A stretch of DNA of 64,000 nt from Planctomycetota bacterium (GTDB taxonomy: Bacteria > Planctomycetota > UBA1135 > GCA-002748355). How positions within the stretch are numbered: position 1 is the stretch's first letter; each line of letters opens with the position of its first letter. Under the pieces are notes generated by a model. The model made no database searches and had not been told where the DNA came from. It saw only the letters and a program-made list of their open reading frames with translations. Below are positions 1 to 64,000 of this stretch, one piece after another. The stretch is from the NCBI GenBank assembly GCA_002748355.1, contig PDSF01000049.1, positions 7,864-71,863 of the forward strand, written 5' to 3'. Made by a program: the position numbers and the translations under genes.

Positions 1-3000
1 GACTTCCATCGCGATGATGCCGCCTAGGGATAGCCCTGCCAGCTGCAGCCTGCGTCCGGGAATTTCGCGCTGCAAGATGTCGACATAGGCCTTTGCGAGT
101 CGGTCAATGGCGCTGCTCTGGAGGGTGTCGAGCTTGTCGGAGAGTACGTTTTCCTCCGCAGTATAGACACCGAAGACCGGCTGTTCCTCGCCCAGGCTTG
201 CCGCGAAGTGAAGGTAGACTCCGACGCCGAGTAAGCAGTAGACGGGAGCTCCGTCGCCGAGGTGCTGGAGTGGGACCACTGCCGAACTCTTCTTCTTGGC
301 GCCAGCGGCGATGTGCTCCGAGACACCGGCGATCGTTGGGTTGCCTAAGAAGGCGCCCAGGTCAATCAAGGTGCCCGTCGCCTCTTCGAACTCCGAAATG
401 CTGCGGATGGCTAGTAGGGAGTCTCCGCCGAGTTCGAAGAAGTTGTCGAGGAGGTCGACGCTTGGGACCTTGAGTAGGCGCTTCCAGATGGCAGCCAGTA
501 GGTAGGCAGAGTGCCCGGCTGCTTTCGGGAGATCCCGGAGTTCGCTATCGCTGGGCTTTGCCTGGGGGGCATTGTTGGGGCTGGGCCTTGCTGCCGAAGC
601 CTGTGGCGCGGTGGAGCACAAGGATGCGAGCAGGCGGCTGGGGTCTTGGACGGCGTTCGTCAGGACCTCGAGCATGCCGTTCCGGAGCCACTCGATCGTT
701 GACATGTGGAAGGTGTCGCTGTTGAAGGTCAGTCCACCGAGTAAGCCGTCGATGCCTTCCATGAACCAGAGCCCGAGGTCTTCGGTGGCGCCGTCCTGGG
801 ATAGGTGCACGGCCTCGTGGTGGAGTTTGCCCCAGCGGCGCACTCGCTCTCGGGTGTCTTGGAAGGAGAACAGCGCATGGTAGAGGGTGGTCTTCTGTTG
901 GTCCTCGCGCAAGGCGACGTCCTCGAGCATAACGTTCGAATGGTCGAGCCCGGCGGTGGCGGTTTCCCGGACCTGCTGGAGGAGGTCTAGGAAGCTGTCG
1001 TCAGCTGCGATGGTGAAAGGCAGCGGCAGGAGGCTATTGCAGCAGCCCATCAGGCTCTCGGAACCCGGCGCCTCGCGGCCGCGCAGTGGAGTTGCTATGA
1101 GCAGTCGCTGGTAACTGGAGTAGTCGTAGAGAAGTGTCGTGTAGGCGGCCAGCAGCACGTGAAACATGGTGCAGCTGTTTGCGCTCGCGAATTCATGAAG
1201 GGCCTTGGTCTGTTCAGGCCCAATCGAGATCCACTCCGTGGAACCGCTTCCGGACATGGCGGATGTCCGGTCCTGGTCCATTGGCAGTGGCGATACTGCG
1301 CCGAAGTCCTCAAGGCGCGAGCGCCAGGCGGCACTTTCGGCACGCAGCTCGGGACTTGCCTGCACCTTGCAGTGCCAGCTGGTGAAGTCGCCGTAGCTGT
1401 ACGGCAGCGCCGGCAGCTGGTGCTCTCGACCCTCGCTGTATGCCGCATAGATGGCCGCCATCTCTTGGTAAAAGACGTCGAGCGACCAGCCGTCCCAGAT
1501 GATGTGGTGAGGCATGAAGAACAGCAGGTGCTCATCTGCTGCGAGCCGGTAGAGCTTGGCTACGAACAGTGGTCCCTGAGCGAGGTCAAAGGGACGCGCG
1601 ATCGCGTCCTTCAGCTTCTGATTCAGGGTGACGCTGCGGGCTGGCTCGGGCAGCGACGAGAGGTCCTCCAGGCTCAATAGTTCGCCGCTGGCACTTGGGT
1701 GCACGACCATCTCCAGCACGCCGGCTACCCGCTCAAAAACGGTGCGAAGTGCAGCCTGCCGCTGGACGACCTCCCGCAGTGCCCGCTGCATTGCCTCCAG
1801 GTCGAATGGGCCGCGGAGTCGGTGTCCGGAAGGCTGGTTGTAGTGCGGCTGTCCCTTCAGCATCTGCTGCATGTACCAGATGCGGTCCTGGAGCTTGGTC
1901 ACTGGAGCGCGGGCTTGCTCTGGACGGCGCTCTACCGGGATCGACGCGACCTTGTTCGAGCTTGCCTCGTGCAAAGTGAGGCTCAGCGCCTGCGGCGTTG
2001 GCGATTCGAAGACGCTCCTCATGGTCAATGAGCTATTCATGGCCCGGTTCAGCTCGGTGACCAAACGCGCCGCTAGCAGTGAGTGCCCGCCTGCTGCAAA
2101 GAAGTCGACGTTCGCACCGAGGGGACCGGTTCCCAATAGCTTGCCCATCAGCTCTGCGACGAGTTGCGCCTCGTCCGAGAGTGCTGCGGCGTCGCCGCCC
2201 GCGTTTAGGTCCACGACGGGGGTTGAGGATGCGGAGCGCAGCGTGTTCCGGTCGAGCTTGCCATTTGGCAGCCGCGGGAGTCGGTCTCTTTGCACGACCT
2301 CGTGCGGCAGCATGTAGCGTGGCAGGGACACCTTCAGGTGCTGGATGATCTCGTCAGAACTGAGATCTTTGCTCGCTGCGATGTGTGCGACTAGCCGCTG
2401 CCCTTGGGCCTGATCTCCGGCAACGACGACAGCAGCTTCTGCTACGTCCGGGTGGGATAACAGCATCGACTCGATCTCGCCGAGCTCGATGCGGTAGCCT
2501 CGGAGCTTGACTTGATCGTCAGATCGGCCGAGGTACTCCAGGCTGCCGTCGGGGCGTAGCCGACCAAGGTCGCCAGTCCGGTAGTAGCGGCCGTGCACTA
2601 GGTGATCGACGAAGCGCTCGGCTGTCAGCTGGGCACGATTGTGGTAGCCCAGGGCAAGGCCTGCTCCAGAAATGCAGATTTCTCCGGGGAATCCCGCTGG
2701 CAACGAGTTGCCGGCCTTATCCAGGATGAGGATCTGGGTCTGATCGATGGGCGTTCCCACGCGGGCCGCGGTCTCCGCTTCCGAGACCTCGGCGACGGTG
2801 GACCAGATGGTGGTTTCGGTGGGGCCGTAGAGGTTCCAGAGCGAGGCGACTCGCGGCAGCAGGTCGGCGGCCAGACTTTCGGGAAGGCGCTCTCCGGTGC
2901 ACAGCGCCCGTAAGGAGCTATTGCCCGTCCAGCCGAAGTCGAGGAGCATCCTCCAGGTCGCGGGCGTGGATTGCAGGACGGTGATCTCGTGCTCGCGAAG

Positions 3001-5079
3001 CAGTCGGTCGAGTGCCGCAGGGTCTTCTGCTTCTACGCTCGTGGCGACTACGAGCCGTGCACCGTTGACCAGCGGTCCGAGCAGCTCATGCATCGAGATG
3101 TCGAAGGAGATCGTGGTGATGGCCAGCAGCGCGTCGTCCGGCCGTAGGCCCGGTCGCTTCCCGATGCTTCGTAGAAGGTTGTCCAGTGCCCGGTGCGGGA
3201 TTCGGACGCCTTTGGGTGTTCCGGTCGAGCCAGATGTGTAGATCAGGAAGGCTACCTGTTCGGCTGCGATCTCTGGTAGCTCTACTGGCGTTGCCGTTGC
3301 ACTCGAGGCGATGCAGACGATTCCTTCGGTCAGAGCTTCTTCACTGAGTTCGTCTCCGTCGACGATGGCTACAGTGCGAGAATCCTCCAACATGAAACGC
3401 AGGCGAGACGGGGGGAAGCTGGGGTCGAGCGGGAGATGGGCCGCTCCGGCGAGGTGTATCGCGGTGATGCTGACGAGGAGCTGCGGGCTTCGCGGGGTGG
3501 CTACCCCGACGATGTCGCCTGGCTGGATACCCACTCGTAGGAGTTCGGCTGCGAGGCCGCGCGCTCGCGACAGCAGCTCTCGGTAGCTCAGTTGCTCGCC
3601 GTTACCTTCGACTGCGATTTTGTCCGGAGTCTCCGAGGCGTGGGCGAGCAAGCCCGTCAGCCACGTGCCGAGCGGCTTCTCTGCGGCGTGTCCTGCCCGC
3701 TCCTTCTCATTCGGTGCCGGTTCCGGACACAAGCGGAGTGCCGCGATCGCGTCGGTCGGGTGCTCAGCTGCCGCCAGGAGCAACTGCTCAAGGCCCTGCA
3801 ACCAAGCGTCAATGATGGCCCGGTCGAACAGCGCATGTTGGAAGGTGGCTTCGATGGTCATGCCATCACTGTCTGGCGCCACGTTTAGGAATAGTTCGAA
3901 TGCGTCGGCGGCGCGTGGTACAGCACGAACGGTGCCTACAGCGTTGCCGATTCGGACTTCCTCTAGGGCTTGGTCGACGTTGACGACCACTGGAACCAGA
4001 GGCACCCGCGCCGGGTCGCCACTGAGCCCCAGGTCTCGAACCAGTTCTCCGAATCCGAAATCGTAGTGCTCGGTCGCGTCTAGAATCGCTGAACGAGCGT
4101 CGGTCACCAGGTGCGAGAAGGGGGCGGTGCTGTCGATGGAAAGGCGGAGAGGGAGCAGCTGGACGCAGTGGCCGACGAGCTGTGGGCGGTTTTCGATCCC
4201 CTGGCGTGCCACAGGCATGCCGATCGTTAGGTCGCTGTGCTCGGTCAAGCGGTAGAGCAAGGTGGCTACGCCTGCGATAAGGACAGAGACCGTGCTCGAT
4301 CGCGTTTGGGAAGCCAGAGCCTCGATTCGCGAGAGTTGTTTGGCGTCGAAGCGATGGGAGGTGAAGCCCGCCTGGAAGCTTCGAGTCGCGTTGCGTGCGC
4401 GATCGGTTGGCAGTTCAAGTGGGGCCGGAGGTGGATCACCGAGCGTAGCGCGCCACCACGACGCCGAGTCGGACACGGTTTCGGATGCTTGCCGTTCTTC
4501 CGCGTAGTCGGCAAACGATGGCGCTGCTGGGAGAATGCTCTCGTCCTCACGTTCGTAGAACTTCTGCAGTTCTTCGAGGATGACATGGAAGGACCAGCCA
4601 TCACAAACCGCGTGGTGTGCCAGCAGCAGTAACTGCGCGTGATCGGCATCTATGTCGATCCAGAACGCCCGGAATAGTGGGCCGTGGCTCAGCGACATTG
4701 GCGTCTGCATCAGCGTCGTCTGCCACTGCTGCATGGCCTCTCGGCGCAGTTCTCCTGTTTCCCCTGATACTTCGATGCGCTCTAAGGCGATAGCTGCGAG
4801 ATCATTGATGCATTGCTTGTCGAGGTCTGCAGAGAAGGTCGTTCGCAGTGCGTCGTGTCGCGCGACCACCTGCTGCAGTGCTCGCTCTAGCCGCTCGGGG
4901 TCCACCGAACCCAGCAGAGAGATGACTACGGCCTCGTTGTAGGCGCAGTTGGCGTTGTCGCTGAGTGCGGCTGCTGCCAGGATCTCGCGCTGCTCCTCCG
5001 TCGTCGGAGCAAGCTTCGAGATGGGGGCGCCTGCGAATGGGTCGTATTCAGAAGGGGGCATTTCGGTGGGGCCGTTCAT
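1..5079 (-). CDS. NRPS, C-A-PCP-C-PCP-TE (3' end beyond window; not in ORF track)
   Basis: Manual translation from ATG at 5079 (MNGPTEMPPSEYDPFAG...). Motifs: C1 HHAVCDGWS (~4600), A-domain YTSGSTGTPKG, NLYGPTETTIWS, YRTGD, NGKLDR; PCP1 FFAAGGHSLL (Ser ~2081); C2 HHIIWDGWS (~1500); PCP2 FFELGGDSLL (Ser ~419); TE GLSLG (Ser 28-30). All in one frame, and the ORF track calls no terminated ORF in that frame. Confidence 0.95.
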   Translation of the reverse strand, partial: MNGPTEMPPSEYDPFAGAPISKLAPTTEEQREILAAAALSDNANCAYNEAVVISLLGSVDPERLERALQQVVARHDALRTTFSADLDKQCINDLAAIALERIEVSGETGELRREAMQQWQTTLMQTPMSLSHGPLFRAFWIDIDADHAQLLLLAHHAVCDGWSFHVILEELQKFYEREDESILPAAPSFADYAEERQASETVSDSASWWRATLGDPPPAPLELPTDRARNATRSFQAGFTSHRFDAKQLSRIEALASQTRSSTVSVLIAGVATLLYRLTEHSDLTIGMPVARQGIENRPQLVGHCVQLLPLRLSIDSTAPFSHLVTDARSAILDATEHYDFGFGELVRDLGLSGDPARVPLVPVVVNVDQALEEVRIGNAVGTVRAVPRAADAFELFLNVAPDSDGMTIEATFQHALFDRAIIDAWLQGLEQLLLAAAEHPTDAIAALRLCPEPAPNEKERAGHAAEKPLGTWLTGLLAHASETPDKIAVEGNGEQLSYRELLSRARGLAAELLRVGIQPGDIVGVATPRSPQLLVSITAIHLAGAAHLPLDPSFPPSRLRFMLEDSRTVAIVDGDELSEEALTEGIVCIASSATATPVELPEIAAEQVAFLIYTSGSTGTPKGVRIPHRALDNLLRSIGKRPGLRPDDALLAITTISFDISMHELLGPLVNGARLVVATSVEAEDPAALDRLLREHEITVLQSTPATWRMLLDFGWTGNSSLRALCTGERLPESLAADLLPRVASLWNLYGPTETTIWSTVAEVSEAETAARVGTPIDQTQILILDKAGNSLPAGFPGEICISGAGLALGYHNRAQLTAERFVDHLVHGRYYRTGDLGRLRPDGSLEYLGRSDDQVKLRGYRIELGEIESMLLSHPDVAEAAVVVAGDQAQGQRLVAHIAASKDLSSDEIIQHLKVSLPRYMLPHEVVQRDRLPRLPNGKLDRNTLRSASSTPVVDLNAGGDAAALSDEAQLVAELMGKLLGTGPLGANVDFFAAGGHSLLAARLVTELNRAMNSSLTMRSVFESPTPQALSLTLHEASSNKVASIPVERRPEQARAPVTKLQDRIWYMQQMLKGQPHYNQPSGHRLRGPFDLEAMQRALREVVQRQAALRTVFERVAGVLEMVVHPSASGELLSLEDLSSLPEPARSVTLNQKLKDAIARPFDLAQGPLFVAKLYRLAADEHLLFFMPHHIIWDGWSLDVFYQEMAAIYAAYSEGREHQLPALPYSYGDFTSWHCKVQASPELRAESAAWRSRLEDFGAVSPLPMDQDRTSAMSGSGSTEWISIGPEQTKALHEFASANSCTMFHVLLAAYTTLLYDYSSYQRLLIATPLRGREAPGSESLMGCCNSLLPLPFTIAADDSFLDLLQQVRETATAGLDHSNVMLEDVALREDQQKTTLYHALFSFQDTRERVRRWGKLHHEAVHLSQDGATEDLGLWFMEGIDGLLGGLTFNSDTFHMSTIEWLRNGMLEVLTNAVQDPSRLLASLCSTAPQASAARPSPNNAPQAKPSDSELRDLPKAAGHSAYLLAAIWKRLLKVPSVDLLDNFFELGGDSLLAIRSISEFEEATGTLIDLGAFLGNPTIAGVSEHIAAGAKKKSSAVVPLQHLGDGAPVYCLLGVGVYLHFAASLGEEQPVFGVYTAEENVLSDKLDTLQSSAIDRLAKAYVDILQREIPGRRLQLAGLSLGGIIAMEV

Positions 5080-5080
5080 C

Positions 5081-8000
5081 TCAGAGGGGAGGATCTTGCT
5101 CCGGAAGCTCGCGGTACCGGCCTGGCTGCTCTTCGTCAGGGACGAACCATGCTACCGTGCCGTCTGGGCGCCGACCTAGCCGCGCTCCTGGAACCGGCGC
5201 CGCTGGGCCTTTTTCAGGTGTGGGCGCCGCCTCCGACTGGAGTAGGCCAACCTGCATCAGTTGGCTCACGACCTCGGACAAGGCTTGGACGAAGCTGTCC
5301 AGCTCGGCTTCGCTGTGGCTGGTGGTCAGGAAGAAGGGGAAGCCCTCCCAGATGTGGAAACCGCGATGGCGTAAGCCCGCGTAGATCAAACTTGACCACC
5401 GTTGGCCGTTTGCCACGCGCATGTAGGCCACAGAGTAGAAGGACTCGACTTGCACCGGTGCATTCAGGCGCTGCATTTCGGCGTTGATCGTTTCCGTCAA
5501 TCGGGTCATCCGCTGCCCACGCTCGGCCTGAAGCTCCGGCCCCGCTGCACGTAGGCGGCGGAGCACCGCGCGTGTCGCAGCTAGGGCGATGGGGTGGCGG
5601 ACGAAAGTTCCGGCGAAGAAGGTAACCCCGACTTCAGGGATGCTGTCGTCGCCGAACTGCCACGCCCCGCCGTCCAAAGTGTCGAGGAAGCGATGACTCC
5701 CCGCGACGATGCCGATTGGGTAGCCGCCGCCGAGGACCTTGCCGTAGGTGCTCATATCCGCGTCGATGCCGTAGAGGGCGCGGATGCCGCCGGGGTGGGT
5801 GCGGAAGCCGGTGACGACTTCGTCGAAGATGAGCGCGCTATCCTGCTCCTTGGTGATGAGGCGCAACTTGTGGAGGAACTCCTTCGGTTGCAGGGACGGC
5901 CGCCGGCTCTGCACAGGTTCGACGAGGACGCCCGCGAGCTGAGATCCGAGTTTCTCGATTTGTGCCAAGCTGGCGTCTTCACCGTAGGGGAGGACGATCA
6001 CTTCGCCGACATGGCTGCGCGGGATCCCAGGGGCGCCCGGCATACCGCGGCCGCCGGGGCCGGGGCGCACGACGACCTGGTCGTTCACGCCGTGGTAGGC
6101 ACCTTCGAACATGACGACCTTGTCGCGTCCGGTCACGGTGCGGGCGATTCGGAGTGCTGCCATGACGGCTTCGGAGCCGGTATTGGCGAAAGTGATGCGC
6201 TCGTTACCTGTCAGTTCGCAGAGTAGCTGTGCGACCTCGCCGGTGAGTGCCGACAGGGGACCGATCTCGATTCCCTTGTCCAGCTGTTCTCGAACGGCCT
6301 CAGTAACGAAGTCGGGCGAGTGGCCAAAGAAAACCGAGCCGTAGCCATTGGTGAAGTCTACGTATTCGTTGCCGTCGATATCCCAGAGTCGAGAGCCGCG
6401 CGATCGTTCTGTGACGATGGGATAAACAATCTCCTTCCACGCCGGATCGAAGCCTGAGACCACCCGCGGATCCGCCAGTTTTTCGCGGTTTGCCTGCACC
6501 GAGGCCTTGGAGCCGGCTGTGCGAGTTGCGTAGTCACGGAAGAAGTCCGCGAGGAAGTCTCGTTGCTCGGGGCTCAAGCCGTCGAGCGTGTCCGTCGACC
6601 GCTCGATCTTGGTGCTCGGCCCGGAACGTGACGGCATGCCGCCTTCCGTCGGCTCATCGTTTGGCTGCTCGTTCGGCTCGGGCTCGGGAGAGTCTTCGCT
6701 GCTTGTTTCGGTCGAAGCCGCTGTATTCGCGCCTAGCCAGGTGCTCAGCGCCCGAGGTGAGCTGTGCCGCTCCATCAGGTCGCGGAAGGTCACTTCGCAT
6801 TCGAACTCCCGGCGCAGGGCGATGGCCAGCTGCGTGAGGTCGAGGGAATCGAAGTCCAGCGCTGCCCAAGCTTCGTCGGAGTCCACGCAGAGTTCGATGC
6901 CCGAAGCCTGTTCGATAACGTCTCTGAGTCGATCGGGTATATCGGACGGGCTCTTGGAGCTACTGGAAGCTTCGCCAGCGAGGGGATCGTCGCTTTGACT
7001 TGCTTCTGTTGGTCGCCGTTCTCCGGGCTCGACCCAGTGTCGGGTCCTGGCGAAGGGATAGGTGGGCAGCGAGATGCGTTGCGCATCCTGGTGCGCCGCT
7101 GCGGGCTTCGCGAACTCCACGCCGTGTGCCCAAGCTTTAGCGACGGCTTGCAGTGTCTCAGCGAAGGCATTGCCAAAGCCCGAGTTCGGCAAGGTGGCGA
7201 TTGGGCTGCGGCTGGCTGCGACCGGGTGGAGCATTGCGAGGGCGCTGAGAGAGCCGCCAGGGCCTACTTCGAGCAAGACGCCGTCGTTGAGGGCGGAGAG
7301 ACTGTCCAGGGCGTCGGAGAAGCGAATGGGCTCTGAGATGATGCGCGCCCAGTAGCCTGGGTCGGTGGCCTCAACGTCGGTCAACACTTTGCCGAGCGAA
7401 GCAGAAATCAGGCGACGACTTGGCGCGCGGAGTTCGAGCTGTTTGATCTCCCCTTCGAGCGCCTCGGCGCAGGCCGACATCAAGGGGGAATGGAAGGGAT
7501 GGTCTCCGTTCAGAGATTCGACCCGGATACCGGCCTGTTGTAGTTGAGCTACGAGCTTGTCGACAGCGTCTGGGGTGCCGGCTAAGGCGAGTACATCCCG
7601 GGCGTGCACAGCCGCGATGCTTACGCCATCGTGGGCGATTTCGTTGAGTTCTGCCTCTGTGCAGTAGGCGGTGACGAGTCGACCCTCTAGGGCCGCTTCG
7701 GATTGTGCTCCCAAAGCTAGTAGCAGTTGGATGGCGTCGCGCAGGGAGAAGATGCCGGCGCAGGTGCCAGCTGTGAACTCTCCGAGGCTGCAGCCGAGCA
7801 GGGCATCCGCTTGCAGTCCCTGCGCTTCGAGTGAACGCGCGAGCGCGTATTCGAATATGAATAGCGCCGGCTTCGCGATCCGTAGGTCGCGGATATCGGC
7901 CTCGGCGCTTGGACACAAAAGTGCGTCCTCGATATTCCCTCCCCCGAGCTCGCGCACGATCGTTAGGCAGCGATCGATCTCGGCGCGGAAGTTCGGGTCG

Positions 8001-9649
8001 GCTTCATAGAGCGCGGCCGCCATCCCTGCTCGTTCCACACCCAGGCCGGGGAAGGTGAAATACAGCGAGCGGCTGTGTTCTGCGACCTGCTCGGCGCATG
8101 CTTGGGGCCACTCGCCAGCGGCCTCGTCCGCCGTGAGCACGAAGGCTGCGCGCTGCGGCAGTTGTTTGCGTCCGGCTCGGAGAGTGAACGCTGCGTTTCG
8201 GAGGGTTCCTGGCTCGCCTATTTGCTGCGCGAGCTGCGCACGAGCTGCCGTGATGAGTTCTCCGAGCGCGGCCGGAGTTTTCGCGGAGAAGCAGAGAAGC
8301 TCGGCTGCTGTGCCCGTGGTGCTTGCCGTCGAATGTGCTGCGGGTGGCTGCTCTAGGACGACGTGGGCGTTGGTCCCGCCGACGCCGAAGGAGCTGACCC
8401 CGGCGCGCCTGGGATAGTCCTGTTCGGGCCATCGTCGTGCGGTCGGCGAGACGTAGAACGGTGTGCGTTCCAGCTGCAGGCGAGGGTTCGGGGTCTGGAA
8501 GTGGAGGGTTGCAGGGATCACCCCGTGCTTGACGGCCAGTGCTCCCATAAGGAAGCCCGTGACTCCTGCAGCATGCACTAGGTGGCCGACTCCGCTCTTC
8601 ACCGAGCCGAGTGCGCAGGCCGTCTCGCAGCCCTCGAAGACCCGGGCGAGTGCCGCGACCTCGATGGGATCTCCCATCGGAGTTGCCGTACCGTGTGTTT
8701 CGATGTACCCGATGGTCGAGGGGGAGACCTCTGCGTGCTCGTAGGCGGCGCGCAGGACCTCGGCTTGGCCGCCAAGGCTGGGGGCCGAGAAGCTGACCTT
8801 GTCCCCACCGTCGTTATTGACCGCGAAGCCGCGCATGACTGCGTGGATTTGGTCTCCGTCGCGTAGCGCGTCCTCGAGTCGGCGTAAGACGACGACGGCG
8901 GCGCCGTCGCTGAAAGTCGTGCCGGTGCCGTCGGCGTCGAAGGGCTTGCAGTGACCGTCACGGGAGAGCATGCCGCCGGCCTCGTAGCGGTAGCCGGCCA
9001 TGGTAGGCACCGTGATCGAAGCGCCGCCAGCAAGCACGAGGTCGCAGGAACCGTTGAGCAGGGCCTTCGCTGCTTCGACGATGGCGACGAGCGAGGTTGA
9101 GCAGGCAGAACTCAAGGTTGCACTAGGGCCGTGGAGGTCGAGCTTGTGCGAAATTCGAGTCGCCAGGAAGTCTGGCTCGTTGGCGAGCGAGGTCGCGAAG
9201 TCCCCGAAGCTTTCGACGACGTCTGGCCGGGAGTCCAGGCAGTGGCGCCGGTATCGGTTCCAGTTGGCGCCGAGGTAGATTCCGACGCGGCTGTCGGTGC
9301 TGCCGCCGCCGCAGTGCCCGCTATCCTCAAGTGCGGCGTAGGCCAACTCCAGTAGCACCCGCTGTTGCGGATCCATGACCTGGGCTTCCATCGGGCTTAT
9401 CCCGAAGAATGCCGCGTCGAAGCGGTCGAAGTCGGGCATCACACCGCGGAAGGGGACGTAGGCCGGATCTTGTCGTAGCTCTTCGGGGATCGACGGGTCG
9501 AGTTCCTCTGCTGGGATTGCCTTCGCGCCTTCGCGAGCGTTAAGCATGTTTTGCCAGAGTGTGTCGACGTCCCGCGCGCCGGGAAACCGGCCCGCCATCC
9601 CCACCAGCGCGATTGCATGCTTCGGCAGCTTCTTGTTGTCGTGGCTCAA
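5081..9649 (-). CDS. Type I PKS module KS-AT(degenerate)-ACP-class III aminotransferase
   Basis: KS SACSTS, HGTAT, GHLVHAAG; AT GCSLG and HPFHS; ACP FDSL; aminotransferase IFDEVVTGFR and TYGKVLGGG. TTG start overlaps the upstream TGA (TTGA). Confidence 0.95.
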   Translation of the reverse strand: MSHDNKKLPKHAIALVGMAGRFPGARDVDTLWQNMLNAREGAKAIPAEELDPSIPEELRQDPAYVPFRGVMPDFDRFDAAFFGISPMEAQVMDPQQRVLLELAYAALEDSGHCGGGSTDSRVGIYLGANWNRYRRHCLDSRPDVVESFGDFATSLANEPDFLATRISHKLDLHGPSATLSSACSTSLVAIVEAAKALLNGSCDLVLAGGASITVPTMAGYRYEAGGMLSRDGHCKPFDADGTGTTFSDGAAVVVLRRLEDALRDGDQIHAVMRGFAVNNDGGDKVSFSAPSLGGQAEVLRAAYEHAEVSPSTIGYIETHGTATPMGDPIEVAALARVFEGCETACALGSVKSGVGHLVHAAGVTGFLMGALAVKHGVIPATLHFQTPNPRLQLERTPFYVSPTARRWPEQDYPRRAGVSSFGVGGTNAHVVLEQPPAAHSTASTTGTAAELLCFSAKTPAALGELITAARAQLAQQIGEPGTLRNAAFTLRAGRKQLPQRAAFVLTADEAAGEWPQACAEQVAEHSRSLYFTFPGLGVERAGMAAALYEADPNFRAEIDRCLTIVRELGGGNIEDALLCPSAEADIRDLRIAKPALFIFEYALARSLEAQGLQADALLGCSLGEFTAGTCAGIFSLRDAIQLLLALGAQSEAALEGRLVTAYCTEAELNEIAHDGVSIAAVHARDVLALAGTPDAVDKLVAQLQQAGIRVESLNGDHPFHSPLMSACAEALEGEIKQLELRAPSRRLISASLGKVLTDVEATDPGYWARIISEPIRFSDALDSLSALNDGVLLEVGPGGSLSALAMLHPVAASRSPIATLPNSGFGNAFAETLQAVAKAWAHGVEFAKPAAAHQDAQRISLPTYPFARTRHWVEPGERRPTEASQSDDPLAGEASSSSKSPSDIPDRLRDVIEQASGIELCVDSDEAWAALDFDSLDLTQLAIALRREFECEVTFRDLMERHSSPRALSTWLGANTAASTETSSEDSPEPEPNEQPNDEPTEGGMPSRSGPSTKIERSTDTLDGLSPEQRDFLADFFRDYATRTAGSKASVQANREKLADPRVVSGFDPAWKEIVYPIVTERSRGSRLWDIDGNEYVDFTNGYGSVFFGHSPDFVTEAVREQLDKGIEIGPLSALTGEVAQLLCELTGNERITFANTGSEAVMAALRIARTVTGRDKVVMFEGAYHGVNDQVVVRPGPGGRGMPGAPGIPRSHVGEVIVLPYGEDASLAQIEKLGSQLAGVLVEPVQSRRPSLQPKEFLHKLRLITKEQDSALIFDEVVTGFRTHPGGIRALYGIDADMSTYGKVLGGGYPIGIVAGSHRFLDTLDGGAWQFGDDSIPEVGVTFFAGTFVRHPIALAATRAVLRRLRAAGPELQAERGQRMTRLTETINAEMQRLNAPVQVESFYSVAYMRVANGQRWSSLIYAGLRHRGFHIWEGFPFFLTTSHSEAELDSFVQALSEVVSQLMQVGLLQSEAAPTPEKGPAAPVPGARLGRRPDGTVAWFVPDEEQPGRYRELPEQDPPL

Positions 9650-11427
9650 CTTGATTGTCCCGGTTGTGGTGCAGGAGCTGTGGTGTCGGCTTCGAATTGA
9701 ACGCCGCGGGAGAGTAATTCTTCGGCTTGTCTGCGCACGGTGACGAACTCGAAAACAAAGGTTGGTTCAAGCTCTCGCCCACAGGCCTGCTCCAGGCAGG
9801 TTTGTAGACGCAGCGCATCAATCGACCGGCCGCCGGTTTCGAAGAGCCCTAGGTCTACGCCCGCCGGAGCCTCGCCAAGGACCTCAGACCAGCAACGTAG
9901 TACGGTTCGGAGCCCTGGGGATGCCGCAGGAAGCTCGTGACGGGGCGCCTTGCACCAAGGAGACGGCAAGCGGTCGACATCGAGCTTGCCGTTGCTGGTG
10001 TGAGGCATCGCTTCGAGCCTCACCCAGTTGTGGGGTAGGAGCTGCTGCGGTAGTCGTTCGGCCGCCAGTTGGCGCGCGCGTGCCAGGGCGAACTCTGGGC
10101 AGACAAGGTAGGCGATCAGCCGAAGCCGCTTCGCCGGGTCCTCGCGGCAGATCACCTTGCAGTGTTGCACGTCCGGAGCGGTGGCGATTACGGCTTCGCA
10201 TTCACTTGGTTCGATGCGGAAGCCTGCGATCTTAACTTGTTCGTCGATGCGTCCGACAAACTCGAAGGCCCCGTCGGGTCGCTCGAAGACAAGGTCTCCG
10301 GTCCGGTATGCGCGGACCAGCTCCCCGCTGTCATCTTCCGTTGTTACGAAGCGTTCGTTGTCGCGGTCCGGGGCTCCGAGATAGCCGTGAGCCAGTCCTT
10401 GGCCCATGACCAGCAGCTCACCCTCCTCCCCGCGGCCGACCGGCTGCAGCGAGCTATCGACGACGCGCACTGAGGTCCCCCGCAGCGGCCATCCGATCGG
10501 GACCCTCTTTTCGTTCTCAGAAAAGCCGCGGGGGATGGGGTAGCAAGTCGTGAAGGTTGTGTTCTCGGTGGGGCCGTAGCCATTGATGAGCTGGGTCTCG
10601 GGGAGGGCTGCGAGCGCCCGCCGGACGTGGCTTGGAGATAGCGCCTCGCCACCGACTAGGAGATAGCGGAGGCCTGAGAGGCAGCTGGCGTCATCGTCGA
10701 TGACGCTGTTGAAGAGCGAGGCTGTCAGCCAGGCGGTATTGATCTGCTGGGATTCGATGATCTGTCGTAGCCCACGCGCGGTCGGCAGATCATGCTCGGG
10801 ATAGAGGACGCAGCGTCCGCCGTGCAGGAGTGGGCCCCAGAGTTCTAGAACCGACGCGTCGAAGCTCATCGGGGCGGCTTGGAGGAAGCTCAGTTCCGGC
10901 CCAAACGGCAGATAGTCCTGCTCGGAGACCAGGCGGAGGATGGCGCGGTGTGGGACGGCGACGGCCTTTGGGGTGCCGGAGGAGCCGGACGTGAACATTG
11001 CGTAGGCAAGCTGCTCTCCGCCGGTCCTTGGTGCCGTTTGTGTGGTGCTGCTTGGCCGTGCTTCGATGCGTTGGAGCTGTGGTCTCGGATCAAAGGTCAA
11101 GTGGCCGATCGCGCCCGAGATCTCAAGCATCTTGGCTCGACGCGCGGGAGGGTCCTTGGGGCTGATTGGCACGAATGCCGCGCCGAGTTCCCAGAGCGCC
11201 AGCATTGCGGTGACCACCTCGGGGTGCCGGTTCGCGACGAGGCCAACGATGTCGCCCCGCTGCACTCCCTCGCTGTCAAGGGTGTGGGCCAGCTGCCCGA
11301 CCTGGCCTGCGAGGTCTTGATAAGTCCAGGTCCTATAGACGGAGCCGTTTGACCAGGCGAGCGCGACACGAGTACGGTGGAGTGCTGCGGTCTGTTGGAA
11401 TTCGGCGGCTAGGTGTTGGTCCGGCAT
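9646..11427 (-). CDS. Stand-alone NRPS adenylation-PCP didomain (starter, Val-like code)
   Basis: FTSGSSGTPKA, FDASVLE, NGYGPTENTTF, YRTGD, NGKLD; PCP FETGGRSI. ATG at 11427 (alternative TTG 11460). Confidence 0.92.
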   Translation of the reverse strand: MPDQHLAAEFQQTAALHRTRVALAWSNGSVYRTWTYQDLAGQVGQLAHTLDSEGVQRGDIVGLVANRHPEVVTAMLALWELGAAFVPISPKDPPARRAKMLEISGAIGHLTFDPRPQLQRIEARPSSTTQTAPRTGGEQLAYAMFTSGSSGTPKAVAVPHRAILRLVSEQDYLPFGPELSFLQAAPMSFDASVLELWGPLLHGGRCVLYPEHDLPTARGLRQIIESQQINTAWLTASLFNSVIDDDASCLSGLRYLLVGGEALSPSHVRRALAALPETQLINGYGPTENTTFTTCYPIPRGFSENEKRVPIGWPLRGTSVRVVDSSLQPVGRGEEGELLVMGQGLAHGYLGAPDRDNERFVTTEDDSGELVRAYRTGDLVFERPDGAFEFVGRIDEQVKIAGFRIEPSECEAVIATAPDVQHCKVICREDPAKRLRLIAYLVCPEFALARARQLAAERLPQQLLPHNWVRLEAMPHTSNGKLDVDRLPSPWCKAPRHELPAASPGLRTVLRCWSEVLGEAPAGVDLGLFETGGRSIDALRLQTCLEQACGRELEPTFVFEFVTVRRQAEELLSRGVQFEADTTAPAPQPGQSS

Positions 11428-11551
11428 AGTCCTGTTGCTTACAGCTGATTTCTGTGCCAACTGTCTATTGCTCTCGACAGTAGTCTTAACCAGCCTTGAA
11501 GCTAGCTCGGAGCTGAAGGGGAAGGGACCGTCTTCCGAATGCTAAAAAAGC

Positions 11552-11590
11552 GGGTAGGAGTAGGGTAGGAGTAGGGTAGCGGTAGAAGGG
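11552..11590 (+). repeat. 11-nt tandem repeat (GGGTAGGAGTA x2 + GGGTAGCGGTA), four G3 tracts
   Basis: Read directly: GGG at 11552, 11563, 11574 and 11588. Confidence 0.8.
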
Positions 11591-11750
11591 TGCTTCCTGA
11601 CGATCTCTGCCATCCGAGGCCATCATGGGGAGATCGATGGAAGCGCTCCGGGGTCCCTAAGTTTGCCCGCGATATTGTATTCCAGCGCGGCAGGTTTCGA
11701 GCTGGTTGCTGAGTCGTTGCTCTCGGCCCATTTCGATGAGTATCGCCGGG

Positions 11751-12305
11751 TTAGCAGAAGACCATTGGGGTGCGCACTTCGCTGGCTTTTTCGACGCCGA
11801 AGAGCAGGCCGACGAGGTTTAGGGCGAAGTCGAAGCTCGTTCCTGGGCCGCGGGAGCTGAGGATTTTGGGGTCCAAGGCGACCGAGTCTTCGACGTAAGG
11901 GCCGGCGAAGGGTTCGACAATGTCGCGCACGGAGGGGTGGCTGGTCATGGTCTTGCCGGCGCCGACGCCCGCGGCGACGAGGACGATGGGGGCGGCGCAG
12001 ATAGCGCCGATCCATTTGTCGTCCTGCTCGAAGCGGCGCAGCAGGGCTTTGACCCGCTCGTCGGCGGCGAGTCGTTCGGCGGCGCCGGCGCCACCGGGGA
12101 GGACGATGGCGCTGGCGTCCTCGTCGCCGCTGAGCTTGCCATCGACGCCGAGGCGGACGCCGCGGCTTGCTGTCACGAACTCGCCTTGGTCCAGGCCGAG
12201 CGCCGCCACCTCGGCGCCAGCGCGGCGAAGGACATCGATCACGATCACAGCTTCCATCTCTTCGACGCCTTCGGCGAGAGGGACGATGACTCGGACGTCG
12301 GACAT
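11751..12305 (-). CDS. DJ-1/YajL/PfpI family protein
   Basis: GVEEMEAVIVIDVLRRAG, LPGG, ICAAP nucleophile Cys, SRGPGT. Confidence 0.92.
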   Translation of the reverse strand: MSDVRVIVPLAEGVEEMEAVIVIDVLRRAGAEVAALGLDQGEFVTASRGVRLGVDGKLSGDEDASAIVLPGGAGAAERLAADERVKALLRRFEQDDKWIGAICAAPIVLVAAGVGAGKTMTSHPSVRDIVEPFAGPYVEDSVALDPKILSSRGPGTSFDFALNLVGLLFGVEKASEVRTPMVFC

Positions 12306-12432
12306 GGCCTCGGATCTCCGCTTGGTGGTGGGGGCAGGCCTTGTTTGAGGGGCTGCCGTTTGCGCTCAGGAATTCTTGAGGAAGAGGGAAACGATTGCTT
12401 GGGCGGAACGATCCTGTCCCCGGAGGAAAAAG

Positions 12433-14208
12433 GTGCAAGGACAAGCTTCGTGGCTTCGCCACTTTGCCTGCGGCCTGTTCGCCCTGCTGCTGCTTTCGAC
12501 ATCGGGCTTACTCGCTCAGGCCAGATTCCAGTCACGCTCGGCAGGGCCGGCGCGCTTCTGCATACCCGGCAAAGGGCTGGGCTCGGTGCTCGTCTACCAA
12601 CAAGGCCGGGTCCTGGGCTTTGGGGAGCTTGTGCCCCTGCTCCATGCTGCGGTGGGCCCGCTCCGAGAGTTTCGCGGCTACGTGCCAAAGGGAGGCTTTC
12701 GCTTGGGCAAGCCCGAGCTGCGCCGTGCAAAGCGTCGGCCGGGGTTAAGGGGGCAGCGTGCCTTGCCGCAGATCAGGATCGGGGCCAGCACCCATGTCTT
12801 CGAGCGAGCCGAGGGGCAGCTCTGTCCGCGCCTGCGCCTGCAGGCGCGGCTGCAGGACCTGCGCGTCTTGGGCGACGCCTATCTCTGGCCCTCGGGGGAG
12901 TGCGAGTTGCGGCTCTTGCTGGAGTTTGATGAAGAGGGAGACGAGATACCCGCGGCCTTGCCCGTGCAATGGGGAAGCCGCCAGCTCTGGCTGGTCGGGG
13001 CGCGGCCGGAGCAGGCACGGCCATGTAGGGAGATTCCTCTCGCGGGCCTTGGGCTACGACCGGGCGACGCCGTGGTGCGGACGCTGCTGAGCAGCGCTGA
13101 TCCGCTGCGTGTGGATCCGAGCTTGCGGGTGTGGTCACCGTCGCCGTTGCGGGATCTACTCGGCTTTGGCTGTATGCGCAGGACGGTGCAGGAGCTGCGT
13201 GCGCTGCGCAAGGTCGCTCGCGATCTGCGTGCTCTTGTGCAGCATTTGCCAGTCGAAGAGGATCCTCTGCATCGTGGAGACCATCGACGGCCGACCGAGG
13301 ATGATGAGATCTGGACCCACGGGGAGTTCGATCTGGGGCTGGGTCTCGAACTCTTCGCCCAGGAAGCGCAGGATACGATGCTGCATGCTCGGGCAAGAGA
13401 CGCGTGCTTGCATCTGCTCGGCCGGGACTTGCTGCCGGCTTCGAGTCTGGGCGAGCAGGGGCTGAGGCTGCCGGCCGTGCACGGAGCCGAGCATGGACGG
13501 GGGCGTGCTGCGGCCGGGCACGTCTTTGTCGAAGGAGCCCTGCTGCATGGGCTCGCCGGGGCCGAACGCTTGCTGCTAGAGCGCATCTTCGAAGTCCTCG
13601 ATGATCTCTGCGAGTTTGCGAGCGGCCGGGCCGGAACGGCCTGGTATCTGCGGGATGTCGCATGGCCCTTGCGCCAGCTCGCGACCGGCTTGCGCGTCGC
13701 GGATCGGGCGGCGTGGCGCCGGGGCGTGAAGCTGCTGCTTGTCGCTCTGCGGGAGCGCTGGGACGAGGAGCTGAGGCTTTTCGACTTTCGTGGAGTGCGA
13801 CGCGGGCAGGACTGGGAACTGGAGCTTTGGCTTTGGTGCGGGCTGGTGCTACCGGCCCTTGACCGGCTCTCGGAGCTGGGAGTAGAGGGCGCGGGGGAGC
13901 TTCGTGGGCAGTTGGTAGAGGCGATTGCCAAGCTGCCCAAGGATGGGGCTGGATTTGCGACGCATTACGCGGCGACCGAGCGGGGGTTGATCACCGCAGC
14001 CTCTGGCAAGAGGAGGAACCTCGCATGCGCCGCTTGGGTCCTCGAGGGGGTCTTGCGACGGGATCGGCGTTTCGCCTCCCGGGCGCGGCGGCTGGAGCGT
14101 TTGCTCTGTCGCAAGCTCCCCTCGGGCCAGTGGGATGCGGCGAGCGAGGCGGCGTTATTGCTGCGACTGGATTGGTTGCGACCGGGGCTCAGGGCGCTGC
14201 GACGCTAA
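12433..14208 (+). CDS. Exported hypothetical protein, possible YetA/PcRGLX-like alpha/alpha toroid
   Basis: GGAGG RBS before GTG 12433; signal-peptide-like N-terminus; WTHGEFD and GHVFVEG motifs weakly resemble the family. Confidence 0.55.
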   Translation: MQGQASWLRHFACGLFALLLLSTSGLLAQARFQSRSAGPARFCIPGKGLGSVLVYQQGRVLGFGELVPLLHAAVGPLREFRGYVPKGGFRLGKPELRRAKRRPGLRGQRALPQIRIGASTHVFERAEGQLCPRLRLQARLQDLRVLGDAYLWPSGECELRLLLEFDEEGDEIPAALPVQWGSRQLWLVGARPEQARPCREIPLAGLGLRPGDAVVRTLLSSADPLRVDPSLRVWSPSPLRDLLGFGCMRRTVQELRALRKVARDLRALVQHLPVEEDPLHRGDHRRPTEDDEIWTHGEFDLGLGLELFAQEAQDTMLHARARDACLHLLGRDLLPASSLGEQGLRLPAVHGAEHGRGRAAAGHVFVEGALLHGLAGAERLLLERIFEVLDDLCEFASGRAGTAWYLRDVAWPLRQLATGLRVADRAAWRRGVKLLLVALRERWDEELRLFDFRGVRRGQDWELELWLWCGLVLPALDRLSELGVEGAGELRGQLVEAIAKLPKDGAGFATHYAATERGLITAASGKRRNLACAAWVLEGVLRRDRRFASRARRLERLLCRKLPSGQWDAASEAALLLRLDWLRPGLRALRR

Positions 14209-14370
14209 GCTGGCTGCTGATAACGTCGTGCGGCGGCGCACAGCGTTTTGGGGTTTTCCTTGGCGTTATAAAGCTTCGGCGAGTCAGTGGATTCACTTAC
14301 GTATTCTGCGGGCCATGCGGCGTCGAGTTCGGCTCTCTGCCGCACGCGGACTTGTAGGTAATGCTGCCTT

Positions 14371-15891
14371 CTAGCGCACGTCGAGCGGCCCGCTCTGCAG
14401 CGGTTTCCCTGGCCTGTAGACAAGGAGCGGGAGGCTCTGTCCGCGATAAAGATCGAGGATCTCTACGAACTCGCTTTCTCCGCCAGTTAAGGGTTTGCGC
14501 CCTTCGAATCCGGTCCAGGAGTGTCGTTGCTTGACCCCGAGGATCAGGTCTCCCTCCTGGAGGCCGAGTTGTTCGGCGGGGCCGCCGCGCTGCAACATGG
14601 TGACGCGCAGGGGGGTCAGTAGGGCCGGCCAGTAATGGTTGCGGCCGTAAAAGGTTTCGTGTGCGGACTTGAGCAGGGCCTTGTTGCGGTTGGTGCGCAG
14701 GGCCTCGACCAGCATGCCGGCGCGCATGTAGATCCGGGAGTTGGTACGCCCCCAAGGGACGAGGGTGAGCTGGTGCTTGGTCTGGCCGCGCAGGATTTCG
14801 AGGGGGATTTTGTCGCCGGCTTCTCTGCGGATCAGCGCTCGGCCGAAGTCCTGCAGCCCCGCGAGCGCCTTGCCCCCGATGCTGGTGATGCGATCGCCGT
14901 GGCGGAGACCTGCGCGCCAAGCAGGGCCACCTTGGGTGACGTTGGCGATGCGCACGCCTTTACTGTGCTCCTCGACGCGCAGTCCGGTCCAAAAGCGGTC
15001 GATGCTGTCGTAGCGAAGCAGGTTGGACTGGAAGACCTCTTTGACTCGGTTGACTGGGATGGCGAAACCGATGTTCTCCGAGGCCTTTTGGGTCAGCGTA
15101 TTGATTCCGATGAGGCGTCCGGTGATGTCGAGGAGAGCTCCGCCGGAGTTGCCGGGATTGATGGCAGCGTCGGTCTGAAGCAGGCCTTCGAAGACGATGG
15201 GCTCGGGTTCTCCTCGCGGATGAATGCGCAGGGAACGGTGGGTTGCGGAGAGCACGCCGGCGGTGACGGTGTTGACCTGACCGTGTGGGTTGCCGATGGC
15301 GACCACGGTTTCGCCGACCATGAGCTGGTCGCTGTTGCCTAGTTGAATGGGGGGGAAGCGGCGCTCTTTGCCGTCCTTGGGCTCGATCACGAGCAGGGCT
15401 AGGTCGTTCTCGTGCGAGCTGCTAAGGACGCGGCCTTCGTAGACCTCTCCATTGCGGAGACTGATGCGGCAGTAGAAGTTCGGACGGACGTGGTCGCGGA
15501 CGACGTGCCAGTTCGAAATGACGAGACCTTCCTCCTCGACGATGACCCCGGAGGCTTCGCCTCGTTTCACGAAGACCGGCTTACCGTCCCGGAGCTGTCG
15601 CAGCTCCCCGACTTGGATGTTGACGACCGAGGGGCCGGCTACCTGCACTGCGCGCACGACCGGGGTGACGCGGGTGTTGATTTCGGGGCCTGTGCGTTCG
15701 GTGCTCATGCGCCCGCGCTGTTGGGTCTTGGCGGTTTCGCTCCGAAGCAGTGGGGATGGGGCCGGCTTGGAAGCTAGCGCGGGTTTGAGGCTGGCGCGGG
15801 GGAGCAGTACGGCGCCAGCAACGGCGCCGACGAGGAAGCTGGCGACAAGGAGGGACCGGGTTCGAATCATCTTGGAAGCCTTCTTCGTCAT
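14371..15891 (-). CDS. HtrA/DegP-like trypsin serine protease with PDZ domains
   Basis: SNWHVV, NDLALL, INPGNSGG catalytic triad; two GGPA..GL..GD.I PDZ motifs. Confidence 0.93.
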   Translation of the reverse strand: MTKKASKMIRTRSLLVASFLVGAVAGAVLLPRASLKPALASKPAPSPLLRSETAKTQQRGRMSTERTGPEINTRVTPVVRAVQVAGPSVVNIQVGELRQLRDGKPVFVKRGEASGVIVEEEGLVISNWHVVRDHVRPNFYCRISLRNGEVYEGRVLSSSHENDLALLVIEPKDGKERRFPPIQLGNSDQLMVGETVVAIGNPHGQVNTVTAGVLSATHRSLRIHPRGEPEPIVFEGLLQTDAAINPGNSGGALLDITGRLIGINTLTQKASENIGFAIPVNRVKEVFQSNLLRYDSIDRFWTGLRVEEHSKGVRIANVTQGGPAWRAGLRHGDRITSIGGKALAGLQDFGRALIRREAGDKIPLEILRGQTKHQLTLVPWGRTNSRIYMRAGMLVEALRTNRNKALLKSAHETFYGRNHYWPALLTPLRVTMLQRGGPAEQLGLQEGDLILGVKQRHSWTGFEGRKPLTGGESEFVEILDLYRGQSLPLLVYRPGKPLQSGPLDVR

Positions 15892-16193
15892 GCTGCTGGG
15901 ATGTCACGCTGCTACGAAAATACCCAGTCCGTGCTCCCGGATCAGTCGGGCGCGAGAAAGCGCTGAGGATAGCCGCGATGCTGGACCAGCCCAGACGTTG
16001 TAGCAGAAGCGCTTGGCGAGGATCTTGGAGCCTCACCGGGGCTTGCTTGGCGAGTTGGGAGTGCTGGGCGCTGCTATCCGGCGAGTTCTGCAGTGATTTC
16101 CTTGTCCTTGGCTTGAACGTCGCGACGCAAATGGCTCGGCCAGAATTCTGCAAAGGATTCGGCCCCGCCGGCTCCCGCTTCCGTAGTGCTTTC

Positions 16194-16307
16194 TGAGCAG
16201 GGATCTCTGGGTGACTCAAGCACCCAGGGAGTGGCTTCGAAATCACCCTCTCACTCGACTCCGTCCCCCGCGTCCGAACGGCCTTGGGCGCGGGGGGCCT
16301 CTTTTCT
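16194..16307 (+). ncRNA. Candidate structured small RNA ending in an intrinsic terminator
   Basis: 10-bp hairpin at 16204-16230, an enclosing stem, then a 13-bp GC hairpin at 16265-16296 with a CTCTTTTCT tail on the + strand, between two minus-strand genes. Confidence 0.3.
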
Positions 16308-16357
16308 GCCTGCCGGAGCCTGGCGTCAGCAAAGACACCGCTGCGCTGCCTGGGCGC

Positions 16358-16969
16358 TCAGGCGAGGTCCTGGTGAGGTCGCATCTTGTCCATCGCTGCT
16401 TGGATGCCCTCGCGAACACCCTCCCGGATCTGCGAGCTTGCTTGATTGGCGAGTGGGATGTTGGGGCTTTCGTTTGGCTCGTCGGGGCTCAAGGCTTCAC
16501 GGAAGACGCGCCGGGCGATGTTTAGGGTTTCCTCGGGGCTCTGACCTTTACGGAGCTTGGTTGTGGGCTCTTGAACGACCTTGGTTTCGCGGGCTTCTTC
16601 ACGACTTGCTTCCGTTTCGGACGGGCCATCGGAGAAGGTTTTGGTTCTCCGCTCTGCTTCTGCCGTTTGCTCTTCGAGGGCATCCGCGGCTCGCGTATCG
16701 GAGTCGACCTTCGCCAGCTTGGCTTTAGCGTCTTCGCGAGGGAATCCCTGTTCGGATTCTGGCTTGGGTTCGACCTCGTGTCGCGAGGCCTCTCGCCCCT
16801 CCGGGGAGATCTCTGCCTCGTCCAGGGTCGTGAAGCCCTTACCCGAGGCGCTTTCTGTAGCCTCGCCTTCGGGCGCGAGAGCCCTTGGGTCGGCCTTGTT
16901 TGGCGAAGCGATGGGTCCGGATAGCTGAGCTGCCCGTTGTTGATCGCTGATCGAGAAGGGGATGTGCAC
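16358..16969 (-). CDS. Hypothetical protein, divergent SprA-related-like
   Basis: AGGAGG RBS 5 nt before GTG 16969; DEAEISPEGR and GQSPEETL..ARRV.REALSPDEP segments resemble SprA-related family proteins. Confidence 0.55.
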   Translation of the reverse strand: MHIPFSISDQQRAAQLSGPIASPNKADPRALAPEGEATESASGKGFTTLDEAEISPEGREASRHEVEPKPESEQGFPREDAKAKLAKVDSDTRAADALEEQTAEAERRTKTFSDGPSETEASREEARETKVVQEPTTKLRKGQSPEETLNIARRVFREALSPDEPNESPNIPLANQASSQIREGVREGIQAAMDKMRPHQDLA

Positions 16970-17182
16970 CACTACCTCCTTGGCCTCCACCCGAGCTGCT
17001 CTTCGGCTCTGTCGCATTGCTTCGGAGGAAAGTTGCGCTCAGGAACTCCGTCCCTGTAGGCGAGCGCTCGTCCGGAGCGAGAACTTGCCTACAGGGACGG
17101 AGGGCCAAAGAAACTCGGTATGGGCTCAAGTCCCTGGCGAGCGGACGGTGCTTTCTCCCCGCACGCTCTGTCTGGCGGCCTG

Positions 17183-20100
17183 CTAGGACTGGGAAGCAGA
17201 GCTGCGGGAGCCGAGCCAGGCGAAGCCTCGTTCTTGTGCCGAGTAGAACAGGTGGAAGAGGGTTGGCACCAGGACGAGGGTCAGCAGTGTCGAAGCGATG
17301 AGGCCGCCGACAACCACGCTCCCCAGGCCGCGATAGAGCTCGCTGCCGGCACCGGGGAAAAGCACGAGCGGCATCATTCCGAGCACCGAGGTCGAGGTGG
17401 ACATGAAGATGGGCCGCACTCGGGTGCGCACCGAGTCCTGAATCGCGTCGTCGAGGGACATGCCTTCGTTGCGGATGTTCTGCAGCGCTTGATGCACGAT
17501 CAGGATCGCGTTGTTGACCACCGTGCCGATCAGGATCACGAAGCCGAGCATGGTCAGGATGTCGAGCTGCTGCCCTGTCCACCAGCTAGTGAGGTCGAGG
17601 CCGACGACTCCGCCGACGCCGGCGAGGGGCACGGAGAGCATGATCACGATCGGATAGAGGAAGCTCTCAAAGAGTGCAGAAAGCAGCAGGAAGGTGATCA
17701 GGATGGCCAGGATCAAGTTCCACTGCAGTGCGGCGCCGGTGGCGGCGAGCTTGTCGGCATTGCCCGCGAGTCGGAACTTGACCGATGCTGGGACCTGGCC
17801 GGCTTCGCGCATGGGACTGAGGATCTCTTCCTGCAGTTTGGCCATCGCCACGGAGAGCGGCATCTTCGGTGGAGCCGTGATGGTGAGCCTGACGGCGCGC
17901 TGCTCTTCAAGTCGGCGGATCGTTGTTGGTGCGGTGGTTTCTTCGACTCGGGCGACTGCCGAGATGGGCACCGTCCGCCCCAGATCTGTCCAGATGGGGA
18001 GCTGGTCCAAGCTCTCGGCAATCTCGCTTTGGGCTTGGGGCGGCATGAGCTTGACATCGAGGGTCAGGCCTTCGGTCCGGTAATCGCTGATGATCGCGCC
18101 ATCGCTCATCGCCCGAACGAAGAAGCCGAGTTCCTGCACGTTGAGGCCTAGATCTCGGGCACGGGCTTGGTCGAGGATGATTCGATATTCGGGAGACTCC
18201 AGGCCGAAGGTCGTGGGCTCAGGGCGAGTGGACCTTGGACCGAAGAGTCCCGCACACCGGCCCAAAACCATCCCCGCGGTCCTATTGATTACGTCGAGAT
18301 CAGGGCCAGTGATCTCGAGGTCGATGCTGTTACCGGAGCTGAGGCCAGGAGAAAAAAGGGAGCTTTGCAAGGCAAAGGCCCTGGTGCCAGCAATGGAGTT
18401 CCCCGCGTACATAAGCAGCTGGGCCAAGGGGGGGACGTTGCTGGCATCAGGGCTCTTTGCGCCCATGAATGCCGTGTTGTTGAAGGTCACGAAGAAGAAC
18501 TGCGAGATGCCTGGTATCTCGCCGTTACCGCGGAACCATGCGGGGCGCCGTAGCTCGGGCGGCAGCTCGTCGGCCTTTTCGACGTAAAAGGGTTCCAAGG
18601 TCGATTCGACTTGCTCGGCTATCGATAGGAACTCGTTGCTGTTGTAGCCCGGCGGTGGAATCAGGAAGCCAAGCACGAGGTTGCGATTGCCATCGGGGAG
18701 ATAGGTTGCTGGCGGCAATAAGAGCCAGGCGAGCAGCAGTGAGCTGAAGGTGATTCCGAGGACGGTGCCCAGCTGCAGTGCGACGTGGCTGTTGATCCAG
18801 GCGACGCTGCGTGACACTTGCTTGGTGAAGCGTTCACCCAAGCCGATGAGCCAGCGAAGGGGCGAGAACCTGCGTTTTCGGCCTTCTTTGTTTCGTCGCT
18901 GCGTCGGCGAGAGGCGGGCGCTGGCCATCGGGATGAAGAGCACCGAAATGGCCAGGGAGGTTGCGACGGCAGAGCTGATCGCGATGGCGATATCACGGAA
19001 GAGCTGACCCGCCTCCTCCTGGACGAAGATGACCGGCAAGAAGACGGCGAGAGTCGTCAGCGTCGAGGCGACAACGGCTCCCCAGACTTCGGTGGCTCCG
19101 TCGTAGGCGGCCTCGAAGGCCCCCTTGCCCATCTGCCGGTGCCGGTAGATGTTCTCCAATACGACGATCGAGTTGTCGACGACCATGCCGACGGCAAAGG
19201 CCAGGCCGGCGAGGCTGACGACGTTGAGGTTGCGCCCCATGGCCTCGAGTCCGAGGAAGGCTCCGATCACGCTGGTGGGGATGGCGACGGCGATGACCAG
19301 GGTGCTGCGTAGGCTGCGCAAGAAGAGGAGTAGAACCCCCATCGCCAGCAGGCCGCCGACCCAGAGGTTTTGGGTTACCAGGCCTATCGCGCTGAAGACG
19401 TATTCGGTTTGGTCGTAGACCTGGCGTAGCTGGATTCCCTTGGGCCTTAGCACTTCCTTATTGATGAAGTCGACGTTGCGTTGCAGGTCCTCCATGACGG
19501 AGATCAGGTTGGTCCCGCTCTGTTTGGTGGCGCTCATTGCGATCGCCGGCTTGCTCATATTGCGGACGACGGCTTGAGCGTCTTTGTGGCCGTAATCGAC
19601 GGAAGCGACATCACCCAGGAAAACTGGCTGCCCCTTCCGCTTTACGATGACGGTCTCGCGGATTTCCGCGAGGGTCTTGTACTTTCCGCTCGTGCGCACA
19701 AGAGCGCTGAACTTCCCGCTGTCGATGCTGCCGCCGCTGAGGTCGAGATTCGTCGTGCGGATGGCCGTGCGCAGCTGGGAGGGAGTGATCTGGCGCGCGG
19801 CGAGCTTGAATGGGTCGACCCTGATTTGGACTTCTCGTTCGACACCGCCATACAAGCCGATCCCGGCGATGCCTTGGGAGCGGCCCATAATCGGCTGGAC
19901 CTCTTCGACGATGAGGGTGCGGTAGTAGGGGAGCTCGGCCGGATCGACCGGTGAGTCGGGAGTGACCTCGAGGATGAACCAGGCGATGGCGTTCGAGCCC
20001 TTGGTCTCACCGCTGGTGATCGAGGGCTTGTCGACGTTCTCCGGGTAGCTGGGGACTTGTTGGAGCTTCTCGTCAACCTCGAAGAGCTTCCTCGCAATGT

Positions 20101-20398
20101 CGGTGCCGACATCGAATTCGAGAGTGACGGTCCCTCCTCCCTCGACCGCCGTGCTGATCATCTGGCGCAGGCCGGGGACACTTTTCAATCGCTCCTCTTG
20201 TTCCTCGAGGATCTCGCTTTCGATTTCTTGCGGAGCAGCGCCCTCCCAATGAGTCGTGACCGTGATCAGCGGTATGTCGACATCAGGTGTCAGTTGGATG
20301 GGCAAGCGAGCGATCGAGAGACCGCCGAAGAGGACCAGCAGAAAGACGCCGACGAGAACCGTGACCGGTCTGGCGACGACGAAACGGATTGGGTCCAT
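17183..20398 (-). CDS. RND efflux transporter permease (AcrB/AcrD/AcrF family)
   Basis: 1071 aa; GMVVDNSIVVLENI, GTVVNNAIL, RVRPIFMST motifs. Confidence 0.95.
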   Translation of the reverse strand: MDPIRFVVARPVTVLVGVFLLVLFGGLSIARLPIQLTPDVDIPLITVTTHWEGAAPQEIESEILEEQEERLKSVPGLRQMISTAVEGGGTVTLEFDVGTDIARKLFEVDEKLQQVPSYPENVDKPSITSGETKGSNAIAWFILEVTPDSPVDPAELPYYRTLIVEEVQPIMGRSQGIAGIGLYGGVEREVQIRVDPFKLAARQITPSQLRTAIRTTNLDLSGGSIDSGKFSALVRTSGKYKTLAEIRETVIVKRKGQPVFLGDVASVDYGHKDAQAVVRNMSKPAIAMSATKQSGTNLISVMEDLQRNVDFINKEVLRPKGIQLRQVYDQTEYVFSAIGLVTQNLWVGGLLAMGVLLLFLRSLRSTLVIAVAIPTSVIGAFLGLEAMGRNLNVVSLAGLAFAVGMVVDNSIVVLENIYRHRQMGKGAFEAAYDGATEVWGAVVASTLTTLAVFLPVIFVQEEAGQLFRDIAIAISSAVATSLAISVLFIPMASARLSPTQRRNKEGRKRRFSPLRWLIGLGERFTKQVSRSVAWINSHVALQLGTVLGITFSSLLLAWLLLPPATYLPDGNRNLVLGFLIPPPGYNSNEFLSIAEQVESTLEPFYVEKADELPPELRRPAWFRGNGEIPGISQFFFVTFNNTAFMGAKSPDASNVPPLAQLLMYAGNSIAGTRAFALQSSLFSPGLSSGNSIDLEITGPDLDVINRTAGMVLGRCAGLFGPRSTRPEPTTFGLESPEYRIILDQARARDLGLNVQELGFFVRAMSDGAIISDYRTEGLTLDVKLMPPQAQSEIAESLDQLPIWTDLGRTVPISAVARVEETTAPTTIRRLEEQRAVRLTITAPPKMPLSVAMAKLQEEILSPMREAGQVPASVKFRLAGNADKLAATGAALQWNLILAILITFLLLSALFESFLYPIVIMLSVPLAGVGGVVGLDLTSWWTGQQLDILTMLGFVILIGTVVNNAILIVHQALQNIRNEGMSLDDAIQDSVRTRVRPIFMSTSTSVLGMMPLVLFPGAGSELYRGLGSVVVGGLIASTLLTLVLVPTLFHLFYSAQERGFAWLGSRSSASQS

Positions 20399-20401
20399 CG
20401 C

Positions 20402-21652
20402 TTACTTGTTCCTCAAGCCTGAGCCGGGCTGCGGGGTTTTCGGCGAAGGCTTGATCCGCACCGGGTCTCCTGGGCGCAAGACCTCGTTACCGCGAGTTAC
20501 GACGAGCTGTTTGGGCTGGAGTTGGCCACGGACTTCGACGACGTTGCCAGCGCGGACTCCTAGCTGAACAGGGATGGGCTGCGCTTTTCCCCCCAGGATG
20601 GCGTAGACGAAACGACCCCGCGGCGAGCGGACGATGGCGTCCCAGGGCACGGTCAGGACCTCGCCCTTCGTCGGGGTGGGGACGAAGGCGCGCGCTACCA
20701 TGCCCGGAAAGAGCTTCCTCTCGGGGTTGGGGATGCGCAGGCGGACGGGGATGGTCCGTGCCAGGCGATCGGCGCTCGGGATGATGCGGTGGATCCTCCC
20801 TTGGAAGCTCTTGCCGGGGAAGGCATCGAAGCGGACCTCGAACGGGAGCTTCCGGGGCATCTTGGCAAAGAGACGCTCGGGAACCGCGATCGTCAACTCG
20901 AGTGGATCCAGCTGCACGAATCGGCACAGAGGACTGCCGACGTTAACGTAGCTGCCCCGCTCGACGAGCTTCTCCAGGACGACTCCGGCGAAGGGCGCTT
21001 TGACTTGGGCCATTTCGATCTCGGTTCGGAGTCGTTCGGCCTCGGCCTGGACTTCCTGGACCCGAGCCTCGGCCCGAGCAAGGACTTCGCTGCGCGGGCC
21101 GGCTTCTACTCGCTCGAGTTCTGCCTGGGCTGCATGCAGCTCGGCGCGTCGGCTGTCAGCCTCTGCCTGTGCCTGGGTGTGCTCACGCTGGCTAGCGATC
21201 TTGTCCCGCAGCAGCTTGCTGATGCGCTGCAGCTCGTCCTCGGCCTGGATGCAGCGGGCCTTGCCGCGGGCGAGCTTGGCCCGGGCCTGGGCGATGTCTT
21301 CCTTGCGGCTGCCGCGGCGGTATTCCTCGAGCTGCGCCTTGGCGGTCCTGAGCTTTGCCTCGGCTGCCCGGAGCGAGATCTCCTTGATCGTGGTTTCGAG
21401 CTCGACGAGCACGGCATCGCCCTCGACGGCATCGCCCTCTTCGATTTCCAGCTTCTTGATGAGACCGGCGATCTCGGTGCCGAGGAGAAGGCTTCGTGCT
21501 GCCCGCACTTCGCCGAGGACCTCGAAGCTGGGCCGCAGTTGTTGCCGGAGCACGGGGGCCGCCTCGACCAGCTTGGCTTGCTGTTGTCCGGGCAGGGCGG
21601 CGCTCAGGGTTAGGGCTAGGAAGCCGATCGCGAGTGAGGGGAGTCGCTGCAT
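20402..21652 (-). CDS. RND periplasmic adaptor (membrane fusion protein)
   Basis: Lipoyl-like halves, coiled hairpin, KAPFAGVV; 3 nt from the permease start. ATG 21652 (alternative 21745). Confidence 0.9.
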   Translation of the reverse strand: MQRLPSLAIGFLALTLSAALPGQQQAKLVEAAPVLRQQLRPSFEVLGEVRAARSLLLGTEIAGLIKKLEIEEGDAVEGDAVLVELETTIKEISLRAAEAKLRTAKAQLEEYRRGSRKEDIAQARAKLARGKARCIQAEDELQRISKLLRDKIASQREHTQAQAEADSRRAELHAAQAELERVEAGPRSEVLARAEARVQEVQAEAERLRTEIEMAQVKAPFAGVVLEKLVERGSYVNVGSPLCRFVQLDPLELTIAVPERLFAKMPRKLPFEVRFDAFPGKSFQGRIHRIIPSADRLARTIPVRLRIPNPERKLFPGMVARAFVPTPTKGEVLTVPWDAIVRSPRGRFVYAILGGKAQPIPVQLGVRAGNVVEVRGQLQPKQLVVTRGNEVLRPGDPVRIKPSPKTPQPGSGLRNK

Positions 21653-21779
21653 TTCCGTCACCTGTAGCCTTTCGTGCGAAAAGAGGGCGGAGCAGCTTAG
21701 CAGGCAGGTTGCCAGGCACAAAACGCGGCTTTCGAGACGGCCCATCGAGCTTGCTGCCTCTGGCCGCTACCCTGCCGGG

Positions 21780-23000
21780 ATGAAAATCCAGCTCCTGTCT
21801 CTCGGCCTTTTGCTTGCGCTCGCGGCGCCTTTGCTCACCCAGAACAAGGCGGCAAAGAGCCTGGTCCGCTCTGGCCTCGACGTCCTCGTCGACGAGGACT
21901 TTCGTCGCCTGGAAGGGCGCAAGGTCGGTCTGATCACCAACCACACCGGCATTGACCGGGAAGGACGGCAGAACGTCGACTTGTTCTATGGGAGCAAGCG
22001 CTTCCAGCTCGTCGCCCTCTTTGGCCCCGAACATGGTATCCGCGGCGAGTTCGACCAGCCCGAAGTGCCCAGCGGCAAAGATGCCAAGACCGGTTTGCCG
22101 GTTTTCAGTTTGTATGGAAAGGATCCCCAGTCGCGTAAGCCAAGCGCCGAGCACCTGAAGGGCCTCGATACTCTGGTCTTTGACATCCAGGATATCGGCA
22201 CTCGCTTCTACACCTATATCTCGACCATGGCCTTGGCGATGGAAAGCGCGGCAGAGCACGGGTTGCGCTTCGTCGTCCTCGATCGACCGAATCCTATTGG
22301 CGGCGAACTGGTCGAGGGTCCGGTGCTGGACCAGGGTAAGGAATCCTTCGTCGGGGCCTGGACCCTCCCCGTGCGCCACGGCATGACTTGCGCCGAGTTG
22401 GCGCTGATGCTGCGCAAAGAAAAAGACCTCGATCTGGATCTGCAGGTGGTCGCGCTTCGCGGTTGGAAGCGTTCGATGTATTTCGAAGAGACCGGACTCT
22501 ACTGGGTCAACCCCAGCCCCAATATGCGGAATATGCACGAGGCCCTGCTTTATCCGGGTATCGGCCTACTTGAGTTCACCAACCTCTCGGTGGGGAGGGG
22601 TACGGATACTCCTTTCGAGCGCATTGGCGCACCTTGGCTTGATGGGCGCAGTCTGGCGGATCGATTGATGGCGAGGAGGCTACCGGGGGTTGTCTTCCAG
22701 CCGCTGCTTTTCCAGCCAAAGAGCAGCAAGTTTGCTGGTCGCTTGTGCAACGGTATTGCCATTCTCGTTACCGATCGGGCCCGTTTTAGGCCGCTGCGCA
22801 CCGGCATCGAGATCGCCGTGCTCCTGCGCCAGCTTCATCCCGAGGACTGGAAGGCCGAGCGTTACCAAAGACTATTGGCAGACGCTGCGACCTACGAAGC
22901 AGTGTTGGCTGCGCAGGACCCGGAAAAGATCCAGGAGTTGTGGGCTGCCGAGCTCGAGAGCTTCCTTGCTCGCAGGAAGCGTTTTTTGCTCTACGACTGA
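21780..23000 (+). CDS. namZ: Exo-beta-N-acetylmuramidase NamZ family (DUF1343)
   Basis: GLITNHTG, LFGPEHGIRG, DIQDIGTRFYTY, DRPNPIGG, PSPNM; signal peptide from ATG 21780. Confidence 0.9.
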   Translation: MKIQLLSLGLLLALAAPLLTQNKAAKSLVRSGLDVLVDEDFRRLEGRKVGLITNHTGIDREGRQNVDLFYGSKRFQLVALFGPEHGIRGEFDQPEVPSGKDAKTGLPVFSLYGKDPQSRKPSAEHLKGLDTLVFDIQDIGTRFYTYISTMALAMESAAEHGLRFVVLDRPNPIGGELVEGPVLDQGKESFVGAWTLPVRHGMTCAELALMLRKEKDLDLDLQVVALRGWKRSMYFEETGLYWVNPSPNMRNMHEALLYPGIGLLEFTNLSVGRGTDTPFERIGAPWLDGRSLADRLMARRLPGVVFQPLLFQPKSSKFAGRLCNGIAILVTDRARFRPLRTGIEIAVLLRQLHPEDWKAERYQRLLADAATYEAVLAAQDPEKIQELWAAELESFLARRKRFLLYD

Positions 23001-23035
23001 ACTTCAGCCGGTCGGGACTAAGAGGGAAATCAACA

Positions 23036-24250
23036 ATGACTGGCAACAATAAGATGAATACCCAAGATTACCTTGAACTCGAAGCGCGCTATAGCGCTCA
23101 CAATTATGCTCCTCTCGATGTCGTGCTGAGCCGGGGCAGTGGCGCCTGGGTTTGGGACGTCGACGACAATCGTTATCTCGATTGCCTCTCGGCTTATTCG
23201 GCTCTCAACCAGGGGCACCAGCACCCTCGGATCGTCGAGGCGCTCATCGAGCAGGCGCAGCGGCTCAGCCTGGTGTCTCGGGCTTTTCGCCAAGACCGCT
23301 TCGGGCCGCTATGCCGCAAGCTCTGCGAGCTGAGCGGTTTTGACAAGGCGCTGCTGATGAATAGCGGTGCCGAGGCGGTGGAGACTGCGATCAAGGCTGC
23401 GCGCAAATGGGGTTACGAGCACAAGGGCGTGCCCGAGGGCAAGGCTGAGATTATTGTCTTTGGCTCCAACTTCCACGGCCGGACCACGACCATCGTCGGC
23501 TTCTCCGATGACGATACGACGCACGAATATTTTGGCCCATATGCGCCGGGCTTCCGCTTGCTCCCCTATGGCGATCTAGAAGAAGTGCGGGCAGCCATGC
23601 ACGACGGCGTTGCTGCGATACTCGTTGAGCCGATTCAGGGGGAGGCAGGAGTGATCGTGCCGCCCGAGGACTTTTTGCCGGGGCTGCGTTCGCTCTGCGA
23701 CCAGTGGGACGCACTGCTGATCTGCGACGAAATCCAGTCGGGGCTCGGCCGAGCCGGGGCACTCTTTGCCCACCAAAAGATGGGGGTGCGCGCCGATGCC
23801 GTTACCGTCGGCAAGGCCCTTTCCGGCGGTCTTTATCCGGTCTCGGCTTTCCTCGCCGATGACGCGGTGATGCAGGTCTTTTCCCCTGGCACGCACGGGA
23901 GCACTTATGGCGGCAACCCGCTGGCCTGTGCTGTGTCCATTGCGGCCCTCGACGTGCTCATCGACGAGGGGCTTTGTGAGCGCTCGGATCAACTCGGCGG
24001 CTGGCTACTGCGTGAACTGCGTGAGCAGAACTTGTCCAAGGTCCGGGCCGTGCGCGGTTCTGGTCTCTGGCTTGGTATCGATCTCGAGCCGGAGGCCGGG
24101 AAGGCGCGCACGTACGTCGAGCAGCTCATGAAACGCGGGGTTCTTTGTAAAGACACCCAGGGCTCGACGATTCGGCTGGCGCCACCGCTGATCGTATTGG
24201 AGGAGGAGCTGCGCTTCTTGCTTGAGGCGCTGATCGCGGTGCTGAAGTAG
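23036..24250 (+). CDS. rocD: Ornithine--oxo-acid transaminase
   Basis: AHNYAPL, SAYSALNQGH, EPIQGEAGV, DEIQSGLGR, GKALSGG, HGSTYGGNPL. Confidence 0.93.
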   Translation: MTGNNKMNTQDYLELEARYSAHNYAPLDVVLSRGSGAWVWDVDDNRYLDCLSAYSALNQGHQHPRIVEALIEQAQRLSLVSRAFRQDRFGPLCRKLCELSGFDKALLMNSGAEAVETAIKAARKWGYEHKGVPEGKAEIIVFGSNFHGRTTTIVGFSDDDTTHEYFGPYAPGFRLLPYGDLEEVRAAMHDGVAAILVEPIQGEAGVIVPPEDFLPGLRSLCDQWDALLICDEIQSGLGRAGALFAHQKMGVRADAVTVGKALSGGLYPVSAFLADDAVMQVFSPGTHGSTYGGNPLACAVSIAALDVLIDEGLCERSDQLGGWLLRELREQNLSKVRAVRGSGLWLGIDLEPEAGKARTYVEQLMKRGVLCKDTQGSTIRLAPPLIVLEEELRFLLEALIAVLK

Positions 24251-24261
24251 TCCTGCGGCTA

Positions 24262-24287
24262 GCCACCTTTATCGCGATAAAGGTGGC
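24262..24287. terminator. Perfect 26-bp palindrome between convergent genes
   Basis: GCCACCTTTATCG|CGATAAAGGTGGC, 11 nt after the rocD stop. Confidence 0.6.
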
Positions 24288-24329
24288 AGATCCTGCGTTC
24301 TGCTACTCGCGGGTCCTTTTCGTCAGCCT

Positions 24330-24554
24330 TTAGGGCGCAATCGTAATCGCGTGTTCGGCTGCGCTGGGATGATTCAGCTTCAGCACGAACCAGCTGCTGG
24401 GGATTTGGAATACTGCCGTGGCTTCTCCATTCTGGTTGACCTTGACCTTGATGTAGCGCTCGTCACCGAGGCCGTTGTCGATCAGGATGATCGTGGTGCG
24501 CCCGGCGAGATCTTTGTTCTTGAACTTGATTACAAGCTTGTCGCCCTTCTTCAC
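24330..24554 (-). CDS. Small hypothetical beta-rich protein
   Basis: Protein-like composition, co-oriented with upstream genes; start uncertain. Confidence 0.5.
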   Translation of the reverse strand: MKKGDKLVIKFKNKDLAGRTTIILIDNGLGDERYIKVKVNQNGEATAVFQIPSSWFVLKLNHPSAAEHAITIAP

Positions 24555-24615
24555 GATGCGCTTGGTGCCTTGAAAACTGCCCAGCCATCGCGTTGTTAGC
24601 GGGGAGCCGTTTTGG

Positions 24616-25251
24616 CTAGCGGCCGTATGATCGATCCTTGCTGGACCAAGGAATGGGGAGGGCGAGAAAGCTACGGAACCAGGCCAGATGGATTTGCGCC
24701 ATCTTGCCTGATTCCCCTCCTAGTTCTTGGATTCGTTCGAGCCCCTGCATCGTATCGAGCAAGGTTTCGCCGATGCGCTGGATTGCAAGGCGTCTGGCCC
24801 CGACGGAGCCGTATTTACGTTGGAGGAGGAGCTGGGCTTCTGCATAACGTAGACCGATCTCGTCGCGCTCAAGCAAAGTGGGGACGCGCTTGCTTTGCGG
24901 AGTAGCCAGAGCGTTGATCACCACTGCGGCTTCGCTGCCGAGCACTCCGCCTTCTGCACGTTGGAGTAAGAGTTGTGGCAGGCTTTCACTAAAAGCGGCG
25001 CGAACGATGGTCTGGGCGCTGCTGAGCTGAGTTTCGCTGGCGAAGGGGTCGTGCAGGGCGAGAACAGCAGCCTCGACGCTGAGGCTTTTGCTGCTGTGCT
25101 GCTCGTTCCAACGGAGTGGGTTCTGCTGAGTGGCGATGACGGCGCCGCCCCCGATCATCCCGCAGAGGATGGCGCCGAGGAAGGAGATGGCGCTTCGCCT
25201 CAGCCCCTTGCGGGCTGAGGCTTGCTGACCTGGGTTTTCGAGCTTGAACAC
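24616..25251 (-). CDS. Membrane-anchored hypothetical protein with internal helical duplication
   Basis: N-terminal TM segment; starts 4 nt after the upstream stop. Confidence 0.6.
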   Translation of the reverse strand: MFKLENPGQQASARKGLRRSAISFLGAILCGMIGGGAVIATQQNPLRWNEQHSSKSLSVEAAVLALHDPFASETQLSSAQTIVRAAFSESLPQLLLQRAEGGVLGSEAAVVINALATPQSKRVPTLLERDEIGLRYAEAQLLLQRKYGSVGARRLAIQRIGETLLDTMQGLERIQELGGESGKMAQIHLAWFRSFLALPIPWSSKDRSYGR

Positions 25252-25255
25252 AGCT

Positions 25256-26278
25256 TTAACTACCTACCAAGACGCGGACGTAGTTGCTGCTGACCAGCCA
25301 AGTGCTGTTTGCTGCTTTGTCGAAGGACAGAAACTGCGTGTAGAAGCGCAGGCCGCCGAGGCTCCGGTCCATGGGGATGGCGATTGCTAGGCTCGTCCCG
25401 CCCGGTGTTGTTGTTACTGGGGTTATGGTCAAGGGCATGGTGTAGAGCTTGCATCCATTGGTATTCGGAAGTGGCGCGGGGAGGATGCTCGAATCGATGC
25501 TGGCGCCGAGCAGCATCATTGCTGGCACTCCCACCAAGGTGTCGTCGAGACGTGCCTGGATCCGGCTGCCGAGCTTGGGGACGCCGACGAAACTGTGGCT
25601 CGGTTTTTTCTTGTTGGAGCCTAGGCAGCCATCGCCGAAGGCGCCGGTTGTGGCCAGGTCGAAGGCGATTTGCACCATGAGTCCGGCAGTGCTGAACGAG
25701 CCGCTACTGGGGGTGACATTCTTTTTGTCAGCCAGGGCGTAGACGCGCTGAACGTTGTCAGCACGGAAGAAGCCAACTTCCGACAGGGTGCCGGTGCCTC
25801 GCGCGCCGCGAACTTCGATATCGATGACCAGGTTCCCTGCGGCCGGATCGAAGCTAAAGGGCCGCTCCAGGCCGATGCTGCTCCACAGGCCCTTATTGTG
25901 ATGCCAGTGATACTCGCGGGCACTCAAGCAGAGCTGAGAGCTCTTGCCCAGGTTGCTGGCGAAGCTCGTTGCGAGCTTTGGGCTCTTGGTCTGAGAAAGC
26001 CGGACCGTGATGCGGTCGAAGATGTGCCGACCCTTGCCCTCGGGGGCAAAGCCGATCTCGCGGATCGCTCGCTTGCTCCTGCCAAGTCGGGCGGCGGGGA
26101 TGAGGGTCTGATAGCGCTGGTTGCGGTACTCACCGAGTGACTCAAGACCGCCGAAGGGGATCATGTTGACCGAGCGGCCGCTGCTCTGGGAGTTGGGGAT
26201 GGGGACGAGGTCCTGGGCGCAGAGAGTGGCGCTGAGGGCCAGCAGAGAGAGGGCTAGCCTGGGGATCATTGGGGGCAT
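25256..26278 (-). CDS. Secreted hypothetical protein with FGxGC-type C-terminal domain
   Basis: Signal peptide MIPRLALSLLALSATLCAQ; C-terminal FGDGCLGS...FYTQF...SSN. Confidence 0.75.
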   Translation of the reverse strand: MPPMIPRLALSLLALSATLCAQDLVPIPNSQSSGRSVNMIPFGGLESLGEYRNQRYQTLIPAARLGRSKRAIREIGFAPEGKGRHIFDRITVRLSQTKSPKLATSFASNLGKSSQLCLSAREYHWHHNKGLWSSIGLERPFSFDPAAGNLVIDIEVRGARGTGTLSEVGFFRADNVQRVYALADKKNVTPSSGSFSTAGLMVQIAFDLATTGAFGDGCLGSNKKKPSHSFVGVPKLGSRIQARLDDTLVGVPAMMLLGASIDSSILPAPLPNTNGCKLYTMPLTITPVTTTPGGTSLAIAIPMDRSLGGLRFYTQFLSFDKAANSTWLVSSNYVRVLVGS

Positions 26279-26635
26279 TCCTTGCTCCAAATCTGAGAGA
26301 TGTCTGGGTAGCGGAGAGAAGCACGGCGGCTTATCCGTCGACGCGCCAGACGCTACCCCGTATGGCAAGGGTGCGAAAATCCTAAGATCTCCCCTTAGAG
26401 CAAGGGCTTAGCTGGGAGCATTGCATTTGTTAGGGGGGGCAGGGTGGGAGCTGGCTTGCACCGCCCCAGTATACGATTGGGCGTAAGCGTCCTTGGCTTG
26501 GCAGCTTTGAGCTAAGGCGTTCGCGACCCGCTAGCCCCCTGGGGCGGGCCTTGGCGGCTTCTTTCCTGTCTTGAGAATTTGACAGAACTGGCGAGGAGCT
26601 GGACGAGATCCAGGGCGAGCTAGACCCGGAAGCAG

Positions 26636-28246
26636 CTACATCCGGAAGACCGGAGCTCGGTAGTTCTCGATACCTGCGTTGAGGGAGGCTGAGATCCCAA
26701 GTGCCAGGACGCGGCGAGTGTCGAGGGGGTCGAGGACACCGTCGTCCCAGAGGCGGGCGGTGGAGTAGTACGGGTGCCCCTCGCGCTCGTACTTCTCGAG
26801 GATCGGGGTTTCGATCTTTGCCCTGTCCTCGGCGCTGAGTTCTTTGCCCTCGGCTCCGAGCTGGTCGGTCTTGACCTGGCTGAGTACGCCAGCTGCCTGT
26901 TCGCCGCCCATGACAGAGATGCGGGCGTTTGGCCACATGAAGAGGAGGCGGGGGCTGTAGGCACGGCCGCACATACCGTAGTTACCGGCTCCGAAGCTGC
27001 CGCCGACGAGAACGGTGAACTTGGGGACCTTGGCAGTGGCAACGGCCTGGACCATCTTGGCGCCGTCCTTGGCGATGCCCCCAGCTTCATACTTCGATCC
27101 GACCATGAAGCCGGTGATGTTTTGTAGGAAGAGCAGGGGGATGTGGCGCTGGGTGCAGAGTTCGATGAAGTGCGCCGCCTTGACCGCGCTTTCGCTGAAG
27201 AGGATGCCGTTATTGGCAAGGATGCCGACTGGGTAGCCGTGTAGGTGGGCGAAGCCGGTGACAAGCGTCGTGCCGTAGAGAGCTTTGAACTCGTGGAAGC
27301 GCGAGCCATCCACCATTCGGGCGATGAGTTCGCGTACGTCGTAGGGCGTGCGGTTGTCCTTCGGTAGGACGCCGTAGATCTCTGCTGGGTCGTAGTGAGG
27401 ATCCTCTGGCTCCTGTACGGCGATCGGGAGCTCCTTGCGGGAGCCTAGGTGTTGGACCGCGTCGCGGGCCATGCGGAGAGCTTGCTCTTCATCTTCTGCC
27501 AGGTGGTCGACGACACCAGAGCGCCGGGCGTGGAGATCGCCGCCGCCGAGGTCTTCAGCCGAAACGACCTCTCCGGTGGCGGCGCGCACCAGTGGTGGGC
27601 CTCCGAGGAAGATCGTGCCATTGCCTTTGACGATGATGGATTCATCGCTCATCGCCGGGACGTAGGCGCCGCCGGCGGTGCAGGAGCCGAGCACGACCGC
27701 GATCTGGGGGATCCTCTCGGCGCTCATCCGCGCCTGGTTGTAGAAGATGCGTCCGAAGTGGTCTCGGTCGGGGAAGACCTCATCTTGTAGGGGCAGGAAG
27801 GCACCGCCTGAGTCGACGAGGTAGATGCAGGGTAGGCGGTTCTCGAGGGCGATCTCCTGGGCACGAACGTGCTTCTTGACCGTCATTGGGAAGTAGGTTC
27901 CGCCCTTCACGGTGGCATCGTTGGCGACGAACATCACTTCGCGGTCATGCACTCGGCCGATGCCAGTCACGATGCTGGCCGAGGGCGCGGCGTCTTCGTA
28001 GAGCCCGTGCGCCGCCAAGGGGCTGAGTTCGAGGAAGGGGCTGCCCGGATCGATGATGTGGTCGATGCGTTCGCGAGGCAGGAGCTTGCCGCGGGAGTGA
28101 TGGCGCTCGACAGATTTGAGCGACCCTCCCTGCCGCACTCGTTCGAGATGGGCTTGGAGATCCTGAGCCAGGGCCGCGTGGTGGGCGGTGTTTTCCTTGA
28201 ACTCGGGGCTTTGGGTGCGGACGTGGCTCGGGAGTCTGGGGCTCAT
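26636..28246 (-). CDS. Methylcrotonoyl-CoA carboxylase, carboxyltransferase (beta) subunit
   Basis: [57 protein letters not shown]-terminus. Confidence 0.95.
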
Positions 28247-28397
28247 CGCTGCTCTCGCTCGGGACGGCGTCGGAGGTCTCTTCTCGACGCTAGCAGCGTG
28301 GCGCGGCTGGATCCCGCACCTTTCGGCGCGGGATGACAAAGACCTCCCTGCTTCCGAGCCGCTCCTCTGTCACTGGAGGGCCGTTTGCGAGGCCCTG

Positions 28398-31300
28398 CTA
28401 GTGGAAGCGCTCGTTTAGTTCTTCAGCCTCTCTGGTGGCGAGCGGAGTCTGCTCCGTCGTTTCGAAGTCGATGAGGCTGGGGACCTCATCGATCTCGCTT
28501 CCGCCGGGCATCTCCTCTTCCTCATCCATCTGAATCAGGTCGTCCGACGGTGCCACCAGGTCGCGGATCGCTTCGCTGCTGCTTCCCCGCCTCCTTGCCT
28601 TCCGGCGGCGACGGAACAGGCCTAGCAAGGTCAAGCTGATCAGCAGCAGCAGCGGAGTCAGTGCGATAACGAGCTGCTTGTCTTTGGGCTGCTTCTGAAA
28701 ACGTGCCCAAAGGACTTTTGCCTCGGCACGGACTTTTTCGCCTATGGCTTCGATGTCGATGCCGCTTTCAGGCTGGAGATGGTTGAGAGCTTCCTCTATG
28801 CGGAGAGCAAGAGGTCCGCTTTCTTCCTGCTGGCGTGCGATGAGCGCGGGAATAGCAGAGGTGTAACCGGCTTCGGCCAGCCGTTCGATGGCATAAAGAC
28901 GCAGCCGCTCGATAGGCGAGTTGAGGGCGAGAATCAGGACCCGCGCTTCTTCCTTGGGCTTGAGTTCGGGTGTTAGCCGTTGGAAGGTGCTGGTCAAGGC
29001 GTTGGCGAAACGTTCCCCCGACGGCTGGAGCGTCGAGAGTTCGGGTAGCACCTTACTTTGCTTCCGGTCGCCGAGGACGAGGACGGCGAGGCTACGTTCA
29101 CCAGCTTCGTCTTGGGGGTAGGTCTGGGCCAAGTCGACCAGAGCTTCATCGATGCCGGGAGCCTGGCCGGTGCTCAGGCCTTGAACGGCAAACACACGAA
29201 CCTTGGCGTCCTCGTCCGCGAGCAAGCTGAGCAGGGTCGCGGCCGTGCGCGGGTCACGCATTCGAGACAGGGACCAGGTCGCGCGTCGTCGCAGCTCGGC
29301 GTCAGAACTCTCGCGGGCAAGCCTCGCCAGCAATGGGACACTCTCTTGGTCGCCCAGCTCGCCGAGTCGGTGTGCTGCACGCGCTTGGACCGCTGGGTTC
29401 TTGTCGGCGAGAAGGAGGCGTAGCTCTTCTCGTTCCTTGCTCTCGGCGTAGGCGTCGACGAGCCTCAGGTACTTGTCGAGAGCAAGCTCCTCTTTCTTGA
29501 CGCTCTTGTCCTTGGGCTTGGCTTGCTGGATGTCGGCTGTGGCGGTGACTTCGGGCAAAGCCATGGAACTTCCCTGCCTCCAGCCGCTCCTTGGCTTCGA
29601 AGCGAAGGGCGTGCCGCTGTAGATCTGCCCCAGTGAAGGGCCTTGGGCTTCGTCGAGTCCGGCGACCCAGGGATGACGCAGGGTCAGTCCTTCTTGGGTG
29701 TGGGCGAAGCAGGTGCGTCCGGTTATTCCGGGCTGCTGGGGCCAGGCGAGAGCGATCCAGGATGAGCCGCTGCCTGTCTGAAGGGTGAAGTGATAGCGGT
29801 AGCCGCTGCGGGTGAGAATGTCGTGCTCGTCCAGCTCAGCGGCTTTTGCCGGGAATAGACCGGCATCGACGAGTTGCTTGACGGTGGCCGGTCCCTTCTT
29901 GGTTTCATCGCCGCTCGCAGCTTTGAGCGTGAGCCAGGCCTGCTGGGCCTTGCCTAGTTGCTGGGTGAGTTCGCGGGCCAAAGCTTCGTTGCTAGCGGTG
30001 CGGTGGTGGAGCAGGACCGGTAGTTCGCGAGCCATCCCTAGGCCAAGGGCGACGATGGGGCCCGTGGCGCTTTCGCATGAGAGCTCAAGTCGCTTCTTGC
30101 CGTGGCTCAGCGCGAAGTTCCAGGTCGATGCCTGAGCTGCGAGTTCGGCCAGGCCGAGCTTCCGCTGGGGATCAGCGGCGAGCAGTAGGCAGCGGCCGCT
30201 TTCTTGGCCGGAGAGGGGCCCGCATCTCGGATCCCAGGCCTGTGGATCTGCGGCACTGAGGACCTGCCCGTTACGCAGGTCGCTGAGCCAAGCGTCCATG
30301 AGCTCCTTCTTGCTGGTGAGCAGGAGGTGATCGCCGTGCACCGCAGCAAAATAGTTCTGCTCGCTTTTGCCAAGAAGGGTGAACAGTGGGGTTTCGCCTT
30401 CGGGCGGGATGGCTCCAGTGAGCTTCTCCAGCATCTTTTGCGTTCGGAAGCTGTCGATCAGGGAGACCGCAATCATGTCGGCTTTCCCCAATGCTGGATC
30501 ACCGATCAAGAGGAGCTCATTACCAAGTAGTGCGAGGAGCTCTTCGCGCGAGCTGATCGCATGTTTCGTCTGCAGTTGCTGGACGAGTTCCTGGATGGTG
30601 AATCCTCCAGGAAGCTTGCATTCGCTGTCTCCGAGGCGCTGAAGCAGCTCTTGGGGAAGGATGCGCAGCGCTAGGTAGCGTTCGGCGAGCTTGGGCACGA
30701 GATGTGCCATGTCTTCGGATAGAGCTTCCTCCGACAAGAAGTGGAAGGGAGCGCCGCTTTCATCCGCTAGGGCCAAGCCGATGCGATCGTGGAAACGGTC
30801 TTCCTTCCAGGTGCTTGTCCAGGCGAGGCCAGGGATATCGCATAGGCCGAGCTTGGAGAGCACCGTCCACCAGGCTTCTTCACTGGGAATCTGGCCGAGG
30901 ACCTGACCGCGAACGAAGGCCTGCGCCCAGGTGCCCGTTTCGTTGCGAGGCCTTTCCCCGAAGCTATTGCGGAAGGCCGGGTCGCTGGCCAGCGATTCGC
31001 CGTGGCCTGCTTGCAGCTGGCTCAGTTGCTCAAGGAGAGCGGTGCTGCTGGCAAAAAAGAGGCGCCCTTCGTGTCGCCGTAGCCATATTTTTCCGGGGAA
31101 GCCGAGGGGCAAGCTCAGGCCCCAGCTTGCTGTGCCCTGCTCCTTACCCTCGCTCTTTTGCTGTTGCAGCTGGCCCTGCAGTGTCGCAAGGAGTTCTTCT
31201 GCCTTGCTGGAGAGGTGGATGTGGCCGCTGAAGCCTCTGCCCTTTGGCGTGCTGTACAGGGCCAAGACGGCGCCCTGATCCAGGCCCTCGCTCAAGAGTT

Positions 31301-31580
31301 TGGGGTCGAGGCCGCTCTGCTCAAGAAAGCTACAAAGCGCAGTTTCCACCAGGGTCCATTTGCGAGCGAGTCCACCCTTGCCCTTTCGCCAGCTCTCAAG
31401 GGCTTTGCCGGCTACATGTGTATTTAGGGCAGCGCGCAGGCTGGTCAGGCCTTGGAGGCGAACCCAGATCTGTGCAGAAGCAGGAGTGAGTTCGCCAGCG
31501 GCGATCGGTCTCTCGCTCTCCTGGGCAGAGGCGGAGGAGGTGAGGACGCACAACAGGGCGCTGAGCAGCGTGACTCTCAT
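28398..31580 (-). CDS. Exported multidomain protein: DUF3352-like + pilin-like head + HEAT repeats + TM anchor
   Basis: Signal peptide; SNEA..GYRYHF..AWP..PG.TG segment; PBS/HEAT repeats; TM followed by RRRRK and an acidic tail. Confidence 0.75.
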   Translation of the reverse strand: MRVTLLSALLCVLTSSASAQESERPIAAGELTPASAQIWVRLQGLTSLRAALNTHVAGKALESWRKGKGGLARKWTLVETALCSFLEQSGLDPKLLSEGLDQGAVLALYSTPKGRGFSGHIHLSSKAEELLATLQGQLQQQKSEGKEQGTASWGLSLPLGFPGKIWLRRHEGRLFFASSTALLEQLSQLQAGHGESLASDPAFRNSFGERPRNETGTWAQAFVRGQVLGQIPSEEAWWTVLSKLGLCDIPGLAWTSTWKEDRFHDRIGLALADESGAPFHFLSEEALSEDMAHLVPKLAERYLALRILPQELLQRLGDSECKLPGGFTIQELVQQLQTKHAISSREELLALLGNELLLIGDPALGKADMIAVSLIDSFRTQKMLEKLTGAIPPEGETPLFTLLGKSEQNYFAAVHGDHLLLTSKKELMDAWLSDLRNGQVLSAADPQAWDPRCGPLSGQESGRCLLLAADPQRKLGLAELAAQASTWNFALSHGKKRLELSCESATGPIVALGLGMARELPVLLHHRTASNEALARELTQQLGKAQQAWLTLKAASGDETKKGPATVKQLVDAGLFPAKAAELDEHDILTRSGYRYHFTLQTGSGSSWIALAWPQQPGITGRTCFAHTQEGLTLRHPWVAGLDEAQGPSLGQIYSGTPFASKPRSGWRQGSSMALPEVTATADIQQAKPKDKSVKKEELALDKYLRLVDAYAESKEREELRLLLADKNPAVQARAAHRLGELGDQESVPLLARLARESSDAELRRRATWSLSRMRDPRTAATLLSLLADEDAKVRVFAVQGLSTGQAPGIDEALVDLAQTYPQDEAGERSLAVLVLGDRKQSKVLPELSTLQPSGERFANALTSTFQRLTPELKPKEEARVLILALNSPIERLRLYAIERLAEAGYTSAIPALIARQQEESGPLALRIEEALNHLQPESGIDIEAIGEKVRAEAKVLWARFQKQPKDKQLVIALTPLLLLISLTLLGLFRRRRKARRRGSSSEAIRDLVAPSDDLIQMDEEEEMPGGSEIDEVPSLIDFETTEQTPLATREAEELNERFH

Positions 31581-31733
31581 GGGTGCCATGACTCCGTTTG
31601 CAGGCGTTTCGGTCCCCGGCGGACCACTGGCAGCCCTATCGACGGATACGGCCTCAGGTCTTGAAGGTCGGACTCGACGCAAGAAAGTGATCGGTGCGAC
31701 CGATCAGGTGATTGGCATTCAAGAACTTCGACG

Positions 31734-33260
31734 GTGATGCGTGACTCCTATAGCGGTGGAGTTACGCAGCTCGATATTCCTGCACGAGAAGCCCAGCGCA
31801 TGCACTCGCTAGAGCACCTACGACCGGCTGTGGGGTTGACAGGGGCCCCAGCTTTACGGTCTTGGCTGCTAGCTTTGCCGGTGACCATGGGGGAGGGGGG
31901 GCATACGGGCGAAGCCTGGCTCTGGGGAATCGGGGCTTTGCTCCTGCTCGCTCTGTCCTTCCTTTGGTGGCGGCAGGTCGTTCGCCGTGAACTCTCTAGG
32001 ATTGAGCAACTGCTCGCCACTCACGGATTCGATTGCAAACTCGAGACAAGATCGCGGCTGCACCTAAGGAGACGATCACTTCCGCAGTTATCTGAGCAAC
32101 TTCGAGAGTTCGCCGGCCGTCTTGAATATGAAGCGAGGAGCGCCCGCGCCGACGTGCTGGGGCTTGAGCTGGCTCATGCCAGGCTGCTCGATGTGCTGTA
32201 TTCGATGGCCGAAGGCGTAGTTGTCGTGGATCCGGTCGGTGACGTGCTGATTGCCAATCGATCGGCACGGGCCATCCTTCATCTCAATGAGGGTGCCATC
32301 GGCCAGGAGTTCTTGGCCTGTCTACCGACGAAGGAGGCGGCGCGGCTTGTTGGTGAGATGTTCGAGCGCATCACGGTAGGAAGCGACTTTGAGAGAGTTT
32401 CTGGGGTAGAGCTTGGCGCCAAGATCTGTGAATTGACTTTTGCGCCACTTCGGAGCGATGCCGTGGAGGTAGACGTATCTCTCGGAGCGCTGCAGTCAGG
32501 CTGCGTTGTGCTGATCCACGATGTGACCGATGCCCAGCAAGCGCAGCGAATGAAAGACGAGTTCTTATCCTCGATCTCACACGAACTCCGTACACCGCTG
32601 ACCTCGATTCGAAGTTATGCAGAGATCCTCCTGCACATGACGCCCGAGGATGAGCAGACCTGGAAGGAGTTCCTCGGCATCGTCAATATCGAGGCCGAGC
32701 GTTTGACTCGCCTCGTCAACGAAGTGCTCGACTTGGCCAAAATGGAAGCCGGTGAGATGGAGTTCCAGTTCGAGCCGATTGATGTCGGTCCGCTGGTCGA
32801 AACCGTTGCCGCCGTCTTCGGTCCCATCTTCGAAGAGAACCAGGTTTCGCTACAGATCGATTGCCCGGAACTCCTGCCGGCGATTTGGGTCGATCATGAT
32901 CGTTTGCAGCAGGTCTTGACCAACTTGTTCGGTAATGCCGTGAAGTTCATCGGGACGAACGGCCAGGTCAGCTTGCGGGTATTCCGCCAGGATGAGACCG
33001 CGCATTTGCAGTTCGTTCTAGAAGATGACGGACCCGGTGTTCCGGAGGAACAACGTGAGCGGATCTTCCAGAAGTTCAAGCAGGTCAATGCCGACGACAT
33101 GCTGAACAAGCCAAAGGGCACGGGGCTTGGCCTACCCCTCTGTCGCCAGATGCTGCGAGCGATGGGGGGAGATATCTGGTACGAGGCTTCCGAGAAACTT
33201 GGCGGTGCCGCCTTCCATTTTTGCATTCCCATTAGTGAGGAATCTGCTCGGCGTTGGTAG
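31734..33260 (+). CDS. PAS-domain sensor histidine kinase
   Basis: SHELRTPLT H-box, NLFGNAVKF, DDGPG, GTGLGL; start uncertain. Confidence 0.92.
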   Translation: MMRDSYSGGVTQLDIPAREAQRMHSLEHLRPAVGLTGAPALRSWLLALPVTMGEGGHTGEAWLWGIGALLLLALSFLWWRQVVRRELSRIEQLLATHGFDCKLETRSRLHLRRRSLPQLSEQLREFAGRLEYEARSARADVLGLELAHARLLDVLYSMAEGVVVVDPVGDVLIANRSARAILHLNEGAIGQEFLACLPTKEAARLVGEMFERITVGSDFERVSGVELGAKICELTFAPLRSDAVEVDVSLGALQSGCVVLIHDVTDAQQAQRMKDEFLSSISHELRTPLTSIRSYAEILLHMTPEDEQTWKEFLGIVNIEAERLTRLVNEVLDLAKMEAGEMEFQFEPIDVGPLVETVAAVFGPIFEENQVSLQIDCPELLPAIWVDHDRLQQVLTNLFGNAVKFIGTNGQVSLRVFRQDETAHLQFVLEDDGPGVPEEQRERIFQKFKQVNADDMLNKPKGTGLGLPLCRQMLRAMGGDIWYEASEKLGGAAFHFCIPISEESARRW

Positions 33261-34917
33261 TGCCGGTCATGAGTCCGTGGCGGATTCTCCGGGCAAGTGA
33301 ACTTGCTCCCGGGCGCAAACTGATCGTGAGGCGTGAGCGACCGTTGGGTTTGCTCCATGTGGCGTCCAGGCCAGCGCGGCGCAGAGTTTCGATGACGGGT
33401 AGATCGTCGGTTCCGTAGACGTAGCGTCCGAAAAACCCCTCAAAGCTACGGCCCGCGAAATGCTCGAAACTGCGGCGAATATCCTCTTCGGCATATCCGT
33501 GCTGCTGACGCTGCACTTGCGCGTAGAGACGCCGCAAGACGTCGTCAAAGCTATAGCGATTCGAACTGGCGTGACGTAACTCGATGTCTAGCAGCAGGCC
33601 CAGGCATTCACCTTTGAGGTAGTAATCGATGCGGTCGCGCGCCCCCCAGTATCGACCGTCCCATACCTTCCACGAGGAGTCGGCGACACTGATCCTGCGC
33701 CGCACCGCTTGATTACGCAGTGAGCTATAACGCCGGGCGATATGACGCCAATAGTCATCGGGTTTGATCAGCTGCGTACGAACCAGGCCGAGCGCCGCGT
33801 AATAACTGGTGACGCCTTCGCAGAACCACAGCGCGCTGCTTCGGTTGGGGCCGGTGTAGTCGAAGGGGCCGAGTGCGACTGGCCGCAGGCGTTTTACGTT
33901 CCAGGCGTGGAAGAACTCGTGGGCGATCAGCGAGTCTCCAGGATTCATTCGGCCCGGCCGGCTGCCAGCGCTGCTGATCAGGCCAACGGTCGTGGAGTTC
34001 AGGTGCTCAAGACCACCGCCGCCCGGGATCGTGCACAGGTAGACGTAGCGGTCGAAGGGTAACCCGCCGAAGAGTTCGACATAGTAATTCGAGATGCGGC
34101 GCAGACGCCGGGCAAAAGCCTGGCGGTCGCCCCAGCTAGGGCTCGCGCCAGCGATGGCGACTTCGAAGGGCACACCGCGCAACTTGAAGCTGAAGCTCTC
34201 GAAGAGCCCGAGCTTGAGCGGGCAATCGATAAGGATGTCGTAGTCGCGGGCGACGAAGTGCCAGCGCCCTGGCTCGATATAGCCATGGAGAGTCCCGGCA
34301 GCCCCGCACATGCCGGTGGCGATATCCCAGCTCTTAGGCACTTCGAACTCGATCTCGCATGGCAGGTGGACATGCGAGAACTCGTGGACCAAGAGCTTGG
34401 CGCCGTTGATTTGATAGCTGTAGGCCCCTTGGCTGCGCGGCTTTGGTTTGCCGTCGGCGCCACGAGGGCGGCGCCGGAAGCTGCGTTCGGCAAAGTTCTT
34501 CGCTGGGACCGAGTAGCTGAGTTCGAGGGGGCCGGATGGGATCTTACGGGCGATCCAGACTCCGGGCTGAACTCGCTCAAGAGCACGGGAGCCGAGCTTC
34601 AGCTCCATTATCTGTTTGCCGTAGTTGCGAATCGTATAACTGCCAGGATTCCAGGCCGGAATCACCAAGACCAGGTTGCCGGGTTCTTCGATCTGGACGT
34701 GATAACGAATCTCGATGCGGTTTTGTTCTGGAACAATGCGGCATCGATATTGGGCTGTGCCGCTGAGCTTGGCTGTCGAGATCTTTCGGTAATGAGCCAC
34801 GCGCCTGCTTCGTTCCTGATCCAGGTAGCGCGCTTGCCTTTGGCCTGGGCTCTGCCCGCCGATGCTGGTGGAGACGGCGAGAAGCAAGATGCTGGGGAGG
34901 AGATAGCTGTGGCGCAT
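33232..34917 (-). CDS. M61 family (glycyl aminopeptidase-like) metallopeptidase
   Basis: PAWNPGSY, GGGLEH, HEFFHAWNVKR, LWFCEGVTSYY, DYYLKG; signal peptide. Confidence 0.92.
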   Translation of the reverse strand: MRHSYLLPSILLLAVSTSIGGQSPGQRQARYLDQERSRRVAHYRKISTAKLSGTAQYRCRIVPEQNRIEIRYHVQIEEPGNLVLVIPAWNPGSYTIRNYGKQIMELKLGSRALERVQPGVWIARKIPSGPLELSYSVPAKNFAERSFRRRPRGADGKPKPRSQGAYSYQINGAKLLVHEFSHVHLPCEIEFEVPKSWDIATGMCGAAGTLHGYIEPGRWHFVARDYDILIDCPLKLGLFESFSFKLRGVPFEVAIAGASPSWGDRQAFARRLRRISNYYVELFGGLPFDRYVYLCTIPGGGGLEHLNSTTVGLISSAGSRPGRMNPGDSLIAHEFFHAWNVKRLRPVALGPFDYTGPNRSSALWFCEGVTSYYAALGLVRTQLIKPDDYWRHIARRYSSLRNQAVRRRISVADSSWKVWDGRYWGARDRIDYYLKGECLGLLLDIELRHASSNRYSFDDVLRRLYAQVQRQQHGYAEEDIRRSFEHFAGRSFEGFFGRYVYGTDDLPVIETLRRAGLDATWSKPNGRSRLTISLRPGASSLARRIRHGLMTGTTNAEQIPH

Positions 34918-35078
34918 GAGCAATCGGTGGTTCTTTCAACATCCCGTCAGAGTCCTATCTACTCTTCGGTCCTTGTGGGGGATCTGCAAGCGTGTCGGCG
35001 CGGGGTCCTGCATATGGAAGCAGGCAGAAGTAAGCGGCATCCGCGCGACCCCTGGGCTGGCCTGCTAAGGTTCTCGCC

Positions 35079-36686
35079 ATGGCTCATGACGTCGAGATCC
35101 CTGGTACTGGCTCGGAGCGGCAGCTGCTGCGCACGCTCCTGAGCTTTGTCCTGCCGCTGCTGATTCTCGGGGCGACCTGGCGGATCCTCGCACGCTTCGA
35201 ACCGAGCCCGATGGAGCTGCAGCTCCTCGTCGTGGACCGCTCGAGCCAGGCGCTGCCGCCGTGGACGGGGCTGGGGCTCGATCCTTTTCTGAATGCGCTG
35301 GGCTTCTTTGAGTTGTCGCGGGGATGGCAGCTGGGGATCCTGCTCGGTGTTTATGCCGCTGGCCTGGTCTACCTGGGTTTCGATGCCCTCCTGCGCCGCA
35401 AGCTGTCCTTGGCCGCACTGGCCCCCAGCTTGGCGCTCTACTCCCTGCTCTTGTGGTTTCTCCCCGTCGAAAACGGAGCCCTGGGGCTATCTGGGCTGCT
35501 GTTCTTTCCGCTCGCATGTTTCCTGCGGCGGAGAATGCGAGGGAGCTGGGTTCTGCTCCTCGCTTTTGCCCTGGCTCTGGGCTTATTGCCGCCGCTGGCC
35601 GCGGCGAGTCTCACGCCGAGCCTGGTGCTTTTGATGGGCGGCTTCTTTTCGCCTCGCGAAGAGGGGGACGGTCTGGGACTGCACTGGGCCTGGCTGCTCT
35701 TGGCTCTCGTGCTGGCGCTGGGCCTTGGGAGCTTTCTCTCACAGCAGCGGCTTTTCCGGCCCGTGGACGTCTTTGCCGGTCTGCGCGAGGGCCGCCATTT
35801 CGCCTTCTGGTGGCTCCTGCTGTTAGCCTCAGCTGTGGCTGTGCCGGGGCTCTTTGGCTTCGCGGAACGAGGGCGGGCACCCAGGTTTCTTCGGCTGGGC
35901 TTTTTGCTCCTGAGCTTCCTCTTTGCGGTAAACGCGCGGAGCTCGTTGACGGAGCTGAATCGAGCCTATGAGCAGGACCGGCAGAGTCTTGCTCGGGCGA
36001 TCCAAGGGCTGCAGCCGGGCTTCCCGTGGCTCGTGGTGAACTTGCCCAGTTATCTCCGGCCGCACTTTGCCTCCGCGGTGCCGCCGGCGCAGTGGCCGCT
36101 GGTTCGCAGCCTGTATCTCTTTGACACCGGAGAGCAGATCTTCTTGCCCGAGGAGTTTCGCTTCGAGGGCTGGCTGCCGACCCTGCGCTATACCCGCCGG
36201 GGCTTTGTTGTCAGCAGCTGGGAGGATCTCGGTCTCTTTGGGGCCCCACCGAGTGTCTGGAGCATGGGGAAAGAGACGGCTCCGGAGTCGCTACGAGCCA
36301 TGCTCCAGCTTGGGGACTTGGCCGATGCCAGCGCCAAGCCGGAGTTCAAGGTCTTGCGGGTTGCTCCCCTCAGGGTTCCGGGGCGCTTGAGTCGGCAGCT
36401 CCAGCTCGACTTGGACCTTACGCTGAGTCAGCCGATACGCCTTGGTCTGCTCCTCCCCAGCGAGGCGGCGTCTTGGCGCGAGGGCTTCTCGGGTGAGTGG
36501 CATGCTGGGGGGGCTGCGCCCAGCCCCTTCCTTCCCGAGGTCAGCGAGGGCTTCGTGGCGGGCGATGATCCGCTCAAGCAGGGGCGACTGCGGCTCTTGG
36601 CCAAGGCCCGAGGCTTTGGGCTTATCGTCGAGCTTGTGCCTGAGAACGGCCATGTCCGCGGCCAAATCGTGCTTCCGGCGCATTAG
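35079..36686 (+). CDS. Polytopic membrane hypothetical protein
   Basis: About 10 hydrophobic segments followed by a soluble C-terminal region. Confidence 0.65.
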   Translation: MAHDVEIPGTGSERQLLRTLLSFVLPLLILGATWRILARFEPSPMELQLLVVDRSSQALPPWTGLGLDPFLNALGFFELSRGWQLGILLGVYAAGLVYLGFDALLRRKLSLAALAPSLALYSLLLWFLPVENGALGLSGLLFFPLACFLRRRMRGSWVLLLAFALALGLLPPLAAASLTPSLVLLMGGFFSPREEGDGLGLHWAWLLLALVLALGLGSFLSQQRLFRPVDVFAGLREGRHFAFWWLLLLASAVAVPGLFGFAERGRAPRFLRLGFLLLSFLFAVNARSSLTELNRAYEQDRQSLARAIQGLQPGFPWLVVNLPSYLRPHFASAVPPAQWPLVRSLYLFDTGEQIFLPEEFRFEGWLPTLRYTRRGFVVSSWEDLGLFGAPPSVWSMGKETAPESLRAMLQLGDLADASAKPEFKVLRVAPLRVPGRLSRQLQLDLDLTLSQPIRLGLLLPSEAASWREGFSGEWHAGGAAPSPFLPEVSEGFVAGDDPLKQGRLRLLAKARGFGLIVELVPENGHVRGQIVLPAH

Positions 36687-36857
36687 CCGGGGTTATTGGC
36701 TGCTCTGGCCGGCGTTTCGGGTACCCGTGATTGGCTTGGGCGCCCTGTACTTGGCTATAGCTCCCGTCGCCCCCGCCTTTCGGCGCAGATCGCTTCGGAA
36801 CAAGACCAGTAGCGAGGGGGGGCCCCGATGGCGCAGAATCGCGGCAAAAGGAGTGTC

Positions 36858-38234
36858 ATGAAGACGATCATCGAGCCATTTCGTATTCGTACCATCGAGC
36901 CGATCCAGATGACGACGCGGGAATACCGCGAGAAGGCACTGCGAGAGGCGAACTACAACATGTTCACACTCAAGGCCCGTGACGTGTTGATCGACCTGCT
37001 CACCGACTCGGGCACGGGCGCGATGTCCACCAAGCAGTGGGCGGCGCTGATGTCGGGAGACGAGGCCTATGCCGGCAGCAGCTCGTACTTCGAACTCGAA
37101 GAGGTCGTGCAGGAGCTGACGGGCTTCAAGCACGTGATTCCGGTGCACCAGGGACGGGCTGCTGAGAGAATCCTCTTTGGGCTCATGGGCGCGGAAGGCA
37201 AGACCATCCCTAACAACTCGCACTTCGACACCACGCGCGCGAATATCGAGTTCACCGGCACCAATGCGGTGGACTTGCCCGCGGATGGCGCCTTGGAGCC
37301 GGGGCGTGAGATCCCCTTCAAGGGCAACATGAACTTGGAAGCCCTGCGGGAGCTGCTGGAGAAGACCCCGCGTGAGCAGATTCCGATCGGCCTGCTGACG
37401 ATTACCAACAACACCCTGGGTGGGCAGCCGGTTTCGATGGCCAATATCAAGGCCACCGGCGAGTTGTACCGCGAGTTCGGTATCCCCTTCTTCCTCGACT
37501 CGGCGCGCTTTGCCGAGAACGCGTACTTCATCAAGACGCGGGAAGAGGGCTACGCCGACAAGGACCTGCGTGAGATTGCCCGCGAGATGTTCAGCCATGC
37601 TGATGGCTGCTGGGTCTCGGCCAAGAAGGACGGGCTGGTCAATATCGGCGGCCTCTTGGTGATGAACGATGACGACTTGGCGACGCAAGCGCGCAATATG
37701 CTCATCCTGACCGAGGGCTTCCCGACCTACGGCGGCCTTTCCGGGCGTGACATGGCGGCGCTGGCTCAGGGCCTTCGCGAAGTCACCGACATGGATTATC
37801 TGACCTACCGGCATGCGAGCGCCTGCTATCTCGCCGATCACCTTCAGGAGCTCGGGGTCCCCTCGGTGCGGCCTGCTGGCATCCATGCGGTCTACCTTGA
37901 TGCCAAGGCCTTCCTGCCGCAGATCCCGGCCCACGAACTCCCGGGCCAGAGGCTCTGTTGCGAACTCTACGAAGAGGGCGGTATCCGCCCGGTCGAGATC
38001 GGAACTCTGATGTTCGGCAAGACCGATCCCGCCACCGGAAAGACCAGCACTTCCTCGCTGGAACTCGTGCGCATGACCTTCCCCAGGCGCGTCTACACCC
38101 AGAGCCACTTCGACTGGATCATCGAGTGCTTCCGCGAGATCGTGAAGCGCAAGGACAGCTTGAAGGGCTTCAAGATCACCGAGGAAGCTCCCTTCCTGCG
38201 CGCCTTCACGGCCAAGATGCAGCCGATCGAGTAG
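36858..38234 (+). CDS. tnaA: Tryptophanase-family PLP beta-eliminating lyase
   Basis: EPFRI, DLLTDSGT, GDEAYAG, HQGRAAE, HFDTTR, SAKKDGLVNIGG, VEIG, PRRVYT; AGGAG RBS. Confidence 0.88.
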   Translation: MKTIIEPFRIRTIEPIQMTTREYREKALREANYNMFTLKARDVLIDLLTDSGTGAMSTKQWAALMSGDEAYAGSSSYFELEEVVQELTGFKHVIPVHQGRAAERILFGLMGAEGKTIPNNSHFDTTRANIEFTGTNAVDLPADGALEPGREIPFKGNMNLEALRELLEKTPREQIPIGLLTITNNTLGGQPVSMANIKATGELYREFGIPFFLDSARFAENAYFIKTREEGYADKDLREIAREMFSHADGCWVSAKKDGLVNIGGLLVMNDDDLATQARNMLILTEGFPTYGGLSGRDMAALAQGLREVTDMDYLTYRHASACYLADHLQELGVPSVRPAGIHAVYLDAKAFLPQIPAHELPGQRLCCELYEEGGIRPVEIGTLMFGKTDPATGKTSTSSLELVRMTFPRRVYTQSHFDWIIECFREIVKRKDSLKGFKITEEAPFLRAFTAKMQPIE

Positions 38235-38394
38235 TCGGCGATAGGGGGCAAGATCCCTGACCTTGGCTTCGGGCCCAAGCTAGCGCGCCAGGAGGCCGCT
38301 GCTTTGGGCCCCCGTTGGTAGATGCTGCCTGGCGCAGTCACCAAAGCCTGGGGCTTCGGCAGCCTCTGCAGCCTTGGTCGTTCTCAGTAGGAAA

Positions 38395-38428
38395 GCGGGG
38401 CCCAGGCGCTTATGCGTCTGGGCCCCGC
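38395..38428 (-). terminator. Intrinsic terminator downstream of groEL
   Basis: GCGGGGCCCAGGCGC-TTAT-GCGTCTGGGCCCCGC hairpin followed by TTTC on the minus strand. Confidence 0.65.
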
Positions 38429-38544
38429 CTGTGTTGGTCGGTGAATCCTGGCTCGCAGCTCAGTTGTCGCAGGCCAGGTTCAACGCCCTGCTAGGGATCG
38501 GAAGCGGTCGGCATGGGCCGGGTGCTAGGGACTGGAGGCCGGGC

Positions 38545-40212
38545 CTAGAAGCCCATGCCACCCATACCGCCCATTCCACCCATACCGCCCATGCCACCCA
38601 TGTCGCCACCGCCGGCCGGCATCGGAGGAGCCTTGACCGGCACTTCCATGACGAGGGCGTCGGTGGTGAGGAGCAGGCTGGAGACGGACACGGCGTTCTG
38701 TAGAGCCGTGCGGGTCACCTTGGCCGGATCGATGACGCCGGCCTTGACCAGGTCGACCATTTCGCCGGTGTTGGCGTTGTAGCCCTTGCTCAGGCCCTCG
38801 GTCTCCTTGACCTTCTGGACGATCACGTTGCCGTCGACGCCGGCGTTCTGGGCGATCGTGCGCAGCGGCGCCTCGACGGCGCGGACGATGATGTCCCGGC
38901 CGAGGCCTTCGTCACCGCTCAGCTCCAGCGCCTTCATGACGCTCTGGCTACGCAGCAGGGTCGTGCCGCCGCCGGGAAGGACGCCTTCCTCGACCGCCGC
39001 GCGCGTGGCATGCAGAGCATCCTCGACGCGGGCCTTCTTCTCCTTCATCTCGGACTCGGTCGCCGCGCCGACGTGGATCTGGGCGACGCCGCCGGAGAGC
39101 TTGGCCAGACGTTCCTGGAGCTTTTCGCGATCGTAGTCCGACTTGGTGTTGTCGATCTCGGCCTTGATCGTGGCGATGCGCGCCTGGATGTCCTTGTTCT
39201 TGCCTTCGCCCTCGATGATGGTCGTGTTGTCCTTGGTGACGATGACCTTCTTGGCCTGGCCGAGGTCGCTGAGCTGCAAGCCCTCGAGCTTGATGCCGAG
39301 TTCTTCGAAGATCGCAGTGCCGCCGGTCAGGACGCCCAGGTCTTCGAGCATGGCCTTGCGGCGATCGCCAAAGCCGGGGGCCTTGATGGCGCAGGCGTTG
39401 AAGGTTCCGCGGAGCTTATTGACGACGAGGGTCGCGAGTGCCTCACCCTCGATGTCCTCGGCGACGATGAGCAGCGGGCGGCTGCTCTTGGCGACGGACT
39501 CGAGCAGGGGCAGCATGTCCTTGATCGTCGAGAGCTTCTTCTCATGGATTAGGACGTAGGGGTGCTCGAGCACTGCTTCCATGCGCTCGGCGTTGGTCGT
39601 GAAGTGCGGGCTCAGGTAGCCCTTGTCGAACTGCATGCCTTCGACCCACTCGACGGCGGTGTCGAGGGACTTGCCTTCCTCGACCGTGATGACGCCGTCC
39701 TTACCGACCTTCTCGAAGGCCTCGGCGATCATGCCGCCGATCTCTTCGTCGTTGTTCGAGGCGATGGTCGCGACCTGAGCGATCTCGGACTTGTCCTTGA
39801 TCGGCTTGGCCTGCTTGTGGATCTGCTCGACCACTGCTTCGACGGCCTTCTCCATGCCGCGCTTCAGGGCGATGGGGTTGGCGCCGGCGGTGACGTTGCG
39901 CAGGCCTTCCTCGTAGATGGACTCGGCGAGGACGGTCGCGGTCGTGGTGCCGTCGCCGGCGACGTTGGAGGTCTTGGTCGAGACTTCCTTCACCAGCTGG
40001 GCGCCCATGTTCTCATACTTGTCCTCAAGCTCGATCTCCTTGGCGACGGTCACACCGTCCTTGGTGACGGTGGGGGAGCCGAAGGACTTCTCGATGACGA
40101 CGTTGCGGCCACGGGGGCCGAGCGTGACCTTGACGGCGCGGGCTAGCTTGCGGATGCCTTCGCGAATGCGCTCACGTGCTTCCTGGTCGTACGCGATCTT
40201 CTTGACTGCCAT
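38545..40212 (-). CDS. groEL: Chaperonin GroEL
   Basis: [21 protein letters not shown]-repeat tail. Confidence 0.99.
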
Positions 40213-40258
40213 AATTCTCTCTCTGCTTGTTATGTCGTTCGTGCGATCAGGGGGTTCG

Positions 40259-40564
40259 TCAGTCGACGATCGCGAGGATCTCGTCTTCGGTAAGGATCAA
40301 GTAGTCCTCGCCCTCGAACTTGACCTCGGTGCCTGCGTAGCTGCTGAAGATGACGCGGTCGTTCTTCTTGACCGAGAACTCAGCGCGCTCACCGCTGTCG
40401 AGGAGACGGCCCTTGCCGACGGCAATGACCTTGCCCTCCTTGGGCTTCTCTTTCGCGCTGTCGGGGAGGACGATGCCGCCCTTGGTCACTTCCTCCGCCT
40501 CTAGGCGCTGGACGAGGATGCGGTCGCCGAGGGGAACGATCGTCGGGGTTTTGGTCTTGGCCAT
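40259..40564 (-). CDS. groES: Co-chaperonin GroES
   Basis: [23 protein letters not shown]. Confidence 0.98.
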
Positions 40565-40639
40565 TACTTGTCTCCTACAAAGCCACGTTTTCTGGGATGA
40601 ATGAGGGTCGTTGGGCGCGCCGAGGCGGCCCGGAAGGTC

Positions 40640-41284
40640 TTAGTTCCAGTGCCCGGGTGCTGGTCTCTCGCGACGCGCGCGGGGGCCAATGGAGGGCTCG
40701 AGCTGGATGTCGAGGATGGGGAGCAGATTGATGGGGAGATAGAAGCGCAGGGGCTGCGGCAGCATGTCGCCGTCGTGCGGCAGCGGGCCGACGAGGCTCA
40801 GGCTGACCTCGGCGCTACCGTCGCCTCTGCGAACGGCGCTCCACGCCAGCCCTTCGATCTGCATGTCCGGGATGGAGCGGTAGAGCTCCCAGAGGGAGCC
40901 GAGGATCTGGTCGACGGAGAAGGGCTTCTCCAGGAAGCGGAAAGCTCCGAGGCCCAGCGCGTCGCATTGTTCTTCGGGGCTCGCCTCTGCGGAGACCAAG
41001 ATGCAGGGCAGGGCGTTTGGGAGCTGCTCGGGGATCCCGCGCTCTTCGGAGCTATTGCGCTGCAGCAGTTCGCGGCGCCAGACTTCGAGCACCTGAATGC
41101 CGGTCATGCGCGGCATGTGCAGGTCCAGGATCGAGAGTTCGGGGTGCTGCGTCCGCATCAGTTCCAGGGCTTCTGCTCCGTCGCCAGCCTCCAGGACTTG
41201 AAAGCCCAGGCGCGCGAGGATCTCGCCCAGCGTTTCACGCAGGGCGTCGTCGTCGTCGGCAATGAGGATGCGGCGCTGGCTCAT
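40640..41284 (-). CDS. Response regulator (receiver + uncharacterised C-terminal region)
   Basis: ILIADDD, LDLHMPRMTG, VSA, KPF. Confidence 0.85.
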   Translation of the reverse strand: MSQRRILIADDDDALRETLGEILARLGFQVLEAGDGAEALELMRTQHPELSILDLHMPRMTGIQVLEVWRRELLQRNSSEERGIPEQLPNALPCILVSAEASPEEQCDALGLGAFRFLEKPFSVDQILGSLWELYRSIPDMQIEGLAWSAVRRGDGSAEVSLSLVGPLPHDGDMLPQPLRFYLPINLLPILDIQLEPSIGPRARRERPAPGHWN

Positions 41285-41684
41285 GGCAGGTACTGGAACT
41301 CGTGGAGCGCGCGCGTCTAGCAAGGGGCGTGCCGTACTCGGCAGGAGGATACAAGGTCTTGGGGCATAGGCCCTTCAGTGCTGGAGCCCAGCCGGAGTGC
41401 TCGCCGCCTTGCCAAACTGTCCGCCTCTCTGAGAGGCTGGGCTGCCATGCTGTCAGCGCAGCCTCGGGCGCTTGGGCTGAGAGATCCTAGGGCAGGGCCT
41501 TGTCCGCAGGGGCGAAGGCGGGGCTGCAGGCAGGATCTGTGCCAGCGATCGCAGCTAGCCCGGCCAACTGGCTTTGGGCTGGCGCCCGCGGGCAAGGGCG
41601 AGAACGGGGTCGCGATAGGAGCTATCGCGGCCCATGGTAGCGGCGAGTGATCGCAGCGAAGCCAGGCTGGAAAGAGGAAGAGAG

Positions 41685-42464
41685 ATGAGCGACGGACTGC
41701 AGAAACAATTCATTCTCGTCAGCGGTGGTGGCAGCGGCATCGGCCGCGGCATCGCGCTGCGTCTCGCGGCGGAAGGCGCCAGCGTGACGATACTCGGGCG
41801 CCGCCAGCAAACCCTTGCCGAGACGGCCGAACTCTCGGCGGCAGCCGGCCACCCGCTTGAGTATCGGGTGCTCGACATCACCGATGCCGCTGCCGTCGAC
41901 ACGGCGCTTGCCGAGCTTGCGGAGGCCCATGGCGGGCGCATCGATGCCGTTGTCAACAATGCCGGGCTCGGCGGCCCGAACGCTTGCTCGACAGAGGGAG
42001 AGGATCGCTGGTCCGAGCTGCTTGCGGTCAACCTCGATGGGAGCTTCTTTTTGACCCGTGCGGCGCTGCGCGCGATGCCCGAAGGCGGCCGCGTGGTCAA
42101 CATGAGTTCGGTGCTCGGCAAGTTCGGTGTGCCCGGCTACACCGGCTACTGCACCGCCAAGCACGGGATCATCGGCTTCACCAAGGCCCTGGCTCTGGAG
42201 CTGGCCCCGCGAAACATCACCGTCAACGCCATCTGCCCGGGTTGGGTAGAGACCGAGATGGCGCGGGCAGGCATGGAGAGGTTGGCCGAGGATGTAGGCG
42301 TCAGCTACGAGGAGGCTCGCGCCACGGCGCTGGCGCAGGTGCCCCTCGGGAGGATACTCCAGCCCGACGAGATTGCCGGGCTTGTGCTTTGGCTGCTGTC
42401 GAGTGAGTCCTCCGGGATGACCGGGCAGGCGATCAACTTTTCGGGAGGTTCGGCGATGTGGTGA
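41685..42464 (+). CDS. SDR family NAD(P)-dependent oxidoreductase
   Basis: GGGSGIG, NNAG, YCTAK, ICPGWVETEM. Confidence 0.93.
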   Translation: MSDGLQKQFILVSGGGSGIGRGIALRLAAEGASVTILGRRQQTLAETAELSAAAGHPLEYRVLDITDAAAVDTALAELAEAHGGRIDAVVNNAGLGGPNACSTEGEDRWSELLAVNLDGSFFLTRAALRAMPEGGRVVNMSSVLGKFGVPGYTGYCTAKHGIIGFTKALALELAPRNITVNAICPGWVETEMARAGMERLAEDVGVSYEEARATALAQVPLGRILQPDEIAGLVLWLLSSESSGMTGQAINFSGGSAMW

Positions 42465-42657
42465 GCTGAGGGGGGATCCCAGACTCTGCTTGCCGTAGCG
42501 CCCGAAGGGCTCCAGCTTGCGCCGTGACTCGTCCGAAACGTGGTCAGGGCGGCCCGCGCCGGCCTTTTTCAACAGCCTGCCAGGCCAGGTCGATGTCCCC
42601 GATTCACAGCGAAACGACCCTTACCGAGATCGCTCCGGGCCCAGAGAGGGTAGCCGT

Positions 42658-43434
42658 ATGCTAGAGATGACGGCAGCGCGATGGCCGCGGGGATGGCGGC
42701 GAAAAACTGGCCAGGTCTTTTTGGCCCTTCACCTCGCTTTGCTCGCTGCCTGTGGCAGCACTGCGCCGCCGCCGCGAGTTCAGGCGCCGGCAGATTTCTC
42801 GCTCTTCCTCGGGCTGGGGCGGGAGGACGGGACCGCCAGCCGTTGCGAGCTGTGGCTGGAGCCCAAGCCTGGCGGCGAGCGCCTTTGGAGCCTGCGCTTG
42901 CGCCGGGCCGCGCCGGGCAAGCTGCCCTTGCTCTTCGATCGTGTTGCCCTGCGAGAGTTGCCAGGGCACCGGGTCGATCGGCTGTACCGGGACCTGATTC
43001 GAGCCCATGCCTTTGCCGTTCCGACCTGGCTGGAGAACGCTCCGCTGGCAGAGGCCGCGCCCTTGACCCTGAGTATGCGCTCGCGCGGGGCGCGGCGGCA
43101 CTGCTGCGCGATCGGGCGCATGGATGATCGCTTGCTGAGAGCCCTGCGCACGATCGATGGCTGGTCGCCGCTGCGCCTCGCTCCCTGGCCGGATTGGCTC
43201 GCCCCGTATTTCAGTGACAACGATCCGCGGGCTGAGCTGGTCGCCGATGCCGAGGCCGCTGTGCGGATGCATCGGGCCTGGCTTGCAGAGAAGCCGGACT
43301 TCACGCGTCTGCACCTCGACCTCTTTGCCTTGTTTGTGATGCTCGGCCGGGACGAATATGCCCGCTTCGAGCTTGAGCAGCTGCCGGCGGAGTTGCGGCA
43401 AAGCCTCGGAGATCGAGTCCTGCCTCGGCGATAG
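42658..43434 (+). CDS. Hypothetical lipoprotein
   Basis: Lipobox LAAC after a basic/hydrophobic leader. Confidence 0.6.
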   Translation: MLEMTAARWPRGWRRKTGQVFLALHLALLAACGSTAPPPRVQAPADFSLFLGLGREDGTASRCELWLEPKPGGERLWSLRLRRAAPGKLPLLFDRVALRELPGHRVDRLYRDLIRAHAFAVPTWLENAPLAEAAPLTLSMRSRGARRHCCAIGRMDDRLLRALRTIDGWSPLRLAPWPDWLAPYFSDNDPRAELVADAEAAVRMHRAWLAEKPDFTRLHLDLFALFVMLGRDEYARFELEQLPAELRQSLGDRVLPRR

Positions 43435-43461
43435 CCCTGCTTGGCTGCCGGAGGTCTATCG

Positions 43462-44073
43462 CTAAGTCCAGGCGTGTAGGGCTGCGAGGGATAGGGTAGT
43501 CCAGGCCAGGCCGACGGCGGCTTCACGCATGCCGACGCGTCTGAGTCCGATCTTGGGCGAGATCTTGCCTCGTAGCATGCCGGTGCGGACATGGAAGCAG
43601 CGCCAAGCGAACATGGGAGCCAGGAGTGCGAGGAGGAGGAGGCTCGGCACCCGTGGGGCTCCGCCCGCGCGGGCACAAGCCGGAGCAGCAAGGGCGAGGA
43701 GCATGACGCCGCAGGCGAGAGTGCTGGGAGCGAAGAAGCCCTTGCGGCGGGCGAGCATGGCGGTCACCAGCAAGAGCAGGGTCGCCGGCACGGCATAGGC
43801 CAGGACCCGCGGCTCGATCGGCCTGCTGAACAGGAGCAGGGTGGATGCTAGGAGCAGGATGCCTGAGATCAGGAGTCGACGCTGCTTGTGCCTCTTGCGT
43901 GCGAGGGCTCCCGCAAGGATGAAGCCAGCGACCGCGATGCCGCCGACAGCGAGCGAGGAGACGGGGTGGTGCGGCAGTGCCAGCACGAGCCCGGCGAGCA
44001 CCGAAAGTCCGAGATAGACCCAGGCGCCGTGGGCGCGAAGCGGGTCTGGGACTCGGTGGAAGAGTTCGCTCAT
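43462..44073 (-). CDS. YwiC-like membrane protein
   Basis: N-terminal HGAW motif; multiple TM helices. Confidence 0.65.
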   Translation of the reverse strand: MSELFHRVPDPLRAHGAWVYLGLSVLAGLVLALPHHPVSSLAVGGIAVAGFILAGALARKRHKQRRLLISGILLLASTLLLFSRPIEPRVLAYAVPATLLLLVTAMLARRKGFFAPSTLACGVMLLALAAPACARAGGAPRVPSLLLLALLAPMFAWRCFHVRTGMLRGKISPKIGLRRVGMREAAVGLAWTTLSLAALHAWT

Positions 44074-44161
44074 GGAGGGAGTTTCGACAAGGCCCAGGGC
44101 CATGGGCATTGGCTGCCGGCAGCTTTCCCCTAGGAATCAGTGCGTACAGGATTGGCCCGGG

Positions 44162-45415
44162 TCAGCTCTGGCTCAGCTTCTGCTTGAGGTACTCTTCGAG
44201 CATGTGCCACTGTGCGTGAAGGTCGTCTTGGTCACAGGCATGTGGACGCTTGAAGAACGCGGCTAGGTGCAGCATCGGGCCGGTTTCTCCGTGGCGCAAG
44301 GCAAGCTCGCTGAGGCGCACCATGTCGATGACCAGTGGCGCCGCCAGCACCGCGTCCACGCCCTGCCAGGTGAACTGTAGGCTCATCTGGTGGTCGAGGA
44401 ATCCGGCAAAGTGGACGAAGTCCCATGCCGTCTTGCGGTCACCCAGGGACGGCACGAAGTCGATCTCGACCTTGGTGTGCGGGGCGTAGCCGAGGATGCT
44501 CTCAAGCAGAGAATCCTTGGTTTGGACCTTGGAGGCCTTGTTCTCGTCCGAGTCGAGGATCCTCCCGTCGCGATCTCCGAGCATGTTGTAGCCCTGCCAG
44601 CTCATCACCTGCAGGTTGCGATACTTGAACATGGGGGCTAGGGCGCTCTTGACCAGGGTTTCGCCGGTCTTGCCGTCGCGGCCCATGTAGGGCAGGCCTT
44701 GGTTTTGGAACAGCTCACAGATCGCTGGGATCAGAGTCGCGTCGCTCGGAGTGAAGTGCAGGAAGGGGCAGGCTTCTTTCGCTGCCGCATAGGCGTAGAG
44801 GGTCGAGGGGCGGACTAGGCGCTTCTGATCCTTGTCGAGAGCCTTCTCGAAGAGGGCTAGCTTGCTGTGGGCGCGAGCACTGCGCAGTGGCGGCTCGGTC
44901 GAGGCGAGGTTGACGACGATCAGGGTGTCTAGCTTCTTGCGCTCTTTGAAGGAACGCAGGTCGGCACGCAGCGAGTCGGTGATCTCCCGGAGGCTGCGAG
45001 TATCCTCTTGATGTTCTTTGTCGGCGATGGCGCGGATGGCTTTGCCGGCTTCGCGAGCGCTGCCGGTGCGGACTTCGGCGTCGAAGCCTGCGAAGTCGCG
45101 GCTCAGGGCCTTGATGAACTCCGGGGAGATCGAGCCGGAATCGCGGCGGATCTCGTCGGCGCAGTCCTTGGTCGAGCAGCTACGGATGTCGTGGCCGCCG
45201 AAGACGAGCTGGTCTACAGCGACCAGGTCCAGCGGCCCGAAAGGCGGGGTCTCGGTCAAGAGTCCTGCCGCACTGGTGAGGCCACGTGCGTAGGCCCGTG
45301 CTCCGGCGATCAGAGTCGTGGCCAGGCCGCCGCGGGCACCGACGAGCCATACTCCGAGGCGGCGACGGGACTTGCGGGTCGGCTTCGAGCTCTTCCGGCG
45401 GGTTTTCTGAGGCAT
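44162..45415 (-). CDS. Myo-inositol-1-phosphate (inositol-3-phosphate) synthase
   Basis: GVWLVGARGG, VVNLASTE, GRDGKTGETLVK, NMLGDRDG, DRKTAWD, LAAPLVID, FFKRP. Confidence 0.92.
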   Translation of the reverse strand: MPQKTRRKSSKPTRKSRRRLGVWLVGARGGLATTLIAGARAYARGLTSAAGLLTETPPFGPLDLVAVDQLVFGGHDIRSCSTKDCADEIRRDSGSISPEFIKALSRDFAGFDAEVRTGSAREAGKAIRAIADKEHQEDTRSLREITDSLRADLRSFKERKKLDTLIVVNLASTEPPLRSARAHSKLALFEKALDKDQKRLVRPSTLYAYAAAKEACPFLHFTPSDATLIPAICELFQNQGLPYMGRDGKTGETLVKSALAPMFKYRNLQVMSWQGYNMLGDRDGRILDSDENKASKVQTKDSLLESILGYAPHTKVEIDFVPSLGDRKTAWDFVHFAGFLDHQMSLQFTWQGVDAVLAAPLVIDMVRLSELALRHGETGPMLHLAAFFKRPHACDQDDLHAQWHMLEEYLKQKLSQS

Positions 45416-45563
45416 GCAAGCGCTCCGGGACAGTTTCACCAAAGGGGCTGTTTGGCGAATTGAGGCAAACACGGTAGCGCCGGGCCTGGCCCATTTCCGC
45501 TATGTGCCAGTGCGGATCTTGTGGGATCAAGCAGCGACTCCTTCGCGTCGATAGCAAGGTGAG

Positions 45564-47117
45564 ATGAACTCGCGCTGGCTCCCCCTGCTTCTGATTATTT
45601 TCTCGATCCTCCTCGGGCTGGCCTTGATGTCTCCGGCGCTGGGGGAGATGGGGGGCGATAGCGCCCAGTATCTGATGCTGAGCGAGTCCCTGCTGCAGGG
45701 TTGTGGCTACCGTGACACGCACCTTCTTGCTGCCCCGCTGCACACCCACTACCCGCCGGGCTTCTCGCTCCTGCTGCTGCCGGGTGTCGCGCTCTTCGGC
45801 GCCCATGCGTTCTTGCTGCACAAGTCGCTGATCCTCTTCTGCGCTGGACTCGCACTCTGGCTCTCGTACCGCCTGGCTCTGCGGCGGCTGCCGCCGCGCT
45901 TGGCGCTGCTGGTTCCGTTCTTCCTTGGAACGGCTGTGGGCTGGGTCATGCAGAGCGTCCGCATCCAATCGGAGATGGCCTTTACCTGCCTACTCCTGGC
46001 CTTCCTTTTGGAAAGTGAGCGAGCCAGGCCTCGGCGGGGGATCATGTTGCTTTGGGCAGCCCTCGCTTTTTTCGTGCGCACGGCAGGGCTGGCGGCGCTG
46101 CTGGTTCTGCCCTTTGTCCGGCGGCCGCTTCGTCGGCCTGATTGGGTATCGGGTCTCGTGGCCCTACTGCTGGTGGCGGGGTGGATCCTCTACGGGAAGC
46201 TGTTTGGCGGCGGGACCTGGAGTTATGCCGATGAGCTAGCCTTTCGCTCTGGAGGGCTGAGTGGGCTGCCGGGCTTTCTTTGGGACGGTCTGCTGTTCCA
46301 GGGCCAAGGGATAGGGCATCTGGCGATCAGCCATTGGGATCTTGCTCGTTCTCCCTGGCTGCCTCTCCTGCCGCTGGCCATCATCTTGGCTGGTTTTGGC
46401 TATGAGTTGCGCCGGGCTCGCACTATCGAATGGCTGTTTCTTGCTGGCTTCGCGCTCTGCGTCCTGGCTCCGGAGCGGACCGGCCGCTACCTGCTGCCGC
46501 TATTCCCGCTGATCGCCCTCTATTTGCTGTCCGGGTTGCGCTTGATCTGCCTCCTCCTGCACGGGCTCCATCAAGCCGGCTGGCTACGCCAGATTCCCGC
46601 TATCGCGGTCGCGGGCTTTGCGCTGCTGCATCTGCACCAGACGGCTCTGGTCTTGAAGAGTCGGCATAGCAGCAGGGTGGTTGATCCGCCGCCGCTGCTG
46701 CGGGAGGAGCTTGGCTCTCTGGCCTTCGAGCAGTGGGAGGAATCTTGGGGCTTGCCGCGGACGGCTCAAGCTGATCGCTACGTCCGGGCCTATGGGCGGT
46801 TTTTGCTGCTGCTCCGGGGCGCCCGCAGTTGCTTGCCAAAGGATGCGGTGCTGGCCCATCGCAAGCCGCGGTTCGTGTCCTTTTTGACCGGCCGTCCTTG
46901 TGAGCCGATGCCCGATCCCAAGGACCCGGCCAAGCTCGGTGAGGAGCTACGGGCTGCGGGGGTCACGCACGTGGTCGACGCTGGGCTCTTCGTCCAGATG
47001 CGACGGGTGCTGAAGGCTGCGGGCGAGGGATTGAGGCTGGAGCCGGTGTTCCAGGTTCACGGCGCTCGCCTCCTGGCCCTGCCGCCGCTGCCGGGAGAGG
47101 TTCCGCGTAGACGTTGA
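45564..47117 (+). CDS. GT-C fold (ArnT/PMT-like) membrane glycosyltransferase
   Basis: GDSAQY, YPPGF, SEMAF, RYLLPLFP; many TM segments. Confidence 0.75.
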   Translation: MNSRWLPLLLIIFSILLGLALMSPALGEMGGDSAQYLMLSESLLQGCGYRDTHLLAAPLHTHYPPGFSLLLLPGVALFGAHAFLLHKSLILFCAGLALWLSYRLALRRLPPRLALLVPFFLGTAVGWVMQSVRIQSEMAFTCLLLAFLLESERARPRRGIMLLWAALAFFVRTAGLAALLVLPFVRRPLRRPDWVSGLVALLLVAGWILYGKLFGGGTWSYADELAFRSGGLSGLPGFLWDGLLFQGQGIGHLAISHWDLARSPWLPLLPLAIILAGFGYELRRARTIEWLFLAGFALCVLAPERTGRYLLPLFPLIALYLLSGLRLICLLLHGLHQAGWLRQIPAIAVAGFALLHLHQTALVLKSRHSSRVVDPPPLLREELGSLAFEQWEESWGLPRTAQADRYVRAYGRFLLLLRGARSCLPKDAVLAHRKPRFVSFLTGRPCEPMPDPKDPAKLGEELRAAGVTHVVDAGLFVQMRRVLKAAGEGLRLEPVFQVHGARLLALPPLPGEVPRRR

Positions 47118-47154
47118 CGAGACTTTGAGGCCGCTTGGCGCTAATTTCTCGTCC

Positions 47155-48138
47155 ATGCAAACACTTCTTTCTCTATCCGTTTTAGTCGCCCTGCTTGCTC
47201 CTGTTGCCAAGGAGCCGGCTGACAAACTCGAAACAACGACCGGTGAGAGCTTCAGCGGCAAGCTGATTGGCATGGCCAATGGCCAGCTGAACTTCGAATC
47301 CGAAGCAGGCGGGAAAATCTTGATCCCGCAAGGGAAGGTCAAGTCTCTGACGACCGACGAGGTGCACGAAGTCGTGCTCAAGGACGGCAAGAAGAGCCAA
47401 ATCAAGTTCGATGCTGCCGGCCCGGAAGACTTCTTCGGCATCAGCGCGATTAGCCCGGAGGAAGCGCCGCGCCCCTGGGAAGCCAGTGCTGCGCTGGGTG
47501 CCTCCCAGTCATTCGGCAATAGCGAGGTCACTCAAATCGTTCTCGCCGCCAATGGTCTCTATCGTTTGCAAGGGCAGGATCGCCTCAGTGGAGAAGCGTC
47601 TTGGCTCTACAACGAAGAGAAGAACATGACGACGAAGCAGCGCAATATCACCCAGCGTCGTCTCGCTGGCGCTGTGCAGTACGACAAGTTCTTCAATGAG
47701 CAGCTCTACGGCTTTGCCCGCGTTTCGGCCGAGAACGACCGGGAGCAGGGCCTTGAGCTTCGCTTCCAGCCTAGTGTTGGTCTCGGTTATCAGTTCTTCG
47801 ATACGCCTGTGGCAAGGTTGTCGGCAGAGGCTGGTCTTGCCTGGCGTTACGAGGACTACCGGGGCGCTGGTCCGGATGATTCCGCTTCGGTTCGCGTCGC
47901 TGTTAGCTATGTGCGGCAGCTGCTCGATAACTTGAATTACAATCTCGATGCCGAGTGGCTACCAAGCCTCGAAGATGGCAACGATCACATCGTGAAGATG
48001 CGTAACCGCCTCTCGAGTTCGCTTGGTGGCGGCTTTACTGCTGCGTTTACCTGGGAGTTCGATCACAATAGCGAGCCGGCTTCCGGTAATAAGCGCAATG
48101 ATCATCGGTTCTTCCTGACTGTCGGCGTGAGCTTCTGA
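47155..48138 (+). CDS. DUF481 family outer-membrane beta-barrel protein
   Basis: Signal peptide, GNSE motif, GLGYQF, terminal Phe. Confidence 0.85.
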   Translation: MQTLLSLSVLVALLAPVAKEPADKLETTTGESFSGKLIGMANGQLNFESEAGGKILIPQGKVKSLTTDEVHEVVLKDGKKSQIKFDAAGPEDFFGISAISPEEAPRPWEASAALGASQSFGNSEVTQIVLAANGLYRLQGQDRLSGEASWLYNEEKNMTTKQRNITQRRLAGAVQYDKFFNEQLYGFARVSAENDREQGLELRFQPSVGLGYQFFDTPVARLSAEAGLAWRYEDYRGAGPDDSASVRVAVSYVRQLLDNLNYNLDAEWLPSLEDGNDHIVKMRNRLSSSLGGGFTAAFTWEFDHNSEPASGNKRNDHRFFLTVGVSF

Positions 48139-48288
48139 TCCTTACGTGATGTGAACTGCACGCGTGAACTGGGCACGGCCTATTGAGGCCGTGCGGCAAA
48201 GCGCAGGGGCCAGGGCACCGGTCCCTGCGTTTGCTTCTGCGCTGGTTTTTGTGCGCTGATCGGGGCGTCCCGAGGGGAATCTAATACG

Positions 48289-50529
48289 ATGGCTACGCGT
48301 AAGAAGGCCGTGAAGAAGCGAAGCAAGGGCAAGTCCTCCTCTGCGAAAAAGTCGCCAGCTCCCCCTGTCCTCGACCCGGCGCATGCGCTGGATGGACTGT
48401 TCCGGCCGCGCTCAATTGCCGTCGTGGGAGCCTCAAGGCGCAAAGGCTCGATTGGGCACGAAATCGTGGCCAAGTTAGTACAGGGTGGCTTTTCTGGGCC
48501 GGTCTGCCCGATCAATCCCCAGGCTGAGAGCGTCCTGTCGATCCGTTGTTATGCCTCGATCGAAGAGGTCCCGGGCGAGGTCGATATGGCCTTGCTCGTG
48601 GTGCCGGCATCTGCGGTCAACTCGGCGGCCGAGGCCTGCGGCAAAAAGGGCGTTCGAGGCCTCGTCGTGATTACGGCGGGCTTTCGTGAGATCGGTGGAG
48701 AGGGGCTGGGACGCGAGGCGGAGCTACAGGCTATCGCCAAGCGTTATGGCATGCGCATTATTGGCCCGAACTGCATGGGCATCGTCAATACCGAACTGCA
48801 GACGTCGATGAACGCGAGTTTCGCGGCGTCAACCCCGATACCTGGGCGCATTGCCTTCGTGTCGCAGTCGGGCGCGCTTGGCGAAGCGATCCTTGCCGAC
48901 GCGAGTAATCGCGGGCTCGGCATCCACATGTTCGCGAGCATTGGTAATCATGCCGACGTCGGCGTGGCGGATCTGATGGAGTATTGGGAGGCCGACGATG
49001 GCGTCGAGCTGATCCTGCTCTACATGGAGGCCTTCGGTGATCCACAGCGCTTTAAGGCGGTGGCCGAACGACTACGCGGTAAAAAGCCCATCATCGCGGT
49101 GAAGAGTGGACGCTCGACGGCGGGTGCCAGGGCCGCGGGTTCGCATACGGGGAGCGTTGCTGGAGAGGATCGAGCGATCGATACCTTCTTGTCGCAGTGT
49201 GGCGTGCTGCGGGCGAATTCGATGCGTGAGATGTTCGATTATGCCGAGGCTCTGCTCGATCAGCCGCTACCGCAGGGGCGCCGCATTGCCGTTGTCACCA
49301 ATGCCGGTGGTCCCGGCATTCTGGCGACGGATGCGTTTTCCGGAGCAGGTTTCGAACTTACCGAACTGAGCGAGGCGACGCGGAAGCGGCTCGATGCGGT
49401 GATGCCTCCCGAGGCAACGAGTACCAATCCCGTGGACCTGATCGCCTCTGCGGATGGCGATAGGTATCGCAAGGTTTTGCGCATTGTTATGCGCGATAAG
49501 TCGGTCGATTCGCTGCTCGTGCTCTTCGTTTCGCCGACGATGATCGATGCCAGCAAGGTCGCCGAGGCGATCGTTGACGAGACCAAGGGTTCGGGGAAGC
49601 CGGTGCTCGCGTGCGTGATGGGTAAGCGCGGCGAGGAAGAGGCAGTCTCGCACTTGAAGGCCAATGGCGTGCCGGTGTTCCGTTTCCCCGAGGAGGCCGC
49701 CATCACCTTGGCTGCGATGTCGAGCTATACCGAGCTGACGCGGATGCCGGTGGGCGAGTTCAAGGTCTGGGATGTCGATCGCAAGGAGGTCGACCGGGTC
49801 TTTGCCGAGCATGCCAAGGTCGGTGGCGAGTGGCTGACTACCTCGCTGGTGCAGCGACTGCTGCGAGCCTACGGCTTCCCGACCATCCCTTCCCACGAGG
49901 TGGGGACGGTGGCCGAGGCTGCGGAGAAGGCTTTCGAGCTGGGCTATCCCGTGGTGCTGAAGGCGATGTCGAGCAAGCTTGTGCACAAGTCGGACATGGG
50001 CGGGGTCGTCGTCGGCCTTGACTCCGGTGATGCCGTGCTGAAAGCGGCCGGGGAGATGCGCAAGAAGCTGGGGCGGCGCTGCAAGGACCTACGCTTTGAA
50101 GTGCAGGGCATGGCCCAGGGTCATCGTGAGTTGCTCTTGGGCTTCAAACGGACCGAGGGCCTGGGGCCGCTGATCGCGGTGGGCTTCGGAGGAACCCATG
50201 TCGAAGTGCTGCGCGACGTCGTCGTGCGCGTGGGGCCACTGCACGACTTGCAGCCGGGGAGGATGCTCGATGCCCTGCGGGCTGCGCCGCTGCTGGGCGC
50301 CTATCGCGGCGAGCCGGCCATCGATCGCAAGTTGGTGGAAGAATGCGTCCTGCGCCTGGACCAGCTAGCACGGGAGCTCCCGCAGATCGAAGAGATGGAC
50401 GTCAATCCCTTCATCGTCGATCGTGAGGGGGGCTCAAGCTACGTGGTGGACGCGAGGGTGCGGCTCAGGGATTTGGCTGCGGACGATTTGGCTGCGAACA
50501 AGGGTGGGGTCGATCCCGTTGGGCACTAG
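48289..50529 (+). CDS. Acetate--CoA ligase family (ADP-forming, alpha-beta fusion)
   Basis: PRSIAVVGAS, GPNCMG, SQSGA, SHTGS, TNAGGPG, NPVDL, HKSDMGGV ATP-grasp. Confidence 0.93.
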   Translation: MATRKKAVKKRSKGKSSSAKKSPAPPVLDPAHALDGLFRPRSIAVVGASRRKGSIGHEIVAKLVQGGFSGPVCPINPQAESVLSIRCYASIEEVPGEVDMALLVVPASAVNSAAEACGKKGVRGLVVITAGFREIGGEGLGREAELQAIAKRYGMRIIGPNCMGIVNTELQTSMNASFAASTPIPGRIAFVSQSGALGEAILADASNRGLGIHMFASIGNHADVGVADLMEYWEADDGVELILLYMEAFGDPQRFKAVAERLRGKKPIIAVKSGRSTAGARAAGSHTGSVAGEDRAIDTFLSQCGVLRANSMREMFDYAEALLDQPLPQGRRIAVVTNAGGPGILATDAFSGAGFELTELSEATRKRLDAVMPPEATSTNPVDLIASADGDRYRKVLRIVMRDKSVDSLLVLFVSPTMIDASKVAEAIVDETKGSGKPVLACVMGKRGEEEAVSHLKANGVPVFRFPEEAAITLAAMSSYTELTRMPVGEFKVWDVDRKEVDRVFAEHAKVGGEWLTTSLVQRLLRAYGFPTIPSHEVGTVAEAAEKAFELGYPVVLKAMSSKLVHKSDMGGVVVGLDSGDAVLKAAGEMRKKLGRRCKDLRFEVQGMAQGHRELLLGFKRTEGLGPLIAVGFGGTHVEVLRDVVVRVGPLHDLQPGRMLDALRAAPLLGAYRGEPAIDRKLVEECVLRLDQLARELPQIEEMDVNPFIVDREGGSSYVVDARVRLRDLAADDLAANKGGVDPVGH

Positions 50530-50634
50530 CAGCTTTGGCATGAGCAGGCCTGTGGCTGAACCGTTCAGGGTCCTGGCAGAGCAGGGCCCTGGCGCGATGG
50601 CTGCAACGGCTGCCTAAGAGACCAGGACTGATCC

Positions 50635-51087
50635 TTGGATATCCGCCAGTTCACCAGCGTTATCGTTGCACGGGAATCGAGCATCCTCTGCGTTGTCGAG
50701 GGGCGCCCCGACAACTTTGGACTACTCAATCTTCCTGGTGGACACCTGGAGCCGGGAGAGAGCTTGGTCGACTGTGCTCGGCGCGAGGCGCGTGAGGAGA
50801 CAGGCTTAGAGGTCGATCCCCAGAGGCTACTCGGGGTCTACACCGGGATCTTGTCCTCCGGGGTCCATGCGCTTCGCTTTGTCTTCCTGGCTGAGGAGCT
50901 AGGGGGGCAGCTGCGTCCGGGCGAGGATATCGACCAGCTACTCTGGTGTTCCGCCTCGGAGCTATTGGCCTGCGAAGACGGGAAGCTGGTGGCCCCGGCG
51001 ATGTTGCGGAGGATCCTCGCAGACCTGCAGAGTGGCCAGGCTTGGCCTCTGGATGTGCTCCGCGAATACGGGCTAGCCGATTCTTAG
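50635..51087 (+). CDS. NUDIX hydrolase
   Basis: GGHLEPGESLVDCARREAREETGL Nudix box. Confidence 0.9.
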   Translation: MDIRQFTSVIVARESSILCVVEGRPDNFGLLNLPGGHLEPGESLVDCARREAREETGLEVDPQRLLGVYTGILSSGVHALRFVFLAEELGGQLRPGEDIDQLLWCSASELLACEDGKLVAPAMLRRILADLQSGQAWPLDVLREYGLADS

Positions 51088-52103
51088 CGAGAGCAAGGGG
51101 TAGCGATCCGCTTGGCGGGCGTTTCGGCGAGGAACACTTCGGCGAAGCGCTGCATGACGGCGCTGGGCGAAAAGCGCTCGGAGAAGGCGTCGTATATGCC
51201 GGGCTTGGCCTCGAACTTGTCGAGTATGGTGGCCAGTTCGGCGCCGTCGCGATAGTAGATCCCCTTGCTACCGAGCACGTCGATGTGGTGGCGGTCGCTG
51301 CCGCCGAGCCAAGTGATCACCGGTTTGTTCAGGACCGAGAACTCACCGACGGAGAGACCGAAGCTCTCGCCATCGCTGCGTCCGTGCAGCATCCCGTCGC
51401 AGCTCTGGATGAAGCGAACCTTGCGCTCGAGATCCGTGGTGGTGGGGAGATGGTGGATGCGTGGGTGCGGGGGACAGAAGGGAGCTGTGTTGAGAAACAC
51501 GAAGTGGAGTTCTGGGCGTCGCTGCACCGCGGCTGCGACTTCGACGTGCACAAAGGGCAGGTCGAAGGTCATGGGCCCGCCGTGCCGGCCGAGCACTACA
51601 GCCTCTGGGGGGATGCCCAGCTCGCTGCGGAGATCTCCGGCGACCTGGGGCAGGCTGATCATGTGGGGCACAACCGGGATCTCCAGGCCTTCGGTGCCGC
51701 GATGGCATGCGACCCAATCGGAGACGGCCGCATAGACGTCGCCGCGTGGCGCCGAAGCTTCGAAGACCGCGTGCAGGACCAGCCGGCCCTCAGGCGGGCG
51801 GAGCAGCTCCTCGCCGAAGTCGGCGCCGTGCACGATTCGGTAGTAGACGTCGACATCCCGCAAGGCCGCCTGGCAATCACGCGGGTCGTCATAAAGGAAG
51901 ACCGAGAAACGCCGGCGGAACTTGTCGAAGGCGCTGAGGTCGGAGTTCGCGGGGCAGAGGATGCGGCTGCGGTGGCCGAGCAGGGTCTCGGCGTAGTGGG
52001 CGTAGTCCCACAAGGCCACATCGGTGCCACGTTCGTTGAGGTGGCCGGCGTCGAAGGCCAGCTGCAGGCGGTGGCGCGATCGCAGGGGGGATTGGGGTTT
52101 CAT
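51084..52103 (-). CDS. GT-B (GT4-like) glycosyltransferase
   Basis: ERGTDVALWDYA, GRHGG, GESFGLSVGEF..NKPVIT. Confidence 0.8.
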   Translation of the reverse strand: MKPQSPLRSRHRLQLAFDAGHLNERGTDVALWDYAHYAETLLGHRSRILCPANSDLSAFDKFRRRFSVFLYDDPRDCQAALRDVDVYYRIVHGADFGEELLRPPEGRLVLHAVFEASAPRGDVYAAVSDWVACHRGTEGLEIPVVPHMISLPQVAGDLRSELGIPPEAVVLGRHGGPMTFDLPFVHVEVAAAVQRRPELHFVFLNTAPFCPPHPRIHHLPTTTDLERKVRFIQSCDGMLHGRSDGESFGLSVGEFSVLNKPVITWLGGSDRHHIDVLGSKGIYYRDGAELATILDKFEAKPGIYDAFSERFSPSAVMQRFAEVFLAETPAKRIATPCSR

Positions 52104-52211
52104 CTCCCTTGCTATCGAACTTTTCCGGCCAGCTGCTGAGTTGCTTCGCGCCGCTGCTCGGGGCCTTGGTGAAAAATCGGCGAGAACCGGGGGGCCCAGT
52201 GGCGATCTGGA

Positions 52212-52241
52212 TGTTTGACTGGCAGGAGCCTGCTAGAAACA
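52212..52241. promoter_or_regulatory. Imperfect inverted repeat, candidate operator upstream of the permease operon
   Basis: TGTTT-GA-CTGGCAGG-AG-CCTGCTAG-AAACA, about 25 nt before the start codon. Confidence 0.35.
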
Positions 52242-52266
52242 GTTCCCGTGGTTTTTCAGCGAGCCG

Positions 52267-53347
52267 GTGATGCGACGAGAACTCCTGATCCTTCTGCTCT
52301 TCGTCCTCGTCTTTCTCGGTGCCTATTTCTTGCCCACGGGCTGGCTGATTGAGTCCTTGGGAGAGAAGCAGCCCCTCAGCCAGGCCGGGCTCTTGCTCCA
52401 GGAATACGCCCGTGAGCACGTGCTGCTTTGCCTGGTGCCGGCGCTCTTCATCGCCGGGGCCATTGGGGTCTTCCTGAGCCAGGCCGGGGTGATGCGATAC
52501 CTCGGGGCGCGGGCCAAGCTCGTGCTGGCCTATGCCGTAGCCTCGGTTTCGGGGGCGGTGTTGGCTGTCTGCTCATGCACGATCCTGCCCCTATTCGCTG
52601 GCATCTATCGGATGGGTGCGGGGCTTGGTCCAGCGACGGCGTTCCTTTATTCCGGGCCAGCGATCAACGTGCTGGCGATCCTCTTGACTGCGAGGATCCT
52701 CGGGGCGGAGTTTGGGCTGGCGCGGGCGGCCTTTGCCATTGGCTTTGGAGTGGTGATCGGTGTCCTGATGCAGCTGAGCTTTCGTAAGGATGCCGAGCGT
52801 CGCGCGGAGGCCGTTGCGCAGGAGATTCCCGTGCAGGAGAGCGCGGGCGGTGCTCTGGCCAATTTCCTGCTGCTGGGCGGGCTTACTGGCTGCTTGGTAT
52901 TTGCGACTTGGCCGACGCAGAGCGATACCGCCTTTTTTGCCGATATCGCGCCCTACAAGTGGATCCTGGCGCTCTCTGCTCTGGGCGTAGCCCTCCTTTC
53001 GTTTCTTATATGGAAGCGGGATCAGGGCGAGGAGTGGCTCGATCAAACCTGGACTCTGGCTAAGCAGATCCTGCCCTTGCTCTTTGTGGGGGTGCTCGTT
53101 TCCGGCATTGTTTTTGGGACTCCGAGTGCCGAGGGATTGATTCCGCGGTCTTGGATTACCGAGTCTGTGGGAGGAAACTCGCTCGCTGCCAACCTGATCG
53201 CCGCGTTATCCGGCCTTGCCGAGCTTGCTGGTGATCCGAGGCGTGCTCGGCACCCGCAAGACCCTGGTCTTTGCCTTTTACGTCGTGGTGCTCGCGACAA
53301 TCGCCGGCAAGATCTTTGGCAGCATGATCGCAGTAGGAGGAAGCTGA
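52267..53347 (+). pseudogene. ArsP/DUF318-type permease with internal deletion and frameshift near 53215
   Basis: EHVLLCLVPA and AVCSCTILPLF in frame 1; the family-type C-terminus LPSLLVIRGVLGTRKT...GGS* lies in another frame and ends at TGA 53345-53347. Confidence 0.8.
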
Positions 53348-53610
53348 TGAGTCGCGTGCAGATTTTGGGCACCGGTTGCGCCAAGTGCGAAAAACTCGCT
53401 CAGCGGGCGCGGGAGGTGCTGGACGGCCTCGGCAGCGACGCCGAGCTGGTTAAGGTGAAAGAGATCGAGGACATTGTCGCGCTCGGCGCGATGCTCACCC
53501 CCGCGCTCGCGGTGGATGACAAGGTGCTCCTCGCCGGGCGAGTGCCTTCGACGAAGGAACTGAGCCAGATTCTGAGTGATGCCCTGGCTTCTGGAGGAAG
53601 CTCTTCATGA
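53347..53610 (+). CDS. Small redox-active thioredoxin-family protein (MTH895-like)
   Basis: ILGTGCAKC, TPALAVD, GRVPS; AGGAGG RBS and TGATG coupling. Confidence 0.9.
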   Translation: MSRVQILGTGCAKCEKLAQRAREVLDGLGSDAELVKVKEIEDIVALGAMLTPALAVDDKVLLAGRVPSTKELSQILSDALASGGSSS

Positions 53611-54101
53611 AGGGCAAGCAGCTGCTCGGTTCCGCGCTGCTCGCTCTCGGGGTCATTGGCCTGGTGGTCGCGGGGCAGCGCGTGGCGAAGCGGGCCACAG
53701 CGCCGAGTTCGCAGCAGGAAACAGCCGTGCCGGGCGAGCCGGAGAAAAGCTGCCATGCCGTCGTCTATTACCTCCACAGCAATGAGCACTGTGCGACCTG
53801 CGATCGAATCCAGGCCTTGACCAAAAAGACCATGGCTGAGGACTTCGCTGGCGAAATCGCTAGTGGCCTGTTGGACTTTCGCATTCGCAATGTCGACGAG
53901 CCGGAACACGAGCACTACTGGGATGAGTTCCAGATGGATGCGGCGACTGTCGTGGTCCAGGCCCAGGGCCCGGAGCGGCGCTTCGAAAACCTGAGCAAAG
54001 TTTGGATGCTTTACCGCGACGAGACGGCGTTTCGCGAGTATTTGCGCCAGCAGATCCGCGCTTTCTTGCCGAAGGCGGCGGTTCAGCGGGACGGCAAATG
54101 A
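53607..54101 (+). CDS. ArsF-like exported thioredoxin-fold protein
   Basis: VYYLH...HCATC..I, NVDEPEHEHY, NL.KVW; ATGA overlaps. Confidence 0.75.
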   Translation: MKGKQLLGSALLALGVIGLVVAGQRVAKRATAPSSQQETAVPGEPEKSCHAVVYYLHSNEHCATCDRIQALTKKTMAEDFAGEIASGLLDFRIRNVDEPEHEHYWDEFQMDAATVVVQAQGPERRFENLSKVWMLYRDETAFREYLRQQIRAFLPKAAVQRDGK

Positions 54102-54787
54102 TCGAGTATCTTCAGCCGCTGCTCTTAGCGATGTGGTGGGGGCTTTTGACCGCGATCAGCCCTTGTCCCCTGACGACGAATATTGCGGCGATCTCCTTCT
54201 TGAGCCGGGAGGCCGGCTCGCCGGGCCGTACGGCTTGGGCCGGCTTGGCCTACACCCTTGGCCGAGTTGTCGCCTATGTGGGGATCGCGGCGCTGATCAC
54301 GGCGAGCTTATTGCGTTCGCATAGTGTCTCGCGCTTCCTGCAGCAGAATATGCAGCCGTTTGTGGGGCCTCTGCTGCTGATGACCGGCGTTATCCTGCTC
54401 GACCTGCTGCCCTTCAGCTTTGGGGCCGGCGTCAGCGTCAGCGAGGGCTTTGGCAAGCGCGTGCGGGCCTTGGGGTTGCTGGGGGCTTTTGCTCTTGGGC
54501 TGCTCTTTGCGCTGGCCTTCTGCCCGGTCTCGGCGGCGCTGTTCTTCATGCAGCTGATCCCCCTCGCCGTGGCCGAAGGGTCGGTGCTGCTCCTGCCTTC
54601 GCTCTACGGTGTCGGCACCGCGCTGCCCATCGTGGCCTTTGTCCTGGTGATCGCGTTTAGCTCGGAGCAGCTCGGCAAGCGCTTCACGCAAGCGCAGGCT
54701 TTGGCTCGCTGGTCGAAGCTGGGGACCGGAGTGCTCCTACTCGCAATCGGCCTCTACATGCTTTTCGCCCACACCTTCTTTGGCTAG
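54098..54787 (+). CDS. ArsG-like / CcdA-DsbD family membrane protein
   Basis: ISPCPLTTNIAA, YTLGR, AFCPVSAALFF, GTALP. Confidence 0.8.
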   Translation: MIEYLQPLLLAMWWGLLTAISPCPLTTNIAAISFLSREAGSPGRTAWAGLAYTLGRVVAYVGIAALITASLLRSHSVSRFLQQNMQPFVGPLLLMTGVILLDLLPFSFGAGVSVSEGFGKRVRALGLLGAFALGLLFALAFCPVSAALFFMQLIPLAVAEGSVLLLPSLYGVGTALPIVAFVLVIAFSSEQLGKRFTQAQALARWSKLGTGVLLLAIGLYMLFAHTFFG

Positions 54788-54887
54788 CGGCGCGGCGGCA
54801 GCCCTGGCGAGGCCGTGTGGACCGCCTTCCTCCGGCAAGAGCGGCTGATGCGTGGAATCCCAGGGCAGCGGCCGCACAATGCGCGGC

Positions 54888-55652
54888 ATGAATGCGAAAA
54901 GCTATGTCTATGACGTGAGCGAGCTCGACTTCGCCGAGAAGGTGGTGGATGCGAGCCGCGACGGCCTTGTGCTCGTGGACTTTTGGGCCTCTTGGTGTGC
55001 CCCCTGCCGGACCTTGGCGCCGATACTGGAGCGCCTAGCCGAAGAGGGGCATGGCACGTTGAGGGTCGCCAAGGTCGATACCGAGAAGGAGCCGCGCTTG
55101 GCCCAGGCCTTTCGGGTGCAGAGCGTCCCCTTCGTGGTCGCGATCAAGGATGGCAAGCCGGTGGATGCCTTTGCTGGCGCCCTCCCCGAGGACCAGCTAC
55201 GGGCCTTCTGCGAAGATTACGGAGCCGTCTTTGGCGCTGCCGATTCGATTCTCGACGCCGAGATCCTGAATGAGCCGTTGCCGCTGGCGAAGCAGGCGCT
55301 GAAGCAGGCGGATGTCGCGGGCTTCAGGGCGCAGGTGGAGGCACTTGGGGAGATGGAGGAGGACGAGGACGAGTTTCGCGATGCCGAGCGGCTCGTGGAG
55401 GCGGCGGCCTTCTTCTGTGGCGACCTGCCCAGCGAAGGACCGGCGGCAGCGGCGCTGCAGGCGGCGCATGCCTCGTGGACGCAAGGGGCGCTCGAGCGCT
55501 GCCTGGACCAACTCCTGGAGAGCATTAGCGAGGATCCCGCCCTGGCCGAGGAGCTGGCACGCAAGGCCATCGTGGCGCTCTTCGTCGTGCATGCCGAACA
55601 GGAAACCTTGGTGCGCCAGGTCCGCAGGCGCCTGGCCATCCTGCTGCACTGA
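54888..55652 (+). CDS. Thioredoxin-domain protein, CnoX/YbbN-like
   Basis: VDFWASWCAPC, FAGALPE, C-terminal RRRLA.LL. Confidence 0.85.
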   Translation: MNAKSYVYDVSELDFAEKVVDASRDGLVLVDFWASWCAPCRTLAPILERLAEEGHGTLRVAKVDTEKEPRLAQAFRVQSVPFVVAIKDGKPVDAFAGALPEDQLRAFCEDYGAVFGAADSILDAEILNEPLPLAKQALKQADVAGFRAQVEALGEMEEDEDEFRDAERLVEAAAFFCGDLPSEGPAAAALQAAHASWTQGALERCLDQLLESISEDPALAEELARKAIVALFVVHAEQETLVRQVRRRLAILLH

Positions 55653-55841
55653 GCGTGAGTTCAAAGATCTGTTCGGACAAGGGCCCGATTCAGAAGGAAG
55701 TTTGATGAAAGCCATTGCCCTGTCAGGGGGCATTCGTGATCGTTCCAGTAGTTTCGCTCGCGGTCTTGCCGGGTGGCCTTGTGGAGAGAGCCGTTCGTGC
55801 GCAGCCACGAGTTCCTTTCGTAGCCAGGACAAAGGTGCTCC

Positions 55842-56963
55842 ATGGTTCTTGTGTTCATCCCTCGTGAGGGAGAGGCCGGTGAGACGCGAGTCGCCGCCAC
55901 TCCCGAGACCGTCAAGGGCCTGATCAAGGCGGGTGCGACCGTCTCGGTCGAGAGCGGAGCGGGAGAGCCCGCTGGCTTCCCCGACGCCGATTACCGCGAA
56001 GCAGGCGCCGAGCTCGGCGAGGCTAAGTGGGGCGAGGCCGACCTTGTCCTGGGGATCCGCCCTCCAGCCCCAGAGCAGTGCAGCTCGATGAAGCAGGGCG
56101 CGAGCCTGGTTTGCGGTATGCAGCCGCAGCTCTGTCCTGATCAGGTCAAGGCCTGCCGGGACGCCCAGGTCACGCTCTTCGCGATGGATGTGATCCCGCG
56201 TATCTCGCGAGCTCAGAGCATGGACGTGCTCTCCAGTCAGGCGACGGTCGCTGGCTATGTGGCGGTGCTGCTTGGCGCGCTGGAGATGCCCAGCTTCATG
56301 CCGCAGTTCATGACCGCGGCGGGCACGATTCGTCCGGCCAAGGTGCTGATCCTCGGCGCTGGTGTAGCGGGTTTGCAGGCGATTGCGACGGCACGCCGCC
56401 TCGGCGCCCAGGTCGAAGCCAATGACATCCGTCCCGAGGTCAAGGAGCAGGTCGAGAGCCTCGGCGCCAAGTTCGTCGAGACCGTCAAGCAGGACAGCTC
56501 CGAGGACAGCGGTGGGTACGCCAAGGAGTCGAGCGAGGAGTCGCTGCAGGAGCAGCGGAGAATCCTCTCTGAGCACATTGCGGCGGCTAGCCTCGTGGTT
56601 ACGACGGCGCTGATTCCCGGGCGCCCCGCTCCGAAGCTGATCACGACCGAGATGCGTAAGGACATGCGCGCGGGTGGCGTGATCGTCGACCTGGCAGCGC
56701 CGATGGGCGGCAACGTCGAAGGCAGCGTCGTCGGCGAAACCGTCGAAGACAACGGCGTCAAAATCATCGGCCCGAGCAACCTGCCGGCGCAGTTGCCGCG
56801 CGATGCGAGCCAGATGTTCGCACGCAATATCTTTTCCCTACTCAAGCTCATGCTGCGTGAGCAAAGCTGGGACCCGGATTGGGAAGACGAAATCGTCAAG
56901 GCTTGCTGCATCACCAAGGATGGTGAGATCAAGCACGAGGCCACTAAGGAAGCCATCGGCTGA
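55842..56963 (+). CDS. pntA: NAD(P) transhydrogenase alpha, part 1 (domain I)
   Basis: ETRVAATP, RAQSMDVLSSQ, GAGVAGLQA, GGYAK, TTALIPGRPAP. Confidence 0.96.
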   Translation: MVLVFIPREGEAGETRVAATPETVKGLIKAGATVSVESGAGEPAGFPDADYREAGAELGEAKWGEADLVLGIRPPAPEQCSSMKQGASLVCGMQPQLCPDQVKACRDAQVTLFAMDVIPRISRAQSMDVLSSQATVAGYVAVLLGALEMPSFMPQFMTAAGTIRPAKVLILGAGVAGLQAIATARRLGAQVEANDIRPEVKEQVESLGAKFVETVKQDSSEDSGGYAKESSEESLQEQRRILSEHIAAASLVVTTALIPGRPAPKLITTEMRKDMRAGGVIVDLAAPMGGNVEGSVVGETVEDNGVKIIGPSNLPAQLPRDASQMFARNIFSLLKLMLREQSWDPDWEDEIVKACCITKDGEIKHEATKEAIG

Positions 56964-56974
56964 GAGGAAGCACC

Positions 56975-57259
56975 ATGGAAGCCATTCTCATCTTCATGTT
57001 CGTGCTGGCCTCGTTCCTCGGTTTCGAGATCATCACCAAAGTTCCGGCGACCCTGCATACGCCATTGATGTCGGGCTCGAACGCGATCTCCGGCATCACC
57101 ATCGTAGGTGCCATCACCGCGCTGGGGGCGGGGATGCCTGGCATCGGACATTGGCTCGGCATGCTCGCGCTGATTTTTGCCGCGATCAACGTGGTGGGTG
57201 GCTTCCTGGTCACCGACCGCATGCTCGCGATGTTCGGCTCCAAGAAGAAGAGAAACTAA
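56975..57259 (+). CDS. pntA: NAD(P) transhydrogenase alpha, part 2 (membrane)
   Basis: LHTPLMSGSNAISG, NVVGGFLVTDRML. Confidence 0.95.
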   Translation: MEAILIFMFVLASFLGFEIITKVPATLHTPLMSGSNAISGITIVGAITALGAGMPGIGHWLGMLALIFAAINVVGGFLVTDRMLAMFGSKKKRN

Positions 57260-57278
57260 GGCGCAAGGAGCAGAGACC

Positions 57279-58715
57279 ATGGGTTGGTACATCTACCTCT
57301 ACATCCTGGGCAGCGCCTTCTTCATCATTGGTATGAAGGGCCTGACTCGGGTCAAAACCGCACGCAGTTCCCTGCGCCTTGCCGCGCTAGGCATGGCCCT
57401 CGCCATGATCGCGGCGATTATTCAGACGACCGGGATCAGTTGGTGGATGCTGCTGCTTGGCCTGGCCATCGGCAGCGCCATTGGTGGTTACCTGGCGGTG
57501 AGCGTGCCGATGACGGCCATGCCAGAACTCGTCGCGGCCTTCAATGGCTTTGGCGGTGTGGCCTCGGCCTTCGTGGCTTTCGCGGCGGCAGCCAAGTTCG
57601 CTGGGATCGCCGATATTGCTGGGATAGGGCGATTCGCTGGAGCCCGGAATGTTGGATTGACGCTTTCCCAGGCCGGGCTGTCTGGCTGGATCATGCCTGC
57701 CACCGTCTTTATTGGCATGCTGACCCTGGTCGGCAGCTTTGTCGCCTACTTCAAGCTGGGCGGCAAGAAGATGCTGCACCCACTGCAGGGCGCTAAGCGA
57801 AACCAGTTCCATATCGCCCTCGGTGTGGTCTCCCTCGGCATGGTCTTCTGGTCCGTTTTCGGCGGCACTGGCGCTGGTCTGTGGATTCCGATGATCATCA
57901 TCGCGATTACCGGCGGCCTGCTTGGCTGGTACCTAACTCTGCCGATTGGCGGTGCCGACATGCCGGTGGTGGTGGCCCTGCTCAACAGTTATTCCGGTAT
58001 CGCCGCGGCGGCTTCGGGCTTTGTGATCGGTAACTTCATGCTGATTACCGGCGGTGCACTTGTCGGTGCCTCGGGCCTGATCTTGACCAAGATCATGTGC
58101 AAGGCGATGAACCGCTCGCTCGGCAACGTGCTGATCGGCGGCATCGGCGACGACAGCCAGGCGGAGGATGCTCGCGACTACACGAATGTCAAAGAGACCA
58201 GCCCTGAAGAAGTCGCGATGCTCTGCGCCGACGCAACGAGTGTCGTGATTGTGCCGGGTTATGGCCTCGCCGTTGCCCAGGCCCAGCACGTGACCCGTGA
58301 GTTGGCTGATGAGCTGATCAAGGCCGGCGTCGAAGTTCGCTATGCGATCCATCCTGTTGCTGGGCGCATGCCCGGTCACATGAACGTCCTCCTTGCCGAG
58401 GCTGATGTGCCGGTCGAGCAGCTCTTCGAGATGGACCAGATCAACGCCGACTTTAAGCAGACAGACCTGGTCATCGTTACCGGCGCGAATGATGTCGTGA
58501 ACCCTGTGGCTCGCACCGACCCCCAAAGTCCGATTGCTGGCATGCCAATCCTGGACGTGATCCAGGCCCAGACAGTGGTCGTGATCAAACGTTCGCTCAG
58601 TCCTGGCTATGCGGGGATCAAGAACCCACTCTTCGAGGCGGATAACTGCCTGATGCTCTTCTCTGATGCGAAGAAGGCTCTCACCGAGATGGTCGAGGAG
58701 GTTAAGGACCTCTGA
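57279..58715 (+). CDS. pntB: NAD(P) transhydrogenase beta subunit
   Basis: MPELVAAFNG, IGGADMPVV, PGYGLAVAQAQH, HPVAGRMPGHMNVLLAEA. Confidence 0.97.
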   Translation: MGWYIYLYILGSAFFIIGMKGLTRVKTARSSLRLAALGMALAMIAAIIQTTGISWWMLLLGLAIGSAIGGYLAVSVPMTAMPELVAAFNGFGGVASAFVAFAAAAKFAGIADIAGIGRFAGARNVGLTLSQAGLSGWIMPATVFIGMLTLVGSFVAYFKLGGKKMLHPLQGAKRNQFHIALGVVSLGMVFWSVFGGTGAGLWIPMIIIAITGGLLGWYLTLPIGGADMPVVVALLNSYSGIAAAASGFVIGNFMLITGGALVGASGLILTKIMCKAMNRSLGNVLIGGIGDDSQAEDARDYTNVKETSPEEVAMLCADATSVVIVPGYGLAVAQAQHVTRELADELIKAGVEVRYAIHPVAGRMPGHMNVLLAEADVPVEQLFEMDQINADFKQTDLVIVTGANDVVNPVARTDPQSPIAGMPILDVIQAQTVVVIKRSLSPGYAGIKNPLFEADNCLMLFSDAKKALTEMVEEVKDL

Positions 58716-58777
58716 TAGAGAGCCCTGGGTAGCGTCGATCCAGGCGCTTAGCCTCGGCTCCCATCTCCAACGGTGCT

Positions 58778-58820
58778 AGCGGGCAGAGTGCTCTTCGGAG
58801 ACCTTTGCCCGCTTCTTTGT
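58778..58820 (+). terminator. Intrinsic terminator of the pnt operon
   Basis: AGCGGGCAGAG..CTC-TTCG-GAG..TTTGCCCGCT followed by TCTTTGT. Confidence 0.7.
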
Positions 58821-59181
58821 ACAGATCCGGGCCGTAGCTGCCTGGGCTATCGGGTTGCTCCCTGTCTGCGAGTGCCTGCCTGGGCGAGAGTTGCGGGGTA
58901 TACCCGCCTCAGGAGTCAGGTTTCGGAGTTCCTTTGTCCAGGGTGTGACAAAGAGCTTGCGAGGGCAGGAAGGAAACTGCGCCAAGATCTGAAAAACTTG
59001 ATCAGTGCCACCGAGGAGCCGCGTAGGCCTCTCGAGACCTGGCAGCTGCCTCTTTGGAGTCAGCAGTCTCTTTCCCCTTCGTCTGTCAAGCTCAAGTGCT
59101 TCTGCCCTCGTTTCTCTGAGGTCTTGTTGCCCGGCTGCTGACCTCTCTTTCTTCCGTGAACTCTGTCCGAGGTTTTTCCCT

Positions 59182-60708
59182 ATGAATCCGCTTACAGGCG
59201 TAGCCCGCGCCTCTCGCGTAAGTTCGGCTCGACACGTGGTTGTGCCGGGCCCCGTGCTTCCCGGTTCTGGTGGCCGACCCTTGGCGAGTGCGCATGAGGA
59301 TCTGAGTCCTTGGCAGCCGAGTGCCCAGGATCGGTGGGACGCGAGGAAGGCTCGCCATCTGATGCGGCGTGCGGGTTTCTCGGCGCCTGGGAAGGACATC
59401 GATAGTCTCGTCAAGATTGGGCACAAGCTGGCGATCGACATCGTGCTGCTGATGCCGGGGGAGGTCATTCCGGTTGCGGGTATCTTCCAGCTGCCGCACG
59501 GCGAGTTGATCAACCTGTCGAGTCGGAAGGAATCGGTTGCGGCCTGGCTTTATTTGATGGCCAACAGCAAGTGGCAGTTACAGGAGAAGATGGCACTCTT
59601 CTGGCACGACCACTTCGCCACTGGCATCAGCAAGGTGCGCTATCCCGAGCTGATGACGCGGCAGATCAACCTGTTCAGGCGTGAGGGGCTGGGCAACTTC
59701 CGAGACTTGTTGATCGAAGTTAGTGCTGACCCGGCGATGCTTTACTGGCTCGACAACCGCTTGAGCCGTGCGAGAAAGCCTAACGAGAACTACGCCCGCG
59801 AGATTATCGAACTCTTCTCGATGGGGGTTGGTAGCGGTTACACGGAGAAGGACATTCAGGAGGCGGCCCGCTGTTTTTCTGGGTGGTACTGCATTCTCGA
59901 CCGTTCCGTTTTCCAGCCGCGTTACCACGACTTTGGCCAGAAGCAGGTCCTTGGTAAGACCATCTACAACCCGAAGGATGGGCGCCAGGACGGCATTGAT
60001 GTGATCGACGCCATTTTGGCTCAGCCGGCGACAGCAAAGTACATGGTCAAGAAGATCTGGGAGTACTTCGTTTACTTGCGTCCGAGCCAGAAGCTCGTCG
60101 ACGAGTTGGCGGCCCGCTGGCGCAAGGACGGCTATGACATTCGGGCACTGATGGAGATCATCCTTCGGTCCAAGGCATTCTTCTCCAGCCACGCCTACCG
60201 CAAGCTGGTGAAGAGCCCGCCGGAGTTCGTTATTGGGGCCATGCGGCAAATGAACTCCAGTGCCGTTGACTATGGCTATTTGAGCCAACTGGTCGGGGGA
60301 ATGGGTTTGCAGCTCTACGACTATTCGGACCCCGACGGCCTCGAAGAGGGCGCGGCGTGGATTAACTCGCAGACGGTTATCAATCGCAGCAACTTTGCGA
60401 TGGAGTTCATCCGTCAGGGCTACAGTCGGCTCCGCTACCTCCCGAGCTCGCGCTCCCACCTGCCGCCGATGGATCCTTGGGCTGAGGTGAAAAAGCACAA
60501 TCTCGATACGCCGGATAAGATCGTCGACTTTTACCTCGAACTGCTTGTTGACAGTGATGTGCCCAAGATGGTGCGGAGCAATCTCGTCGCATATATGACG
60601 CGCACCGACACTGGGACTCGAAGTTGGAACGCTAAGCAGCACGTGCCGGAGAAAGTCACTGGCTTATGTCACCTGATCCTTGCGCTTCCCGAAGCGCAGA
60701 TGAACTGA
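59182..60708 (+). CDS. DUF1800 domain protein
   Basis: HLMRRAGF, EKMALFWHDHFAT, DPAMLYWLDN, NENYAREIIELF; start uncertain. Confidence 0.92.
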   Translation: MNPLTGVARASRVSSARHVVVPGPVLPGSGGRPLASAHEDLSPWQPSAQDRWDARKARHLMRRAGFSAPGKDIDSLVKIGHKLAIDIVLLMPGEVIPVAGIFQLPHGELINLSSRKESVAAWLYLMANSKWQLQEKMALFWHDHFATGISKVRYPELMTRQINLFRREGLGNFRDLLIEVSADPAMLYWLDNRLSRARKPNENYAREIIELFSMGVGSGYTEKDIQEAARCFSGWYCILDRSVFQPRYHDFGQKQVLGKTIYNPKDGRQDGIDVIDAILAQPATAKYMVKKIWEYFVYLRPSQKLVDELAARWRKDGYDIRALMEIILRSKAFFSSHAYRKLVKSPPEFVIGAMRQMNSSAVDYGYLSQLVGGMGLQLYDYSDPDGLEEGAAWINSQTVINRSNFAMEFIRQGYSRLRYLPSSRSHLPPMDPWAEVKKHNLDTPDKIVDFYLELLVDSDVPKMVRSNLVAYMTRTDTGTRSWNAKQHVPEKVTGLCHLILALPEAQMN

Positions 60709-60724
60709 AGAGGAGGCAGGGATC

Positions 60725-62011
60725 ATGACCCCTCACTCGACTCGTCGTTCTTTCCTCAAGAGCAGTCTCGCTGGTGGCCTAGGCGCTGGCTTGACGCTGC
60801 CGAATCTGAATCTACTTGGCAAAAAGCAGCTTGCCGCCGCTGCACCGGAGGATCAGATCCTGATCGTCTTCCAGCTGCGAGGTGGCAACGATGCCTGGAA
60901 CAACCTGTTCCCAGCCAAGCACTCGACTTTCCGGGCGGCTCGGAGCCAGCTCGCGATCCCGGTGTCGAAGGCGATCCAGCTGAAGGCCAACTCGGACCTC
61001 TACCTGCACCCGGCGCTGGCGCCGCTGAAGAAGCGCTTCGACGCGGGTGAAGTCGCCATGCTGCCGGGCGTCGGTTACCCGAACCCCAACTACTCCCACT
61101 TTCGTTCGCTAGACATTGTTGCAGCCTTCGATCCAAAGGCGGCGACGGCCTACCGCGGTTGGCTGGCGGAGTATTTGAAGCATGGCTACACCGGCTCTTA
61201 TGCGATTCCGGCCATCGACTTCGAGAGCCGGCTCAACCGCATGTTCGTGGGGCGTCCGGTGCCGACCTTTACCAAGCCCTCTGCCTTTAAGTTCCGGTTC
61301 GATCCTGCTACGCCAGTTGACGACCAGGTCGAGGCGGCGCTGCTTGAGTCGAACGCAAAGGTGCTTCGCGCGGGGGCGGGAGCAGAACTGGACTTCACAA
61401 CCAAGGCCGTTGCCTCGGCTCCGGCGGATGCGAATTTGATCCAAGCTACCGGGGCAAACTGGTCGCCTAAGTCCTCGCTGTGGCCGAGCGCCAACCGTCG
61501 TGATCGGCATGTCACTCGCTACCTGCAGTACTGTGCCCGCTACATCATTAGTGGACTTAAGACGCAGGTTTATCTCTTCAGTCTCGGAGGTTTCGACACG
61601 CACGCGAACCAGGTGGCTAACGGTAGTCCCGAGCAGGGCAATCATGCGGACTTGCTTGGGGCCATGGCACAGGGGATTGACGCCTTCTTCGATGAACTCA
61701 AGCGTGCCGGTCAGGAGAAGCGTGCGGTCGTTTACGTCTGCAGCGAGTTCGGCCGGCGTGCCGGAGAAAATGCCAATCTAGGCTCTGACCACGGCGCTGC
61801 GGGTATCTCGTACCTCGTCGGACCCCAGGTCAAGGGTGGTGTGCATAGTCCCTACCCGGACTGGTCGAAGGTGAGCAAGCCATATAACCGGGCAAACATC
61901 CAATACACCGTCGACTTCCGTTCGGTCTACGCGACGATTATCGAAAAGTATTGGAAGGTTGACCACAGCAAGGTGCTTGGGCAGAAGTTCCCGTTGCTGG
62001 GCCTTTTCTAA
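60725..62011 (+). CDS. DUF1501 domain protein (Tat substrate)
   Basis: TRRSFLK, LRGGND, GYPNPNYSHF, GGFDTH, SEFGRR, SDHG. Confidence 0.93.
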   Translation: MTPHSTRRSFLKSSLAGGLGAGLTLPNLNLLGKKQLAAAAPEDQILIVFQLRGGNDAWNNLFPAKHSTFRAARSQLAIPVSKAIQLKANSDLYLHPALAPLKKRFDAGEVAMLPGVGYPNPNYSHFRSLDIVAAFDPKAATAYRGWLAEYLKHGYTGSYAIPAIDFESRLNRMFVGRPVPTFTKPSAFKFRFDPATPVDDQVEAALLESNAKVLRAGAGAELDFTTKAVASAPADANLIQATGANWSPKSSLWPSANRRDRHVTRYLQYCARYIISGLKTQVYLFSLGGFDTHANQVANGSPEQGNHADLLGAMAQGIDAFFDELKRAGQEKRAVVYVCSEFGRRAGENANLGSDHGAAGISYLVGPQVKGGVHSPYPDWSKVSKPYNRANIQYTVDFRSVYATIIEKYWKVDHSKVLGQKFPLLGLF

Positions 62012-62040
62012 GGCGGAGTTCCTAGAGTAGAGAGATCCAT

Positions 62041-62457
62041 ATGCAGCAGCACCTGCGCGAGTTCGTTATCGCAACGCGGGGTCCCGGCGCCGTCGACATA
62101 AGTGACGAGCTTTGCGCTTGGGTACGGGACTGCGGAGTCGAACAGGGTCTATTGACCCTGCTGGTTCGGCATACCTCGGCCTCGCTGGTTATCCAGGAGA
62201 ATGCCGATCCTCAGGTTTTGGTCGATCTACAGAACTACCTGGATCGTCTCGCGCCGCATAACGATCCGCGCTACCTGCATACGGCGGAGGGGCCGGACGA
62301 TATGCCGGCGCACCTGCGATCGGCGCTGACCAGCACGACCCTTTCGCTGCCGGTCATGGGAGGCCGCCCGGCGCTGGGGACCTGGCAGGCGATCTACCTG
62401 TGGGAGCACCGGGATCAAGGGCACAGGCGGCGGATCGCAGCTCAGCTGCTGGGTTGA
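62041..62457 (+). CDS. yjbQ: YjbQ/UPF0047 family protein
   Basis: HTSASLVIQENADP, EGPDDMPAH, LGTWQAIYLWEHR. Confidence 0.92.
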   Translation: MQQHLREFVIATRGPGAVDISDELCAWVRDCGVEQGLLTLLVRHTSASLVIQENADPQVLVDLQNYLDRLAPHNDPRYLHTAEGPDDMPAHLRSALTSTTLSLPVMGGRPALGTWQAIYLWEHRDQGHRRRIAAQLLG

Positions 62458-62528
62458 TGCAGCTCCTGTGCCGGGCGGGTTCCGAGTGTCTGCTTTGTCG
62501 GCAGGCAGGGACCCTGCCTGGCACTGGC

Positions 62529-64000
62529 TCATTTCCATCGTTGCCCAGGCAGGGGAGGATCCTCGTTTCGTAGGCGTAGCTCCAGCTTTTGTGGACCAGG
62601 GCGTAGCCCCTGCTTTCGTGCCAGGTAAGCCTCGCTCCCGCGAAGCAACCTAGCTTCCACGGCATAGAAGCCCGGAGCCAGCCCGGCGAACTCGAAGCTC
62701 CCGTCCGATTCGCTACTGATCTCTCGGACGTAATTGCTGCCGCCGAGGGTCTGGTTGCGCAGGGTTAGCGAGACTCCTGCGGCTGGATTTCCCGATCGGC
62801 TGCGGACGATGCCGTGTAAGCGCATGCCGCGCTGGAGTTCGATATGGCGCGTGAGGGCTTTGCTGCCTTGGATGCGCAGCAGCCGCTCTTCGGGGACGAA
62901 GAGCTTGCTCTCAAGTCGCATCTGCCATTCACCCGGCCAAAGGCTCGGCACATGGATGCGCCCATGGCCGTCTGCGTAGGCGAGGATGGGCGGATGTAGT
63001 TCGGAGAGCTGCTCTGCGCCGTCGAGGCGGAGCGGGTAGAGCAGTAGCCTGGCCGCAGCCGCTGGCCGGCCGTCATCACGAATGACGCTTAGAGTCAGGG
63101 AGGGGCAGGACTCTCGAGGCAGCAGGGTGATCGTTTCCTCTCTGTGCGCCGGGACCCGGGTCACGAGGCGAGCCGCTCCACGGCCCCAAAACATCATCAG
63201 AAGATCCTGTTCGGGTAAGCCTTGGATCTGCAGCTCTTGGCTTTTTTCGCTCGAAACTCGGAGGCTTTCGCTACGCCATGAGAGGCGGCCCCGTTCGCGC
63301 CAAGCAAAGACGGCCAGGCCCTCGAGTTTGCCAGGCAGAAGCAGATGGACACGGCGAGCGCTGGGGACTTTGGCCTGGAGTTCATAGACCCTGCCGCTGG
63401 CGAAGGGCCCGAGCTCACGGTCGATCCTTAGTCCCGAGTCGAGGTGGAGGCCCAGGCGCAGGACGAGCGCGAGAGCAGGCACCGCGCGCGATGCTCCGAG
63501 AGAGGCGGGGGCCGGCGGTTCCAGGAGCGGGGGCAGAGAGATCCGCAGCAGATGAGGAGCTCGCTCCGCTTGAATCTTCACGTGGACCTGGGCTGGAGGG
63601 TTGAGCTTTGGCTGAAGTCGCTGCTCTTTGCCAGGGCGAAGCCAAATGCGGAGCTCCGTTGCATAGGTCCGTTCGTCGACGATGCGCAAGCGGTAGGGGC
63701 CGGCCGGTACTGCGCCAAAGTCGAGCTCTTCCCGGGCCTGCCCGGCACGGAAGAGGAACTCCTCGCCGACATCGCGGTCGAGGGCATGGAGGGTGTAGCG
63801 GAAGTGTCGCCGCGGCAGCCGCAGCACTAAGCGGCTCGCTGGCATCAGGGTCAGAGCTTGCAGGCGCCGTCCGCGAGGATCGGGGAGCAGCTGCGAGCGT
63901 ATCGCCGAGACTTGGCGGCCGTCGGCAGATCGGGCCCAAATGCGGTAGAGCCTGCCCTTGCTGAGTTGAAGGCGAGCGAGTCCGTGAGCATCGCTGCGAG
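62529..64000 (-). CDS. Carboxypeptidase-regulatory-like repeat protein (5' end beyond window)
   Basis: Repeated G.PAA.., D..G.F.F.GL.PG.Y units; the frame stays open from 63845 to the window edge (..SDAHGLARL..). Confidence 0.75.
   Translation of the reverse strand, partial: RSDAHGLARLQLSKGRLYRIWARSADGRQVSAIRSQLLPDPRGRRLQALTLMPASRLVLRLPRRHFRYTLHALDRDVGEEFLFRAGQAREELDFGAVPAGPYRLRIVDERTYATELRIWLRPGKEQRLQPKLNPPAQVHVKIQAERAPHLLRISLPPLLEPPAPASLGASRAVPALALVLRLGLHLDSGLRIDRELGPFASGRVYELQAKVPSARRVHLLLPGKLEGLAVFAWRERGRLSWRSESLRVSSEKSQELQIQGLPEQDLLMMFWGRGAARLVTRVPAHREETITLLPRESCPSLTLSVIRDDGRPAAAARLLLYPLRLDGAEQLSELHPPILAYADGHGRIHVPSLWPGEWQMRLESKLFVPEERLLRIQGSKALTRHIELQRGMRLHGIVRSRSGNPAAGVSLTLRNQTLGGSNYVREISSESDGSFEFAGLAPGFYAVEARLLRGSEAYLARKQGLRPGPQKLELRLRNEDPPLPGQRWK

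What the first reader, a model, noticed from the sequence alone, without database searches (positions are those of the whole stretch)
1..11427. Compact NRPS-PKS-aminotransferase assembly line predicted to make a beta,gamma-diamino-acid peptide
Seen: three tightly coupled genes (TTGA overlap, then a 1-nt gap) encoding A-PCP, KS-AT*-ACP-AMT and C-A-PCP-C-PCP-TE, with no KR, DH or MT domain. Known: embedded class III aminotransferases (MycA, McyE) convert a beta-keto acyl intermediate into a beta-amine. Inference: a Val-like starter extended by one ketide and transaminated would give a 3,4-diamino-5-methylhexanoyl unit (aminostatine-like), which is then coupled to a small residue. I cannot match this exact split architecture to a characterised cluster, and the host appears to be an understudied lineage.
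Basis: partly seen in the sequence, partly recalled or inferred. Interest (0 to 1): 0.85.

Follow-up and report, generated by a model that had tools for sequence, protein, structure and literature searches.

The report
Valine-primed NRPS-PKS-aminotransferase mini gene cluster
Three back-to-back genes in an uncultured planctomycete encode a small peptide/polyketide assembly line that most likely turns valine into an unusual diamino acid and caps it with one or two glycine-like residues; it belongs to a widespread family whose product nobody seems to have described.

Summary
Three minus-strand genes encode A-PCP, KS-AT*-ACP-AMT and C-A-PCP-C-PCP-TE. They are joined by a TTGA overlap and a 1-nt gap. 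No KR, DH or MT domain was found. The TE runs 465 nt past the window edge and is complete on the contig.

The starter A domain reads DALWLGGTFK (Val-like). The post-AMT A domain reads DIHQLTLIWK (Gly-like, but changed at three positions from its closest relatives).

The architecture is not unique. An amino-acid A-PCP, then KS-AT-ACP-AMT, then C-A is common across many phyla. A Brocadiaceae MAG and one metagenome contig carry the same split.

Two points go beyond the finding:
- This gene sits in a monophyletic subclade of 11 of 118 family proteins. Its AT has lost every canonical malonyl-binding residue (GCSLGE, no Arg117) but keeps the Ser-His dyad. How the ACP gets its malonate is therefore open.
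- The last C-PCP-TE module has no A domain, and this is conserved in 17 of 17 relatives.

I found no characterised product. antiSMASH and MIBiG were not available. Verdict: a new variant of the MycA/McyE type of aminating module, of moderate interest.

The parts
9646..11427 (-). Gene 1, A-PCP (593 aa from ATG 11427; an upstream in-frame TTG at 11460 gives 604 aa)
   Evidence: ORF list. AGGA lies 5 nt before the ATG. Pfam and NCBIfam hits.
9985..11400 (-). Gene 1 adenylation domain, code DALWLGGTFK (Val-like)
   Evidence: AMP-binding 8.7e-76 and AMP-binding_C. TIGR01733 373.4 bits, over its cut-off. Code extracted. The position mapping and the Val assignment are recalled.
9721..9906 (-). Gene 1 PCP (Ser in GGRSID, nt 9817-9834)
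   Evidence: PP-binding 8.1e-08, residues 519-580. Motif position.
5081..9649 (-). Gene 2, KS-AT*-ACP-AMT (1522 aa). Its TTG start overlaps the gene 1 stop (TTGA).
8225..9616 (-). Ketosynthase with Cys183, His319 and His356
   Evidence: ketoacyl-synt 1.6e-64, Ketoacyl-synt_C and KAsynt_C_assoc. The motifs are invariant in the 11 subclade proteins.
7259..8059 (-). Remodelled acyltransferase domain (AT*). It has GLGVE, GCSLGE, no Arg117 equivalent and DHPFHS. Ser621 and His720 are kept.
   Evidence: Acyl_transf_1 2.4e-36. Motif comparison with 106 canonical relatives.
6734..6934 (-). ACP (Ser935 in FDSLDL)
   Evidence: PP-binding 9.6e-11, residues 906-972. Motif positions.
5240..6424 (-). Class-III (glutamate-1-semialdehyde-aminomutase-like) aminotransferase domain, PLP Lys1304
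   Evidence: Aminotran_3 4.2e-47. hemL-type NCBIfam models at 1e-75, below their cut-offs. The Lys is invariant.
5108..5188 (-). Conserved C-terminal tail after the AMT (GARLGRRPDGTVAWFVPDEEQPGRYRE). It is probably the hand-over or linker element to the next C domain.
   Evidence: Conserved in all 29 family proteins aligned, canonical ones included. Invariant columns listed. The function is inferred.
1..5079 (-). Gene 3, C-A-PCP-C-PCP-TE. It is 1847 aa in full and runs 465 nt beyond window position 1.
   Evidence: The ATG lies 1 nt after the gene 2 stop.
3721..5010 (-). Condensation domain 1 (HHAVCDG, residues 155-161)
   Evidence: Condensation best stretch residues 24-453. Motif position.
2257..3645 (-). 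Gene 3 adenylation domain, code DIHQLTLIWK (Gly-like, diverged)
   Evidence: AMP-binding 7.6e-81. TIGR01733 401.5 bits. Codes.
1960..2187 (-). PCP 2 (Ser in GGHSLLA, nt 2071-2091). The limits are approximate.
   Evidence: PP-binding, 2 stretches. Motif position.
610..1917 (-). Condensation domain 2 (HHIIWDG, residues 1191-1197). The limits are approximate.
   Evidence: Second Condensation stretch. Motif positions.
310..498 (-). PCP 3 of the A-less terminal module (Ser in GGDSLLA)
   Evidence: PP-binding residues 1528-1590. Only one A-domain core motif occurs in the protein.
1..219 (-). Thioesterase, N-terminal part (GLSLGG at nt 19-36). The rest, including the His of GDHTS, lies upstream of the window on the contig.
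   Evidence: Thioesterase 1.3e-13 on the full protein. Motif position.

Best explanation
This is a self-contained three-gene hybrid NRPS-PKS assembly line. The proposed steps are below. Only the domain content and the active-site residues are shown by the data; every chemical step is inferred.

1. Gene 1 adenylates valine (or a close branched-chain amino acid) and loads it on its own PCP.
2. The KS of gene 2 takes the valyl group and condenses it with malonyl-ACP, giving 4-amino-5-methyl-3-oxohexanoyl-ACP.
3. How the ACP is malonylated is open. The embedded AT has a rebuilt pocket. My preferred reading is loading in trans by the cell's FabD, as FenF does for MycA. Second choice is loading by the rewired AT itself.
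4. The PLP-dependent AMT domain converts the beta-keto group into an amine, giving a 3,4-diamino-5-methylhexanoyl unit.
5. C1 of gene 3 joins this unit to a glycine-like residue activated by the only A domain of gene 3.
6. C2 adds one more residue held on the A-less PCP3. That residue is most simply a second copy loaded by the same A domain.
7. The TE releases a small, strongly cationic pseudo-tripeptide.
For: Domain order, intact catalytic residues and translational coupling.

Starter. NCBIfam TIGR01733 is passed by both A domains. In 57 of 83 related loci an A domain lies directly upstream of the KS. All 57 keep Asp235 and Lys517, and 27 are Val-like. My position mapping returns code words I recognise as canonical, such as DFWNIGMVHK, DVQFIAHVVK and DILQLGLIWK. 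That supports the mapping.

Hand-over. In relatives A-PCP is fused to KS-AT-ACP-AMT, and sometimes AMT is fused to C. This fixes the order of hand-over.

Conservation of the unit. The same three-gene split, with each domain best matching its counterpart, occurs in L015 (a Brocadiaceae MAG) and in L120 as far as that contig reaches. L015 and the window share no flanking genes.

Selection. KS and AMT are 64-83% identical within the subclade, and all active-site residues are invariant.

Trans loading. MycA's ACP2 is loaded by FenF, and its AMT aminates the beta position (PMC3039948, passage in section 8; PMC3870968, Background passage). A FabD-size AT (306-aa frame) and one PPTase are present in the genome.

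A-less module. It is conserved in 17 of 17 gene-3 homologues examined.
Against: AT. It lacks Gln of GQGSQ, His of GHSxG, Arg117, Met of RGxxM, the TxxxQ motif and the Asn. All of these are 100% conserved in 106 canonical relatives. Extension therefore depends on an unproven loading route.

Free amine. The starter's alpha-amine is not acylated (no C or F domain precedes the A domain). A gamma-amino thioester could lactamise before C1 acts. This is chemical reasoning, not tested.

Gene 3 A domain. Its code differs from that of its closest relatives (DILQFGLIWK) at three positions. His at 239 is seen in none of 52 loci and none of 17 homologues. Its substrate may not be glycine.

Other gaps:
- Nothing shows which A domain loads PCP3.
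- Substrate assignments from codes rest on my recall of code tables. Paper searches for the code strings found nothing usable.
- There is no product, no MIBiG comparison and no expression data.
Confidence: 0.55

Rival explanations
1. The assembly line is the same, but the remodelled AT is a neo-functionalised transferase rather than a malonyl loader or a dead scaffold. It could move an aminoacyl group or another non-carboxylated acyl group between carrier domains, for instance from the gene 1 PCP to the A-less PCP3. Malonate would then come from FabD.
For: Ser621 and His720 (the catalytic dyad) are invariant in 11 of 11 subclade proteins. New clade-specific invariant residues appear in the pocket: Cys620, Asp588, Asp685, Thr660 and Ile770, with Asp716 in 9 of 11. 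The loss of Arg with a gain of acidic residues would suit a cationic substrate; this is inference. The domain keeps its full length and 41-63% identity, so it is not decaying freely. The line also has an A-less module that needs loading.
Against: A-less C-PCP modules also occur with fully canonical ATs (L035, L038, L045, L050, L076), so the two oddities are not linked. Relative to the KS, the AT evolves faster than canonical ATs: the identity ratio is 0.65 against 0.83-0.86. That fits relaxed constraint. The position of Arg117 is variable (S/L/V/I/G/A), not newly fixed. Basic residues appear at 593 (H/K), 717 (R/H) and 682 (H/Y/W). They could equally rescue malonate binding.
Confidence: 0.12
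2. The AMT works on this substrate as an aminomutase rather than a transaminase. The intermediate is a vicinal amino-ketone, like glutamate-1-semialdehyde. The domain would pass through the 3,4-diamine and release a 3-amino-4-oxo acyl chain, with no external amine donor.
For: The best NCBIfam matches of the domain are glutamate-1-semialdehyde 2,1-aminomutase models (TIGR00713 9.1e-76, NF000818 5.7e-75; both below cut-off). All 57 starter A domains seen in related loci are amino-acid type, so a vicinal amine next to the keto group is a family-wide feature. The mutase mechanism via a diamine is established knowledge of HemL, which I recall.
Against: MycA-type AMT domains in general resemble GSA aminomutase, and MycA is a transaminase that uses Gln (PMC3870968, passages). 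The resemblance is therefore not specific. No residue analysis separating mutase from transaminase was done.
Confidence: 0.1
3. The cluster is a non-productive relic. The AT is dead, nothing replaces it, and no polyketide extension occurs.
For: All canonical malonyl-binding residues are lost and the AT evolves faster. A Mutator-family transposase fragment lies right after gene 3. The cluster is patchy in the phylum: in a sample of 400 other genomes, none matched the whole AT-ACP-AMT query.
Against: The three long frames (604, 1522 and 1847 aa) are intact, with every other catalytic residue in place. The same state is kept in 11 proteins of a monophyletic clade (support 1.0) whose KS and AMT are 64-83% identical. 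It is also kept in two further loci. That is not expected without selection on the product.
Confidence: 0.08
4. Gene 1 is not the starter module. It is the trans-acting loader of the A-less PCP3, and the KS is primed by some other acyl-CoA or acyl-ACP.
For: Gene 1 is a free-standing A-PCP in this subclade, and the last module lacks an A domain. Precedents for trans-loaded A-less modules exist (SyrB1/SyrE, recalled).
Against: In most relatives the orthologous A-PCP, often with the identical DALWLGGTFK code, is fused in frame to the KS. Gene 1 is translationally coupled to the KS gene. No other loading domain or ligase lies in the conserved unit.
Confidence: 0.07

Closest known systems
MycA / ItuA / BmyA (mycosubtilin, iturin and bacillomycin synthetases)
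   Same: A KS-ACP-AMT unit makes a beta-amino acyl chain that passes straight to an NRPS C-A-PCP module. The malonate for MycA's ACP comes from a separate transacylase (FenF) acting in trans. This is the best precedent for a line whose own AT cannot do the job (PMC3039948, section 8 passage; PMC3870968 passages).
   Different: MycA starts from a fatty acid activated by an acyl ligase and has no AT domain at all. Here the starter is an amino-acid A domain (TIGR01733 passed). A full-length but remodelled AT is retained, and the line is split into three proteins. It would make a beta,gamma-diamino acid, not a beta-amino fatty acid.
McyE / NdaF-type modules of microcystin and nodularin (recalled, not fetched)
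   Same: The domain order is KS-AT-ACP-AMT followed by C-A-PCP.
   Different: As I recall, those modules sit at the end of a long polyketide chain (Adda) primed by a phenylpropanoid-type starter, and carry a working malonyl AT. Here the module directly follows an amino-acid loading module, and its AT fails the canonical motif test.
Uncharacterised A-CP-KS-AT-CP-PLP1 proteins listed by Milano et al. 2013 (PMC3870968, Table 2)
   Same: Several layouts resemble this one. Pedobacter heparinus C6XWU5 is A-CP-KS-AT-CP-PLP1 with prediction Nrp-Mal-Gly-Pk. Thiocapsa marina F9UAS6 is KS-AT-CP-PLP1 with Nrp-Nrp-Mal-Gly. Thiorhodococcus G2E5C9 has a C-CP directly after the PLP domain. My loci L006-L085 show the same family in many phyla.
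   Different: Those entries are bioinformatic only. Among the family proteins and loci I examined, canonical GHS ATs were the rule (106 of 118 proteins; 75 of 77 loci). The window belongs to the small GCSLGE subclade.
Statine-type NRPS-PKS junctions (A-PCP then KS-AT-KR-ACP; e.g. bleomycin, didemnin; recalled)
   Same: An amino acid is extended by one malonate to a gamma-amino-beta-oxo intermediate.
   Different: Those lines reduce the ketone with a KR to a beta-hydroxyl, and the amine is already acylated. Here no KR is found. An AMT takes its place, and the starter amine is free.
Glutamate-1-semialdehyde 2,1-aminomutase (HemL)
   Same: It gives the best-scoring named models for the AMT domain. 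Its natural substrate is also a vicinal amino-carbonyl compound.
   Different: The scores are far below the family cut-offs (255 against 527 bits). The domain is embedded in a PKS and acts, by inference, on a carrier-bound chain.

Membership tests
MycA/McyE-type beta-aminating PKS module | KS with the Cys-His-His triad for decarboxylative condensation | tested here: met
   Cys183 (ACSTS), His319 (ETHGTAT) and His356 (KSGVGH). All are invariant in the 29 relatives aligned.
MycA/McyE-type beta-aminating PKS module | Carrier domain with a phosphopantetheine serine directly before a class-III aminotransferase domain that has the PLP lysine | tested here: met
   PP-binding residues 906-972 and Aminotran_3 residues 1076-1386. 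Ser935 and Lys1304 are conserved.
MycA/McyE-type beta-aminating PKS module | An NRPS condensation domain takes over the aminated chain | tested here: met
   Gene 3 starts with a C domain (HHAVCDG) 1 nt after gene 2. AMT is fused in frame to C in L045.
MycA/McyE-type beta-aminating PKS module | Conversion of a beta-keto thioester into a beta-amine | not testable with these tools
   This needs an enzyme assay. It is inferred from the MycA work quoted in PMC3870968 and PMC3039948.
Canonical malonyl-CoA-specific cis-AT domain | GQGSQ, GHSxG, the Arg117 equivalent (RGxxM) and the HAFH motif | tested here: not met
   The window has GLGVE, GCSLGE, ALGAQS and DHPFHS. The canonical residues are found in 106 of 106 GHS-type relatives. 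Only the Ser and the last His remain.
Amino-acid-activating NRPS adenylation domain | Passes the curated amino-acid adenylation model and has Asp235 and Lys517 | tested here: met
   TIGR01733 373.4 and 401.5 bits against a cut-off of 317.4. Both codes start with D and end with K. The position mapping is recalled, and is supported by its returning code words I recognise as canonical.
Iturin-type lipopeptide synthetase | Fatty-acyl ligase/FAAL starter and a long NRPS (seven residues) | tested here: not met
   The starter is an amino-acid A domain. Only one A-containing and one A-less NRPS module follow.
Statine-type NRPS-PKS junction | KR domain reducing the beta-keto group | tested here: not met
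   No KR or adh_short family in any of the three proteins at E<=0.001.
A-less terminal module loaded in trans (SyrE/SyrB1/SyrC type, recalled) | C-PCP-TE without an A domain | tested here: met
   About 30 residues separate C2 from PCP3. One A3 core motif occurs in 1847 aa. The same holds in 17 of 17 homologues.
A-less terminal module loaded in trans (SyrE/SyrB1/SyrC type, recalled) | Dedicated aminoacyl-shuttling enzyme beside the synthetase | tested here: inconclusive
   No further conserved gene flanks the three genes in the window or in L015. I did not search the genome for SyrC-like hydrolases.

The most novel reading that the evidence does not exclude
In this whole family the GSA-aminomutase-like domain meets a carrier-bound vicinal amino-ketone made from an alpha-amino acid plus malonate. 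It may perform an on-line 1,2-amino shift (4-amino-3-oxo to 3-amino-4-oxo) through the diamine, or stop at the vicinal diamine. Either outcome would be a building block and a carrier-bound PLP reaction not described for assembly lines. In the planctomycete subclade it would run beside an AT domain that has been rebuilt for a new job.
Probability: 0.12. Interest if true: 0.8.

Novelty: new variant of a known kind. Interest (0 to 1): 0.55.

Why it matters
If the prediction holds, the family makes peptides built on a vicinal (beta,gamma) diamino acid derived from valine, proline or other amino acids. I could not find this building block in the literature available to me. A 2026 preprint lists three starter strategies for beta-amino polyketide residues in cyanobacteria: alpha-keto acid, aromatic acid and fatty acid. 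An amino-acid starter is not among them (PMC13252402, passages).

The family is widespread. One product structure would therefore annotate many orphan clusters.

The three-gene, 11.9-kb form is small enough for direct heterologous expression.

The rebuilt AT is a natural experiment. It shows what a cis-AT PKS module does after losing malonyl recognition.

Tried and rejected
Fatty-acyl (FAAL) starter as in iturin. Rejected: gene 1 passes the amino-acid adenylation model.

C2 as an epimerisation domain. Considered and dropped. It sits between two PCPs and is followed by a TE, and I saw none of the E-domain motifs I recall. No formal subtype test was possible, because no labelled C-domain references were at hand.

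Link between the odd AT and the A-less module. Not supported: A-less modules also occur with canonical ATs.

Accessory genes. I looked for conserved neighbours: none are shared between the window's contig and L015. The RND pump, its membrane-fusion protein and the DegP-like protease upstream are therefore not counted as part of the cluster.

Promoter and terminator scan of the operon. 0 promoter-like sites, and 9 terminator-like sites against 9.0 expected. Uninformative.

AT* against solved structures. The best hits are ordinary cis-AT domains (5yda 5.1e-40). PksD and the AVES1 loading AT score much lower. There is no special likeness to acyl-hydrolase or loading ATs.

AT* against 1.84 billion representatives. 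The list is dominated by giant multi-AT PKSs whose scores add up. Subclade members are not visible among the 150 rows. Uninformative.

Sequencing runs. None was listed, and no RNA holder was listed.

Paper searches:
- Diamino building blocks, AMT architectures and code strings gave no characterised match.
- This is not proof that none exists. Subscription journals and MIBiG are not covered.
- I saw passages of PMC3870968, PMC13252402, PMC3039948 and PMC11751314. Nothing from PMC11751314 was used. All other papers were seen as search listings only.

Full report
WHAT IS THERE

The window is G000:C52:7864-71863. Three minus-strand ORFs fill positions 1-11460.

| Gene | Window position | Length | Pfam domains |
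|---|---|---|---|
| 1 | 9646..11460 (TTG) or ..11427 (ATG, AGGA 5 nt upstream) | 604 or 593 aa | AMP-binding, AMP-binding_C, PP-binding |
| 2 | 5081..9649 | 1522 aa | ketoacyl-synt N and C, KS-AT linker families, Acyl_transf_1, PP-binding, Aminotran_3 |
| 3 | 1..5079, open at the window edge | 1847 aa in full | Condensation (2 stretches), AMP-binding, PP-binding (2 stretches), Thioesterase |

On the contig, gene 3 runs 465 nt further and its TE is complete. No KR, DH or MT family is reported. All catalytic motifs except those of the AT are present.

Downstream of gene 3 lies a Mutator-family transposase fragment, then sulfatase-like and GT2-like genes. Upstream lie a divergent 610-aa ORF without a Pfam family, a DegP-like protease and an RND pump with its membrane-fusion protein.

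HOST

The window's GroEL is at most 83% identical to anything in the protein collection. Every named close relative is an unnamed Planctomycetota MAG. The genome is 3.95 Mb in 71 contigs and 90.8% complete. 'Understudied lineage' is a fair description.

SUBSTRATES

Both A domains pass NCBIfam's amino-acid adenylation model.

I mapped the ten specificity positions by core motifs, from my recollection of the GrsA-PheA structure:
- 235/236/239 lie in FDxxxx.
- 278 lies three residues before the Pro of the P-S/T motif.
- 299/301 lie before GE.
- 322 lies in NxYGPTE.
- 330/331 lie after PTExx.
- 517 lies in NGK.

I applied this mapping through an alignment to the A domains of the 83 related loci. 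It returns strings I recognise as canonical codes: DFWNIGMVHK, DVQFIAHVVK, DLTKIGHIGK, DVWHISLVDK and DILQLGLIWK. That would not happen if the positions were wrong.

- Gene 1 reads DALWLGGTFK, which I recall as a valine code.
- Gene 3 reads DIHQLTLIWK. This is eight of ten against the glycine code DILQLGLIWK, which is also recalled.
- The code-to-substrate tables could not be confirmed from papers.

THE FAMILY

A protein search with gene 2 returned thousands of KS-AT-ACP-AMT proteins:
- free-standing forms of about 1600 aa;
- A-PCP fusions of about 2200 aa (e.g. Corallococcus);
- C-A-PCP fusions of about 2500 aa.

598 of the 600 stretches were confirmed as relatives, and I examined the best 80. 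I placed my twelve domain pieces on these loci and on three metagenome loci by tblastn.

| Feature | Count |
|---|---|
| A domain directly before the KS | 57 of 83 loci |
| ...of these, with Asp235 and Lys517 | 57 of 57 |
| ...of these, Val-like code | 27 of 57 (12 identical to the window's) |
| ...of these, Pro-like code | 15 of 57 |
| A domain after AMT-C | 52 of 83 loci |
| ...of these, Gly-like code | 26 of 52 |
| Val-like starter combined with Gly-like second residue | 9 loci |

The phyla represented include Bacteroidota, Acidobacteriota, Verrucomicrobiota, Pseudomonadota (Variovorax, Lysobacteraceae), Cyanobacteriota and Planctomycetota. In many loci A-PCP is fused in frame to the KS, and in L045 the AMT is fused to the C domain. 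This fixes the order gene 1, gene 2, gene 3.

Related layouts were already tabulated, without products, in a 2013 survey (PMC3870968, Table 2).

SAME CLUSTER ELSEWHERE

L015, a MAG labelled candidatus Brocadiaceae, has A-PCP | KS-AT-ACP-AMT | C-A-PCP-C-PCP-TE in three genes. Each domain best matches its window counterpart, at 36-65% identity. The metagenome contig L120 (8.4 kb) shows the same order at 62-83% identity until the contig ends.

The flanks of L015 share nothing with the window's contig. The conserved unit is therefore the three genes alone.

In a sample of 400 other genomes of the phylum, none matched the whole AT-ACP-AMT query. Most hits are HemL-like at about 35% identity. A few PKS-AMT proteins match the AMT part at 41-53%. 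Where the AT part also matched (G200, G303) it did so at 33%. The cluster is therefore patchy in the phylum. Together with the transposase fragment, this suggests horizontal transfer; that is inference.

THE ODD AT

Of 118 family proteins with all three large domains, 106 have GHSxGE, one has neither motif, and 11 have GCSLGE. The 11 are the window protein and its ten closest relatives.

The 11 form a clade with support 1.0 in a tree built from KS and AMT only. The clade is nested inside canonical sequences under midpoint rooting. The group is therefore defined independently of the AT.

Positions 100% conserved in the 106 canonical proteins are all replaced in the clade:
- Gln of GQGSQ;
- Thr and Gln of TxxxQ;
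- His of GHS;
- Arg of RGxxM and its Met;
- an Asn;
- Ser-His of SHAFHS.

The Ser and the final His are kept in 11 of 11.

New clade-invariant residues appear: Asp588, Cys620, Leu622, Asp685 and Ile770. Basic residues appear at 593 (H/K), 717 (R/H) and 682 (H/Y/W).

The AT also evolves faster than the KS beside it.

| Group | KS identity bin | Pairs | AT identity | AT/KS identity ratio |
|---|---|---|---|---|
| Clade (GCSLGE) | 65-75% | 38 | 44% | 0.65 |
| Canonical (GHSxGE) | 65-75% | 971 | 61% | 0.86 |

AMT tracks KS in both groups.

My reading is that the domain no longer recognises malonyl-CoA in the normal way but is kept under some constraint. Three outcomes are possible: a scaffold with trans loading, a rewired malonyl site, or a new substrate.

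The genome holds only three ATs: this one, a FabD-size gene on C47, and a PKS on C49. The genome of L015 shows the same trio. MycA is the precedent for trans loading (PMC3039948).

THE A-LESS MODULE

Gene 3 has one A domain for two C-PCP units. The 17 homologues of similar length that I aligned come from Planctomycetota MAGs, Rhodanobacteraceae, Vitreoscilla and unnamed sources. All 17 show the same single A domain and conserved C, PCP and TE motifs.

- Nine of the ten closest carry DILQFGL(I/V)WK. The window's DIHQLTLIWK stands alone.
- Four relatives have Cys instead of Ser in the TE.
- The simplest loading route for PCP3 is the neighbouring A domain. This is inference.

MECHANISM AND RIVALS

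These are given in the fields above. I put 0.55 on this sequence:
1. Valine starter.
2. One malonate extension.
3. Beta-amination to a 3,4-diamino-5-methylhexanoyl unit.
4. Addition of one or two glycine-like residues.
5. TE release.

The main uncertainties:
- the malonyl source;
- the fate of the free gamma-amine;
- the gene 3 substrate;
- whether the GSA-mutase-like domain stops at the diamine.

COMPARISON AND NOVELTY

The module works like MycA/McyE and meets the sequence features of that kind. It fails the test for a canonical malonyl AT, for an iturin-type starter and for a statine-type KR junction.

A 2026 preprint on beta-amino polyketide residues lists alpha-keto-acid, aromatic-acid and fatty-acid starters only (PMC13252402, passages). 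My seven literature searches found no product for an amino-acid-primed aminating module.

I file it as a new variant of a known kind. Interest is moderate. The family is orphan and widespread and the predicted building block is unusual. But the architecture is not unique to this genome, and nothing beyond sequence supports the chemistry.

Noticed in passing
L005:6802-7473 (+), contig C52, just outside the window and downstream of gene 3: A 223-aa ORF matches only the C-terminal part of the Mutator-family transposase profile (positions 240-341 of 379, E 1.7e-10). It is a transposase fragment abutting the cluster.
   Followed up: partly
window 5108-5188 (-), C-terminus of gene 2: A tail motif of the form PPxxGARLG(R/K)xxxGxxAWFVPDxxxPGKYxxV ends all 29 KS-AT-ACP-AMT family proteins aligned, whatever the phylum or AT type. 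It is probably a docking or linker element to the next C domain. It has no Pfam family.
   Followed up: partly
proteins P0256, P0283, P0302, P0318 (relatives of gene 3): In these C-A-PCP-C-PCP-TE relatives the TE nucleophile motif is GLCAGG, with Cys in place of Ser. The window has GLSLGG. From memory, Cys-TEs are linked to strained-ring release.
   Followed up: no
L121:9806-13038 (metagenome contig): The GCSLGE motif also occurs in the first of two tandem AT-like domains that sit before a KS. This is an unrelated context, at 25-27% identity to AT*.
   Followed up: no
G000 contig C49: L123:2640-9170 (+) and L124:2348-7108 (+): The genome has a second thiotemplate locus. One gene is a 2176-aa PKS (KS-AT-KR-DH-ACP-TE). 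The other is a 1586-aa NRPS with an N-terminal formyltransferase and an A domain interrupted by a luciferase-like monooxygenase. The genome of L015 also has an AT inside a 2165-aa frame.
   Followed up: partly
window 12376-14208 (+): A divergent 610-aa ORF lies upstream of gene 1. It is rich in Arg and Leu, has coding-like codon-position GC and no Pfam family. The Atlas's own model resembles GH127/PcRGLX-like proteins (TM 0.65-0.69, pLDDT 0.53). This is a lead only.
   Followed up: partly
window 14371-21745 (-): A DegP-like protease with PDZ domains (14371-15891), an AcrB-type RND pump (17183-20398) and a CusB/HlyD-type membrane-fusion protein (20402-21745) lie on the same strand as the cluster. 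They are not conserved next to L015's cluster.
   Followed up: partly
window 22940-50529: Housekeeping-type genes: a free-standing class-III aminotransferase (22940-24250), an acyl-CoA carboxyltransferase (26636-28339), a histidine kinase (31734-33260), an M61 glycyl aminopeptidase (33232-34923), GroEL (38545-40212) and an ADP-forming acyl-CoA synthetase-like protein (48289-50529).
   Followed up: no
whole genome G000: No MbtH-like protein was found in the genome, which is 90.8% complete. One PPTase of about 239 aa lies on contig C29.
   Followed up: no
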